Of a stretch of DNA of 64,000 nucleotides, positions 1 through 64,000 are shown one piece after another. A model generated the notes under the pieces. That model was not told the DNA's origin, did not search any database, and was given only the letters and a program-made list of their open reading frames with translations. The stretch spans positions 806,001 to 870,000 of the forward strand of contig OZ037842.1 of NCBI GenBank assembly GCA_964035575.1. Reading direction: 5' to 3'. The position numbers and the translations under genes are program-made. Positions within the stretch are counted from its first letter, which is position 1, and the number at the start of each line of letters is the position of its first letter. The DNA comes from Rhynchopus sp. YZ270_cl-10. Its lineage: Eukaryota.

Positions 1-1346
1 TAGGGGCAACTCTTCGGGGGCTTCCCGCCCGGTACTGGACTCAATGAGAAGCGCGAGGTGTTCCAGATCTGCATAGCTGTGTTGTGGATGGGTCACCATA
101 TTGTCTAAAGAGGTGGACCAGTTGGCGGGGCTCAGTTCCACCAGGGGTGATGATGTGCCGGAAAGCGAGAGCATGTCGTAACCACCTTTGGAGGATTCTG
201 CTAAGAGCCGCAGATGCCGCAGTGGATGCGACGGTCCAGCAGCCACCGCTGCAGCAACTGCAGCAGCCAGCACCACTGCTGCAGGGGGTGCGATGCGATG
301 ATGCAAAAAGTCCCCCAAAGCCCGCTCCGTAGGAAACCACCACTTATACACCTCTCGTGTCTCGATCGTCCACCGCCCATCGGAAGTGATGTTATTGCTG
401 TAGTCCATCCCACTCACCCCAGAGAAGGGGATCTCATAGAGAATAACGCCTTCCCGTTTGTGCAGCGGCAGGTCGTACAGATCGCCCCCTGAGAAAAGGA
501 TTGGATAAGAAAGGGAAATAATGTTGGGAGGTGTGTAATGTTGAAAAGGGTGTGGTGAGGATAGACGCAGATCGTAAGGTAGGTGTTTTTGTTATGTTGT
601 CGATCATCGCTACTAAGGTGCGTTCTGTAGCGTCGTCGCCCGAAGGGGCTAGGACGTACAGACGCAAATATCATCCTTAAGTGTGCCAGAGATGAGGCAT
701 TGGGAACTATTGTTGCCCTGTCTGAATAATAATTCTGAATATTTTTAGAGGTGGTATGTATACCTGTGATGAGGAGGAAGGAGGCGACGTCCATGAAGCG
801 CCGCCACAGCCAGGAGCTGGACTCTGCGTAGCGACTGCGCGAGGGGAAGAGCATGAAGGTGTAGGACTGGCGTGCGTCGCAGGGGACCCAACAGATCTGG
901 GTCTTGCCCGCGACGGGTGTGTGCGAGGGTTCAGAGTAGGTGGCATGTTCGGTTAGGGTGCTGGGGTGGGACGCGACTTGCCGCGAGTCAATGAGAAAGC
1001 GGAGGAGGGGGTGCCGTTCGAAGTACTTCGCAGTCTGCCTGATCTGCACACCTAGCAGCCACTTCTGCAGGTAGCGCAGACAGAGCTCGTGCAGGACAGA
1101 CCTCCGCATGAGCACCATGCACTTATCCTTGACACGCGACAGCTCCGACAGCATCAGGTCATCGTGCGCCATCTCCGCCACGGCCCCGTCAGAGAAGGCG
1201 GTGCTCCGCTCACCCTCCACCATGTACGCACTGCACGTCTCCCCCATGCTCCCGTCAGGGTCATGCCGCCCGTTGTGCCTGGGATACCCTGCGTCCTCAC
1301 ATGTGTCATGAAAGTATGTGTCTCTTTCAACACCGACCTCCCCCAT
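1..1346 (-). CDS. Hypothetical protein, spliced (exon 1 1346-764, exon 2 488-<1); 3' end runs off the window
   Basis: The ORF from ATG 1346 turns non-coding-like after ...FLLIT. A donor CAG|GTATAC at 763 and an acceptor TTTTCTCAG| at 489 join in phase 1, giving a frame (GGDLYDLPLHKREGVILYEIPFSG...) open to base 1. Confidence 0.65.
489..763 (-). other. GT-AG intron (275 nt)
   Basis: GTATAC donor, pyrimidine tract plus CAG acceptor; removal restores a long open frame. Confidence 0.65.
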
Positions 1347-1525
1347 GAAGGTTCGTATCCTGTAAAAAAAGGTAAAATAAACTATAAATCGTACTTAGTC
1401 ACCCAAATCAGATGGCCCAACCCCCTAAGACCCATAATGATGCGAACAACAAACGCGTGTTGCATTGTCGGTGTGGATTAGAAGAAAGAGTGCGTGCCAC
1501 CCTCGCGACCGCCCTGAAGACAAAG

Positions 1526-3905
1526 GGGTAGGTGGGGGTGTGTCTGTGGTTTGTTTGACTACTTTAGCGATTCAGTGTTAACACACAAACGATGCTTCGT
1601 AGGATGGGATATAAAAAGGGCATCACAAAGAATCATTGTTTCAGCCATTGGTGTGGCACAGCAAAACAATGCATCAAAGGAAAATCAGCAAGATGCACTG
1701 TCCTCACGGATGTGGACATCTGCAAAAAGAAGAATGATAATGCAAACGCCTCTGGGACGCAGGCAGTCAACAAAGAAAAGCAAATAAACAAAGAAATCCT
1801 GAGAGATGAATGTGGTTTGAGTGACACACATCTTTCATAGAAAGGCTGGAGCAGATAATGTAGCCTAAGTTTGCTTTCCCCGAACGCATCACATCCGCAA
1901 AAAAAAGAACAGATAAGCAAGTGTGATCATCAGGGTTTGCAAACACAATGCCTGTAGACAGCCCGTCTCAGGTTGGCCACTGGCCGCCATTTTTTGGGTG
2001 TCGCAGCATCGACAGGCAGGCTTCACATCTAAAAAGGGGTGGCAGGGAAGGGCGGGGCAGGGTAGGGGCACAGGCTAAGCTCAGATAAGCGGGGGTGTCG
2101 GTGGGCTTGCACCATCGACACAGATCGTCCTGCACACCCCACATGTCACCTGCTCAACACAGTGCTTCCCCTCACCACAGTCAACACCGTCACACATGAA
2201 CCTGGCGCAGGGAAGAGGGGGGAAGTTCCCACACTCACACAGGGCAGGGTTCCAGCATCCTGTCTCACACGTCTGGGCAGGTGTCGCAGCTGTGCACTCA
2301 CGTGGTGTGCACACACCAGGAGCGTCGCATGTGGGCTCCGAGCAGGCACACTCAAGCCCCTCCAAGCACGCATGTCTCTCACACTCAACGGTGAAGCCAC
2401 CACACGACGCCCCCTCGTCCTGCTTCTTCGTGCACACCTTCTCCTCCAGAAGGCACGTCGCAAGCCCTGTCACCGGGTCTGTTCCCTTCGTGCTCCTGCA
2501 CCACCACCCAAGTCCGCAGTCCAGGTCGCTCTCACACGGCCCCATCGTTGGCACAGGGGCGGGGACGGGTGCTGGAGGCGCCTCGACACATTGGAAGTGG
2601 CACCCGTTGCACTGCACAGGCATGCAGGTGAAGCCACTTGTGCAGGCAAGAGGGCTGTCGCAGGGGTTCTCGGTGCATGTGGTGCCTTGGTCAAGCTCAC
2701 ACGAGCACGTGTCCGGGTTGTAGCACTCAGTGAAGTGGCATCTCCTGTCCTTGTGGATTGTGTACGGTGTGCATGCAGGGGTCGGTGCAGGGGTTTCAAC
2801 ACACGTGCCAAATGGGAGGCAGTACGAGTTGGAGAAGTAGTGCACACACTGCAGCGAGGCACCACAGCAGTTCGGTCTGTGTGTGCACACATCGAAGAAG
2901 TGAAGCACGGGGCCAAGAGTTGTGCAGGTGCTTGTCTCCACCACACACGCCTCACTCGCCGAACAGTCCGTCTTGTCGAGACAGAAGCCAGACCCCTGAA
3001 CCAACATCACACATCCGAGAGCAGCAAACACACGCAGCATTGTGAAGGTGGGTGAGTTTTGTGTTTTCAGAAAATTCTGTTGGGTGTTGTGTTGCGGTGT
3101 GTGTGTGCAGAGTGGAAGAGGAAGGGAAAAGAGGGACAGAGGTGACCTTATTTCTTCGTTCTTAATCTTACTATTCTACTTAGCTGCATGGAACAGGGTT
3201 TCTTTAGGGGAAAGACATGGCGAAATATACCACACAGAAACAGAATACATTCTGCATAGGACCCAAATGAGACGTTTGGGTGCAAAGAAAACTAAAACAC
3301 AAGGGAAGACATACTTAAGGTCGCTGAGCACGCCCGTGTTAGGGGAGCGGCGCCCATAAGTGATGGTAATATGACATTCGTTTTTCTGATTATAACAGGG
3401 CTGCGCTGTTACCTCGCAGCAGTGGTTTTGAGCCTGTGTTAGCTGTTTGGGCAATACACCACTTCGTTGCCGACTGACAGTCATCACAAAAGATGCACAC
3501 ACAACACTATGCACTCTGCAAACGGCAGGTGGCAATATATAGACAACACATACGAGTTGCATTGATTAATAGAAAAGCTCAATAAGATGCACCTAGGACT
3601 CTTGTGCTTAGTCACCTAACAAGAAACGAAAGTACCGACCAAAAAAAAAAGGGGGGGGGCCAAAAATCGTGAACATTGTGTGTTAGGGGAATCCACATGA
3701 AACAGTCCAGTCTGAGTGTCACACACTAACGTACAGACCTCTTGGATGCAGACACGTGAATTAATGACCTTGCAGGGTGAACAGGTCTCTAAGATGCACA
3801 TCTTTTTCACACAAAAATGAGAGGAAAACAAAGAAACTTAAAAGCTTCGTGTGCTTCGCGTGCACATCTCGCACTAACATTTGTTTGCAAACACTGCCCG
3901 TGTGC
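1526..3905. repeat. 2.4-kb direct duplication, copy 1 (copy 2 at 41089-43449)
   Basis: Near-identical sequence from gggtaggtgggggtg to acactgcccgtgtgc at both loci, with a few substitutions and small indels. Confidence 0.97.
2081..3040 (-). CDS. Secreted cysteine-rich protein (319 aa), copy 1
   Basis: Signal-peptide-like N-terminus MLRVFAALGCVMLVQGS, many Cys-rich modules and PAPTP/PAPVP linkers. The protein is identical in the second copy while the DNA differences seen are synonymous. Confidence 0.85.
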   Translation of the reverse strand: MLRVFAALGCVMLVQGSGFCLDKTDCSASEACVVETSTCTTLGPVLHFFDVCTHRPNCCGASLQCVHYFSNSYCLPFGTCVETPAPTPACTPYTIHKDRRCHFTECYNPDTCSCELDQGTTCTENPCDSPLACTSGFTCMPVQCNGCHFQCVEAPPAPVPAPVPTMGPCESDLDCGLGWWCRSTKGTDPVTGLATCLLEEKVCTKKQDEGASCGGFTVECERHACLEGLECACSEPTCDAPGVCTPRECTAATPAQTCETGCWNPALCECGNFPPLPCARFMCDGVDCGEGKHCVEQVTCGVCRTICVDGASPPTPPLI

Positions 3906-4602
3906 GGAAGTTGGAAGTGCAAGGAGATGACAGCCGACGACTGCCATCTCGGAAGGATTTTCGACGACCCTATGGATTTTTGGATTTTGGCCTCACAATT
4001 TTGGAGCAGAAATTTGAAGAACAGGATTACTATGTCCGAGTTTGGAGCCCAAAAACCATCAAATCAAGAATTTTTCACTTTTGAGCATCTGTTGCACTTT
4101 CAGATTTTTCCTAACTCGCACAAAAATTCTAAAAATGGTGTTTTAAAGTTTTAAACACCGGGGTAAGGCAGGATAAGGACCACGTAAATTTTGAGAAATA
4201 TGAGCCCGGTTGATGGCATGATGGTTAGCAAAAGGCCTGCTTTGGTATAATAAAAAAGAGTGATGAAATCGTTTTTTGTTAGCAGGTGGGGGTGGTTATG
4301 TTCCCTTCCCTCACTGTACGACAAGTATGCCTCGGCTTGGGCGGGGAGGTACGTTGTAATGAAAAAGATATGGGTTTTTGTGGGGATTCTTTTTGCAGCA
4401 CACAGCATAAAATAACAATTTGCGGAACGTCTTCCTCAGCAGCTCTCCTCTCGCACCAAGTAGTAGTCTGTGCCACGGTGAGCAAGACTGTGTCCCTCTT
4501 CTTCTCCGAACCAGAGGACGCAGCAGACACACTGCCAGAGACCCTCCACCTCGGGGAGGTGCTGCCCTCCCACCAACACACCACGTCCTCATTGTGCGTG
4601 TC

Positions 4603-5556
4603 TCAGTCGCTTCTGGCTTTCCTTGGGGGTTCGTCTCTGCTTCGTTTCGGACGTTCTTCAACCACAAGATGCTTCAGCTCTTCCTTCCTCACTTCGTCGG
4701 ACACAACACTGCTGCAGCCCGAAAGGTAAATGCTCGTCAACGACTTGCAGTTCAGAGCAAAACACGTACCCCCGAAAACACCCATACGAATATTCGTAAT
4801 CCTGCTCAGTTGCGACAAATCAAGAGTCTTTAAACTGGTGCAGTTCGCAAGGAAGCACGAACCGACCTGCGTCACATTGCTGAGTGCTGATAAATTGACG
4901 CTGGTTAAGCCCTTGCAGCCGTAAAGAAAGTAGTCTTGAATCTGCATCAAATTGCTGAGTGATGACAAATCCAGGGTCGTTAAGCTGATGCACTTCGCAA
5001 GGAAGTACGTATCCACGTGCGTCACATTGCTCAACCCAGAGAGGTCGATACTTGTCAACGAGGTGCAGTCAAACAGGAAACCGCTTCCAATGTGAGTCAC
5101 AATGGACTCAGCACTGAGATCAAGTCTCGTTAACGACGTATTTGACAAGAGCCTATACGGAATGACAGTCGCAACCTCCGCCTGCAGAAGCAAACACGCC
5201 ACCACAGGATCCTCTACCTGAGCCAACCTCTCTGCCGTCAGGTCTGTCTCACCCAACGCACGAAGCTCTGCAATGGCTTCTTGCTTCTTCGTCTTCGTCA
5301 GGATGATTGTGTCACCAGCACTCAGCTGCGTCATGTCCGCTCCTTCTCCCATCGCTTCGTCTCCGAAACTCATGCAAAAGCCGTATTCAGGCAACCCCAT
5401 TGCAGACGCCACCTTCCGCCGCAAGCACTCCACTGTGTCATCTGCACCCACCTCGACTACGTGCTCATTCGTGTCGAAACCCTTGATGTTCACGTCCATG
5501 TCTTTGTTGTGGTTTGTTGTGATCTCTGTGTGGTGGTGCGTTATAGAGAACAACAA
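4603..5556 (-). CDS. Ubiquitin-like domain + leucine-rich-repeat (BspA-like) protein; real start probably MDVNIKG
   Basis: Ubl-like segment MDVNIKGFDTNEHVVEVGADDTVECLRRKVASAMG...GDTIIL, followed by repeats of type FLxxCTSLTSIDLSxLSNVTxI. Confidence 0.85.
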   Translation of the reverse strand: MLFSITHHHTEITTNHNKDMDVNIKGFDTNEHVVEVGADDTVECLRRKVASAMGLPEYGFCMSFGDEAMGEGADMTQLSAGDTIILTKTKKQEAIAELRALGETDLTAERLAQVEDPVVACLLLQAEVATVIPYRLLSNTSLTRLDLSAESIVTHIGSGFLFDCTSLTSIDLSGLSNVTHVDTYFLAKCISLTTLDLSSLSNLMQIQDYFLYGCKGLTSVNLSALSNVTQVGSCFLANCTSLKTLDLSQLSRITNIRMGVFGGTCFALNCKSLTSIYLSGCSSVVSDEVRKEELKHLVVEERPKRSRDEPPRKARSD

Positions 5557-6092
5557 GCTGTGGTCGTTTTTAAGAACCGTGCCACATACAACTGTAGGGA
5601 GAAGGCCTCTCCCCTACCCACAACCCCCGACTTCAGATCTCTCTCCTCTCCATCCCATCTCCCTGAACCTGCGCCCTTCACAGACGTTCCCTTCTGAGCA
5701 GACAGACAAAACCCCCTACCACATCTCCCACTCCCTTAGCTGAAGCTGCACCTCTCTCACTGCTCTCTCGTTACGTTGCCTAGGAACACGAAGAGCGCCG
5801 GGTTGGCAGTACAGTGCATTGTGCAGGCCACCCTCCACAACGCAGTTGGACATCAATTCAACTCTGATGTGCTCCTCCCTACCACACGCAGCGCTTGCAC
5901 AGTCCCTCTACACTAGTTACCGGGCACTGTGCTGAGACGCTGGCATGAGGGCTCTCCATCAGTGTCACGAGTGACAAATGGCTTCAGTAGAACGACGCCA
6001 TGTGCGTGTCTCCGTTGAAGAGAAAAAAATCTCAGAACCCAAGCCCCCGCATACTTCGTTACCATAGAACCAACCCTACCTTTACAACAAAG

Positions 6093-6244
6093 GAGAACAG
6101 AGAACAGAGAACAGAGAACAGAGAACAGAGAACAGAGAACAGAGAACAGAGAACAGAGAACAGAGAACAGAGAACAGAGAACAGAGAACAGAGAACAGAG
6201 AACAGAGAACAGAGAACAGAGAACGGAGAACAGAGAACAGAGAG
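6093..6244. repeat. Heptamer tandem repeat (GAGAACA)n, about 21 units
   Basis: Directly visible; one GAGAACG variant unit. Confidence 0.97.
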
Positions 6245-6672
6245 AAACGGACCTACCCCACCCGGTGTGGGGTTACAACCCTTAAAACATTTCGTTTTAA
6301 ACTCGGACTCGATTTTTGATCCCCTTATTGACGTCTCACTGTTGAATGATGAAGTTAAGCAGAATATAGAAGCGTGCGAGTCAGTCACGGAGCGCTTTTT
6401 TGGGAGGGTAAAGGTGCAGTTGTGCACAAGGAGCAATTCGTCACCCAGGGCTATTATCTGGTTGATATGGATATACAGGTACTGGCACAGGTGTTGGACA
6501 AGACACAAACTGGACTTGTAGGATTCTGAACGAGCACTCGAGCACTTGACAAATATCCGCGTCATCGCGTGACGATGATGCACCGCCCATTTGTGGGTAG
6601 TGACTATCAGAAGCCAGGTTCTTAGCTTTGCGTACCCTCCTCATCTTCTTCTTATTTTCTCTCCTCGCAGCG

Positions 6673-7543
6673 AACCCTACCCACACACCCGTTGCGTTTG
6701 CGGAATTGAGCATCATCGCACAACACATCCCTCACCCACCCCCCCAGTCTCCCCCTGAAGTCGGCCCTTAGAGAGCCACGCTGCACCCTTGTGTCTTTCC
6801 CCCCCTTTGTTCTTGGTCCCCCTATCTCCCACTGTCCCAATTCTACTTCAATATAAAAACGTTGGTTGTCCCCCCACGTTTGAATGGGTAAGGAACACAC
6901 TAAAAAAATGCACACAGATATCTCACAGCAAACCCACCCAACCACGGATGCCGAAGTGTATCACCTGCTCTAGCTCTTCCTACACCCTTTGAGCTGAGCG
7001 ACACCCGCCTTACGCACACGCATCCACCCATGCTCACCTTATCAACATGCTAGGCACCTATCCCACCACGATGTGCTGATTCCAAGGAACGCCCTTAGTG
7101 GTCAGGTAGACGGTCTTTAGTATGTACTCAGTGAACTTCCAATTGAAGCTCTCGGGTGAGCTTTGACTCCCACTGCCGGCAGCACCACAGGCTCGTTCAA
7201 CATTCAGCTGATGTTGGTGCACCTCCACAACGCAATCGAACATCTGCTTGACTCAAGCCCCCCCCTACACCTATCCCCGGGGATCACTGCCTCCTGACCA
7301 CTGCAGAAATGTACACCACAGCAAACAATGCGTATCACACATCCCCAACAGACGCATCGTTCTCCTTTTGCAGGAGCAACCTAGGGGCGGTGCAGAGCAA
7401 CCCTTCTGCGCGCCCTTGAAGAAGCCTGAAGCTATAACTCAGTCAGCAAACCCTATCCCCCCCACACCCGTTGCGTTTTGCGGAATTGAGTATCATCGCA
7501 TAACACATCCCTCACCCACCCCCCCAGTCTCCCCCCTGAAGTC
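6673..7543. repeat. Pair of ~90-bp diverged direct repeats (6673-6762 and 7449-7543)
   Basis: Shared cacacccgttgcgttt(t)gcggaattgag(c/t)atcatcgca(c/t)aacacatccctcacccacccccccagtctcccc. Confidence 0.9.
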
Positions 7544-9693
7544 AGCCACACATTGGAACGCAGAGTCAGGGTGTAAGCATTAACCAAAGGTGGTCAACAA
7601 ACAGAAAAGGCTGAATAACATCTACGCAAGCTTGGCCACCATCAATGAAGCCGACCCACACCACTGTTACTACAAAGCTGAGTCAGGTGTACCTGCCTCT
7701 CCCCTCCTCTCCACACCTGGTGGTCATGCACACCACAGCACCACAGCACCTAACAGTCACCCGTAGAGGGGAGATTTTTTTAGGAGAGTTGGCAAAACAG
7801 TTGCCCAGAATTTTGGTCAACCCGAGCGTTGCCCGTTGCAAGCATAGGGTCGGAGTTCCCACCCCCACCCTCCACCTTCCACCTCCCACCCACCGTGAAC
7901 CTAGACCCTCTGTGGCTCCCGATGAGCTACCATAGATGGGCACCATGCGTCAAAACCGTTCCAAGGATGTGAGTCTTATGGCCTGAGGTGGCCACAGTGT
8001 CAAAAGGGTTCGCCCAGTCAGCTCCCTCTCCTCACCTCACCTCACTTCGCGCAGTTGTATCGGACGTAGCCAGTCATCGATCTGAATATTCAGGTGCAGA
8101 GAGGCTTGCTACGAAGGGACAGTATGTCCATGCCACGCCATCCCAATAAACCATTTTAGACCATAAACGATTTTTACTTTATTTCTTTTTTTTGGAATAA
8201 CTCATGTGGGGTTGGGGAGGGGGGGGCTTAGAGAAGATTTCCTATGATCTCGCTTTGCGATGCTTGCGTCAGCAACCACGTGGCTTACAAGACGAGTCAT
8301 TTTTTTAAAGGCGGTTCGAGGACCTAGGATCACACTGTATGGAAATACAATAAAACGATGCCTTCGGGACCCCGACACTGTGTGCTTTTTTCATTTTTTA
8401 TTAAGTGTCATGTCAAAAAAAGGGGGGGGGGGAGAAAAGGTTTGGACAACATCTAACAGACAACGGGAAGACTTTCAACGCCTCGCTGGGTCACTTTTTA
8501 ATAAATGATACACCCCGTTGTACTGCATTGAGCCAAAACTTAAGCATTGACCATAATGTCCTACAGATTCTACTGGTCCAAGGAGATATCATAGCACCGT
8601 CCACACCAAGCAAAACTTAACGACTAAACAAAGGAAGGCAAGAAGGCAGAATTAACACAAAAAAACAACGCACACTCCCCAAAAGAATCAGCCCAAAGAT
8701 CAATGGTTTAAACCATCTTAAGAAAGAGAAAGCTTTTTGGTGAGACGATCCTAAGACTCTAGGTCATCTCTAAATTTGAAACTACAAATGGGGGGGTCAG
8801 AGAAACCATAGCCTGACCGAGTAACAAGCGGTGAAGAAAGGGGGAGAAAAAATAGAGAAAAAAATTATGGTAAGTCTAAGCCTCCAAGGAACCCCGTTGC
8901 CCTCTGTCGTCAATAGTCCTGAGACGGCTTTCGTAACGGGCTTTTTGCTTTCTTTGCTGAACGTTTGGAGCCAATTTTTTTGTCGCCGAAGACTTGGAAA
9001 GCGTGCTCACGTGTGTCGTCCCTGGTCATCACCATTTCTGGTATCCTGTATTTGAAATAAGTTTTTCTCCAAATAATTTCAGATAGTGAAGTCAGCTGCA
9101 CTAAAACTAAATTTGACGTCAAATGCAAAAGCCCTCTCGTAACAGTGTACCTTTGTGCATGACCCCAACCACGCAGCTGCACTACTAAACAGATTATCAA
9201 AGTCATTCACAAAATGGCTTGGGATAATAAACTCCGTTCGGAACATTACCCAAAAAAAAGCCTGGGGGAAAAAAACACAGGTCAAAAAAGTGAATTAGAG
9301 ATACCATATCTCCTGTTCGCTTTCCCCCAACAAGACAAAGAAGGAAAAAAAAGACCATAAAAAAGTGAAGGCACATACGGCATATCGTCGATCTTCATCC
9401 CTATTCGCATTATCGCCCTCTCCAATGATTTCATTCCTGTGGTGAGTATTTTATTTTATTTGAAAACTTGGTTGTATTAGTGTAGCCACCCTAGAGTGTG
9501 CTCTATATTTATTTTTTTAAACTTGGCAGTGTTGACCCCCCCTCCACTATTTTGATCATCAAAGACACAACACTCAACCCTTTTTCACTAGGGTTTTGTC
9601 GATTAAAAAAAAATCTCAAATCGGGAAGCCGCTTGAGACACATGCATGACTGTAGGTAATCGTTGAGGGTTTAAAAAAAAAAAAAAAAAAAGA

Positions 9694-11805
9694 TCAAATC
9701 ATACTCTCGGTCTGGATGTCCAGCTTTGTTGAGAGTTGCTGGATGTGGTGTGCGCTGGCATTGCTGAGTGAGGAGCCGGGGTCCTCAGCTTCTTGTGGTC
9801 CGCTGCTGCGTCTGGGCTCGGATATGGGAAGGGGGAGGCGGGCCCTGCCGCTTCGTGGTGCGGACTGCATAATCTTGCATGACGACTGGTCGTCCTGAAC
9901 GAAGGCAGACTTCCCCCGAATCGACTGCTGCGGATCGTCGTTCGTCACCTGATCCTCATCGACACAAGCGTAGTGCTCCCCAAGAATATGCTCCAACTCC
10001 ATCTCCACTGTCTCCTTCTCATCAAAGCTCAGCTTCCGCCCGATGGCCTCCTCTTCCTCTTCATCTTCCTCCTCTGCTTTTGCCGCACGCTCAAGAACCC
10101 GTGGTTTCACCTTTTGTAGCCGTGCAAGAATAGTTTCTCCGAGGTTTGGGTTTGACATATCGGCATCAGTTTCTAGGAGCACGGCACTCTCGAATTCGGG
10201 GTATCGGAGTGCTACGATGATGAAGTCTTCTTTTGAGAGGCGGAGGATGTCGCAGTAGGACATTGCGCGCGCAGCGGGGGACGGTATGTACTCCCACAGA
10301 AGTGAGATCTCTCCAAAGAAATGCCCCTTCCTGATATGCCGCTTCGTCTCTGGACCATACTCCAACTCAACCATTCCATGCCCAAGGAAGAACATTGCCT
10401 GGCTAATCGTTTCGTTCTCTATCAAAACAGTACCAGGATCAATAATGTCATGATCAAGTACAGAAGCCAAATGTGACTGACACCCCGTACTAAAATCCTG
10501 AAACATAGGAATCATCAAAATCAGCTTCATCCGAATATGAATCTTTATTTTGTCTCTCATCGATGGGGGCAACATCATCACACTCTTCTCGTGTCTTTCG
10601 TATGCATAGTTCTCCAAATAGTGCATATGGAACGAAAGAATCTCATTCCTGACCACAGAAGATACACAGTAATGATCTAATAGCGATGCCATATCTGTCA
10701 GGCCTCTTTCGATATCGGACTTCACCTGATCTTGGCTGGAAATGTACACCCCAAGCCACCCAACGATGATACCAAGCACGACAGTCCCGGTAAGCATAAG
10801 AGAAATCGCCCAGACCATTTGGACTGTGTGCGGCAGGGTGATATCTCCGTACCCTACACTGGTGATGGTGTACACCACCCAATAGAGGGCCTCGATGTAG
10901 TTCAGCTCAGGACCGCCTTCCCATTCAACTAGCGTTAAGGTGACCACGGCAAACAGGTGTAACGGCACGATCCCCCAAAACAAAAAGTAAAACGCAGTGA
11001 TACACAGCACCCTAGTGCTCTGTGATGAAGTGCGTGCTCCAGGGAACGACGTCTCAACCTTCACATACGAATAGATTTTCGGCAACTTCAACAGCGCGCG
11101 CGACATTCTCAGACCCGCATGCACCTTGACATAATACGAGGTCGGGAAAAAAATCGAAAAGATCTCCACCGGGAACGTACTCAGCAGGTCGATCAGGAAG
11201 AGCGGTGAGTTTTTCTGGTGCTGGAAGATTGTGTGAAAGTCGTTCCGCCAGTCGCACGTTGTTTTGTCGTATTTTGGGGTAACAAAGTTTAGTGCGGTGT
11301 CGAACAAGAAGATGAAGAGGACTAGGATGTCTACAAAGAGATAGGTCGTTGCTGATGAACGAGGGTTCAGGCATTGCAGGGTTGATTCTATCATGAAGGC
11401 GACTGCGATGACAGAGGCAAACAGATTGTAGACGATGCGTGGCCAAGAGTCCAGCCGAGTATGGGTCATCACTTGGGTAATAAACTTACGATTCTGGCGG
11501 TCAACGGTGTCCGCTTCGGTGTTGCACTCTAACTGATTTTGCTCAGCATTCTGCTCAATGAACGCGTCAATAATGATGGGGACTAAGAGATTCGCGCTTT
11601 TTTTTACATCCTCAACAAACCCTCTAGAGGACCGCCCCTGCAATGGCGTCAGTGGGATGTGATTGTCACTCACACTCCGCGAACCTTGCGGCTGTACCGA
11701 ACCCAACGCATGCGCCGCAAACGCACTGTCCCACGGATCGGCCTTCGCAACATTCTGCATACTCTGAGAGTTCGCAGCAGGCGCCGCTTTCCACCTCTGA
11801 TCCAT
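9694..11805 (-). CDS. Cyclic-nucleotide-binding-domain potassium channel (KCNH/CNG-like, 6TM)
   Basis: Six hydrophobic segments, an S4-like GLRMSRALLKLPKI, pore YWVVYTITSVGYGD, C-linker, and CNBD (GHFFGEISLL...ARAMSYCDILRLSKEDF). Confidence 0.95.
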   Translation of the reverse strand: MDQRWKAAPAANSQSMQNVAKADPWDSAFAAHALGSVQPQGSRSVSDNHIPLTPLQGRSSRGFVEDVKKSANLLVPIIIDAFIEQNAEQNQLECNTEADTVDRQNRKFITQVMTHTRLDSWPRIVYNLFASVIAVAFMIESTLQCLNPRSSATTYLFVDILVLFIFLFDTALNFVTPKYDKTTCDWRNDFHTIFQHQKNSPLFLIDLLSTFPVEIFSIFFPTSYYVKVHAGLRMSRALLKLPKIYSYVKVETSFPGARTSSQSTRVLCITAFYFLFWGIVPLHLFAVVTLTLVEWEGGPELNYIEALYWVVYTITSVGYGDITLPHTVQMVWAISLMLTGTVVLGIIVGWLGVYISSQDQVKSDIERGLTDMASLLDHYCVSSVVRNEILSFHMHYLENYAYERHEKSVMMLPPSMRDKIKIHIRMKLILMIPMFQDFSTGCQSHLASVLDHDIIDPGTVLIENETISQAMFFLGHGMVELEYGPETKRHIRKGHFFGEISLLWEYIPSPAARAMSYCDILRLSKEDFIIVALRYPEFESAVLLETDADMSNPNLGETILARLQKVKPRVLERAAKAEEEDEEEEEAIGRKLSFDEKETVEMELEHILGEHYACVDEDQVTNDDPQQSIRGKSAFVQDDQSSCKIMQSAPRSGRARLPLPISEPRRSSGPQEAEDPGSSLSNASAHHIQQLSTKLDIQTESMI

Positions 11806-12182
11806 TTCTGACTAACTCTAAAACTCTTTTAAGAAACGAGCATTGAAACAAAACGAAACACGATTTTCGTGCTCAAACAGACGAATTTAAAAAGAGGAGG
11901 GAGCGAGGGAGAGAGGGGGAGAAGAGAAAAGCAACGCTGTGTATGTGTGTTTGTCTGGAAGAAGAGGGAGCGAGTGGAGGTGGGAGGGGGGGGAGGAGAA
12001 ATATTCACGGTGTGTTGTAATAGGAGGGGGGGAAATGGTTTGCAGGGGAGAGGAGGATGGGGGAGGTCGATTTTGCTAAGCTTCCTGAGGTGGCGGAACA
12101 ACTCTTCTTTCAGAGTTGAATTTTGTTTGTGTTGTATTTTTTTTTTTTTTGCTGATTGTTCTTTGCTGGGTCTTCAAAACAG

Positions 12183-12341
12183 GAAATAGAAACGTAACAC
12201 TCATCACACGATAAAACCCATGGGAGAGGTTGTGGTGAAACGCACCTCGGCCTGTTTGGTGAGGAGTGGCTCTGCAGCGCGGTTCGTCCCTAGAACCGCA
12301 AAATGCGTTCAAAATGCTTTTGTTTCTATTTCCTCCTTCAT
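12183..12341. repeat. ~160-bp structured dispersed element, copy 1 (copy 2 at 19394-19553)
   Basis: Two related copies; terminal inverted repeat GAAATAGAAAC/GTTTCTATTTC plus internal stems. Confidence 0.85.
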
Positions 12342-12914
12342 GAGTTGACAAAAGAATCGGGTTCTCTTTGGTGCGCATAGTTGGAGGCGCTTAAAAAAGG
12401 CAATTAAAAAAGAAATCTTGAACAATGCATGTGCCTCTCGTGCACACACATCTGTTAAGGGGGGGAGGGCGTGGGGGATAAATAAAACATACGGCAGCAA
12501 ATGGCAGCTGGGAAGGGAAGAGGCAGTAGCATTTTCTTTTTTTTGCATGAAAGGTGCTCAGAGAGAGCGTACACAATCCGTCGAAGGAATTTGCAAATAT
12601 GTGAATTAAAAAAAAAACAAAACCCCAAACCTCCGGGTTTGCCCCCCTCTCGCTTACATCACCTTGTCAATTGAAGAGTGGCACAAAATACCCCAAACAG
12701 GACATCAATAACCCGGGGGGAGGGCAATAGGCAGTCTCGGTAAAGACAAAAGGGGGGTGTAAATAAAAAATGCAACAAAAAATCATCTCTCTCTCTCTTT
12801 CTTTTAGTTTTATTTGATAAATTGTTGGAGTAGTGTAGTTGCCACAGTTGTGCAATCTCCACTGTCAATACTTAATAATTAACTAATTCTTCTCACACTC
12901 CAATTTATTTATCT

Positions 12915-15557
12915 TTATGGGACCTTAGCAAGCGCCCCTTCGTTTGGATCGGTGTGGACGGTTTGAAGTCCTCTGGTAGGTTTCTTTTCGTTGACGTATT
13001 TCATCGTTGTGGCAAGGATTTCGATTCCTTGTTGTTCGCGAAGCTGTACTAGGTTTGAAGGATCCTTCGCAAGACGAGCGAGAGCAATGGCAGCATTCTT
13101 TTGCGCTTGAATGTTAAGCGTAAAGTCAAGCGGAGTGGTCGCCACAGCATCTTGACGGAGTATTTTCTGATGATTCTCTTCTTCATACTGCTCCGCACGT
13201 TTTTGTCTAATAACCGAAAGCAATGGACCGACCATACCCCCTTTGACGTCTTTGTTGAAACGAACAATCCATGTTGCATCTTTTGACAGCTCTGAAAGAA
13301 TTAGGGCTGCATTTCCACATAGCCTGTCGGCTCCCCCTAGGCAGCGCTTCAGGGTGGGGATGGTCTTGGCACAGTCGCGCATGATGGCAGTGGTGCGCTC
13401 TCCGGAGAAAATGTGTTCGGTGTGTTCGTTCACCTCGCACATCATGCTGTCGTCACTCTTCTCATCAAGCAACTGCGCCTCTTTGGAGACCAACGCCGCT
13501 AGAATCGACACAGCGCCTTCACGAAGCCCAAAGCTCTCTTCCTCTCTATCCGCAAATTGAAGCAGCAAATTCACGCAATTATGTTGTTTGAGGAGGCCGT
13601 GAACTTCGGGAATCGAAATACATTTGGAAAGCAGACCTAACGCACGACCATGAAGGTTCGAAATATTCTTTTCCTTATCATTACGATTCAGCAGCGCGAT
13701 GCACGCCTCCACTGTGATTGGTGTGGCGATGGTCGCAAGGCTTTCCTTGCGTCGCCTTTCTGAAGAATCGAGGAGACAGTTTTGAAGCGACGCAAGAATG
13801 GCTTCAACTGCGAAAGGACTTTCCAACGAGGCCCCTTCCGCTGTGAGGTAGCCACTCAGGTATTGAAGCGCATTTTGCGAGCGTGTTGCCATATTTGCTC
13901 CTAATGCGCTCCACCCTTCTGAAGGGAGGGGCAGATTCGATGTGGTGAGGGTTTCTCTGAAGCGTGTATCTGTGGTGAGTCGCATTGCAGCTCCTGCTGC
14001 AGCATCACGCACACCACGTGAACGTGCACTGCTCATCAAAGGAAGAATATAATGCGGCAACGGTGCAGCAGCCAACGCATCGCCCCACTCACTGCTCTTC
14101 AACAGATTGTCGATCAGCTGCAAAAGAAGCGCTAATGTCCCATCCCCACCCTTCCCCTCCTCCGTATGATGAGGAATCGACATTATAGTGTCAACACTAA
14201 GAATGTCGGTCAAAACGATGCGAAGTCTCGAATTTTCAGTCAAATTAACCAACAGCTTTAGAGCAGAAAAGCAACACGCCTTAGGGGCCATGAAGGCATC
14301 AACCAACACAGTGAGGAGAACCTTGAAGGGCACCTCTTTGCGTTGGTTGAGCATTGAGGTGATGGTGTATTCAGTGGAGAAGACTTCTGCGAGGACGAGG
14401 AAGAGGCTGGTACAGAGGACATCCCAGTCGCGTTGGAAGCTGTCGAGGGTGCGTTCCTTCAGGGAGTTGCAGATGGCGACACGGAACTCCTCCACGTATC
14501 CTAGCAGCATATCGGCCCCTCCTGACCAGAGGAAGTGGATTCTGACCGCATCTGCTTCGCTCCTTTGCAGTGTGGCACGCATCTCAAGCAATGTATTCGT
14601 TAAATCCGCACAACGTCCTTCCCCATCAATCGCAGGACCACTCAACTTGCTTGCCTGCATCGCAACACCAATCTTAGTAACCTGAGCAGTAATCTCATCC
14701 AAATCTTCTTGCTTATAAGAACGAACCTGCTCTTCGTATTGAAGCTCCGCTTCGGCTTCTTTGGTAAGAAGGCGGAGTTCTTTTGTAGACCCTTCGTGGT
14801 GTTGTGCTTTGCGGATGTCGCGCAGTGCTGCTTCCGAGTTGTGAAGTTTCATGAGAGCGACGGCACGGCGTTTGATGGCTTTGATGTTGAGCGGGTCGTT
14901 CTGCTCTGACAATACAAAGTCACAGTCTTGTACTGTGCCTTTCCAGTCGCAGAGCTTTAACCTTGCTTGTGCGCGATTGTTTCTCAAGACATAGCAAATC
15001 GGGTCAAGCGCAATGCCGCTACTGTAGTGTTCCTCTGCTAAAGTGTACTGCTGCGCCTTGATCGCAGTGTTGCCCTGCTCCTTGTAGGACAGCGATTCTT
15101 TCTTCATCAAATAGTCTGTCAACGCCTTTGTGTCATTCCGGTCTGGCTTGGGTGGCAGCACATCGGTTGGCACTGCCTTTGGGGTCTTCTCCTTTTTCGC
15201 TTTTTTTACCTCCTCAACAAAGTCCGGACGGTCGAAACGGCTGTAGTCGCTTGTATAGCGTTGCTTATGGTATGACTCTGTTGGTTCTGGCTGGCTGGGT
15301 GCGGCAGGAGTAGGTTCTGGGGTGGGTGGAGTGGGGGCGGTGGTGGTGGCGGTGGTGTCCTCATCAGGCTTGTAATCATCAGAAAGAAGGTACTTTACGG
15401 CGCTATTCATATCATCAACGCGATCCAACCACGTCTGCAGCTCCTTCTCTTCAGTTTCGCTGACCCCAGCGCGGGTCATTTGATTGGTCAAGTCTCTTGC
15501 CTTCTGAATCTTCTGTTTCGTATCCACATCCGGGTCATGTGTTTGTTCAACAGACAT
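12915..15557 (-). CDS. TTC12: TTC12-like TPR + armadillo-repeat protein (880 aa from MSVEQ)
   Basis: N-terminal ELQTWLDRVDDM motif, three TPRs (KEQGNTAIKAQQYTLAEEHYSSGIALDP...NNRAQARLKL), ARM repeats ending QKNAAIALARLA. The upstream 55 codons in the ORF track are a poly-pyrimidine/poly-A leader. Confidence 0.8.
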   Translation of the reverse strand: MSVEQTHDPDVDTKQKIQKARDLTNQMTRAGVSETEEKELQTWLDRVDDMNSAVKYLLSDDYKPDEDTTATTTAPTPPTPEPTPAAPSQPEPTESYHKQRYTSDYSRFDRPDFVEEVKKAKKEKTPKAVPTDVLPPKPDRNDTKALTDYLMKKESLSYKEQGNTAIKAQQYTLAEEHYSSGIALDPICYVLRNNRAQARLKLCDWKGTVQDCDFVLSEQNDPLNIKAIKRRAVALMKLHNSEAALRDIRKAQHHEGSTKELRLLTKEAEAELQYEEQVRSYKQEDLDEITAQVTKIGVAMQASKLSGPAIDGEGRCADLTNTLLEMRATLQRSEADAVRIHFLWSGGADMLLGYVEEFRVAICNSLKERTLDSFQRDWDVLCTSLFLVLAEVFSTEYTITSMLNQRKEVPFKVLLTVLVDAFMAPKACCFSALKLLVNLTENSRLRIVLTDILSVDTIMSIPHHTEEGKGGDGTLALLLQLIDNLLKSSEWGDALAAAPLPHYILPLMSSARSRGVRDAAAGAAMRLTTDTRFRETLTTSNLPLPSEGWSALGANMATRSQNALQYLSGYLTAEGASLESPFAVEAILASLQNCLLDSSERRRKESLATIATPITVEACIALLNRNDKEKNISNLHGRALGLLSKCISIPEVHGLLKQHNCVNLLLQFADREEESFGLREGAVSILAALVSKEAQLLDEKSDDSMMCEVNEHTEHIFSGERTTAIMRDCAKTIPTLKRCLGGADRLCGNAALILSELSKDATWIVRFNKDVKGGMVGPLLSVIRQKRAEQYEEENHQKILRQDAVATTPLDFTLNIQAQKNAAIALARLAKDPSNLVQLREQQGIEILATTMKYVNEKKPTRGLQTVHTDPNEGALAKVP

Positions 15558-16398
15558 TTTTTTTTTTTTACAACTCTCTCTTCGAGGCTGTTTAGAAAGA
15601 AAAAACTTTAGAAAAAGAGAGGAAAAAAAAAAGGTATTTCCCTGAGGTGTTGTGGAAAGGAGAAGAGGGGAGAGGGGTTTTGTGGAAGAGGGTAGAAAAA
15701 GGGAGGGAGGGAGGAAATGCATCCCTTTTTTTTTGAAATTCTCTGGTATTTCTGTAGAGGGATTTGAGAGGTAAGGTTTTTTGTTGGCTTTAAAAAAAAA
15801 AGAAATATATTTTTTTTGATCTGCTCATTCCTCAGATATTTTTTCAATCTGCTTTCCTTTTTATTGTAGTTTTTTTTGGGGGCGTTTTTTTTTATTTGAA
15901 AGGGGGCAATTTTTCTGTGGAACAGTCATTTGTGACTATGTTCCCGTAGGTCCGACAATTGTCTCGGGAAAAGAAGAGAAAAACGACAGGTACAATGAAC
16001 CTTAGCTTCTCTATGTACTCAGTCTCTCAAAGAATGAATAACAAAACACTGTTGATCACAGACCATCTCCAGGGGGCGTCTGTTCTCAGCGTTTTTTCTT
16101 TCTTTTCCCCATTGTCTCTAACATTCAGCTTTGTTGTTGTTGCGAGGCAAAAAACAGAATTTTCAGTTGGTAGGAAGGAGATCCTTGGGGGGGAAATGTG
16201 TGTGGGAATAGGGGGGGAAGTCGACAGCACACACAGGCAAGCCCTGTCATCTAATATGCTTTTTTTTTTTGTTGGCATCAAAAAAACCTCATCAGAAAAA
16301 GAAAAAAGATCGCGTTATTTTGTTGCCTTTCTTATGTTAATCTAAAAAGGCTATAAAAAAAATAGTGCGCAATGGAACGATATCGGTCCATGCGCACT

Positions 16399-17278
16399 CT
16401 ACCAGTCATCGTCGTATGCGACCTTGCGCTGGAAGGTAATCGTCGGTCCGTTGCCTCCTCCGTTCTGTAGTGTCGATTGGTGGTGTACAATGTCTCGGAA
16501 AGTAAAGAAACGTTTATCAGATGACCCTAAGCCTCTCGTGCTTAGCCACCTTAGTAAAATATACCGTGACAAATGTTTAAAGGGAAAGGTTATTTCATAT
16601 ACTTTATTTTCTTAACGAAACGAAAAGAAAGCAAAGAGGGTGCGAAAAATGTACCCTTGCTTTTTTTTTGAATGTTTTGCAAAACGTAGAAAGAAAAATA
16701 AATGCTTCATGCACAAATTGAAACTTCAGTAGATAGGGAAAGGTGATACGCATCTCACCACATTTTATCACAATTTGTGTACAGCAGAGATACAAAAAAT
16801 GGGGGGAAATATTGAAATAATACTCCATCCATTTTAAAAATGGTTTTTGCGTCGACAATCGCCGGGAATCTTTTTTTCCCCCCCTTCATTTTCCATTTTT
16901 CAAATGAACGCTATGCAACCACCACCCTTACGCCACTTTGGATTATTGACATTGATAGACTATTCGAAGGCCACTGCATACCTGGTCGTTCATTGCCTCG
17001 AGGAGCTGTTTGAGCTTGCTGTCGGTGACGGGAGGGGCGAGCCTGCCCTGTCTGACGCTCTGGATGACGTAGTTCTCGATGTTACGTGCCTTGTCAGGCT
17101 TCACGACAGCAATGCGCTTCAAGCGCTCCCTTGAGTCAGCGTCGAGGATCGCTCTCAACGTGGCGTCACGCTGGTCCTCCATCTGGCGCTGCTGCTCCTG
17201 CTGTTGCGCCTGCTCTTCTTGGGTCATAGGCTGCTTGCCACCACCTGCACCCGCAGCTGCTGCAACTGCTTCATCCAT
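16399..17278 (-). CDS. PDCD5: Programmed cell death protein 5, two exons (17278-16982, 16464-16399)
   Basis: Core ILDADSRERLKRIAVVKPDKARNIENYVIQ. Splicing CAG|GTATGC...CTACAG| adds NGGGNGPTITFQRKVAYDDDW*, the expected PDCD5 C-terminus. Confidence 0.93.
16465..16981 (-). other. GT-AG intron (517 nt) of PDCD5, containing a hairpin-family copy at 16519-16553
   Basis: GTATGC donor, TACAG acceptor, phase 0; removal restores the conserved C-terminus. Confidence 0.9.
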
Positions 17279-19393
17279 TATGAGTCTTTGTCTTTATTGT
17301 TCTACTTTAAAATGAAAGGGAAGAGGAGGAGGAAGAGGAGGAGGGAAGAATAGCGGATCAATGAGTCGTGCTCAAGCGTTGGGGAAACTTAAGAAAATGT
17401 AGGGGGAGAGCGGAGTTTTGACTTTCCACCTCGTTCCACTGCTTTCGTTCTTTTTGTTTTGGTTTCAAAAAAAAAGGGGGGGTTTTGAGGGGTGGGTCCG
17501 AAGAGGGAAAAAAACAACGCTAAAAAATCCGACGATAACCATGCCAAAAGACAAAGTTCTGTACAAAAAAAAAAAAAAGAGAGAAAACAGGAAAATGTTA
17601 AAAAAAGCATTGGTAAGATGAGTTCCTCTCGTACTGAGTTCATCGTACAAAACAAAAGGGGATTAAAAAAAAATTTTTTTTGGCGCCGACTGATTGATTA
17701 AGAGAGTTAAAGAGGCGTTTTTCTTGGTGCAGACATTATGGATGAAGGCACAAATGAAAATACTGTCTGTTCAAGAATGTGATTTACAGAGTGACAATTT
17801 GCCGAACCAAACGTGAGTGTTGCCATCTAAATAAAAGAAGAAGAAAAAAATAGAAACCGACTTCAGGATATGATAGTAAGTAAATAAGAAGGAAAAAAGA
17901 GGGGTATTTTCCGTGGCCCCAGCTGTTGTGTTGGTTGTGGTGAAAAAAAAAAGGGGTAACCAAGTCTAGCGGGCACGCCTCGTCACTCATTGCTATTTCT
18001 TATTGACAAGAACTTGGTATTTTTTTTTAAAAAAGTGTGAGTGAAGCGCACCGGGTGACTCCACTTATACGACTCAGTTTTCAAAAAGTGCTTGCCTGTA
18101 CCCCCTTGTGTGCAGGAGTGTGTACACCGCTTGTGTTCCTTCGAAAATAAACATCGTGTCAATTCGCCGTCCCAACGACATCAGGGGTATTCCCGTACAT
18201 CTGATGTTGGGTAAAAAAAGGTCATCAACCGAGGACAGGCCAAGACGCGCAGCCACACTGCCTTGACAGAGCGAAAGAGAACAGGACTAGTACCAAGTGA
18301 AAAGGAAAAGGGGGAGGGAGGAAAAACTCGTCAGACACTTGAGAGTGGGTGGGTGAGAATGGGCATTCTTATTGGATAAAATGCATCTGTGTTCAGGAGA
18401 ATTGAAAACAAAGTGAAGATGCATTTTCGCAATAGAAAGGTTTCTTTAAAAGGATCACCCACTCTCGACACCCCTGCGCCTTGGAAAGATAATAAATGCA
18501 TTTCTTTCTGAAAAAAAGAATGTTTGCGACGCTTCGAAAAGGACCGGGAAAGACGACTTTTTGTTGATTTTTTAATTATTATTCGTAAGCGTCTCATCCA
18601 TCACCCCTTTTCTTACATACCCCTCCCTTCCCCTCATTGCTCTGAGCTCTGAAGTGACTGATATTTGTTTGCCTTCGGCCCGGTTCTTTGCAAAAACTCT
18701 ATTTAAGAAGCCCGAGAAGTGTTGAGGGGACGAAGGGGGTGACAAAGAAGAAAAGCGACAATATAACACTTTTAAAAAACTCCAAAACATGAAATCTAAT
18801 TTGCGCTGATTTTTTTTTTTGAATAATTGAATAATTGAGTAACGTGTAGACACCTCGCTTTTTTCTCATGTGAGCTCCACAGCTTTTTTTGTGAAAAACG
18901 AAGAAAAAATGGGGGAAGGGAAGAATTATCTGTTAGAGTGAGTAAAGCAAGAGCCAAAAATTTTCCACACACACACACACACCAAGGGCCCTATTATGTG
19001 CAAGAATTACCCCTATTAGTTATCAAACACACACACACACACACACACATGTGGCATGCATTGAACCAATGTGTCCGCGGCCTGCGAGTGGGCGCACAGG
19101 ACCTAGCAGTAGGTTAGCTACGTTGAAATGGCCGTAGACTTCAAGCTTTCCATTTGCATAAAAAGAAAAAGTTTGCCGTCGCGTAACTGCAGACACCAGC
19201 CATGCCAGACAGCTGCCCCGCTACGCACACAGCGCGCGGACTACCTGGCCAGCAGGGTATTCAGATGTATTGTGGCGGCTGTACACGACAGATCGGCACA
19301 GTGTATGCCAGAGCTGACGCAGAATCAACTTCAGAGTCTGCTGCGGTTACTTAAACTCCCAACCAAAAAGATGTCTTTGTTTGTCGCAAAGCC

Positions 19394-19553
19394 GAAATAG
19401 AAACGTAACACTCATCACACGATAAAACCCATGGGAGAGGTTGTAGTGAAACGCACAGTCCTCGATCTGTTTGGTGAGGAGTGGCTCTGCAGCGCGGTTC
19501 GCCCAGAACCGCAAAGTGTGTTCAAAATGCTTTGTTTCTATTTCCTCCTTCAT
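19394..19553. repeat. ~160-bp structured dispersed element, copy 2
   Basis: Homologous to 12183-12341. Confidence 0.85.
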
Positions 19554-20103
19554 TTCATGAGGACATAACAAAAACAATGAAAAAAGTGTGAACTGCAATT
19601 GGTGTTGGTGTTTGTGAATCAAAGTGAATCAAACAGACAATATGGCAACAAAAAGATGTTGTTATGTAACCCAAATGGGCAATGTTCCGCGCAGGAATTA
19701 CCATAACTGATTTCAAACACATACGCCCCTCCATGAAAAAAAAGCAAAAATAGGTGGAAATTGAGAACACCTTGCCAGACAACAGAAGACAACAGAACCC
19801 AACAAAAAGAGAGAAAAATTTTGTAAGATGAACCTGAGCCTCTCAGTCATCCTCCCAAAAAAATTTTTTTTTGGAAAGGAACGTACCCTCAATGGGGGAC
19901 ACTCGCATCTTGGGGAAATGTAATGGGTATTAGACTCTGGCATCCATTCGAATTTGGTGAAGCTAGATGACGCAAATAAAATAAAACTTTAAAAAAAATG
20001 TGCCACACCCGCATCTTTGATAGCCTCACACAAAAGAACAGAGTTTTGTTGAACACGAAACTGAAAAATACGGATGGACAGGCCCCAAATGGAGTTTCAT
20101 ATA

Positions 20104-20189
20104 CCGTATTCGTACAAATTACCGAACTTCCAGAAAAATCCTGAAAAGGTCGAACATTAGTACGGTCGATAATTTTTGTACGAATACGG
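20104..20189. mobile_element. 86-bp Tc1/mariner-superfamily-type MITE with TA target-site duplication
   Basis: TA|CCGTATTCGTACAAA ... TTTGTACGAATACGG|TA. Confidence 0.75.
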
Positions 20190-22210
20190 TACTTCCGAAT
20201 CAAAGAAGAGAAAGTGCAAGGACGTTCTGTGCAGATACATCCACTCTTTTTTGTTGCAAAAAATGTGACAAAAAAAACAACAAACAATTGTTGAGACAAA
20301 AAAAAAAAATGGGGATAGCCAAATATATCGCATTTTTGATGAAAGGACACAGCCGGATTCACACCCCCCTTTTTTTTGGTTCTGCTTTTAAAAAAAGAAA
20401 AGAACCCCTAGCTTTTTCCTCTTTTGAGAGATGCTTGCAAACGCTTTGTTGCATTTTTTTTTTCCTTTTCTATGAGGGGCAAGAGAACGGGTACACAGTG
20501 AGTTGCTTTTTTTTTTTTATCCCAGCCTTTTATTCTCAGTATTTCTTTGTGAGCAAAAAAGGTGTTGAAGCCCGACATGGTGCGCGCTGTGTTACTTCAT
20601 AACAGTGAGGCAGGATGTTCAGAGGCCAACCCAATGTGTGTGGAGGGCAAGATTATTTTCAAAAAATCAGTCAATACAACAAAAAAAAAAACAGGTGTGT
20701 TTCCCTTCCCTCTGTCAAAATGAAACCCCTCGCATTGTTTTTTTTTGCGCTTTTCGGGACCTCATCGATGGATCACTATACACCAGATCTCCTATTGAGG
20801 GGTTAAGAAACCCCTTAGTTTTTTTGAAATCCCAAAAAATCCATCTAATGGGTTTCTCCCATCGGTTGTTGTATGATTGTACTTTCAAGTCAGGAGAACA
20901 GGATGCAGTGAAAGGTAATAACAGACCCAGGGCAAGAGGTGGGGGGGAGAAAAAAAACTGACAACAACTGAGTGATCTGAGCTGCAACAAATAGTGGTAA
21001 ACCTTCTCTTGAAAAATACAACCTCGTGAAATGAGCTCACAACACATTTTTTTTACCCCACAAAATTCAGGGGGAGGGTGAGGTGGGGGGGGGGGATATC
21101 TAACTGCGATTGCAGTGACCTTTTGGGAGGGTTGCCCGCTTTTTTTGAAAATTTCAAACCAAAACAAAACAAAAAAAAAAAAGAATAAATAAAAGAAGTC
21201 GGGAAAGGTTTTCGCGATGCCAGTTCATGGCATGACCCTGTTCCCCCACAAAATGGACTTTTCTTTTTTGTGTGAGAAAATTGCTGTGGCAGAGAGTGGG
21301 GAGGGAGAGGGGAGGGGGGGAAAGCAAACGTTCAATAACGTATGGTCACCTCATATGGAGGCACCAAAGGGGGAGGGGGAAAAAGAAAAGAAAATAAAAA
21401 TGTTGGTAGGACAAACGTTGTTTCGTCACCTAGGAAAACAAACAAAGAAAGAAAAATTTGAAAGATGAACTGGCCAAAAAAAGAAGACCTTTTTGATAAG
21501 GTGCTGGATTAGTGTAGCTACGCAATGCAGTCTGCACTGTCAATTTCCCCAACTAGAAGTGCGTTTTTGGGATGAGGGAGAAGGGTATATGCATGAAAGT
21601 TGTTGGTTTTGCTTTGTGCTCTTTTTTTTGTTTGGTGTCTTTAAAAATGTACTATTTGCTTTTTTGCTTTTTTGTTGATTTTTTGTTTTGGATACATGAC
21701 CAAATGGTCTGATCAGGGTCAGAATGTGCATGTGCATCTCATTTATTTGTAAGGCACATGCTTCCCCTTTCTTGCGTTTTAAAAAAAAGTGTTTTAAACA
21801 AATTCATACCACGTTATCAAACAGTAAGCATTAAAGAGTGTAACATGTACCCCCTCCTATTTTGCCCTCGTGTTTAAAAAAAAAAACAAAAAAAATAAAC
21901 CAACTGATGACACAATATTCCCCAAAACCGTCTGGCTATTTCTTGTTTAGCAACGCGGGTTTCAACTCCGGGTAAACCTTCTGCGTTTATAAAAAAAAAA
22001 CAGCACCTTTTCTTTTGTCATTCCTGATATAAAAAAAAGGTTCCATTAATCGGCTGGTTAGATATATGTTGTGTCCAGTATTGTTGGGGAAGAGGACTTC
22101 AATCAAGCGCGTTCGGACACAGTGAAGAGGGAAACCTTGAAAGTTGGGCAGCCACAGAATACAAAAGGGCATAGTTTCAATGCTTTCAAAACAAAACAAA
22201 ACAAAAAAGT

Positions 22211-22538
22211 GAGGTGATCCAGCGCACACTTTTCCACACTTTTTCACACCGTGAAAACATGTGAAAATAAGTGAAAACGTGTGAAACCAAGGTGAAAATG
22301 TGTGAAATCAAGTGAAAATGTGTGAAACCAAGTGAAAATATGTGAAACCATGTGAAACCATGTGAAACCATGTGAAACCAAGTGAAAATGTGTGAAACCA
22401 TGTGAAAACACCAAGTTTTTTTTCTGGAGGAATCCACTCAGAGTGCGTGAAGCAGTTTTTTTTTCACTTTCGTACACACTTTTTCACATCGTGAAACCAT
22501 GTGAAAATGTGTGAAAAAGCGTGAGACTGGATCACCTC
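22211..22538. mobile_element. 328-bp MITE with internal (TGTGAAACCA)n minisatellite and 7-bp TSD
   Basis: TIR GAGGTGATCCAG / CTGGATCACCTC, flanked on both sides by AAAAAGT (22204-22210 and 22539-22545). Confidence 0.8.
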
Positions 22539-22613
22539 AAAAAGTCCAAAAAAATAATAATGAAATAGACCCTCCGTGTGATGCCCGTGTGTTCAGAACA
22601 CAGTACTTGTTAA

Positions 22614-24483
22614 CCTATTAGCCACTAGGTGCCCATATATGGGCACATTAATCAGCACCTGCGTCTGAGACAATTTTTTATAGGCCTCCGCTGACCAAAA
22701 ATGTGTGATTCCCCCATTTTTTTTTTTTTTTTTTTCCTTCCCCCACCCACCCAAAATCACCCACCACTTAGGGAAATTCGTGAAAAAGGGGTTTTTTTGG
22801 GGTTTTTTAGGGTTTTCAGCGCACTATCAAAACATGGCAAGAGTCTCCAAGACAATAAAATTTTGTCAAAAGTGAAAAAAAATAACTATTTATTCACCTC
22901 CTTTTAGCGGGGTTTTATTTTGCGATAACTTCACGCATTTTTTTCCCAGGCGAGGGCTACTTAATTTGCCGAGCGAAGCGAGGCAAATTGAGTGCACGAG
23001 CCTGGGAAAAAAATAAGTGAAGTATCGCAAAATAATCCGCTAAAAGGAGGTGAATACGTAATTTTATTTCACGGGAAATAAAGTATACGAAAGGATTTGG
23101 CAATTTTAGCGGGACTCATTTATTGTGCAATAACTAACGAGAATGTGTCCCTCCAGGTAGCTCTCATTACCCTCCCGCTAGCTTTTGCTCGCCGGGAACC
23201 TGCAAAAAACTGGTGAATTGGGCCCATACCCTGGTATGTGGGGTGGGATACGCATTTTTGGGGTGGCAGAACCATGTGTGAGCCACAGGGTGGTGCACGT
23301 GTGACCCCATGCAGTACCACGCAACCCACGTTTTTACACACACAACAACGGCATTTTGCGTGTAGCGCGTACAGTATGTAGCCTAAAAAGCCCACACCAC
23401 GTGTACGCATAGCGCGTAGCGCAGCGTGTGGTCGGGTTTGGAAAGCTGCCTCAACGGTACACAAAGCTACATCCCGACCTCTCGCCACCTCAGTGTCCCC
23501 TCGGGTGCTAGCGGGAGGTCGGGAAATGGCTGTCGTGCAAGAGCGAGACACATTCAGAAGATCCTCGCCCATCACAGAATATCATGCCAGCCACCACCTT
23601 CCTCACAATGAAGTAAAGGGGGTGGTGTGTCCTTCGTCTTGATAGTGAGATCGTCACGGAGATACACTATGTACGAAACGAAGTCGGCTTCCGTGGGCTT
23701 ACCGTCAGGCTTGCCAATGAATTCCTTAAAAAGCGGTCCCATTCACGGACGTACGGTGTCGACAATGCTAGTCCTTCAGCAAAACCACTGTAGTGCTTGT
23801 CCATCTCCTGTCGGAGGACCGTTTGCGTCTTACATCCTTCGGCATGTTGCATGTGTCAGAAAAAAAATGGGAAAAGGGCAAAAAAAATTCGAAATTTTCA
23901 ATTTTTAGGTGGGTGGTGGTGCAGGATGTACCAAAATTTAGCGTGAAGTTATCGCCAAATAAAACCCCTGTTTTAGCGTGAAAAAAATAAAAATAAAATC
24001 CCGCTCTGAAGGAATTGCAGTGAAAAAAAGTGAAAAACGCGTGAAATAAAGTTCAATGAGCGGGTTTTTAATTTGCGATAAAAAAACTGCGTGAAATTAT
24101 CATTAAAAAGAATCCCGCTAAAAGTGCCAAATCCTTCGTATACTTTATTTCCCAGGGGAATAAAATTTTTAATAGATTCCGGGAGGTTGAAATGTGTGAT
24201 TCCCCTATTTTTTTTGGATTTTTTAGAATTTTGTTTTTGATTTTTTCCGCCACCCACAACACGCACACCAAGGAAAATGCGTGAAACAGGGACGGTCACA
24301 GCCTAACGAATGCGATTTTTTTGATTTTGATTCTCAGAACCGCAGAAGTCCCCGAAGACCATACCAAACCACCTAGAGGACCCAAAAAATGCACCATCGC
24401 CCCAGTTTTGACCCAGAAACACTCAAATGATTCCAAAACAAAAAACGGGAAAAAAACCCCCACCCCCCTTAGTGGCTAATAGG
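22614..24483. mobile_element. Non-autonomous piggyBac-type element (TTAA TSD) with nested cargo
   Basis: TTAA|CCTATTAGCCACTA ... TAGTGGCTAATAGG|TTAA; subterminal palindrome GTGCCCATATATGGGCAC. Confidence 0.85.
22891..24166 (-). mobile_element. Crypton-like (tyrosine recombinase) element relic nested in the piggyBac-type element
   Basis: 166-bp hairpin at 22891-23056 with loop GCCGAGCGAAGCGAGGC; 54-bp inverted repeats at 23061-23114 and 24113-24166; frameshifted peptide YVREWDRF/KEFIGKPDGKPTEADFVSYIVYLRDD resembling the integrase N-terminal SAM-like domain. Confidence 0.55.
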
Positions 24484-24591
24484 TTAAGAGAACATCCCCT
24501 CCCCCAAAAAAAGAGGAAAAAAAATGATCAAAATGATCAAAATGATAAGTCTAAGCCTCTGTGCGGTAGGTACCTAATTAAAAATGGCACG

Positions 24592-25867
24592 GTCCATAAA
24601 CCACCCCCCCCAAAAGGTAACCTGGGGTCCTTATTTTTATTTCATCTGGGTTCTACTGGGACTTTCTCCCCGATTTTTTTTTTAATGAACTCAGAGTTAA
24701 GTTTCTGGGTTCAATAAAAAAAACGACGAGCAAAAAGTCCAATTGGAAATATGATGGATACCCCCCGAGAGCAAAATAAACCAACGGTAAAAATTGGTAC
24801 CCTTGGTTTCCTATAGGTTCCTATAGGAAACCTACATTTTCCCATAATTTCCCACACAACTTACTTGACAACAGGATGAAAACAAATACAAAAATGGCAA
24901 AAGTGAGTAAAACCGTGCAAGGGGCACTGGACTTTGCTAGGGCTCTGGGGGAAACGCAGTTCTCAGGGGAGAAGACTCGCAAGGAGGTTCTTGCCTACGC
25001 GAAGGCACGCAGTTGTTACCGTAGGGGTTTCCGGGAAGACGTGTGGTTCAAAGCTTTATGGAAAGCGAGAGGAATATCCCTCATCCTTCACAGGAAGAAC
25101 ACCACCCGTGGGGGACGCGCGGTCCAACTGTATTTCTGCAGTAACCTGGATGAGTGTGTGGGTGTGCCATCAGAAGGTACGTTTTGCACAAGCCTTCCGC
25201 GTGTTTGGAGGCACGGACAACGACGCCGCTGCCATTCTCCTTGCTGTAAGGGGTAAATACGCGTTGTTCACCCCTCCGTACCTTCTGATGGCACACCCAC
25301 ACACTCATCCAGGTTACTGCAGAAATACAGTTGGACCGCGCGTCCCCCACGGGTGGTGTTCTTCCTGTGAAGGATGAGGGATATTCCTCTCGCTTTCCAT
25401 AAAGCTTTGAACCACACGTCTTCCCGGAAACCCCTACGGTAACAACTGCGTGCCTTCGCGTAGGCAAGAACCTCCTTGCGAGTCTTCTCCCCTGAGAACT
25501 GCGTTTCCCCCAGAGCCCTAGCAAAGTCCAGTGCCCCTTGCACGGTTTTACTCACTTTTGCCATTTTTGTATTTGTTTTCATCCTGTTGTCAAGTAAGTT
25601 GTGTGGGAAATTATGGGAAAATGTAGGTTTCCTATAGGAACCTATAGGAAACCAAGGGTACCAATTTTTACCGTTGGTTTATTTTGCTCTCGGGGGGTAT
25701 CCATCATATTTCCAATTGGACTTTTTGCTCGTCGTTTTTTTTATTGAACCCAGAAACTTAACTCTGAGTTCATTAAAAAAAAAATCGGGGAGAAAGTCCC
25801 AGTAGAACCCAGATGAAATAAAAATAAGGACCCCAGGTTACCTTTTGGGGGGGGGTGGTTTATGGAC
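24592..25867. repeat. 1.28-kb near-perfect palindrome (arms 24592-25181 and 25277-25867, 95-bp spacer)
   Basis: The arms are reverse complements; the only difference I noticed is one base in a C/G run. Mirror ORFs at 24876+ and 25582- share about 102 N-terminal residues. Confidence 0.97.
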
Positions 25868-26580
25868 TGACCCAAATGTTTGTTACGACGCAAAACACCC
25901 TCCCCAGACTTCACGACAATTTAGCAAAAACTTATTTTGATTAGTCCAGGAAACACTAGCGGGGAGGGTGCTTGTGTGCAATGAGCTGGCCTGACGAAGA
26001 GTTACAGAAAATGGGGGGTTTTTTTTTTTATCTATTGAAGGGACAGATGGAGAAGGTCATGAAGGCAAAAGAGAGGGGGAAAAGAGAAAAGTCGGCAAGA
26101 TGATTCTAGGCCTCTTGTGCGTAGTCACCATTTAGTACCTACTACCCGTTGTGTGTGAGAGCACACACTGTGCAAAACAAAACAAAAAAAAAAGCCAAAA
26201 CAAAACAACCTCTTGAAAACCCAATGCATGAAAAATGGAGGAATAGAAACGTTGGACATCTTCTGATTTTTTTTATATTTTTTTATTTGAAAAATTGATG
26301 ACGTGTAGACACCTCGCTTTTTTTCTCGTGTGAACTACACGCATATTTTATGGTCTCTCTGGGTGCCCTGCATCTCTTTGTCTCTTTTTTTCCTTGAACC
26401 TTCGTTGCATTCAGGGTAAAAGGGTGACACAAATTTCCGAAAAACCCCGGTTTTTACACACCCTAAGTCCCTGGTTGCAATAGTAGACGTCACAGGATGA
26501 GCTCCACTATTTTGGAACGAGAGATTTATTTTTTTTTTGAACTGACGATAAAGTGCACCTAATCCTCACGAATGGTAACC

Positions 26581-26724
26581 TAGGGCTTACAAAAAGGGGG
26601 GTAAAACCCGGTCAGCCTGACCGAGTTTTCACCAAGCCTTGACCCCAACTTGGGTTAGAGACCCGGGCGCGCGACCGAGATTTGACCGGGTTTCAGTGAA
26701 ACCCCCCAAAACCTATAAGCCTTA
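26581..26724. mobile_element. Degenerate 144-bp hAT-like MITE
   Basis: Imperfect TIR TAGGGCTTACA / TATAAGCCTTA plus internal inverted GGGGGGT..AAACCCGGTCA; no TSD visible. Confidence 0.5.
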
Positions 26725-27000
26725 CCAACTGAGAAAAAAAAAAAATGTAATAGAAACGCAGTTGCTATGTAGGATTTCAGCCCTCCTCCATGAAGGTGTG
26801 TTGTGAACACCATACATCAGAATTGACAGATACAGCTGTAGCTCTTTCCCCCCCCCTCCCTCCCACCCTTTTTTTGTTTGTTTTTTTTCAGCCCCAACAC
26901 TTTCTATACAACTCATCCCCCCCCCAAAAAAAGACACACAAATCAGAATCAAAGGCTAGGATGCTTCAGAAACGGCACACCGCCCCTTTTTTTGTTGTTC

Positions 27001-27206
27001 TTTTGATAATCTGTTGGTGTTGGTAGTGTAGCTTTCCCAACAGACAGTCTTCACGTTTTTTGTTGTTGTTTTTTTTTTTGGTTTTTCGCATTTCCCTCCC
27101 GCCCCAGAGAACCCCCCAACCCCCAGGAATTTACCGTTTTCCCTTCTGACCCAACCCCCCTCCCCACTGTTGCACCTAACTCCATCTCCTTCCCCCCCAG
27201 TTGCGC

Positions 27207-27237
<31 letters not shown>

Positions 27238-28000
27238 TGCAAACACCCGCCCCCCCCTCCCTTCTTCATCAGTGTGGCAGAGCCCTACAGTTCTCACTGC
27301 TGTTTGTGCTCTGCAAATGTATGTAGGAACGTGGAGAGGACTCTGGCCTGTGGCGTGCTGAAGCCTGCAACCGATCTGAAGGGACTCTAGACAGCCCACC
27401 GTTTGTCTTGGGAAGGGGGGTTGGCGGTCCGTTTGGCAAATTGGCTGCAACTAGTTGCTTTCTCAGTCTGTTGGGGAGGGGAAGTTGGGGAGGGGAAGGG
27501 GGAAAAGAGGTTATAATAAGTTCGCAATAACGGAAAATGAATGCATCGGAGAAAACGGAACAGAAGAGAACACGATGCCACCTGGTAAATACAGAACAAC
27601 CAAAGCAGTGCGAAGGTGCAAAAATTAAAATAGAAGTTGAAAAAAACGTGCAAACTCTGTTTTGCTTTTGTTTTTTTTTGAACCACGACCGCGGGGCAGC
27701 TCCAAAAACAAAACAAAAAATCGTTTGTCACATCATAGTAACATGGTCACAACACCTCACAGAGAGAGGAAAAAATGAAGTGGAATACGAAAAAAAACGC
27801 CACTACGGACACAGGCAAATGATTCACCGAATGGTAGGGAATCTTCGGAATAATCAACAAAAAAAATTGAATGATGAAATCGTTTTTCACATGTACGCCC
27901 ATCTGATAATATAGGACGCACTGAAGAAGAAGAAAAAACGGCACATTTTTTTAGCGAAGACTGCCCTGAGCAGCTGCACTAAACCAACAGATTATCAAAA
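27001..28000. mobile_element. Candidate ~1-kb element bounded by imperfect ~30-bp inverted repeats
   Basis: ttttgataatctgttgg..tagtgtagct at 27001 and cagctgcacta..ccaacagattatcaaaa ending at 28000; related motif at 9172, 12814, 21491 and 59134. Confidence 0.45.
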
Positions 28001-28001
28001 C

Positions 28002-28039
<38 letters not shown>

Positions 28040-28684
28040 ACATGCAAAATGATACAAGCCTCGCTTAGTCACCTAACAGAACCGTTCTAGACACGACACA
28101 AAGCAAATAATCGATGTGAAGTGATTTTGATAAAAACCTAACAAACCTGAACAGAGCAACTCATAGAAGAAAAGAGAGAGGAACAACAGGCGTGCCATTC
28201 ATTGGAATGGCCTCAATACCCCCCAAAAAGAAATGTACAATTTTTCACTGACCAAAACCCCCAGACTTTTTTTTTTTTTTGTAGGAAAAAAAAAATCCTT
28301 CCCATACCCGCCTCCTTGTTTGTTTGTTTGTTTGTGTTTTTTTTTTTTTGCCCACAGACGAAAAGGTAGAAAAGTGTCCGCAGGAGGAAAAAAAAAAGGG
28401 TGAAGTAGCGCGAACGCATCTGGGACGCAGACACTGACACTCCGTGGGTTTATCGAACCCAGAAAACTTCAAGTAAGCATTCCAAAAAAAAGAAAATAAA
28501 AGTTTATAAGATGACCGCAAGCCTCTCGTGCATAGTCACCTTAAAAATCGTCATCTCCCCCCGAAAAGACCCGCAACGTTGCACTCATACCTCTCAATGG
28601 AGAGAACGGCAAGAAGAAAAAAAGTTGGTAGATGACCTAGCCCCTCTCTCTCTCTCTCTCTCTCCCATATTCCCCAGAGAAAAA

Positions 28685-31600
28685 TTATCGCTTCAAGCGT
28701 GAGGAGCGTGCAAAACGGTCATTCGTTTTGCGTGGGCTTTTGCGAGGGCTTTTGCGAGGGGTGCCGTGGCTCGGTGTTGGGCTTAACAGCGGGCTGATGG
28801 ATAGCGGGCTGTTGGAACGCGGACTCCGGCTCCGGGTTCTCTCTTTGACAGCTCCTCCACCAGGAGCTCCTTTACGCCGGTTCACGGGGTATGTGACGCT
28901 ATCACGTGGGCTGCCGAGAGGCGACCTGGCCGCACCACGTGATCGGCAAGGAGTGCCCGTGTGCGCGTCTGACGCTTGAGACGAGTGTCTCGGGCTGCGT
29001 GGCACACCAAACGTCTGCGGCCCCCCCGCCTGCCTTGCAAACGCATTCCCACGTGGACTCCTCAAAGGGCTTGTGAAAGGTTTGTAAAAGAAGTGGATGC
29101 CATACTCATCAAGAGCGTCGCTCCGACCCGCAGTCCGGTTGTGTGCGGTGAATGTGTAGTCGTGTTCCTCCCCCCGCGCAACGCTGTGGTAATAAATGAA
29201 ATAGTTTTCGTGAATATAAAAGAAAAGTTTATAAGATGAATGCAAGCCTCTCGTGCTTAGTCGCCTCATATAATGGTGGCTAAACTGAAGTGATGCAGAG
29301 AAATGGTGGGGAAAAGCCATCGATGAAAGCACAAATACCCTGCGGTCTGTAGATGTAAAAACTCAGTAGATGTAAAAAGGAAACCTAACGACGTGCCCAA
29401 AAAAATGATGATAAGAAGAAGGCCACATACGAGGTGTTCGCCAACTCATTCATCTCGTGGCTGAGCTCCAGCGGTGCACGCAGGTGTGGAGGCGGTGCGA
29501 TGTATCGCTCGCCAAGGCTTTCTCTTTCGCAGAGACTGTTCCCCAGCAGCGGTGAGAAGCCTGAGGTGCGACGGCGCTCTACGGGGCCTGTGGCACGCCT
29601 GGGTTTGCCGCGTGCGCTGTCCTCCTTCTTGTCGCCGGTGTTCTGGAGGAGAGTGGTGGTGGCGGGTGGGCAGGGTACACCGTTGGTTGAGACGGTGCTG
29701 TGCTTCTTCTTGGCAGTACGGTTCACGTCGCTTCGATTGCGCACACGGCTGCTCATTTGGTCGTCCGTCTTGCGCCGCACGAGCTTCGGCTCTGTCACGA
29801 CCCTACGTCCGGAGGGCTCGTTGAAGGTGCTCGCAAAGGCTTCCACCTCAGACGTGCGGGAGCGCGACTCTGTCGACTCCTCGTCCACAGCGTCGTCTGT
29901 GCGTGCGTCTGTCTGCTCAAAGGCACGCATTGAAGAGCCGCTCTGACGCCGCTTCCCCATCCTGCGTGTGGTGTCATTCTTGACACGCTCCGGCACAGTC
30001 CCCCTTGAGGACGACTGCGGCGCCTCAAGGCAGTCGAACGCAGTGTCCATAGTGTGCGTGCTCGTGCACATCCCCTGGCTCGTGCAAAGCCCCTTCACAG
30101 AGCTTAGAGGCGACTCGACAGTGCTGCTTGCAAGCGACGCAGCGCTGTGCGAAAAGGATTTGTTGCTGCGCGGCGTCATCGGCGAGCGACGCTCAGAAGA
30201 GGGCGACACAAGCGCCGTATCTTCGTCGCGCCCAATGCTTGTGCACAAACGCTTCTCACGCTTCGCTAGCAGCAGCTTGGACACCTTCTCGCTTGGCCGC
30301 ATCTGCTTCCGTCGTGCCTCTGCGTCGTCCGTTGCCGCCTTCGTGATCGCAAAGCGCTCTGCACTCTTCTGGATTGCCTTCATGGCATCGGTCTTCGCGT
30401 CGTCCTTCACCTTTGTCGTGTTGATATGCACCTTCCCTTCATAGACCCCAGACGACGCAAGCAGCATAGGGTCGTTTGAGGGTGTCTTGAGTGCGGGTGC
30501 CCAGACACCTCTGAAAGGAGGTGGGGCACTTTCGCCGCTGTCGCGTTGCTTGGAGCTTGAGGGCGACATGAGGGACTTGGCGTCGTCGTGTGATATCTTG
30601 CGGCCAGAGAGCCCTGCCACGCGGGGGACGAGGGAGCGGCGCCGGTCGGGCGAGATGAGATCCTGGTCAGCTGTGGATGCGGAGGCGACGGACTCTGGTC
30701 CGCACTGGTGGTGCACTCTCGGAGAGGGCGGCACTCTGCGTGCGGTGGATGCTGCCGACAGCGAGCGTGACTCTGCGAGTGGACGGCCTGGGGACACTGC
30801 ACGTGGCGAGGCACCTGGCGACATCCCACCTGGCATCGACGAACGCCGGCTCGAGGACAGTTTGTTCGGTGACGACGCTGTGATCTCCACCTGCGGCGGG
30901 CTCATTGCCTTCTCTGGCTTCCCCAACACCAACTCCGGCGCCTTTGTGATACGCGGAGACTCACTCACATTCTGACGGGGTGTCCCCTTGTTTGAAAAGC
31001 GGGGCGACCCCTTGGACCGCTGGCACTGCTCCTTTGGTGTGTCGATGCTTACGGAGCACGGCGACACGGGGCCGAGAGCGGGCGAGGTGCTGCACACCAG
31101 CGGGGACCCTTTGTGCTCCGAGGGTGGCGACGACACGTTGGGTACGGATACGGGTGATGTCACGGTTTGTGCGGGCGGCGTCTCGGTCCCCTTCATGCGT
31201 GGGGAGTGCCGTGGTGATGGCGACTTGACTCCGTCTTCTATGATGGACACACGGTGCTTTTCGCGTACCGGCGACATAGGTGCAACATGGAGTGTACCGT
31301 CACGACCTTCACGCCCTTCACGCGACACATGAGATGGAGATGCAATGGAGGTAGCCATGGGGGTCATCTGCGACGCCGATATGGGAGTCACCACCGACTC
31401 ATGCACCGGAGACATCTTGGCATGCGACGGTGAATGCGACTGCGAATGCGATGGCGACTGCGACGGCGAAGGGCTCGTCAACGATGGCGACGGAGGGACC
31501 TGCACCGTCGGATGCATTGAAGCGTTGACGGGCGTCTCGCGGTCCACCTCCCACTCCTTGTCCAAGGTGCAGAACGACTCGTTCGGTATTGTCTCTACTT

Positions 31601-34466
31601 CCTTCGAGAAGTCGGGCAACGTTTTTGACATCATAGATGGATTGGGGGACCGCATAATGGAGCCGTTCCTTGGCTGCGACAACGACGAGTTGAGAGTCGG
31701 TCGTGGCGAGACCCCACGCACGATGGCAGGATTGCGGAGAAATTGTGGTGCTGGGAAGGCGTCTCGCGTCTCCTTCTTACTGAGAATGGGCGACATCTGT
31801 GACGAAGACAAGGAGCCGTCTCGCGAGTCTTTGAACCGCATGGACTGCCCCGAGCGCTTCAAACTTTGCTCCTTGATGGCACGTGGCACAGCAGGGCCAC
31901 GTGGCTTCTGCGGTGAACACGACGACGAAGAAGAATCGACCTCATCTCCAAACGCAAGGTTCGGCCTCGACAACCCCGGACAAAAGTCCGACCCATCTGA
32001 ATCCACCCACGCCCCTGTTGATACATCCCCCGACCCACGCTTCGTGCCCGACCCCTTCTTCCCCTTCTTGCCCTTCTTAGGCTTCTTCGTCACCGTCGCC
32101 ATCTTCAACGCAGCGGCCGCACGCACAGCAGCACCATGCGGGCTGGTAGGCGAATCCATCTTAGGAGCATCCCCTCTCGCCAAAGAATGCGACACCCGTT
32201 CCGGCGACTGGCTCGGCAAGGTTTTGATGGAGCTGCCCAGAGGAAGGCTTGGCCGCTTCCTGATGGTGGCGGAACGCTTTGCCCTGGTGAGGGTGGGGGC
32301 CGTTTTGACGAAGGTTTTGGAGCGCTTTTTGAGACGCTCTGTGCCGTCGGAGTTGGTGGCAGCGTTCTCGTCTGCGGAGACGTAGGCTTCAAGCGCGTAG
32401 CTGTGACGCTCGAAGTCAACTTCGAGGTGCGCGAGACGCTCGCTGGCGACCTTTCCGTTCTGCTGGAGGTCGAGTACGTGGAGGATGAGCTTGGCGAGGG
32501 CACCCATGCGTTGCAGCTGCAGCTTGGCCTTGCGTTTGCGTCTGTCGATACTGACGACGTTCTCGAGGAGCTCTGCTGCAAGGTTCAGGCAGACTTCAGA
32601 CTTGTTGCATATTCGGTTCAGGGACGACAGGTTGGGTAGCTCGCCTGCTCTGATGACAGCTTCGTCAAGGTCGTTGCGCATCTCGCCTAGGTGCTTCATT
32701 TGTGTGCGACGTTCCTTCTCCTTCTTAAGCATCTTGCGTGTCGACTCTATACGGTCACGCCCCATGACGAGGTCGCCTGGTGTGTGTATGCCCGAGATGA
32801 TGCCTGTGGAGTTCAGGGTTACGACACCTCCATACGAGATGCCCACGAAGGAGAGCTCGCGCTCCATGTAGTAGTCCTCTGGCGGCTCGAAGACAATTGT
32901 GATTGTGCGTTTGTCGCCTGTGGGCATCGGGTCTGCAGAGTACACAGCCACGTCGTCGCAGCTCCGCACAAACCATCCCTTGAAGCGCACCAGGTTCTCG
33001 CGTGCAGCAGGGGAACCGATCTCGACACCGTCGACCACAACGTTCGCGCCCATCTCACGCATCTTCAGACCCATGAAACGTTCGCCACGTGTGTTGCAGG
33101 TCACGGTCTCTTGTTCGGGCTGGGGGATCTCAGGGATGAAGAAGCGGGGTGCGCGGGGGACGGGGTTTGCACCGTCGCCTTCGTCATCTACGATGCTGTC
33201 TGTGCGTGTTGCGGAGGGTGTGGGTGAGGAGGAGGGCATGACGCAGGCCTGCAGGACGTCGAACTGCGTAGGCGGCGCAGTGGGCACGGACCCACGCAGG
33301 CGCTGACAGATGAGCCACACATCATCGGGTTTGCAGAGGGATGCGGAGTCGTCTTTTTCGAAGATCTCCATGCAGATGCCACCGTTCGCCCGGTCGCAGG
33401 CGAAGTACTCATACGCATGCGAGGAGTCGATGATCTCAATCTTCAAATCCGCACCAGCCGTGATGGCTGCCCCCATAACAGCGGCATAGTCGCTGTCAAC
33501 CACATCCGGAGTCAGCCGAATGCTCTTCACAAACTCATGAAGATGCGGCATCCGACTGGCACCACCAATCAGCAACGCCGTCGACACACTCGGCACCTTC
33601 ATCACCATAGCCCGCAGCAACCCCTTCAGCGGCGTCATCACCATGACAGACGCCTCCTCAAGGTCATGCCTGTTTACAGTTGTGTTAAACTCCTTTACCT
33701 GAAAGGTCGTCTCGTTGAGAGAAGAAAGCTCTTTCTTTGCCTTCTCCGCTGCGCTGACGAGAAGAATATCGGGCACCTTACCACTGGCACGCGAGAGGTT
33801 TGAGGACATTGCAAGATCCACTGCGTACCCACCCTCTGCAATCGCCCTGCTCTCCACGAGCTCTACCTTCAGATGGTGCGGCGACACCCCACAATACGTA
33901 CGCACCACGGACACAGAGGTGTAGCTACAACCTGCATCCACCACCAAAAACTCTCTTCGCGCATCGTATGTTCCGAGTACACGTGTACAATGTGCCCAGT
34001 ACACTGCTGCCATGGCAGGGGAAGGCACGATGTTGATTCTTGAAAACCCTGCAGACTGTGCGGCGGATGTCAACCGTTCTCTTTCCAAAGAGGTGAGGGA
34101 GAGTGGGAGTGAAATTGTGGCCCGCGACACTTCGCCCTGGAGGTATGCTACAGAGGCGTTTCGCTGCACATCGAGCAACACTGCTGCTAGTTCATCAACA
34201 CTGAATTGCCTGCTTTCACTGAGGGAGTGGTGGAACATCATCGGCCTGCGCGCTGAGAGGGACCGCGTCAAGTACCGTGCCACGTTGTGATGGCGGGATT
34301 CCAGCTCCTTCACAGCCTCTCGTCCAGTAAGAAGGTGGTCCCCCATCGCCACGATATTAGTGAATCCTGCACCAGGGATTTGCTGCATGCGTCCATTTCT
34401 CCACACATATGCCCGCAAATTTTGTGTCCCAAAATCCAGACCCACCGGCGGGCTTTCCCGGTTCAT
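28685..34466 (-). CDS. Atypical Hsp70-family protein (~1840 aa): divergent NBD, PDZ-like insert and long Ser/Pro-rich tail; two exons (34466-29431, 29183-28685)
   Basis: VGLDFGTQN, VVDAGCSYT, AEKAKKELSS and LIGGASRMP Hsp70 NBD motifs. The intron TC|GTATGT...CCACAG|C joins the 1695-aa ORF in phase to the 28685 ORF (SVARGEEHDY...). Confidence 0.8.
29184..29430 (-). other. GT-AG intron (247 nt), containing a hairpin-family copy at 29231-29267
   Basis: GTATGT donor, CACAG acceptor, phase 2 consistent with both frames. Confidence 0.8.
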
Positions 34467-35452
34467 CCTCACGCCTGGTACTCCACTTTAAACACACCCC
34501 CTTCTCTCTTCAATATTTTTTACTCTACTTTGTTCCTTTCTGTGGGTGGAAATAGGAGAGGGAGGGAGAGGGGGGGGAGAAGGTGAAATGATAGGGGTTT
34601 TTTGTCGTATGGACTTTTTTTTTTGGGTTGTTATTTTTTTTTTTTTAAAGCCCTCCCCCCTCCCATCCCTCCACTCCCGTTTTCACACAAAAAAAAAAAG
34701 AGAAAAAAAATTGGGTAAGGTGACCTATTTAGTCAGAATTTTTTGGGTATTTATCTCATTGCGTGTTGTCACGTTGCAATTTAAAAAAAAAGAAGAGTTT
34801 AGCAGATGAACTTAAGCCTCTCATGCTTAGTCACCTAAAAAAGGCAAGACATCTTTTTTTGTGTGGTTCGAGGGGGGGGGGAGGGAAAGACAGGTGCCAA
34901 AAAATCAAAAAAAAAAAAAAAAAAAAAGAAAGGACCCGGGGGTTAGAGTATAACAAGCGTCGCGGATTGTGTTGACAAGGCACCAATTACCTCACAACAC
35001 AGAGAGCTTAGGCGGGTATGGGGGTGGAGGCAATGTCAAAAAAATTAAACAGTTTTTTTTGGGGGGGGGGCTTTTTTTAAAAAAAAATTAAAACATTGCT
35101 GGCTCTAAGTACCGAGGAGTGCGGTAGATGGAAGGAGAGGGATTTTTTTTTGTTGGCTTTTATTTTATTTTTGTTTTTGTTTGAAAAAAAAAATCCTCAT
35201 CGTGGAATAGTGTAGTTGCCCTCTTCCTCTCACTTTTTTTCTTCTTCTTCCAATCTCTCCACTTTCTTTTTTTTTCGTTTGGAGCATTGTTTTTTTTTAC
35301 TCCCTCCACTTTCACCGCTCCCCTGGCTGTTTTTTTTATTTACTTATTGGGTAGAACAACACCGGCTCCACCCCTCCCTTCTCATAATCTCCCTTTTTTA
35401 TATGGAATAGGGAAGAAAACACACAGAGGCTGACACCCAACCGAGGCACATC

Positions 35453-36085
35453 CTATCTTCCGTACTTCTGGAAGTCCCATTCACAGTTATCAAGCGGGCA
35501 GACCTGTGGAGCGGTTTTTTTTTCAATTGTTTATTTGAAATAATTCGGCTTGAAATACCGGCCTCGGGAGGAAATAATATTTGTTTCATTATGAAAGATT
35601 TTGTGACAGCCTTCTCCCTATAACGTACAGAGTGCTGCAAGAGGTGCAAGGATTTGGCAGTATAGCAGAATGTAGGGAGTATTTCAATATGTGCATCCGA
35701 TAAATTGATAGAATGTAATGAAGAAAACGGAGGTTTATCAAAAGGAAGTCTAAAAGAAAGAAGTTGAAAGTGCAAACGACAAAGAAAAGGAAAGATAAAG
35801 TTGCCATACCCGTCTTGTCTTGAGCCAACGGGATATGCAGTGGAAGTGGAAGGCGTGGTCGCACACACCCCACGCGACGGTGCATTCTTCGGAGGTGGTT
35901 GACATCTGGTTTGCTTGGCACTCGATGCACAGCTCCATGATGTGGTTCCTGCAGATGGCGCAGGTGTCAACAACGATGTCCCATGCCCAGAGGGCCACTG
36001 CGTTCCACTTCTTCACCTCGAAGCGGTTCTTGGGTGCTGCCTTCTTCTCCACCACGGCGCCAGCGGCTTCGCTTGTGTCGGCCAT
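35453..36085 (-). CDS. RBX1: RING-box protein 1 (108 aa), two exons (36085-35810, 35503-35453)
   Basis: [40 protein letters not shown]...[16 protein letters not shown]; after the intron (CGG|GTATGG...CCACAG|) it reads [16 protein letters not shown]. Confidence 0.98.
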
Positions 36086-36195
36086 TTGTGTTGTGTTGTG
36101 TCTAGTCGGGGAATGACAATATTGATTTCAAACACCCCACAGTGTGCGGATATGTGAAAGCAGGTGTGGGTGTTCAGTGAGTCAGCATAGAAGAA

Positions 36196-36565
36196 GAGCC
36201 TGAGCCACCCACCCCCATCAGGAATGTGACCATGTGACAGACAGCATGTCATCAACCGCTGTGTCCAGTGTTCATCAAGGTGTGCTCAGCAGAGTGTGCA
36301 GGCAGGCATGCAGAGAATAAGCCCTCTTGAGGTTGCAATGCGCACATTGCAGGCTCCATGACTGTGATCCAAAGAGACAGCACGCACACCTGCCTGCGCA
36401 CCTTCACGAAGAAGGGCACTGCCACACGGCAGCTCTCCTCTGGAGATGGCAGGGGCGCACAGCTCTGTGAACACTGAGGGACTTTACCCAAAAGACTGCG
36501 TAGGGTGCATGTCTTCTGCGGAGCCTTCTGCAGCCGTCGCCACAACTCTATTTCATCATTGCACG
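36196..36565. repeat. 370-bp direct repeat, copy 1 (copy 2 at 49349-49718)
   Basis: Apparently identical from gagcctgagccaccc to catcattgcacg, offset 13153 bp. Confidence 0.95.
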
Positions 36566-37105
36566 TTTGTGGTGTTGTCAGAACCTTGGAAGCAAAACGG
36601 AATAATCTTTGTTTTTCGTATCCACTTTTCATAATTCGAAACGCTTGAGATTCTAAATGACCGTTGACTCTTCTGTTGATAGCTAGGAATGAAATGGTGC
36701 AACGGACACAAATATCACAAAAAAATAAGAAGTTCAGCAAAAGAGCACTTGAAGGACGAATGAGCTTCGCAGCACACACGTCAGAGAGAAAAAATAAAGA
36801 GAGTTCGGTGAGATGAGCCTCAGACTCTTGTGCTTAGTCATTTGGTGTTCCCGAAACCTGGGAAAGAACATGTCCAAGACGTGTTATCGGTAGCGGGTAC
36901 ACCAAAAGCCAAACGACTTAGAAAACAGAGCCTGCGCAGATAGATGGCAACGCAACTGTTCTAAAAAAATGTATGAGGGAAAAATAAAAGAAAAGTTTGC
37001 AATACGAACAGGCGCACACATAAAAAAATAACAAAACAAAAAAATACACACAAACTACAGCACACAACGTACACACAACGACTGCACACCCGTAAAGAGA
37101 CACGA

Positions 37106-40100
37106 CTAATACGTGCGAGCACTGCAGACAAGATGCCTCCAGTCAGCCTCACGCAAGGTCTGTTTTGACACGTCCCCCCTGTAGCTTTTGAGTGCGTCCG
37201 TCAGCTGCTCGACCAGCGCAATGTCGCGCTGCTCCTCTTCTGGATAGGCAACACCGAACATGTCTTCATAAAGCGACGAGAGCGAGATGAAGGGGTACTG
37301 CGAGAGCCCCGCTGGCCTGTCGTGGCCCACGACCACTGTGTTGGCGTCGAGGTGCGACGCCTGCGCTGCTGCGTTGAAGGGAGCTGCTTTGAGGTGGAGC
37401 AGGTCGAGCTGTGTGAAGGCAGAGGTGGCGCCGTACTCAGGCACAATGGCACGCCAGTACTGCTGCAGGGTGTGCGGGACAAGTGTCTCCGGTGAGTGTG
37501 CAAACGAGGGTGTCTGCCACATCCGCAGTGTCGTGGCGTACAGAAGCTCCTCTGGGTTTGCCTTCAGGAACGCAGACAGCGAAGCGGCCTCACTCACAGG
37601 CGCCTCCCGCCCTGCTGTGTACGCAACAGCAGCGAGAAGCCTGTACACCCTTGCAATGTTCTTGCGCCGCTTCTTGGTCCCCACAAGACGGCCCCGCTCC
37701 CAGTCCACAGAGTGCATGTCAATCACCTCCTCAAGGCCGCCCTCTGGCATGCCCGGGTACGTCTTCACCTCCTGCATGAAGCGCTCCTGCAGGCCCGACA
37801 CAAACCGTTTGTAGGTCTGGAAGTTGACGTACATGTCAAGGAAGTAGATGCGGAAGCCAGACTTGAACCTCACGTCCGGACGTGGCACCGATGCCCACGC
37901 GCCGTGGCAGTCCATCACCACTGCGGCAAGGCTGCGCTTCTCAAAGAACTCCGCCGCAAAGCCAAGGATGCCGTCAAGCCACCCAGACCCCATCAGGTCA
38001 AACGGCACCTCCTCAAGCGAGAGCATGTCGATGTCGACGTAGCACCGGAACACTGCCCCACGCACCTCTTCCATGTAGAAGTCTGCGCCCCCCTCGAAGC
38101 TCGCACGCCAGTAGCGCAGGTACTCGTCCACGTAGCCGTCGGGGATGTAGTAGCGTCCGCCCTTCTGGCAGATGTGCGTCGGTGCCGTGTCCAGGAGCTG
38201 TGCGACCTTCGCCTGGCCCTGCGACTTCACCAGCTTCGCTGTCAGGTGCAGAAAGAACGTCTCCAGCGCGTCCTGTGGTGTGTACGTGTCGAGCTGCCGC
38301 CGTCCCCCAAGCGGGTGCGGCTCGAGGAGCCAGCGCGGGGTCGACACAGCGGCAAGGGTGGCTTCAGGCTCGTGTGTCCAGAGGTTCGAGAGCACGTCCA
38401 CATCGCTGCTGCAGGCAGGGAAGGCCACCTCGTCCACGACGTCCATCATCCCCGTCGCCCCGTTCTTGCAGAGGTACTGCACGCCGGTCACCATCGCCCC
38501 TTCGCTGTCCGCACGGCCCGCAAGGCTCTTCTTGAAGTCAGCGAGCACCGCATCAGCCTCCTTTGCGGTAGTGACGCCAAGCGACAGATGTGCCTCAAAG
38601 TCGCGTTCCTCTTCGTTCGGGAAACGCGTCTTGACACTCTTCCGCAGGCGCCGGATGAAGCAGTCGTCCTCGTCGCCTGGGGCCAGGTACATGATGACCC
38701 TCCCGCGCTCCTTGTCCTTCTTTGTGTGGATTCTGCTCAGGTTCAGGCGGAACGGCGCCATGTCGGCCTCCCTGACCGCCTCCTCCAGAAGCAGGCGTGC
38801 CTCGGGCCACGCCTCCTTCTCCACGAAGGGCCACATGATGTTCATGTGCACAGGCCAGTGCTTCGCGCTCTTCAGGTACGTCCCGCTGATGCCGCGCAGA
38901 CGCCGTGCCGCCACAGCCTCAGACACCACCAACGCAAGCGCGCACGTCCTGTGGTACCCACCGGTGTAGGCAGGGAGCGGCGCAGCCCTCGCCCCCTCTA
39001 CCATGTTGCCCTCCCTCCCCCACACGAGGCCGTCGTCTGCCTGCTCTGCACACACCGCCACCTGCAGGAGGAGGCCGTAGTGGTCGCTCTGTGGCAGAAG
39101 CGGCAGCAGCGGGCCTGCAACGCATGCAGGTGGTGCTTTGTCAAACGCATTGGGGGTTGCGAAGAAGGAGGCCGCACCGCTGTGTGCCCCCACACGCCCC
39201 ACAATCGCCGCATTCACCTCGCCCACGAGGCGTGTCATCTGCTCCTCGCAGGACGCACACCCCGACACCGTTGTGTGCAGGTCCACATGCGGCAGCCCGC
39301 CAGTGTCGTCCACGCCATGCGCACGCAGCGACATCTGGTGTGCATGCATCGTGGCGCCCAGAAGCCAGTCCGCCTTCTCTCCTAGTTCAGAGTCGCGCGT
39401 CCGCAGGCGGTCTGCACAACACTCCTGCGGCGTCTGCACATCCACAAGCACCACCAAGCCCGCCTTCCCGCTGCTCCGCAGCACGTTTACTGTCGTCTGC
39501 AGCTCCTCAACCGACATGTGCGCTGCGTCTGCAACAATGCATCTGCTCCCCCCCTTCACAGCAGCGCTCAGGCGCGTCAGGAAGTTGCGTGTCGTCGACT
39601 TCGCATCCATGCTCACAAAGGCCCCGTCCACTGCCGTGCACAGCCTCTGGCTCAGCACAGACTTCCCGCTGCACTGCGGCCCCCGCACAATGACCTGCAC
39701 CTGCTCCACATCTGCACCTGGGGCGACGTCCGTGTGCCCCTTCGTTGCGAACTGCGCGCTGTCGTGGGGCTGCACCCACGACGACACGCTGTCCCCAATC
39801 ACGTCGATGCTCTCCACAGCAACGTCCGCCGCTCGGAACATAACCCTGTCAAGACGACGCGACAGGCCCGACCTGGAGTTGATCGACGCAAGTGGGTTCC
39901 GCTCCGGTGTGAACGTGTCCACAGCACCGCCCCTGCCGTGCTTCACCAGGAACGCGTCCTGGAAGTTGCCCCAGTCAGTTGCATCGTCCTCAGGGCCCTC
40001 CCCAAAGTTGTAGTCGCCAATCAGAAATGCGTTTGGCACCTTCCGCACAAGGTCCATCATCCCGCTGATCTGCTTTGCACGCTTCTCCTGGGCCTGCGCA

Positions 40101-40987
40101 GCCATGTCCGACGTGAGGTGCAGACCCACAACGCTCACCGGCACACCCTCCAACTTCATGTCCAGGAGCACCGCGTGCACATTCGGGTTGAACGAGTAGT
40201 GCTTCGCACACTTCACAGAGGCCGCACTCGTCTTCGACACCATCAGAATCGAGTCCGACCCGCCCTTCACGGCAGTGTGGTCCGTCAGGAAGTAGTTCTG
40301 CCGCACCCCTGCGTGCTGCAGGAGGTGCTCCGTGAAGACGCTGTCGCACTCCTGCAAACACACAACGTCCACCCCTGCCTGCGCAACCACACCAAGAAGG
40401 CGGTCGTACCGCTGTGCCCCACGCAGCACAAACGCGTCTTCAAAGTACTTCCCAAACAGAACGTTCCACGACGCCATTCGCAGCTTTGCACCAGCAGGCT
40501 GGTCGTCCGCAGGCTCCGTGCGCGAAAACTCCTGTGGCTCCCACACACCGGTATCGGGGTTGAACGCCGACAGGTATGTGCTCTTCGTATGGGGGAAGGA
40601 TATGCGCCCCTTCGACGCCCCCGAAGACGCCACCTTAGGCCCTGCAGAAGGTGCAGCCTCAAGCGTCCCGTTGAAGAGCTCCTTCGTCAGGTCAAGTCTC
40701 GTCTCTCTGTCCCAAAACACCACACCGCTCGCACGGTACTGCTGCACTCTGTGCCACGGAATCGAATCAAAGTCGTTCTTCCCGCCTTGGTGCCACTTTC
40801 TCAGGGCAACCCACTTCAGGCCAATGAACCTGTCTGTGTAGCCCACCTCTATCGTGTCCTGGTCAATCGTAGGGTGCCACAGCAGCTTCCCAAACATCAC
40901 ATCCGAGCGGACAAGCTTTTTGTCGTCTGCTGCCTCTTCCTTCGCCTTTGGTGCATCTCTCTTTGGGCTGCGGCGTGACATTGGCAC
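37106..40987 (-). CDS. Multidomain RNA end-healing/repair protein: MJ1316 + EEP (kinase inserted) + P-loop kinase + 2H phosphoesterase + AEP/PrimPol-like domain
   Basis: MJ1316 (VGYTDRF...IPWHRV...WDR); EEP (SWNV, LQE, GDYN, RLDR, SDH); Walker A GPQCSGKS; 2H motifs PVHMN and AHLSLG; AEP-like THICQKGGRYYIP, YVDID, KSGFRIYF, VIDMHSV..GRLVGTKK. Confidence 0.85.
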   Translation of the reverse strand: MPMSRRSPKRDAPKAKEEAADDKKLVRSDVMFGKLLWHPTIDQDTIEVGYTDRFIGLKWVALRKWHQGGKNDFDSIPWHRVQQYRASGVVFWDRETRLDLTKELFNGTLEAAPSAGPKVASSGASKGRISFPHTKSTYLSAFNPDTGVWEPQEFSRTEPADDQPAGAKLRMASWNVLFGKYFEDAFVLRGAQRYDRLLGVVAQAGVDVVCLQECDSVFTEHLLQHAGVRQNYFLTDHTAVKGGSDSILMVSKTSAASVKCAKHYSFNPNVHAVLLDMKLEGVPVSVVGLHLTSDMAAQAQEKRAKQISGMMDLVRKVPNAFLIGDYNFGEGPEDDATDWGNFQDAFLVKHGRGGAVDTFTPERNPLASINSRSGLSRRLDRVMFRAADVAVESIDVIGDSVSSWVQPHDSAQFATKGHTDVAPGADVEQVQVIVRGPQCSGKSVLSQRLCTAVDGAFVSMDAKSTTRNFLTRLSAAVKGGSRCIVADAAHMSVEELQTTVNVLRSSGKAGLVVLVDVQTPQECCADRLRTRDSELGEKADWLLGATMHAHQMSLRAHGVDDTGGLPHVDLHTTVSGCASCEEQMTRLVGEVNAAIVGRVGAHSGAASFFATPNAFDKAPPACVAGPLLPLLPQSDHYGLLLQVAVCAEQADDGLVWGREGNMVEGARAAPLPAYTGGYHRTCALALVVSEAVAARRLRGISGTYLKSAKHWPVHMNIMWPFVEKEAWPEARLLLEEAVREADMAPFRLNLSRIHTKKDKERGRVIMYLAPGDEDDCFIRRLRKSVKTRFPNEEERDFEAHLSLGVTTAKEADAVLADFKKSLAGRADSEGAMVTGVQYLCKNGATGMMDVVDEVAFPACSSDVDVLSNLWTHEPEATLAAVSTPRWLLEPHPLGGRRQLDTYTPQDALETFFLHLTAKLVKSQGQAKVAQLLDTAPTHICQKGGRYYIPDGYVDEYLRYWRASFEGGADFYMEEVRGAVFRCYVDIDMLSLEEVPFDLMGSGWLDGILGFAAEFFEKRSLAAVVMDCHGAWASVPRPDVRFKSGFRIYFLDMYVNFQTYKRFVSGLQERFMQEVKTYPGMPEGGLEEVIDMHSVDWERGRLVGTKKRRKNIARVYRLLAAVAYTAGREAPVSEAASLSAFLKANPEELLYATTLRMWQTPSFAHSPETLVPHTLQQYWRAIVPEYGATSAFTQLDLLHLKAAPFNAAAQASHLDANTVVVGHDRPAGLSQYPFISLSSLYEDMFGVAYPEEEQRDIALVEQLTDALKSYRGDVSKQTLREADWRHLVCSARTY

Positions 40988-41088
40988 AAAGGGTGAAAAG
41001 GGTGAACGGAAAGAGGAGAGAGGTTTGCGCCTGATGGAGGTAGGGTAAGGGTTAGGGGTGAAGGTGAAGGGTATGAGGACGTGGCCAA

Positions 41089-43449
41089 GGGTAGGTGGGG
41101 GTGTCTGTGGTTTGTTTGACTACTTTAGCGATTCAGTGTTAACACACAAACGATGCTTCGTAGGATGGGATATAAAAAGGGCATCACAAAGAATCATTGT
41201 TTCAGCCATTGGTGTGGCACAGCAAAACAATGCATCAAAGGGAAATCAGCAAGATGCACTGTCCTCACGGATGTGGACATCTGCAAAAAGAAGAATGATA
41301 ATGCAAACGCCTCTGGGACGCAGGCAGTCAACAAAGAAAAGCAAATAAACAAAGAAATCCTGAGAGATGAATGTGGTTTGAGTGACACACATCTTTCATA
41401 GAAAGGCTGGAGCAGATAATGTAGCCTAAGTTTGCTTTCCCCGAACGCATCACATCCGCAAAAAAAAGAACAGATAAGCAAGTGTGATCATCAGGGTTTG
41501 CAAACACAATGCCTGTAGACAGCCCGTCTCAGGTTGGCCACTGGCCGCCATTTTTTGGGTGTCGCAGCATCGACAGGCAGGCTTCACATCTAAAAAGGGG
41601 TGGCAGGGAAGGGCGGGGCAGGGAAGGGACACAGGCTAAGCTCAGATAAGCGGGGGTGTCGGTGGGCTTGCACCATCGACACAGATCGTCCTGCACACCC
41701 CACATGTCACCTGCTCAACACAGTGCTTCCCCTCACCGCAGTCAACACCGTCACACATGAACCTGGCGCAGGGAAGAGGGGGGAAGTTCCCACACTCACA
41801 CAGGGCAGGGTTCCAGCATCCTGTCTCACACGTCTGGGCAGGTGTCGCAGCTGTGCACTCACGTGGTGTGCACACACCAGGTGCGTCGCATGTGGGCTCC
41901 GAGCAGGCACACTCAAGTCCCTCCAAGCACGCATGTCTCTCACACTCAACGGTGAAGCCACCACACGACGCCCCCTCGTCCTGCTTCTTCGTGCACACCT
42001 TCTCCTCCAGAAGGCACGTCGCAAGCCCTGTCACCGGGTCTGTTCCCTTCGTGCTCCTGCACCACCACCCAAGTCCGCAGTCCAGGTCGCTCTCACACGG
42101 CCCCATCGTTGGCACAGGGGCGGGGACGGGTGCTGGAGGCGCCTCGACACATTGGAAGTGGCACCCGTTGCACTGCACAGGCATGCAGGTGAAGCCACTT
42201 GTGCAGGCAAGAGGGCTGTCGCAGGGGTTCTCAGTGCATGTGGTGCCTTGGTCAAGCTCACACGAGCACGTGTCTGGGTTGTAGCACTCAGTGAAGTGGC
42301 ATCTCCTGTCCTTGTGGATTGTGTACGGTGTGCATGCAGGGGTCGGTGCAGGGGTTTCAACACACGTGCCAAACGGGAGGCAGTACGAGTTGGAGAAGTA
42401 GTGCACACACTGCAGCGAGGCACCACAGCAGTTCGGTCTGTGTGTGCACACATCGAAGAAGTGAAGCACGGGGCCAAGAGTTGTGCAGGTGCTTGTCTCC
42501 ACCACACACGCCTCACTCGCCGAACAGTCCGTCTTGTCGAGACAGAAGCCAGACCCCTGAACCAACATCACACATCCGAGAGCAGCAAACACACGCAGCA
42601 TTGTGAAGGTGGGTGAGTCTTGTATTTTCAGCAAATTCTGTTGGGTGTTGTGTTGCGGTGTGTGTGTGCAGAGTGGAAGAGGAAGGGAAAAGAGGGACAG
42701 AGGTGACCTTATTTCTTCGTTCTTAATCTTACTATTCTACTTAGCTGCATGGAACAGGGTTTCTTTAGGGGAAAGACATGGCGAAATATACCACACAGAA
42801 ACAGAATACATTCTGCATAGGACCCAAATGAGACGTTTGGGTGCAAATAAAACTAAAACACAAGGGAAGACATACTTAAGGTCGCTGAGCACGCCCGTGT
42901 TAGGGGAGCGGCGCCCATAAGTGATGGTAATATGACATTCGTTTTTCTGATTATAACAGGGCTGCGCTGTTGCCTCGCAGCAGTGGTTTTGAGCCTGTTA
43001 GCTGTTTGGGCAATACACCACTTCGTTGCCGACTGACAGTCATCACAAAAGATGCACACACAACACTATGCACTCTGCAAACGGCAGGTGGCAATATATA
43101 GACAACACATACGAGTTGCAAGCAATAGAAAGGCTCAATAAGATGCACCTAGGACTCTTGTGCTTAGTCACATAACAAGAAACGAAAGTACCGACCAAAA
43201 AAAAAGGCCAAAAATCGTGAACATTGTGTGTTAGGGGAATCCACATGAAACAGTCCAGTCTGAGTGTCACTAACGTACAGACCTCTTGGATGCAGACACG
43301 TGAATTAATGACCTTGCAGGGTGAACAGGTCTCTAAGATGCACATCTTTTTCACACAAAAATGAGAGGAAAACAAAGAAACTTAAAAGCTTCGTGTGCTT
43401 CGCGTGCACATCTCGCACTAACATTTGTTTGCAAACACTGCCCGTGTGC
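41089..43449. repeat. 2.4-kb direct duplication, copy 2
   Basis: Homologous to 1526-3905. Confidence 0.97.
41642..42601 (-). CDS. Secreted cysteine-rich protein (319 aa), copy 2
   Basis: Protein identical to 2081-3040. Confidence 0.85.
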   Translation of the reverse strand: MLRVFAALGCVMLVQGSGFCLDKTDCSASEACVVETSTCTTLGPVLHFFDVCTHRPNCCGASLQCVHYFSNSYCLPFGTCVETPAPTPACTPYTIHKDRRCHFTECYNPDTCSCELDQGTTCTENPCDSPLACTSGFTCMPVQCNGCHFQCVEAPPAPVPAPVPTMGPCESDLDCGLGWWCRSTKGTDPVTGLATCLLEEKVCTKKQDEGASCGGFTVECERHACLEGLECACSEPTCDAPGVCTPRECTAATPAQTCETGCWNPALCECGNFPPLPCARFMCDGVDCGEGKHCVEQVTCGVCRTICVDGASPPTPPLI

Positions 43450-43898
43450 AGCTGAGACAACGAACCTGGTGAAGAGGGCACCTTGTGGCGCATGCTGTGG
43501 CCAGCGAAGCGTAACCATAAACAAAGGTGCTGCACGTACGCAAACAAATGATGTGGTTAACAAAGGTGGGAAGTGCAAACGCCTCTGTCGGCGCAGACAA
43601 ATAAAAAAGGGGGACCCCTTGAAAACAATGCAACAATGAAAATCGTTTTGATGGGCACGTCGAACGTCGAACGTCGAAACTCGAAGACGTATCGCACCTC
43701 AGAGCTTCGCATGACCTTTGGTACAAACACACTGCAAAATGTAGCAACAGTAAGTATGCCATGTGATCAAACACAACGCAAGTAACAAGCAGGATGGTGA
43801 TACACCCGCAGCAAGCCCCTTCGTGGCGACACTGAGCTCACGCCTCACGCCTCACGCCTCACACCTACCACAACAGTCTATCGCATCTGTCATCAGCC

Positions 43899-44474
43899 TC
43901 ACTTCGTCTCCTCACTCGAACCTTCCGAGTCAAGCTGCTCTGTCTCTGCGTGCTTGATGCCCTCCATCAGAACCTCCACCGGACACAACGCAAACAGCGT
44001 TGCAGGGTAGCACGAGAGGCCCCATTGCGGGTGGGAGATCATGCTACACCCCCCAGCACTTGTGCCGACATGCTCGCGGCAGTAGGGCAGAAAGGACTCC
44101 ATGGCCGAGGTCTCGCAGTACGGAGAGGCACCCCGCACCGAGACGTACCCTGTGCATGGGTCCACGTAGTCGCACCAGTACGCCTCGTCCTGCGCCTGCA
44201 CGTATCGCTGCACGCCAGACGCAAACTGCACAAACGTTTCCAGCAGCCTGTCCTTCTCAACAGCAGCCTCAGGGGTAAAGTCAATCACAGCACACCCGCA
44301 CTTCTGAAACGTCGGCACCACAAAAACACGCTTCACATCTGCACTCGACACCTGCGGCAGCGACGGCGCAATCTCCGGTATTATCGCAGCACTGATTTTA
44401 TGAACAGAGAACTGCAAACACCCATTCTGTGTGTGCAGCAGCGTAGGAGGGACAATTGTGTTGCGCTTCTTCAT
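43899..44474 (-). CDS. MMADHC: MMADHC/CblD-like cobalamin trafficking protein (191 aa from MKKRN)
   Basis: TFQK...EKDRLLETFVQFA...YWCDYVDPCTG...GCSMISHPQWGLSCYPATLF matches the MMADHC C-terminal domain pattern. Confidence 0.85.
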   Translation of the reverse strand: MKKRNTIVPPTLLHTQNGCLQFSVHKISAAIIPEIAPSLPQVSSADVKRVFVVPTFQKCGCAVIDFTPEAAVEKDRLLETFVQFASGVQRYVQAQDEAYWCDYVDPCTGYVSVRGASPYCETSAMESFLPYCREHVGTSAGGCSMISHPQWGLSCYPATLFALCPVEVLMEGIKHAETEQLDSEGSSEETK

Positions 44475-44841
44475 GCTTGAGAAGTGTTGTATCTGGAGTG
44501 TGGATACGAGGTGCGAGGTGGAGGGGAGGGGAGGGGAGGGAGGAGGAAGGGCAAAGCAGAACCACCGCACATTCCCTTTAGTTTGAAAGGTTCGTTCGTT
44601 AATGTGCAATGCAGACCTCGTTTATTTTTGAATGCACGTACAGTTGTTGACACAAAAGCTCTAATCATAAAAAAGAAGAAAGCAATACTACCGATAACAG
44701 TCTTGCTGGGGTGGGGTTTTGTACACTATGTGGGAATGGGTGAAGGCAAGACAACTATAGCATCAACAGCCTCTCTCAAGAGAGGTTCCAATTCGCCCCA
44801 AAGGCGATTCTCAAGACACGTTCTCATCCTCGACAACGCTG

Positions 44842-47800
44842 CTAACGACATCTTGGCGGCGACCCTGTCACCACAAAGGGCCTGCCCCCTCTTGGCAGCG
44901 CCTTTGGTGCGTCGCCCTCCAACATGTGGATCAACGACGCCTGCTCCTCCTCGCCCAGCGCGAGGCCCTCACTGGCGTCCCACTCAGGGTGCTCAAGCGC
45001 CGACCTGCTGGGACTGCTGCTGTGCGGGTGTGTCGTGGCAGCACGCAGCGGGCCTGTGTTGAGGGTGACGCCTGTGGCAGAGGTGTTGCGCACCGCACGC
45101 TCCACCTCCGCATGGATATGCTCGTTCAGGGACTCAAAGCTCCCGTCGTGCAGGATCTCCTCCCGCGAGGTGTCCTCGCCGTCGCTCATGCTGATGTCGT
45201 GGCCAAGGAAGCGTGCAACAGCATCGAGGCCGACAAGCTCCCTCCGCCGTGGCGGCGCCTTCTTGCCCTTCGCCTCCTGCGTCGGAAGGGACAGCAAGGC
45301 CTTGCTGATCTCCGCTGCGTCCTCGTCGTCGATGGAAGCCGCCTCCGGAAGGACAACCGCACGCTCGTCGAGCGAGGTGGTGGGCGCCTGCTTGCGTGGC
45401 ACTGTGCGGAGCTTGTGGAGCTGCTCCTTCTGCTGACGTGCGGAGGCGACAGGCAGGCGGCGCTGCTTGCCCATCGACAGCAGCCGCACCATGCCGTCTG
45501 CATCGACAAAGTTTTCGTCCATTGCGACAGTCTCCTGCACGCGTACTGCGTGGTGTGCGCCACGTGGTGGTGGTGGTGGTGGTGATGGGAGCAATGTACC
45601 CTGTGCCTCGCCAGGCCACGCAGGGGAGGCCATCTGCGTCGACTGGTACTCACGTGTCGACCCCGATGCAGGTGTTGCGTTGGACGAGAACGTCTTGTAC
45701 GAGAAGGGTGTGCCCGTCAGTGTCCCCGATGCGTGTGGGTGCTCACCAGGGGAGGACAGGAACTCGTCTGCACCCACGTTCGCAGAGGCCGTGTGCGTGG
45801 TGTGGCGTGTCCGTGCGGCTGGGGCTGCCGCACGCCGCTTGCTCGGCGACCCCGCACGAAGGGAGACAGGTTGGGACGGACGCGCTGTGGGGATGAAGGA
45901 TCGCTTTCCTGGCTGGGCGTGGGGCTGGCGTCTGTCCCTCCCCTGCGGCGGTGGAGGGGATGCTGACCTGGGTCGTGTGGGTCGTGTGGGCGAAGGGCTG
46001 TTTGTGCGCTTCTGCAGTGCAGCACCACGCTGCGTTGTGTAGACTGTTGCATCAGAGGCACGGGGCGGCATGGGCTCATACGCCTGTCCTGTGTACAGAG
46101 GTCCCTCGGTGTGCTCTGCACCGTGCAGGCCGTGGTGCGCCTCCTCAGGGTGGTGGTGGACTGCAGCATAGGACGTATGTGTGTGGTTCTTCAAGGCGCC
46201 TGGGCGTGTCGTCTGCACAGGGGACTGGTGGCGCGGGTGCTGTCGTTGCGCGTGCACACCGTGTCCTTCTTCTCGCTGCCGTGCCTGCTCTGCACCCCGT
46301 TTCCTTTCTATGTGCTGTCTGTCGGTGGCAGACTTGCTTCCAACAGCCTCCAGACCCGTGGCATATCCTGAGCGCTGCTGCTGATGCTGGTGGTGGTGAC
46401 GGTGGTGCTGCTGTACGGTTTGCTCCAAGGCATCCTCCCCACCTCCATCCGCCTCCCCTTCCACCAAGACCCCACTGTCGCCCACCTGTCGCATAGGTGT
46501 GGACGGCAGAACCATGTCATGTGACACACGTGGCACTGCCCACCCTTCCACGTGCTGTGCACCAGCCACAGCAGAATTGTACATGTCCACAGGGCTTGGC
46601 GACCGGCCCTGGTGGATATGGATCTGTGCACCTGACTTTGGTGTGCGCACAACTTGCTCAACTCGAAGCTTCGCAGCCGAGCTGGGCGAGACGCTGTGGC
46701 CAACAGAGACGTCCGTGTCGACCTCGTAGTAGTCAGCTGTGTGGCGCTGCTCAGGGCTCCTTCGCGGAGTCGACAACTTCTTCCCGTGCTGCTCGTCCAG
46801 CTGCCGCAGGATGCTCGACGCCAGGTCCTTTGCCTGCTCGGTGTTGTCACGATCAAGGCGACTGTGTCGTGCCTCACGCTCCACGTTCTGCACCACATCA
46901 GGAACAAAGTCGGTGAAGTCGAAGTCCTCGTGCATCTCCACTACCAGGCGAGGCGAACCATCGGACTGTACTGAGCGTGGCGAAGTGATCGACTTCTGCG
47001 AACCGCGCGAGTGTGCCGACTGTGGCGAGCGTGGTGAGAGAGGAGAGCCGTACGTCACATGCACAGCTTCCTGGTTGCGTCGCCTGCGTCCCTCATCTTG
47101 GCGCTTCGCAAGGGCCGACATGATGCCTGACGTTGACATCTCCAGCACACCATCCGACGGAGTGTCCACAGGGAAGTCCATCTCACTCCTCTCAGAGGCC
47201 TGAGACCGTGACCGTGACCTTGAGTGCGAGCGTGTGGGCGACCCCTTCCCCACCGAGTAGCGCCCATCAGAGTAGCCACTCTCAAAGGAGACATCCTTGT
47301 GGCCCCTCAGCTGTGCAGGGGAAGGCGGAGAGGGGTGGCGTTTCTTCTGCCCATTTGAGCTGCGACGTGGAGTCGTGGTAGGGGTGGCGGTGTCGAGGGA
47401 GAGGGAGGAAGTGGCAGCGCTGGCAGCAGGCATTGCGGCTGGGGCTGTGGCTGTGGCTGAGGCTGGACCCACAACGATGCTGCTGTTCTGACTCGCGAAC
47501 GACACGTTCCCTCTCGGCGTCGGCTGCGGGGATGTAGTGCGCGAGGGAGAGTTGCGGCGTCTGTGAGAGCTCGCGCCACGCCTCCGCTCCTGTGTTGCTG
47601 CCCTGTCCTTCTCCCTCTGTTCCTCTTTTTCCTTCTTTTTGTCCACCGACATCGAACGCGCACCCTTCAGGTCAGGTTTGAACAGCAACTCCTCATCCTC
47701 TCTCTTGCGCTGCTCGTCACGAAGTTGTTCTCTCCTCTTCTCCGCATTCGCAGTCCACTCTCGGCTGCGGGTGGAGATGTCGCCCGATGTCACAATGTGC

Positions 47801-48993
47801 TGTGTATGCTTGCGCAGCTGGTCACGTCGCTCGTTGGGTAGGGACGTCTGCGACTTTGCTAAGCGTTCCCTCCGCATCTCCTTCCCACGCGCCATGTCCT
47901 CGTGGTCCTTGAAGAGCCTCTCGTGCACGTCCATCGCAACTCTCGCCTCAAGCACCTCGTTCCCCATGGTGGCAGTGTGGTGGTTGATCACGGGGACGGG
48001 GTTCCCCTTCGGTGGGTGCTGCAGTGTTGGAATGGGTTTCGAGAGACGGCGCCAGAGGCTTGTGTCCGTCTCGCCTGTGCGCAGCAGACGCTCCTCTGCC
48101 AGCTGCCGACTTCTCTTTCCTATCACAGGTTCGCAGGTGGTGTCCAGGTCTGGTGTCACGTTCAGGCCAGCGGGGTTGTGTTGCTGCTGCTGCTGCTGCG
48201 ACTGCCCCTTCGCAGGATGCGCTGTGAGGCGCTCCCAGTGCGAGATGCCCGAACGCTGGACGTGCTGCTCGGACAGCTGTCTGCTTGCAGAGGAGAGGAA
48301 GCCTCCGGGAAGGCACTTCCGTATCGTGTCGACCTCCTTCGGGTGGTCACGCAAGTATGTCGACAGCTCGGCGTTGCTCCACGACGAAGACGGCGCCCCG
48401 TGTGGGTAGGAGCGCTCCTTGATGTGCTTGTGCCGCAGGGAGTACAGGCGCTCGCCAGCAGGCCCGTTGCGCTGCAGTGTCGCTGCCTTCCCTGTGATCT
48501 CTGGGTGGTGCGCGTGTGTGTCCGCAAGGATCTCGTGCATGTCCTGCCACGCAGCTGTGCGGTGCTGCTTCTGCTGCTTCACAGCGTGGTGCAGCGACAT
48601 CCGTTCCACAAAGTGCGGCCACGCCCCCTCCTCCAGCAGCTTCTCAATCGTCGCCTTCGAATGCTTGCTGATGCGGGGCTGCCCACGCACCCCACGGCTC
48701 GACACCTTCTCCCTGTCCACACGAAGCTTCTGCACCTTCTTCTCCTTCGACCGCTTCCATTCCTGCCCACGGTTGTACATCTCGCTCTGCGACGCTCCCT
48801 CAAAAAGCTCAGGGTGCGACTCAAGCAGACCTGCCAACTGAAACAACGCATCCTCCTTTGCCAAGGCCGCTAACTCTGCTTCGCGTGTCTCATCCGCCGT
48901 CAGCTCCTCGTCTGTCGCAGCACGGGCAGCCTCTGTGCTTGCCCACAGCTCCTCCACCAGTGTGTCCAAACTTTTAGCATCACTATCAGACAT
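44842..48993 (-). CDS. Large low-complexity/coiled-coil protein (~1383 aa), possibly cytoskeletal or flagellar
   Basis: Long GC-rich ORF; recurring PxI(S/T/N)xxS and ERL(Y/F/T) motifs in the N-terminal third, then Ser/Pro/Arg-rich disorder. First ATG at 48993. Confidence 0.8.
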   Translation of the reverse strand: MSDSDAKSLDTLVEELWASTEAARAATDEELTADETREAELAALAKEDALFQLAGLLESHPELFEGASQSEMYNRGQEWKRSKEKKVQKLRVDREKVSSRGVRGQPRISKHSKATIEKLLEEGAWPHFVERMSLHHAVKQQKQHRTAAWQDMHEILADTHAHHPEITGKAATLQRNGPAGERLYSLRHKHIKERSYPHGAPSSSWSNAELSTYLRDHPKEVDTIRKCLPGGFLSSASRQLSEQHVQRSGISHWERLTAHPAKGQSQQQQQQHNPAGLNVTPDLDTTCEPVIGKRSRQLAEERLLRTGETDTSLWRRLSKPIPTLQHPPKGNPVPVINHHTATMGNEVLEARVAMDVHERLFKDHEDMARGKEMRRERLAKSQTSLPNERRDQLRKHTQHIVTSGDISTRSREWTANAEKRREQLRDEQRKREDEELLFKPDLKGARSMSVDKKKEKEEQREKDRAATQERRRGASSHRRRNSPSRTTSPQPTPRGNVSFASQNSSIVVGPASATATAPAAMPAASAATSSLSLDTATPTTTPRRSSNGQKKRHPSPPSPAQLRGHKDVSFESGYSDGRYSVGKGSPTRSHSRSRSRSQASERSEMDFPVDTPSDGVLEMSTSGIMSALAKRQDEGRRRRNQEAVHVTYGSPLSPRSPQSAHSRGSQKSITSPRSVQSDGSPRLVVEMHEDFDFTDFVPDVVQNVEREARHSRLDRDNTEQAKDLASSILRQLDEQHGKKLSTPRRSPEQRHTADYYEVDTDVSVGHSVSPSSAAKLRVEQVVRTPKSGAQIHIHQGRSPSPVDMYNSAVAGAQHVEGWAVPRVSHDMVLPSTPMRQVGDSGVLVEGEADGGGEDALEQTVQQHHRHHHQHQQQRSGYATGLEAVGSKSATDRQHIERKRGAEQARQREEGHGVHAQRQHPRHQSPVQTTRPGALKNHTHTSYAAVHHHPEEAHHGLHGAEHTEGPLYTGQAYEPMPPRASDATVYTTQRGAALQKRTNSPSPTRPTRPRSASPPPPQGRDRRQPHAQPGKRSFIPTARPSQPVSLRAGSPSKRRAAAPAARTRHTTHTASANVGADEFLSSPGEHPHASGTLTGTPFSYKTFSSNATPASGSTREYQSTQMASPAWPGEAQGTLLPSPPPPPPRGAHHAVRVQETVAMDENFVDADGMVRLLSMGKQRRLPVASARQQKEQLHKLRTVPRKQAPTTSLDERAVVLPEAASIDDEDAAEISKALLSLPTQEAKGKKAPPRRRELVGLDAVARFLGHDISMSDGEDTSREEILHDGSFESLNEHIHAEVERAVRNTSATGVTLNTGPLRAATTHPHSSSPSRSALEHPEWDASEGLALGEEEQASLIHMLEGDAPKALPRGGRPFVVTGSPPRCR

Positions 48994-49348
48994 GTGGGTA
49001 GTGTACTTCTGGGTGGTGTCATCATCCAAACCACTCCACCAGCAGCAGGTCCCTCCCAGAGCAGCTACCCACTACCCACACTACCCACTACTCCACCACG
49101 CTCCTCCGAGCCTGGACACTGTACACTGCACCCCACCACACAGATGCTAACCCCACCACACAGATACCAACGCGATGACTGACGTCAACGTGTGGCATGC
49201 AACCCAAAGCGGCTAAGACAGCAAGGCACACCACGCAGCATCAGTAACACTGAAGCCTGGTAGTGCCACCCACCCTCCCATCACGCACGTCACCCAACCC
49301 AGACAGCGCTCCTCATGACCTCAAACACTGACCCCAACCCGAACCCCT

Positions 49349-49718
49349 GAGCCTGAGCCACCCACCCCCATCAGGAATGTGACCATGTGACAGACAGCAT
49401 GTCATCAACCGCTGTGTCCAGTGTTCATCAAGGTGTGCTCAGCAGAGTGTGCAGGCAGGCATGCAGAGAATAAGCCCTCTTGAGGTTGCAATGCGCACAT
49501 TGCAGGCTCCATGACTGTGATCCAAAGAGACAGCACGCACACCTGCCTGCGCACCTTCACGAAGAAGGGCACTGCCACACGGCAGCTCTCCTCTGGAGAT
49601 GGCAGGGGCGCACAGCTCTGTGAACACTGAGGGACTTTACCCAAAAGACTGCGTAGGGTGCATGTCTTCTGCGGAGCCTTCTGCAGCCGTCGCCACAACT
49701 CTATTTCATCATTGCACG
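49349..49718. repeat. 370-bp direct repeat, copy 2
   Basis: Matches 36196-36565. Confidence 0.95.
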
Positions 49719-52540
49719 GTCTTCTTTCAGCACACGTCTTCCCCCACCCCACCCCACCCCACCCCTCTACCAACCCACTCTCCGCACAAACTAACAACTC
49801 TGGCATCCTTCTCATCTCATCCCATCCTCTCCTCTCCTCTCCTCTCCTTCCCTCAACGTTCATCGTCCAAACCACCTGCACACTTCGTGCACATTGAACT
49901 CAGCACAACAACTCAGATCAGACATCCCTTCCCAAACCCCACCCCACCCAACTCAGCCGTGCATGCTTTGGTTCAGCAAAGCAGCAGTCATTCACCCTGA
50001 CACGCTCCATCCGTGTGAGGGAAGTGCTGTTCTTGAGTGATGGACCACAACTTCTGAAAGCATGCTTGCGAGACACACATGCACCAATGTGCGTGTGGTC
50101 GTGCCATGCGCTGCAACAGACCCACCTGAGCAAACCTCACCACCACATGCAACGTGCTTCCGCCATCGGGCGACATGCAAGACTGAGACTGAGCAGCCAG
50201 TGCTGCAGCGTTGCTGCACCAAGAACTGCTCCATCCAAGCACGGCACACCGCCAGCAGGCTGAGACCTGAGGCTGTTGGGCAGCACTGCTGCCACCGTGC
50301 AACACAAGACCAGCACACCTTCCCCTCCCACACCCTCCCCTCTTCAAGCACAGATCCTCATCACCCTTTCGCAAGCTTCTCGCCAGACTCCAAATCATGC
50401 TGAATCAACGATGTTGAATCAACGAACATCCACCCCACCCCATGCACCCCACCCCACCCACAATCGTTCTGATGCTGCTGCACCCTCGAAAGAGAGGATT
50501 TCAAATATAAGACCTACCTGCACTGCTGCTATCATGCCTGACCCGATTCCCACATGCACACAGTACAGACTTAACCCCACAATGGAGGCAGAGGTGAGCC
50601 ACAGTCCACAACCCACTCCACCTCTACATCCACCTCTACATCCCCAACCACCAGCTAGAGGAAAACGCCAACCGGCCTCTGGCAGCCACAAAAATAACAA
50701 GGGGACTTGATATCTTGAGAAGGCATTACAATATGGATTGCGATGCGTTCGACTGACAGAGCGGGAAGGTGAGTCCATAAGACATGGAGCGGCACATACA
50801 GACACCTCAGCTGACGAGCACACTCAACAGACGACGAAAACCGACGGGAAAAAAAAGTGGGGTGGATGGGTGGTGGGGATCGTTTTAGTCTGAGCGGGCC
50901 CTTGCCACACGTTTTTTTTTTTGTCGTTAGTTTTGTTGCATCGACGGTTTTTTTTTTCTTTTTGTTGTGCTTATTTATAGAAATTCGTTTCAAAATATAC
51001 CTCCCCCCCTGCCCGGTGACCCTTGTTTTTGTGTGTGTGTTTTTTTTTTTTTTTGTTTTTTTTTTTTGAAAACTTTTTTTACCATTCCTTTTAGGGAACG
51101 GAGGATCGTGTTCTCCCCGCCTCCCCTCGCTTCACTCCTGAAAACAAAGAAAAGAGACGAAGGGTTTCTGCACATAAAACGATCACATTTCCGTCTTTAT
51201 GTTCTCTGTGAAAAATCAAACATCCTCACAAGGTGGCGTCAAACAACTTTTTTTTTTTGCTTTTAATGTGCTGAGAGAATCCATAAGTGAATACGCCTTG
51301 CATGAAACAGAGGATGACCAAAAAAAAAAAAAATGTAAAATGAATGTGGCTCTCTAGCACACATCTTCGAGTGGTATCCAGCATTAAAAAAAAAAAAACG
51401 AAGCCAATAAAGACGTAACAAACGTACAGGAACTGACACAAAAAAAAGGGGGATTTTTTTTCTCCAGTAATACACCAAGGATAGTTTATAAATGGTGCGG
51501 ACGGGTATTGAAGGTGATTCACTTCCAACTGTACGTAGGGGAGGATGGGTGCGTGAGCCAACCTGGAGTGAGACAAGCACTCGAAAACATCATAATATAA
51601 TATTATTACCAAGGTTTCCTACTGCTTTTGCGCACATTAATCGGAGGCTCGTGTACGTCTAGCCGCTTTTTCGATTTTAACAAAAAGAATAATTGCAATT
51701 GAACTCAAGCTTCGCATTGCTTCTTAGGCACCTTACAAAAGAGCCGAAGAAAAAAAAATTGACATATGAACATTCTGTATCAAAGGTGGTATAGTGGAGC
51801 TCATCCTTGGGTGCCTACACTATACAACCAAATTTACGGGGACAAAAGCATTGGGTAGATGTAAAAAGAAAGCGAAGTGGGGTGAAAACGCCTCTACGGA
51901 CGCAGACATCGAAACTCGAAAGGGAAAGAAAGAGATCCTTGAACATTCTACGGAAGGGGGTTTGAAAGTTTGTTTTGTTTTTAAGAAGGGGGTGGGCACT
52001 TCGTGGGCTGCCCTTGGGGGAGGTTAGATGCTTGCTTCAAAACGCATTATTTTGTTTCAACGGGTGTGACAGTTGTTTGGTAATCCACATTTTCTCTCAT
52101 TTCTCTCGGCAATAGTCCTAATCGGTCAAATGACCCACTGGACGCGGTTTTTTGACCGATACTCAAGTTGGCTATAAAACCTGAAACTGAAGGTAACATT
52201 GGTTAAAAAGAATAAAATTTTGAATGATGAATGCGGTCGTGCACAAAAAGCAAAAGAAAAAAGAGGGGGGAGGAAAATGGCAGGATGAACCTAAGCCTCG
52301 CTTGCATAGTCACTTTATTAAAAAAGAGATTTCATCACAATAGATAGTCAACATCCAAAGACACTGCCCCATCATTATTTATTCGTTCGCTCTGATCCCT
52401 CTCCCCTTCTGTGGTAAAAACATCTTCCTCATCCGTTGAATATTTGGGTTCAAAATTTGCATCAACGGCGGGCAAAAAAAAAAAAAAAAAAAATGAATTG
52501 TAGTACTTGGGTCCCCTTCTTATGATTCTGTCCCAAGGGC

Positions 52541-55126
52541 TTACTGGTACACTCCTTCAAACAGTTTTGCATAGCAAGGAGTGCCAGGCACACCAAAGTG
52601 ATGGTGTGCTTGCCCATCGGTGCCACAGTCTTGCAGACAAAGCCAGCAGAACCCTGCACCGCAGACACACCTGACGGCATTGCACCCAGTGCTCTTGTCG
52701 ACCTTTAACTTGCAGCGGGGGCAGGCACGCATGGAGTCGAGGAACTGCTTCGTCTTCCAATCCGACTCAGAGAGGACGTGGTTCTTCGCCTCCTCACAGG
52801 TCATCGCCTTCTCCACGTGGTTCGTGTTTTGGCAGTCCGTGCAGCTCTCATGTTTGCACTCGACGCAGGTAAAGAAGCCGTTCTTGATGGGCAGAATGCC
52901 TGTACAGTCGGGCGTGGTGCAGCTCCGCCCAGCAGAAGGGTTCTTGGCAAGGTAGGAGCGCAGGGCAGGCTGCACCAGGTCGTCCTCTGCACGACCTGTG
53001 AGGCTGAGGATGTCTTTGATGTCGTGCAGCTTCACGACGTTGTTGTTCGTGCACCCGGGGCATGTGAGGGGGAAGGCGTTGTTGAGCACCGCGTAATCGA
53101 TCCACTGCGCGATGCACCCCTTGCACACAGAGTGGTTGCTGCCGCATGAGATTGTGAACTGCGCGAGCTCCACGTCTCGGCACACAGCGCATGCGTTACC
53201 CTCCAGTTTCTTCATCTCGTAATCGACTTGGAGGATAGACTCGGCAATGCCCACAACACGCGTGCCGCGTGTGATGCCTGTGGACCGGCTGGCGTGGCAA
53301 GAGTGCTTCTTGGCGATATGCTCCACGTCACGCAACTCCTTCGCAAAGACCATGCCCACACGCGTGCGGTGGTTGTGGATGATGGTGCGCACCTTCTGCG
53401 CCACCTCCTCCTGCCTCCGCCCCACGCAGTAGATGCGTGTGTCGCTGCCCGTCCCGGTCACTGCCACAGAGCACTCCTCACCACGATACCGCAGGTCGTT
53501 CTCAACATCGTTCACATCTTTGCTCTTCATGCGCAGGATCAGGAGCAGGTTGTACTCAAACCCAAGGTCCTCGCACTCACTCGCCTCCTCTTGCGGACTG
53601 ATCACAACACCCTTGATGATGAACTCACGGATGTACTCGCCAATCTCCTCCATCGCAGCCTTGTTCACACCCTTGATACGCACCATGTACTGCCCAAAGC
53701 CGGCCTCAAGTGCGATCTGCAGCTTCATCGTCTCTGCCATCAGCTTCTTCAACTCCTCGAGACGTTCCCTGAAGTAGCCTTCCAACCGCTTTGCCTGTTG
53801 AAACGACATGGCGACAGGGATTGACAGACCGGTCTTTGTGATGTCCGGCGGGACGTGGCTCTTCTCCATCAGGTACGACCCGATGTAGATCGGCTCCTTC
53901 AGCAGCGCTGCTGCTGCGTCCGTACTCTCTAGGTGGAGCGTTCCGGTCACATCCCCGTTGAAGGTATCACGCACACCGCGGTAGGAGAGGATGCCTTTCC
54001 CTTCTAGGACGTTCATGAGGAGGTACCCTGTTGAGATTTGGGGTGACATGGCGGCGACATCCCAGGCGGGGGGGACGAGGGTGATGGTTTTGTCGGCTTT
54101 GTTTATTGTCATTTTTGTGCCGGAGGGGACGAGGAGGGAGTTTTCGATGAAGATGCCGCAGGGTGTGGGGCAGACGACCTTTGCGTAGGTACCCGCCTCT
54201 ATGTCAGCCTCCACCGCAGGGATGAGCTCGCGGAAGTTGTTATGGTCGTAGAGAATTCCTTTGGTGACAACACAGAGGTCGGGTGGACAGTGTAGCGCAG
54301 CGGGCGGGTGCAGCAGCAGCTCCTGAGCAGCGGAGAGCACCTTGCGTGCCTCTGCCAAATCGACGCGCATCATTCTGTGCACTCCAAGGAAGTCCTTCAC
54401 ACACACCGCAGATGCGAGCTGTGCCTTCTGCTTCTCTGTCAACCCCGTATGCGCTTTAATGCTTTCCCTCTCATGAAACTGCGATGTCGCGTACGTCCCA
54501 ACCAACTGCTGCATCGCCGCAATAATCACCTTTGGCGACTCAATCGCTTGAAACCGGATCGGCTTCGTATCAACAACAGAAAGCGTGAAATGCACATGAG
54601 AGGTCTCATCCTCATGCCAAAGAATCTTCTGCACATCATAACCATCATTGAGGAGAAGCCGTACTCTGCTGTTCGCAGCAACCTTCACTTCAAGAACCGG
54701 GTGTGCAATGAGCTTCTCCATCGCCTTTTTGCGTTTTTCTAGAAGATGTTTCGCCTCGGCTATGAACTCTGCATTGTCAGAAGCAAAACAGATGCAGTTG
54801 TTTTTGTTGTCATACTGCAACTCCCCAATGGCGTCGAGCTCGGTGCGCCAGCCTAGCGGACCTTTGCTCAGCTTTTCAAACATATTGAACGCCTTAGGAT
54901 CCATCTCCAGTCGGTACCGTTGCTTTCCATGACCTCCGCCTCCACCACGTCTATTGCCATGGCCACGTCGTCTGCTCTGATACCCTCCACTACTCCCACC
55001 TGAAGACCATGAGCCCCCACCCCCACCTCCACCCCACGACGCCGCTGCATCATCCGACCCCGCACGTTTAAACCCAAAGTCATAACTAAAATCGTTTTTC
55101 CCCCCAGCGCGGTGAGGGCTTCCCAT
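52541..55126 (-). CDS. RBR (RING1-IBR-RING2) E3 ubiquitin ligase with long N-terminal region (Gly/Arg-rich, possible KH-like folds)
   Basis: RING1 CAVC..CGSNHSVCKGC..CPGC; IBR CTTPDC..CVEC..CTDC..H..C; RING2 CPRC..GCNAVRCVCGAGFCWLC. Confidence 0.9.
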   Translation of the reverse strand: MGSPHRAGGKNDFSYDFGFKRAGSDDAAASWGGGGGGGSWSSGGSSGGYQSRRRGHGNRRGGGGGHGKQRYRLEMDPKAFNMFEKLSKGPLGWRTELDAIGELQYDNKNNCICFASDNAEFIAEAKHLLEKRKKAMEKLIAHPVLEVKVAANSRVRLLLNDGYDVQKILWHEDETSHVHFTLSVVDTKPIRFQAIESPKVIIAAMQQLVGTYATSQFHERESIKAHTGLTEKQKAQLASAVCVKDFLGVHRMMRVDLAEARKVLSAAQELLLHPPAALHCPPDLCVVTKGILYDHNNFRELIPAVEADIEAGTYAKVVCPTPCGIFIENSLLVPSGTKMTINKADKTITLVPPAWDVAAMSPQISTGYLLMNVLEGKGILSYRGVRDTFNGDVTGTLHLESTDAAAALLKEPIYIGSYLMEKSHVPPDITKTGLSIPVAMSFQQAKRLEGYFRERLEELKKLMAETMKLQIALEAGFGQYMVRIKGVNKAAMEEIGEYIREFIIKGVVISPQEEASECEDLGFEYNLLLILRMKSKDVNDVENDLRYRGEECSVAVTGTGSDTRIYCVGRRQEEVAQKVRTIIHNHRTRVGMVFAKELRDVEHIAKKHSCHASRSTGITRGTRVVGIAESILQVDYEMKKLEGNACAVCRDVELAQFTISCGSNHSVCKGCIAQWIDYAVLNNAFPLTCPGCTNNNVVKLHDIKDILSLTGRAEDDLVQPALRSYLAKNPSAGRSCTTPDCTGILPIKNGFFTCVECKHESCTDCQNTNHVEKAMTCEEAKNHVLSESDWKTKQFLDSMRACPRCKLKVDKSTGCNAVRCVCGAGFCWLCLQDCGTDGQAHHHFGVPGTPCYAKLFEGVYQ

Positions 55127-56459
55127 AACAAAAAAATTCAAATATTCGCCTTAGAAAAAAGGAAGAAAAAAAAAATGTCTTGAAAATACGCCCAGTGTAC
55201 TAAAAGAAATGAGAAAAAAATAAGAAGTTTCTACTGAAAATGCCTCGGACGGTACAGTAGAAAGGGGTAGGGGAGAGAAGAGAGGGAAAAAACACACGAA
55301 AAAAAAGGGGGGAAATCACCCCCCTTAAAAAAAGGCGAAAAGAAATGCGGACAGAGAAGGGGTAGTGTTTGTTATGTGTTTTTGTGTGTGTATGGTGTTG
55401 TCCTTGGGGTGTTGGAAAAAAGGGGTGAGGGGGGAAGAAGGGTAGAGTTCTAGGGGGAGTTCTAGAAAAGACAGGGAAGGGGGGAGTGTGTAGTGTTGGC
55501 TATCAGTGTTTTTCGCCTATTATTCTAAGGGGGGCGAGTGGTGTTGTTGTTTTTTTTTCAGCAGCAAAATTTTGTTTGGTTTTTTTAATACTATCATGGG
55601 ATAGTAATCACATTTTTTCACAGGATCCTTAAAAGAGCAAATAGAAGCAGCAGCAGCAAAAGAATGTTGACTTGAAATACAAAGCCCTCTCGTGACAGTG
55701 TACCTTGGTACATGACCGGCTTTTCCGGGAGTGGACACCCAACCATGCAGTCCTACATCCATTTCGTGGTTTACATCTAAAGAAAAGAAATGGATGCAAA
55801 GGTGCTAAGTCTTGCAATGATTAGCCACCTTAAAAAAAAATTCTGCTCCATTTTTTTTCTTTTGGTTCTTTTAGATTGAAAACCATTGAGCGATGTGGAC
55901 TCCGAATATTTTGTTTGAAATGTTTGTGGGAGAAAAAAAAACAGGAGGAAAAGAAAAAAATCCAAACAGAAAAGGATAAAAGGGTGTGTTGAAAACACAG
56001 ACACCCAAAAATTTGTTTATTCACTGCTCTGTAACACAGTTCACTTTTTTTTCTTCGACAAAATCGCCAAAGCCCCCACGTTGGGTGGGTAGCTAGGTGA
56101 TCATATTTTTCTTTTCTTTTCTTTTCTTTCTCTTGCAAAAGGGCAGCAAGGGGAACATTTTGACAAATTTAGACAGTCAACAAATTGATAACCTTACAGG
56201 AATGACAAAAAAAACCCTATCATTCAGTTGCATCGACAGTACCCCCACCTGAGGGGTAATATACTCAAAACGCTCCTCAAAGGGGCTGGGATGCTTACAG
56301 ACAGAGACCTCATTTTCCTTTGAACACACCTGTAAAGATTTGCACCTTTTTGGACAAGCAGAATCGAACAGAGATGTCAAGACCACCCTTATTTACTTAT
56401 ATATTACAACCTTTGGCAGATAGATCAAGGAAGACAGCAAAGCGATCATAGCACTTCAT

Positions 56460-57971
56460 TTAGCTCATGTAAACCGAGTCCATTTCTTCGGCGAGCATCT
56501 CTAAATCGTGTTTGTTTACAACTCCGTTGGAGAGGCGGATGGTAGGGAGGGTGTCGGGGAGGGCAGGTGGGAGGGCGCTGCATGAGGCAATGAATGCAAG
56601 CGTTTTGGTGATCTCAGAGACAGGCTCAGAGGGGAGGCAGACACTGCGGGAGTCTGGCGGGGTTGTAAAGAAAATGAAGTTGATGAGTCCTTGGAACAGC
56701 ACATTACACGCAACACAGACAAGCCCGACACGCAGTACAACCGCAAGCAGTTCCTTCCACATCGCAGCCTCGTCGCCACCACAGAACTTCACAGCAAGCG
56801 ACAGCGCCTCACTCTTCTCCAACCCTCCCAAGTAACCACTGAAGAACGACTCGCTTTTGTTGTCATCATAACGACGTGCCAAGCTCCGTGTTATACCTTG
56901 GAGAACGACCTGCTTCTTATCTCTCCAGATCGGGCTAGAGGAAGACCAGAAATGCCCTATCAACGGTCCCTTCGAATAGAACACAGACGAAGGATGTACG
57001 TTCTCTGCCAGCTCTCCTGTGTTGAAGTGTACAACGTAGCGTCCTGTGGTCGTGTTGAAGCCCTCTACTACTCCGGTGTACCAGCCCTCCCGTGCAGCGT
57101 CCGCTTCGCTGTACCAGACAGCGACGCGGAGGCCGACTTCGGTCTTTTCGTCTGCATTGAGGAGCCAGGGGATGACGTCGATGCCGTCTGCCTGCAGGGG
57201 GACACCGCTGCAGGCTGCCACGGCGGCGACAGAGCGGAGGAAGCGCCCACTCTCACGCCACACGTTCTTGACGTAGAATACCCACTCCCCCGCATTGAGA
57301 GACACCTGGATGCGCCCGCTCTTCGCCTCACCCTGCTCCAAGACAAGCGCCACCTCACGCACAAAGCCCTTCCACGTCCCGTTGCACATATAGCTCAGAC
57401 CCATCGCATCCAAACAGAGAATATGCTTGTCCTCATCAACAACCTCGCAAGAGACCACCGGCTGCAGGCCCATGGCAGTGTAGCATGCGGCCCGTGTGTC
57501 CTGGCACACACTCTCGTGGCTGTGTGTCGATGCAGACGCCCACCAAGCAAACTCACGCGAAGTGCGTCGTGTGGTCTGTGTCGTATCGAAGGGGTCGGTT
57601 CTGCGTGCAGCCTCGCTGATGTCCTTCATATGCAGCATGGCCTGTTTGTGCAGCTCCTTGACTTGGATGCAGCGGACGGAGGAAAGAAAGTCGCTTTTCC
57701 GTTCAGACGGCGCCTGAACGAGCTGCCGGGCACGTCCGATGGCGGAGGTGAAGTTGGAGCCTTCGTTGACAACACGTAGGATCGCATTATAAACTGTTGA
57801 AGACAGCTCTGCTGGGGTCGGTGGGTTCGCAGTCTGCATCACAGTCGCAAAGTCATGGAAGCTCTGGGCCGTCCTCCGCACATCAATAGAGAGACAGTTC
57901 TGTGGGTCACACATCACCGTCATCAAAACGTTTGTGTCCATTGCTTCGGTTCTGCGGGACACTTCTTCCAT
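56460..57971 (-). CDS. Hypothetical protein (503 aa) with a Tudor-like domain
   Basis: VGLRVAVWY..GWYTGVVEGFNTTTGRYVVHFNTGE resembles a Tudor/SH3-like barrel; long ORF with coding-like composition. Confidence 0.75.
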   Translation of the reverse strand: MEEVSRRTEAMDTNVLMTVMCDPQNCLSIDVRRTAQSFHDFATVMQTANPPTPAELSSTVYNAILRVVNEGSNFTSAIGRARQLVQAPSERKSDFLSSVRCIQVKELHKQAMLHMKDISEAARRTDPFDTTQTTRRTSREFAWWASASTHSHESVCQDTRAACYTAMGLQPVVSCEVVDEDKHILCLDAMGLSYMCNGTWKGFVREVALVLEQGEAKSGRIQVSLNAGEWVFYVKNVWRESGRFLRSVAAVAACSGVPLQADGIDVIPWLLNADEKTEVGLRVAVWYSEADAAREGWYTGVVEGFNTTTGRYVVHFNTGELAENVHPSSVFYSKGPLIGHFWSSSSPIWRDKKQVVLQGITRSLARRYDDNKSESFFSGYLGGLEKSEALSLAVKFCGGDEAAMWKELLAVVLRVGLVCVACNVLFQGLINFIFFTTPPDSRSVCLPSEPVSEITKTLAFIASCSALPPALPDTLPTIRLSNGVVNKHDLEMLAEEMDSVYMS

Positions 57972-58096
57972 CGCAGCGCCCTTCTCACGACCATCACTTG
58001 GAGTGTGTACAATCTTTTTTAATTTTTCCTTTTTGGTGAGGTAGGTGCTGAATTTCCGAAGGAAGAGGATTTCTTCAAAACAATATCTTTTTTTAA

Positions 58097-59406
58097 CCCT
58101 ATCAGTCCGGGAGTCACTCTGACTTTGCTAATGGCGCCAATATTTGAACGGGTTTCTACTTGGATTTTTTGATCGACTTTTTGAAAAAATGTGGCGAATC
58201 TTTCAAATAAAAAGCAAAATCGAGAACATTCTCACATCAGAATCCCAATGGATGTCACCGGCCTCGCCTCCTACCTCTATCAGAAGCGAAGTACGAATGA
58301 TTAGTACTCTCACTATTTCTATTACGAGACATTTTAAGGGTGAGAAAACAACCACAAAATGACGTCTCCTACAACGCACATATGTGCGGTGTACAACTCA
58401 TTGACCAGCATGGCGCGTGCAACAAGGATGTTCAAGGCGCCGCGTGGATCCACAAGCTCTTCTGGTTCCTCTTTAATTATTAAGACCTCAGCCCAGCCTT
58501 CGTCCTTCACAACTCTGCTGAAACGTTGACAGTTTTTTAAAACGAGATTGGCTGAAGTGATCAGGGGATAACACCTTTGTGCAGAGAAGATCATCCGAGA
58601 CCTCCCGCTCGACTCACAAACTGAAAACAAGTGACCACAGGCCGGTACGAGTAAGGATAAACAAGACTGCAAGCAGCACCTTGAAGTGGGGGTCAGGAAG
58701 AGAACTAAAAGTTGTTTGCAAGGGGTGCAGTGCACACCTCTGCGTGGACTGTTTTGAGTACGTCGACTGTGAATCAGAAGAAACCGAACAAGGAGAAAAA
58801 AAGGGGAAAAGTGGGGTTTCCCTACTGTATGTGCTAAAAAGTGTGTATTAGTGAACAGGAGAGACGTGCGTTTCAAGTTGCAACATTTTGGACTTTTTTT
58901 TTTACTTGGTATTTACTGAGGAATTTCACTCTCGTCTCTTTAGCGTTGCCGCAGCAGTGTGGCCGCTCATTTTGTTCTATCGAGAGTAAACCCGGAACCG
59001 TGTCCCGGTTGGTGCCGTTTTTCACGTCTAGGACGTGCGGGTTGCCGATATTCGGAGATCAGCTGGTCGGTGTGTTCGCTTGTTGTTTTCTTTCTGGTAG
59101 TAAAATTTAGTTATTTTTTGGCTTTGCTTTTTTTTGATAAATTGTTGTAGTGTAGTTGCCTCGGTTGTGTTGCCACAGTTGTGCAATCTCCACTTTTTTC
59201 TTTTTTTGTAAGTATAGCCGTGAAGTTCGCTGCCTGATATGGTATTCAAGTTCTGTCGTTTTCTTCGATCTTTTTTTCGTATGAAAAGATTTTGCTCAAA
59301 ATCTTTCCATTGCGGCCAGGTACGATCAAAAAGTCGAAAATTTTCCTACTTTACTGGTCGAGAGCGAAACCCCCAAAAAATTGGGGACTCTCTCGGACTG
59401 ATAGGG
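58097..59406 (+). mobile_element. Internally deleted piggyBac transposon
   Basis: TTAA|CCCTATCAGTCCG ... CGGACTGATAGGG|TTAC, enclosing transposase remnants. Confidence 0.85.
58280..58765 (+). pseudogene. piggyBac transposase C-terminal relic
   Basis: Frameshifted fragments RSEVRMISTL, YNAHMCGVQLIDQ...WIHKLFWFLFN and DCKQH..RKRT / CKGCSAHLCVDCF match the piggyBac VxMLST motif, the YNxxMGGVDxxDQ motif and the Cys-rich domain. Confidence 0.8.
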
Positions 59407-59490
59407 TTACTACAATTCGTTTGCGTTTCGTGTTAACAATATCCCCCTTAGATCTAATAGTTTACCCCACCCTCCCAATCGACCGCAGAA

Positions 59491-61149
59491 TTATACAGGA
59501 CACACATGGGTGCCTAGAAACCCGATTATGTCTGCCCTTCCGGGGCAGCCACTGCTGATGATGACATTGTTAGAGTTTGTCATTGGGCAGGTGGGTGGGT
59601 GGAGGAGCTTGGCGTGGACGGGACAGAGGTAGTGATGGGAGTCGCAGGACTGCGCGAAGAGGGGGTATGTGAAGGCAAAGGTGTTGTGGTGGTGCCAACG
59701 TGGTGAGGGGAGGTGCTTGCGAGCACAGGCATTTGCGGCAGCGATTTTTTCGTTGGTACGCATATCACCATGACGCCAGGTCTTTCCACCATATGAATAC
59801 GCAGGTGTAGCACGCCACACCCACACCACCCCCGCATCTTCAAACAACCCCAGCCTCTCCATCGTCTCACCCAACCTCGCTACACGACCACAATACTCAG
59901 TCAGCCCCACATCACGAAGATCCCACGACCCATAGTTCATCGCCACTACCCTCATCTCCTCACTCCGATTCCTCAACAATGCCGACAACTGCCCCAACTG
60001 ATGCTCTGTATGTGTCCACCCTTCACGCATCTGCGTTGGCAACTTTGTCCCCTTCACTTTATAGGTCGCCCGCATGCTTTCCCCACGGATGTACGACACC
60101 CTCCCTCTTGTACACGGCGACAACACTCCATCAGAAACAGTCAACGGAGGGACATCCAACCCCTGCGCTACAGATAGCACATCCGTCCATCCTCTCATAT
60201 GACTGTCCCCTACAAGGATAAGATGTCCCATTTCGAGGCATTCTGGGAGGTTTACTGTGGGTTCTGGTGTGCTGGAGACCCATTTTGTGGTGTCATCAGT
60301 TTGGATGTAGTGACCTACGGAGTAGCTTTCTGTCGAGCCTGGGTCTTCTACCGCAACGCGGACGGTGCGAGATGGGTAGGAGATGTTCTCATATTGCTTG
60401 GAGACGAAGGAGTGTGGATCGCCGCCTTCGCCTCCTATGTGTGCAAGAGTAAGCTGCAAGGTGTAGTCGCCACCGTGCGGGATACGTGAACTGCTCATGC
60501 TGTAGACGTGGTCTGTACCAGAGGCCAGCGTTTCGCCCCGTTTCGGAAAAACACGGCAAACAATCACCTCCCCCCCAGGCCCAATCAGACGACACTCAAA
60601 CCACAACCTCTCACCCCTCGTATCCATCCCCACAGACACTGTCGTTGAGAACGGAGGGTCCAACCCCTTCAGCTCCTCTGTCTGCGCGACATTGCGGAGT
60701 CGCTTCATTTCCAGCAATTTTGCGCTTTCAATCGACGGTATCTGAAGCAGAATATCCCCATCTCGGACACGATTCGTGACAACAGGGGGGATATAGATTG
60801 TTCCGAGATTTTCTATGGGGGATCCTTTGAGGGAAACGGCCTGGGCAGTGGGAGAGGGTCTTCGCGAAGAGCGGTTGTAGGCTAAGCGGCCGCCGGTGAG
60901 GAAGAGTGCGAGGACCCAGAGCTGGAAGGCGCAGATTAGCCATTTCCTCTTGGGGTGGTGGTGATGGTGCACGGTGTGCGAATGCCCTGAGTTCGATCGG
61001 TGTACCGGCTGCTGTGGGGAGGAGACAAGTGCGCCAGTTGCACCAGAGCCATTCAACGCAGTATCCGCCTTCTCTACCTTCAATTCCTCATCCATCTCAT
61101 GAGTGTGCGTTCTCCCCAGCTGGCAAAACGAGGACTTTCGATCGCCCAT
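59491..61149 (-). CDS. Type II membrane SGNH/PC-esterase (NXPE/TBL/Cas1p-like) protein, putative glycan O-acyltransferase or esterase
   Basis: Single N-terminal TM helix after a basic stretch; Ig-like GDYTLQLTL segment; LVGDSHMR, NYGSWDL and CDSHHY (DxxH) motifs. Confidence 0.8.
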   Translation of the reverse strand: MGDRKSSFCQLGRTHTHEMDEELKVEKADTALNGSGATGALVSSPQQPVHRSNSGHSHTVHHHHHPKRKWLICAFQLWVLALFLTGGRLAYNRSSRRPSPTAQAVSLKGSPIENLGTIYIPPVVTNRVRDGDILLQIPSIESAKLLEMKRLRNVAQTEELKGLDPPFSTTVSVGMDTRGERLWFECRLIGPGGEVIVCRVFPKRGETLASGTDHVYSMSSSRIPHGGDYTLQLTLAHIGGEGGDPHSFVSKQYENISYPSRTVRVAVEDPGSTESYSVGHYIQTDDTTKWVSSTPEPTVNLPECLEMGHLILVGDSHMRGWTDVLSVAQGLDVPPLTVSDGVLSPCTRGRVSYIRGESMRATYKVKGTKLPTQMREGWTHTEHQLGQLSALLRNRSEEMRVVAMNYGSWDLRDVGLTEYCGRVARLGETMERLGLFEDAGVVWVWRATPAYSYGGKTWRHGDMRTNEKIAAANACARKHLPSPRWHHHNTFAFTYPLFAQSCDSHHYLCPVHAKLLHPPTCPMTNSNNVIISSGCPGRADIIGFLGTHVCPV

Positions 61150-62414
61150 TAGTTAATAAACAAAAAAAAATATGTCCTTTTTATTTAAAATGCAGAAGAG
61201 AGAGATTAAGTAAAAAAGAAAAGAATAACGCGCTACTGCATGTTATGGATAAATGTTAAATGTCAACCGACAACTAAAAAATGAGGTGTATATTCTGAAT
61301 GTTGTGTTCAAGAAAAAAGAGTGTGGGGAAGAGTGGAAAGAAACATTTGTAAAGATGAACCACTTCCATCACTGTGCGGCGGTCACCCAAATGCGGATAC
61401 GGCGGGGAATTGGAACTCCTCAAATGTTAAGATACATTCCGAGAGTCCCTTTCCTGGCAGGCACATGCCACCTGGTATCCACTAGTAGCCCTACTAATAT
61501 GCTACCAGCCTAGTAGTGTTTAGCAAACCCGCAACCGTTACGACTAGTAGTTCCACTGGTGTAGTCTCCTGACTAACCCTATAGACGAGCCCACGGTCCC
61601 GAAAATGGACGGTGCTCAAGCGACCCACCCATAGTCGGCCGTGCTCCGGTATTGAAAAGCCGTGGCATGCGTAGGAGCATCAAATCACCCTCCCTACACC
61701 ATTGGTTTGATGCAGCTGCCGTGCGGACAGTCTCCACCACCGACAAAAATTCTCCAATTTTAATGGAACAACCAAAGTGCTAAGCACGACGAGACACAGT
61801 AAAAGGGGGGATGGCAGTACATTTTTTTTTGGGGGAAAAACAATTCTACTGGGAATGGGGGGCACAGAGAGAGGGAAAGAACCAAAAAAAAATTTTTAGA
61901 ATTTGTTCATCGTTATTTTCCTTCACACCCTGAAAATAGAATTCACAAAAACCTCTTTTTTTTTGCCTCTCACACAGCCCAGGGTCATGGAATATCGAAA
62001 CCCAATATGGGAACACATTTCCGAAAAAAAAAAGATAAATGGTGCTCCGGGAGGGGTCGATATTGACAGGTAACCGACAGGTCGTTGACCGACTTCCGAA
62101 AGCACCAATAAAGCATAAAGTTGAAAAAGCACAAATGCCTCCAGGGACATAAATACTATGTTCTCCGCAAAGCGGAGGAGGGGGGGAAACAGAGCAAAAA
62201 TCTACATTTGCTTTTTACACTCAAAACTGGAAGATTCTAAAGGGATGGGTATTTTTTTTAATAACAAAAGGTCATCCACTTGGGCAGATAAACCTTTTCT
62301 AATTTTTTGAAAAAGCCTTGCGGAAAGCAATTGGTTTGTTTTTTTTGGCATTTTTTTTTATTGGAAAAAGTCTAAACTCTAGTTCCTTTTTTCTTTTTGG
62401 TCCCTCCCAACATT

Positions 62415-62699
62415 TTAAATACAGCTGTCAGCAGAGATCGGCAGAGGTGGAGCTTGCTCTGGGGAATGTCTGCCTTCTGCGGCGTGGTGCTCATCTGGCT
62501 GGGTCTCCTCATCTTCTTCTGCCGAAGGAGCGCGGGAGCCCATCTCCATAGCATCGATGGCCGCAATGTCGTCCCACGAAGCACCTGTAGACCCCTTATG
62601 CGTGATCTTGTACGCCACGAAGACAGCACCAATGATAGCAAACATCAAGACCGCTCCTGCAACGCAGTACTGCCAGATGGGGAGATCGGTGACATCCAT
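62415..62699 (-). CDS. Small single-pass membrane protein (94 aa from MDVTDLP)
   Basis: GC-rich island with one TM segment (YCVAGAVLMFAIIGAVFVAY) and an acidic tail; same strand as all other genes. Confidence 0.55.
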   Translation of the reverse strand: MDVTDLPIWQYCVAGAVLMFAIIGAVFVAYKITHKGSTGASWDDIAAIDAMEMGSRAPSAEEDEETQPDEHHAAEGRHSPEQAPPLPISADSCI

Positions 62700-63420
62700 G
62701 TTGGAGGTGTAGTTATTAGGGGGAGGGAAAGAATAAATCTGGAGTTGAAATATCACAAAAAAAATAAAACCTTGAAAACACAACAGCCCGCTCACGACAG
62801 TGTACCGGGGTGGACACCCAACTATGCAGTCCTACATCCATTTTGAGGTTCGCATCTCAAAAAAAATGGTAGTTGGAAGTGCAAACACTTGTATAGACGA
62901 CCCGGAAAGCAACTCCTGTAGCAACAGTACTGTGTGGACGGTGCTGTTGCTTCAATTACTCCCTTTTGGGAATAAAGGTGGGCTCGGTTTTCTACCCATT
63001 CGAAGTGAGAGCTTTGCGTTTGTCTTTGCTGAGTGCAATCTCCCCTTTTCTCTTTTGCGCTCAGGAAGCGTTATCCGGACCATACTCCCGCGGTGAACAC
63101 TGTGGTTCAAAAGGCCCTCACTCCGTTGTCATACAACTGACAGTGAATGGACAGCTATTCGAAACGGACGACGTTCAGCGAGGTTTATACAGAGAGCGGC
63201 AGTGGGAATGAGACTGACGACAACACAGGAGGATAGTCACACCTCGGCTCTGAAGCTGACAAAGTAAAAAAGGTATGACCGAGGTATGGGACAAATGAGG
63301 AGGCTCCACAGTTGAGAGCATCTTGGATGCTCTTACGTTGAAGTGGGGGCTAAAAAAATAGGTTTCTTTCTTTTTATCTACGGTACAAAAAGTATTTCAA
63401 CATTGTCCATGGCTTCATAA

Positions 63421-63537
63421 ATATATTGAATATCGTCAATATATTGATTTGGTGATGAATATTATTGATTGAATATTGAAAGTGTCAATAATATTGACTG
63501 AAAACTGTCAATATTTCAATAATATTGAAATATTGAG
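63421..63537. repeat. AT-rich degenerate (AATATTGA)n array
   Basis: Repeated aatattga/tcaatatt units. Confidence 0.7.
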
Positions 63538-63661
63538 GAGGCACGGCACTTTTGTGGAATTTTGTGGAATTTTGTGGAATTTCAAAAACTCGACTTCTAC
63601 TTTTTCCCCTTATAAAAAATTCCACAAAATTCCACAAAATTCCACAAAAGTGCCGTGCCTC
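63538..63661. mobile_element. 124-bp foldback MITE with ~45-bp TIRs containing (TTTTGTGGAA)3
   Basis: GAGGCACGGCACTTTTGTGGAATTTTGTGGAATTTTGTGGAATTT and its exact reverse complement; no TSD seen. Confidence 0.75.
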
Positions 63662-64000
63662 TTTCAAGAAAAAAAAATTTTTTTTTCGACATCACAAAAT
63701 TTTTCCCACACAGGCTTCGCGCTAACTTTTGGAAAAAAATCTGAAAAATCGTGTTTCGGGACCAAAAAAACGCACCTCAAATAGTTGTGCGTCAGGGGGT
63801 GAAAAAACAGTGTTTTGTGGCATTTCCGAGCCAATCCCGCGCTGTGGTGGGGCATATTCGGGAAAATGGACAAAATTTTAGTGACTTAAATTTTCACAAA
63901 ATATGAACCCATACTCTTAAACAAGTGGGGTGGCCCGGGGGCACGGCGTTTTTTTTTTTCAAAAATAAAAAAAATAAAAAAAAAAAAATCACAAAAAATC

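What the first reader, a model, noticed from the sequence alone, without database searches (positions are those of the whole stretch)
37106..40987. Five-domain RNA repair fusion: MJ1316 + EEP + kinase + 2H phosphoesterase + AEP/PrimPol-like domain
Seen: motifs for an MJ1316 domain (~40910-40690), an EEP phosphoesterase, a PNK-type P-loop (GPQCSGKS, ~39661-39683), two 2H motifs (HMN ~38845, HLS ~38585) and a C-terminal AEP-like domain (DID ~38030). Known: MJ1316, EEP, 2H and P-loop kinase domains recur in eukaryotic RNA end-healing fusions such as LENG9 and fungal proteins that also carry a poly(A) polymerase. Inference: one chain could recognise a cyclic-phosphate end, open and remove it, phosphorylate the 5'-OH and add nucleotides, using a primase-polymerase where relatives use a poly(A) polymerase or ligase. 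I see no ligase domain. I cannot confirm from sequence alone that this architecture is undescribed.
Basis: partly seen in the sequence, partly recalled or inferred. Interest (0 to 1): 0.85.

Follow-up and report, generated by a model that had tools for sequence, protein, structure and literature searches.

The report
Diplonemid RNA-end repair fusion, nested kinase
This intact gene of a diplonemid protist joins a predicted broken-RNA-end reader, two phosphate-removing domains and a primase-type polymerase in one chain, with a kinase nested inside one phosphatase; it likely cleans and extends broken RNA ends, and it is a lineage-specific variant of a catalogued family for which no biochemical test was found.

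Summary
Real: one 1291-codon ORF (37106-40981, minus strand) with MJ1316, EEP, AAA_33, 2H and PPL4 Pfam hits above cut-off. Fold models confirm the AEP (ASFV C962R, Z 17.5), a TDP2-like EEP (Z 28.2) and a Trl1-type RNA kinase fold (Z 15.9). Full-length orthologues, two from transcriptomes, occur in five other diplonemid-clade proteins.

Corrections: (1) the kinase sits inside the EEP domain, before its catalytic SDH strand; (2) the core MJ1316-EEP-2H-PPL4 is not unique: it occurs in euglenids and kinetoplastids, and MJ1316-PPL4 in Heterolobosea. Divergent AEPs in RNA-repair fusions were predicted in 2016 (paper not readable here), and this scan met PPL4 before in Naegleria. (3) AEP motif II His is Arg in 39 of 49 family hits.

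Only the six-member diplonemid clade has the kinase. It is the least conserved catalytic domain; this gene keeps its expected residues, most orthologues do not.

Most likely an RNA end-healing and 3'-extending enzyme in which the AEP replaces the poly(A) polymerase of bacterial and fungal relatives; no activity is shown. New variant of a known kind.

The parts
37106..40981 (-). Single ORF, 1291 aa, no intron needed
   Evidence: 36% identity over 98% of its length to a complete D. japonicum transcript ORF
41031..41080 (-). Pyrimidine tract ending in CAG 49 nt before the ATG: candidate splice (likely spliced-leader) acceptor; inferred
   Evidence: read from the sequence; not tested
40673..40915 (-). 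MJ1316 domain (aa 23-103), predicted RNA cyclic-end reader; most conserved domain (58% mean identity)
   Evidence: Pfam PF04457 E 1.3e-9
39797..40486 (-). EEP phosphoesterase, main body (aa 166-395), TDP2-like; N173, E211, H288, D323, N325, D378, R379 invariant in 6 of 6
39197..39703 (-). P-loop kinase (aa ~427-595) inserted inside the EEP fold; Walker A G434-S441, putative general base D459, Walker B D485, lid R525xxxR529
   Evidence: AAA_33 E 1.1e-9 alone; Trl1/Mucorales kinase folds Z 13.7-15.9
39047..39106 (-). Last EEP strand with the catalytic S632-D633-H634 motif, after the kinase
   Evidence: aligns to TDP2 PSDH; the model's TDP2 match spans aa 164-643
38417..38950 (-). 2H phosphoesterase (aa ~678-855), motifs H712xN714 and H798xS800
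   Evidence: Pfam PF13563 E 7.2e-12; H712, N714, H798 invariant in 6 of 6; not modelled
37496..38344 (-). PPL4-type AEP domain (aa ~880-1162): D983xD985, motif II KSGFR with R1044 for His, D1088
37109..37495 (-). C-terminal ~130-aa domain, seen only in the diplonemid clade; family unassigned (weak DEDDh-exonuclease-like fold lead)
   Evidence: (Z 4.5-4.9)

Best explanation
This is the diplonemid member of a Discoba family of MJ1316-PPL4 fusion proteins, and it likely heals and then extends the ends of broken RNA. Shown: one chain, five recognisable domains, the kinase nested in the EEP fold, and intact metal-binding residues in EEP and AEP. Inferred steps: (1) MJ1316 binds an RNA ending in a 2',3'-cyclic phosphate; (2) the 2H domain opens the ring; (3) the TDP2-like EEP removes the remaining phosphate, or another end-blocking group, to give a 3'-OH; (4) the PPL4 AEP adds nucleotides to that 3'-OH, the job that a poly(A) polymerase domain would do in bacterial and fungal relatives; (5) the kinase gained in diplonemids phosphorylates the 5'-OH of the other fragment. 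With no ligase on board, the products (3' tail, 5' phosphate) would go mainly to decay, or to a separate ATP-dependent ligase. They would no longer suit the RtcB ligases that diplonemids encode. Step 5 is the weakest and may work in only some species.
For: Domain swap: P0004-P0006 have MJ1316-EEP-2H-poly(A) polymerase in the same order; 8 of 30 scanned AEP relatives have MJ1316-EEP-2H-PPL4 and 8 have MJ1316-PPL4. PPL4 thus stays with an RNA-end domain from Naegleria, Acrasis and Percolomonas to euglenids and kinetoplastids. No helicase family was listed for any of the 30, unlike C962R (PMC10516667, passages). AEP D983, D985 and D1088 are invariant in 6 of 6 diplonemid proteins. Among kinase folds, tRNA-splicing RNA 5'-OH kinases rank first (9r3w Z 15.9, rmsd 3.2, 187 aligned; 9drz Z 14.9, rmsd 2.5, 152), and a profile finds the Rhizopus RNA kinase 9d8a at E 0.00095. 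ANGEL2, titled a 2',3'-cyclic phosphatase, shows the EEP fold can do this chemistry (Z 20.6). Trl1 kinase licenses decay of 5'-OH fragments in yeast (10.1101/465633, abstract).
Against: No activity is measured for any member that I could find. The EEP is closer to TDP2, a 5'-tyrosyl DNA phosphodiesterase (Z 28.2), than to ANGEL2 (Z 20.6). The closest solved AEP, C962R, prefers dNTPs and shows no terminal transferase activity (PMC10516667, section 19 and passages). Motif II His, which contacts the triphosphate in C962R, is Arg here. The kinase has 24% mean identity among six diplonemid proteins; the general-base Asp is seen in 2 of 6 and the RxxxR lid in 1 of 6. PSTK (Z 13.7) and gluconate kinase (Z 12.8) are not far behind, so the fold does not fix the substrate. 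The first 2H motif is HxN, not HxT/S. Some D. ambulator Trinity isoforms split the ORF (351 aa and 884 aa).
Confidence: 0.55

Rival explanations
1. It is a DNA end-repair enzyme in the spirit of bacterial LigD: the TDP2-like EEP removes 5' adducts, the kinase makes 5' phosphates and the AEP fills gaps with dNTPs.
For: Top EEP matches are TDP2 by Foldseek, VIA and profile; top AEP matches are DNA enzymes C962R, human PrimPol and poxvirus D5/E5; N-termini are Lys/Arg-rich, as a nuclear signal could be (inference).
Against: MJ1316 and 2H are RNA-end domains; MJ1316-PPL4 persists without EEP in Heterolobosea; the same EEP partners a poly(A) polymerase in relatives; the best kinase folds are RNA kinases.
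Confidence: 0.17
2. The RNA-end role is right, but the AEP no longer polymerises; it binds the RNA or a nucleotide, so the protein only heals ends.
For: Motif II His is Arg in 39 of 49 hits; motif III Asp is Asn in P0029, P0043, P0044, P0048 and P0045.
Against: All three acidic residues are invariant in the diplonemid clade and the AEP keeps 51 invariant positions of 232; motif II Arg or Lys occurs in the DR0530-like AEP family, and PolpTN2 is active with Gln there (PMC5862659).
Confidence: 0.13
3. The inserted kinase is a decaying passenger or pseudokinase: the protein works as the four-domain euglenid form does, and the insert only binds nucleotide or RNA. This is compatible with the rest of the best explanation.
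For: Lowest identity of the catalytic domains (24%); only R433, G434, G439, K440, L447, D485, G534 and A543 are invariant; the AAA_33 hit passes cut-off only in the window protein, with E 0.007-0.25 or no hit in the five others. The insertion loop tolerates low-complexity inserts of up to ~120 aa in kinase-less relatives.
Against: Walker A Lys and Walker B Asp are kept in 6 of 6 proteins that are only 32-39% identical overall; the window protein keeps D459 and RxxxR.
Confidence: 0.35
4. It degrades or makes small nucleotide signals (2'-5' or cyclic oligonucleotides) in an antiviral conflict rather than processing long RNAs.
For: Weak AKAP7_NLS hits for the 2H domain in orthologues; PDE12 among EEP folds (Z 20.8); the AEP is of giant-virus affinity.
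Against: The AEP tree follows host groups, as for a vertically kept gene; neighbours are ordinary genes; the poly(A) polymerase swap points to RNA 3' ends.
Confidence: 0.07

Closest known systems
Pfam PF18188 PPL4 (Prim-pol 4) fusion proteins of Discoba: MJ1316-EEP-2H-PPL4 in Entosiphon, Ploeotia and Papus; EEP-2H-PPL4 in Perkinsela KNH09658.1; MJ1316-PPL4 in Naegleria lovaniensis, Acrasis and Percolomonas
   Same: Same domain order, same Arg-type motif II, one AEP clade; the euglenozoan group has support 100/99.
   Different: Diplonemid members add a ~245-295-aa kinase insert in the EEP and a ~130-aa C-terminal domain, and lack the N-terminal RWD-like region seen in Entosiphon (weak Pfam hit, just under cut-off) and, by eye, in Papus and Perkinsela.
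MJ1316-EEP-2H-poly(A) polymerase fusions of bacteria and fungi (P0004-P0006, P0009, P0013)
   Same: First three domains homologous and, in P0004-P0006, in the same order; 27-30% identity.
   Different: Poly(A) polymerase instead of the AEP; no kinase; 25-37 residues between the EEP DR and SDH motifs against 244-297.
Fungal and plant Trl1 tRNA ligase (LIG-KIN-CPD) and the stand-alone Mucorales RNA kinase
   Same: A P-loop kinase fold plus a 2H domain, the classic end-healing pair (PMC11571804 passages).
   Different: No ligase; extra EEP, MJ1316 and AEP; kinase nested and partly degenerate; GTP specificity not tested.
TDP2 (5'-tyrosyl DNA phosphodiesterase 2)
   Same: Closest solved EEP: Z 28.2, rmsd 2.2 A over 238 residues; N, E, H, D-x-N, DR and SDH motifs align.
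   Different: About 20% identity; the four-residue loop before TDP2's PSDH holds a whole kinase here; substrate not shown.
ASFV C962R and NCLDV D5-like primase-helicases; human PrimPol
   Same: Closest solved AEP folds: Z 17.5, rmsd 3.3 A over 224 residues; PrimPol Z 12.7.
   Different: No helicase, and no Pfam PriCT2 hit; motif II Arg for His; 9-18% identity; fused to RNA-end domains.

Membership tests
AEP superfamily | AEP fold | tested here: met
   Model pLDDT 94.2; Foldseek E 4.7e-11 to C962R; VIA Z 17.5
AEP superfamily | Motif I DxD and motif III Asp | tested here: met
   D983, D985, D1088 invariant in 6 of 6 diplonemid proteins
AEP superfamily | Motif II His (sxH) | tested here: not met
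   R1044; Arg in 39 of 49 hits, His in 7, Asn in 1, 2 fragments lack the site. PMC5862659 reports AEP families without this His, so this does not exclude the superfamily.
AEP superfamily | Nucleotidyl-transfer activity | not testable with these tools
   needs an assay
Pfam PPL4 (PF18188) | Score above gathering threshold and placement in the PPL4 clade | tested here: met
   84 bits against 25; groups with PPL4 proteins apart from the His-type outgroup, 99/98
C962R/D5-like replicative primase-helicase | AEP followed by PriCT2 and SF3 helicase | tested here: not met
   No helicase or PriCT Pfam hit; only ~130 aa follow the AEP. The Atlas gave PriCT_2 for that tail at 0.88 or less, a lead only.
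EEP phosphoesterase, TDP2-like | EEP sandwich with N, E, H, D, N, D, H catalytic set | tested here: met
   N173, E211, H288, D323, N325, D633, H634 invariant in 6 of 6; fold
TDP2 proper | 5'-phosphotyrosyl phosphodiesterase activity | not testable with these tools
   about 20% identity only
RNA 5'-OH kinases (Trl1 KIN / Pnk type) | P-loop kinase fold with Walker A Lys-Ser/Thr | tested here: met
RNA 5'-OH kinases (Trl1 KIN / Pnk type) | General-base Asp after strand 2 and RxxxR lid | tested here: inconclusive
   D459 and R525/R529 are present in the window protein by position (criteria from PMC11571804), without a residue-level superposition; Asp in 2 of 6 and RxxxR in 1 of 6 clade members
2H phosphoesterase | Two Hx[TS] motifs | tested here: inconclusive
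   Both His invariant; first motif is HxN, as in P0006 and most euglenozoan members, second HxS; Pfam above cut-off; fold not modelled
Trl1-type tRNA ligase | ATP-grasp ligase domain in the same chain | tested here: not met
   No ligase family in Pfam or NCBIfam; the assigned domains leave no room for one
DEDDh exonuclease (C-terminal domain) | RNase H-like fold with DEDD residues | tested here: inconclusive
   Three DEDDh rows at Z 4.5-4.9 over aa ~1164-1270, within noise; no Pfam or PDB sequence support

The most novel reading that the evidence does not exclude
A DNA primase of giant-virus type was turned, early in Discoba, into an RNA 3'-end nucleotidyltransferase marked by an Arg in motif II. 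Diplonemids then completed it by nesting an RNA 5' kinase inside the TDP2-like phosphatase, so that one chain heals both ends of a broken RNA and tails or fills it in without a ligase. It would be a primase-fold enzyme dedicated to RNA repair or decay, competing with RtcB for the same ends.
Probability: 0.3. Interest if true: 0.8.

Novelty: new variant of a known kind. Interest (0 to 1): 0.47.

Why it matters
I found no biochemical test of any PPL4 protein or MJ1316-EEP-2H fusion in the library searched. This gene is intron-free, models with high confidence and is the most complete version, so it is a good handle to test whether an AEP can act as an RNA terminal transferase and what the Arg for His change does. 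The nested kinase is a clear case of an end-healing module added to a repair protein in one lineage and then eroded. Diplonemids rely on RtcB ligases and have 3'-phosphate/5'-OH RNA ends in their mitochondria (PMC12699882), so an enzyme that converts such ends would decide between ligation and decay. Nothing here places the protein in mitochondria.

Tried and rejected
Primary paper: Burroughs and Aravind 2016 (PMC5062991) is not held, so whether it shows the four- or five-domain form is unknown to me; its supplements may bear on novelty. Literature searches: MJ1316 gave 2 papers; LENG9 + cyclic phosphate 0; PPL4/PPL3/PrimPol/Naegleria/Trypanosoma 0; DIPPA_01689 0; searches listed nothing on this architecture by title or abstract start.

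Expression in this organism: no RNA holder listed. Run X3 has a contig lacking the 306-nt intron of the neighbouring Rbx1 gene and a gap-free 4029-nt contig over 36843-40881, but run X2 has a contig with the same ends and run types are unrecorded, so this is not used as evidence.

Prokaryotic or viral PPL4 members: none confirmed in viral contigs (75 and 54 pattern matches) or genome contigs (25); these scans reach close relatives only. Metagenomes gave 4 loci of 37 matches; the one read, L002, looks eukaryotic.

Donor of the kinase: no hit at E 0.1 among 132 candidates; phmmer against the PDB found nothing meaningful. C-terminal domain: unassigned. Mitochondrial role: DIPPA_01689 is absent from three supplementary files of PMC12699882 where a control id was found; one file was cut when stored, so this is a weak negative. 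A second copy of the gene in the window: none. No whole genome was held, so ligase partners in this organism could not be checked. No complex prediction was run, as no binding claim is made.
Full report
Observation. The window holds one ORF of 1291 codons at 37106-40981 on the minus strand. Pfam gives MJ1316, Exo_endo_phos, AAA_33, 2_5_RNA_ligase2, PPL4 and AEP_C962R above their curated cut-offs, and no ligase. Named orthologues are from Diplonema japonicum, D. ambulator and D. papillatum, so the window is most likely from a diplonemid (inference). The neighbours are ordinary genes on the same strand: Rbx1, a cysteine-rich protein, an MMADHC-like and an Hsp70-like protein.

One chain. A complete Trinity ORF from D. 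japonicum (1260 aa) aligns over 98% of the protein at 36% identity. D. ambulator has a 1259-aa isoform. Two unnamed ENA proteins and D. papillatum DIPPA_01689 also run full length; Pfam did not score the 2H domain of the last, though its two His motifs align. Against this, other D. ambulator isoforms give a 351-aa and an 884-aa piece, broken around aa 346-376; these may be assembly or allelic forms. Transcription in the window's own organism could not be shown.

The kinase is nested. In TDP2 the last catalytic motif, PSDH, follows the DR strand after a short loop. In kinase-less relatives the DR-to-SDH distance is 25-119 residues (19 proteins); in six diplonemid-clade proteins it is 244-297 (the script's value of 26 for P0020 was a false pattern match, its SDH is at 639). 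The AlphaFold model of aa 20-650 (pLDDT 76.4, 11 sequences) aligns to zebrafish TDP2 from aa 164 to 643 with Z 28.2 and rmsd 2.2 A over 238 of 250 residues, so the strand after the kinase completes the EEP fold. The insert matches RNA 5'-OH kinases best: Trl1 LIG-KIN Z 15.9, Lichtheimia kinase Z 14.9, Candida-type fungal RNA kinase Z 13.7. PSTK (13.7) and gluconate kinase (12.8) follow closely. A profile finds the Rhizopus RNA kinase at E 0.00095, and the Atlas gives AAA_33 clusters at 0.92-0.93.

How intact is the kinase? PMC11571804 (passages) names the P-loop, an essential general-base Asp and two lid arginines four residues apart. The window protein has K440-S441, D459 just after strand 2, D485 and R525xxxR529; these assignments are by position. 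Across six clade members Walker A Lys and Walker B Asp are invariant, but the Asp is seen in 2 of 6 and RxxxR in 1 of 6. Mean pairwise identity is 24%, against 58% for MJ1316, 44% for the AEP, 39% for the EEP and 35% for the 2H domain. The kinase may be active here and eroded elsewhere.

The AEP. The model of aa 870-1291 is confident (pLDDT 94.2, 38 sequences) and matches ASFV C962R, human PrimPol and poxvirus D5/E5. The three metal-binding Asp residues are invariant in the clade. Motif II reads KSGFR. Among 49 hits of a full-library search this position is Arg in 39, His in 7, Asn in 1 and missing in 2 fragments (P0057 and P0065 read from the alignment). Five of the seven His rows are the weakest, outgroup hits. 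In C962R the His binds the triphosphate, and the enzyme prefers dNTPs and shows no terminal transferase activity (PMC10516667, passages and section 19). PMC5862659 (passages and section 8) reports Arg or Lys at this site in the DR0530-like family and an active enzyme with Gln, so Arg does not mean a dead site.

Family and history. I scanned 30 of the 43 non-diplonemid hits against Pfam: 8 MJ1316-EEP-2H-PPL4, 4 EEP-2H-PPL4, 2 2H-PPL4, 8 MJ1316-PPL4, 6 PPL4 alone and 2 His-type AEPs; none had AAA_33. Of 20 proteins looked up, named members are Entosiphon, Ploeotia, Papus, Perkinsela (annotated 'polynucleotide Adenyltransferase'), Naegleria lovaniensis, Acrasis, Percolomonas and D. ambulator. An HMM of the diplonemid insert found no kinase match in 68 other stored proteins (best E 0.053, on the SDH tail). 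An AEP tree of 39 rows (9 short or partial rows and P0052 left out) puts the six kinase-bearing proteins in one clade (100/100) inside a euglenozoan group (100/99), with Heterolobosea outside; long branches affect the outgroup only. This fits vertical descent in Discoba and one insertion in a diplonemid ancestor (inference). Bacterial-type relatives P0004-P0006 have the same first three domains with a poly(A) polymerase in place of the AEP.

Mechanism. The domain swap with poly(A) polymerase and the constant link to MJ1316 argue for RNA 3' ends. PMC6514570 (passages) says MJ1316 recognises 2'-3' cyclic ends and is fused to diverse RNA repair domains. The likely order is bind, open the ring (2H), strip the phosphate (EEP), extend (AEP), with the kinase treating the 5'-OH partner. 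Each chemical step is inferred. Diplonemids encode three RtcB ligases, which join 3'-phosphate and 5'-OH ends (PMC12699882, passages and section 36), and a deviant RNA ligase 2 (PMC4599027, abstract). Healed ends would suit the latter, or decay, as for Trl1 kinase in yeast no-go decay (10.1101/465633, abstract). The main rival is DNA end repair, since TDP2 and C962R are DNA enzymes.

Novelty. PMC5862659 states that Burroughs and Aravind described several divergent AEP families in multidomain predicted RNA-repair proteins, primarily in kinetoplastids. That PPL4 is one of them is my recall; the paper is not held. Earlier scan notes already file Naegleria PPL4 genes as catalogued but untested, and one names an Angomonas MJ1316-EEP-2H-PPL4 protein; I confirmed that architecture in other taxa, not in Angomonas. 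What I could not find described is the kinase nested in the EEP, the diplonemid C-terminal domain and the family-wide Arg in motif II.

Verdict. A real, conserved gene; a new variant of a known, untested kind. Interest 0.47.

Noticed in passing
window 1526-3905 and 41089-43449: A 2.4-kb segment is duplicated at 98.4% identity; each copy holds a 319-aa cysteine-rich protein with a hydrophobic N-terminus and no Pfam hit. It ends about 110 nt upstream of the fusion gene's ATG.
   Followed up: partly
window 36196-36565 and 49349-49718: A 370-nt stretch is repeated at 100% identity.
   Followed up: no
window 35501-36085, minus strand: Rbx1 gene with a 306-nt GT-AG intron, seen removed in a contig of run X3.
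   Followed up: partly
window 29385-34466, minus strand: 1693-aa protein with a divergent N-terminal Hsp70-like domain (E 6e-18) and a long Ser/Pro-rich tail.
   Followed up: no
window 4603-5499, minus strand: Ubiquitin-like domain (weak) fused to BspA-type leucine-rich repeats.
   Followed up: no
window about 16000-29800: Gene-poor, lower-GC stretch rich in high-copy repeats by contig depth.
   Followed up: no
window 36843-40881: Contig depth over the gene is about 1.5-2 times that of flanking contigs in runs X1 and X2. The tool warns that depth is no copy number; a second copy elsewhere is only a possibility.
   Followed up: no
P0029, P0043, P0044, P0048 (kinetoplastid-type clade): AEP motif III Asp is Asn in all four, and EEP SDH is SSH in three, which suggests loss of activity in that branch.
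   Followed up: partly
P0023, P0029, P0043, P0044, P0048 N-termini: An RWD-like region precedes the repair domains (weak Pfam hit in P0023 only; others by eye), a possible link to ribosome-associated quality control.
   Followed up: no
L002 5803-6897: Stand-alone Arg-type PPL4 gene (364 aa) next to a TFIIS-like gene in a eukaryote-like metagenome contig.
   Followed up: no
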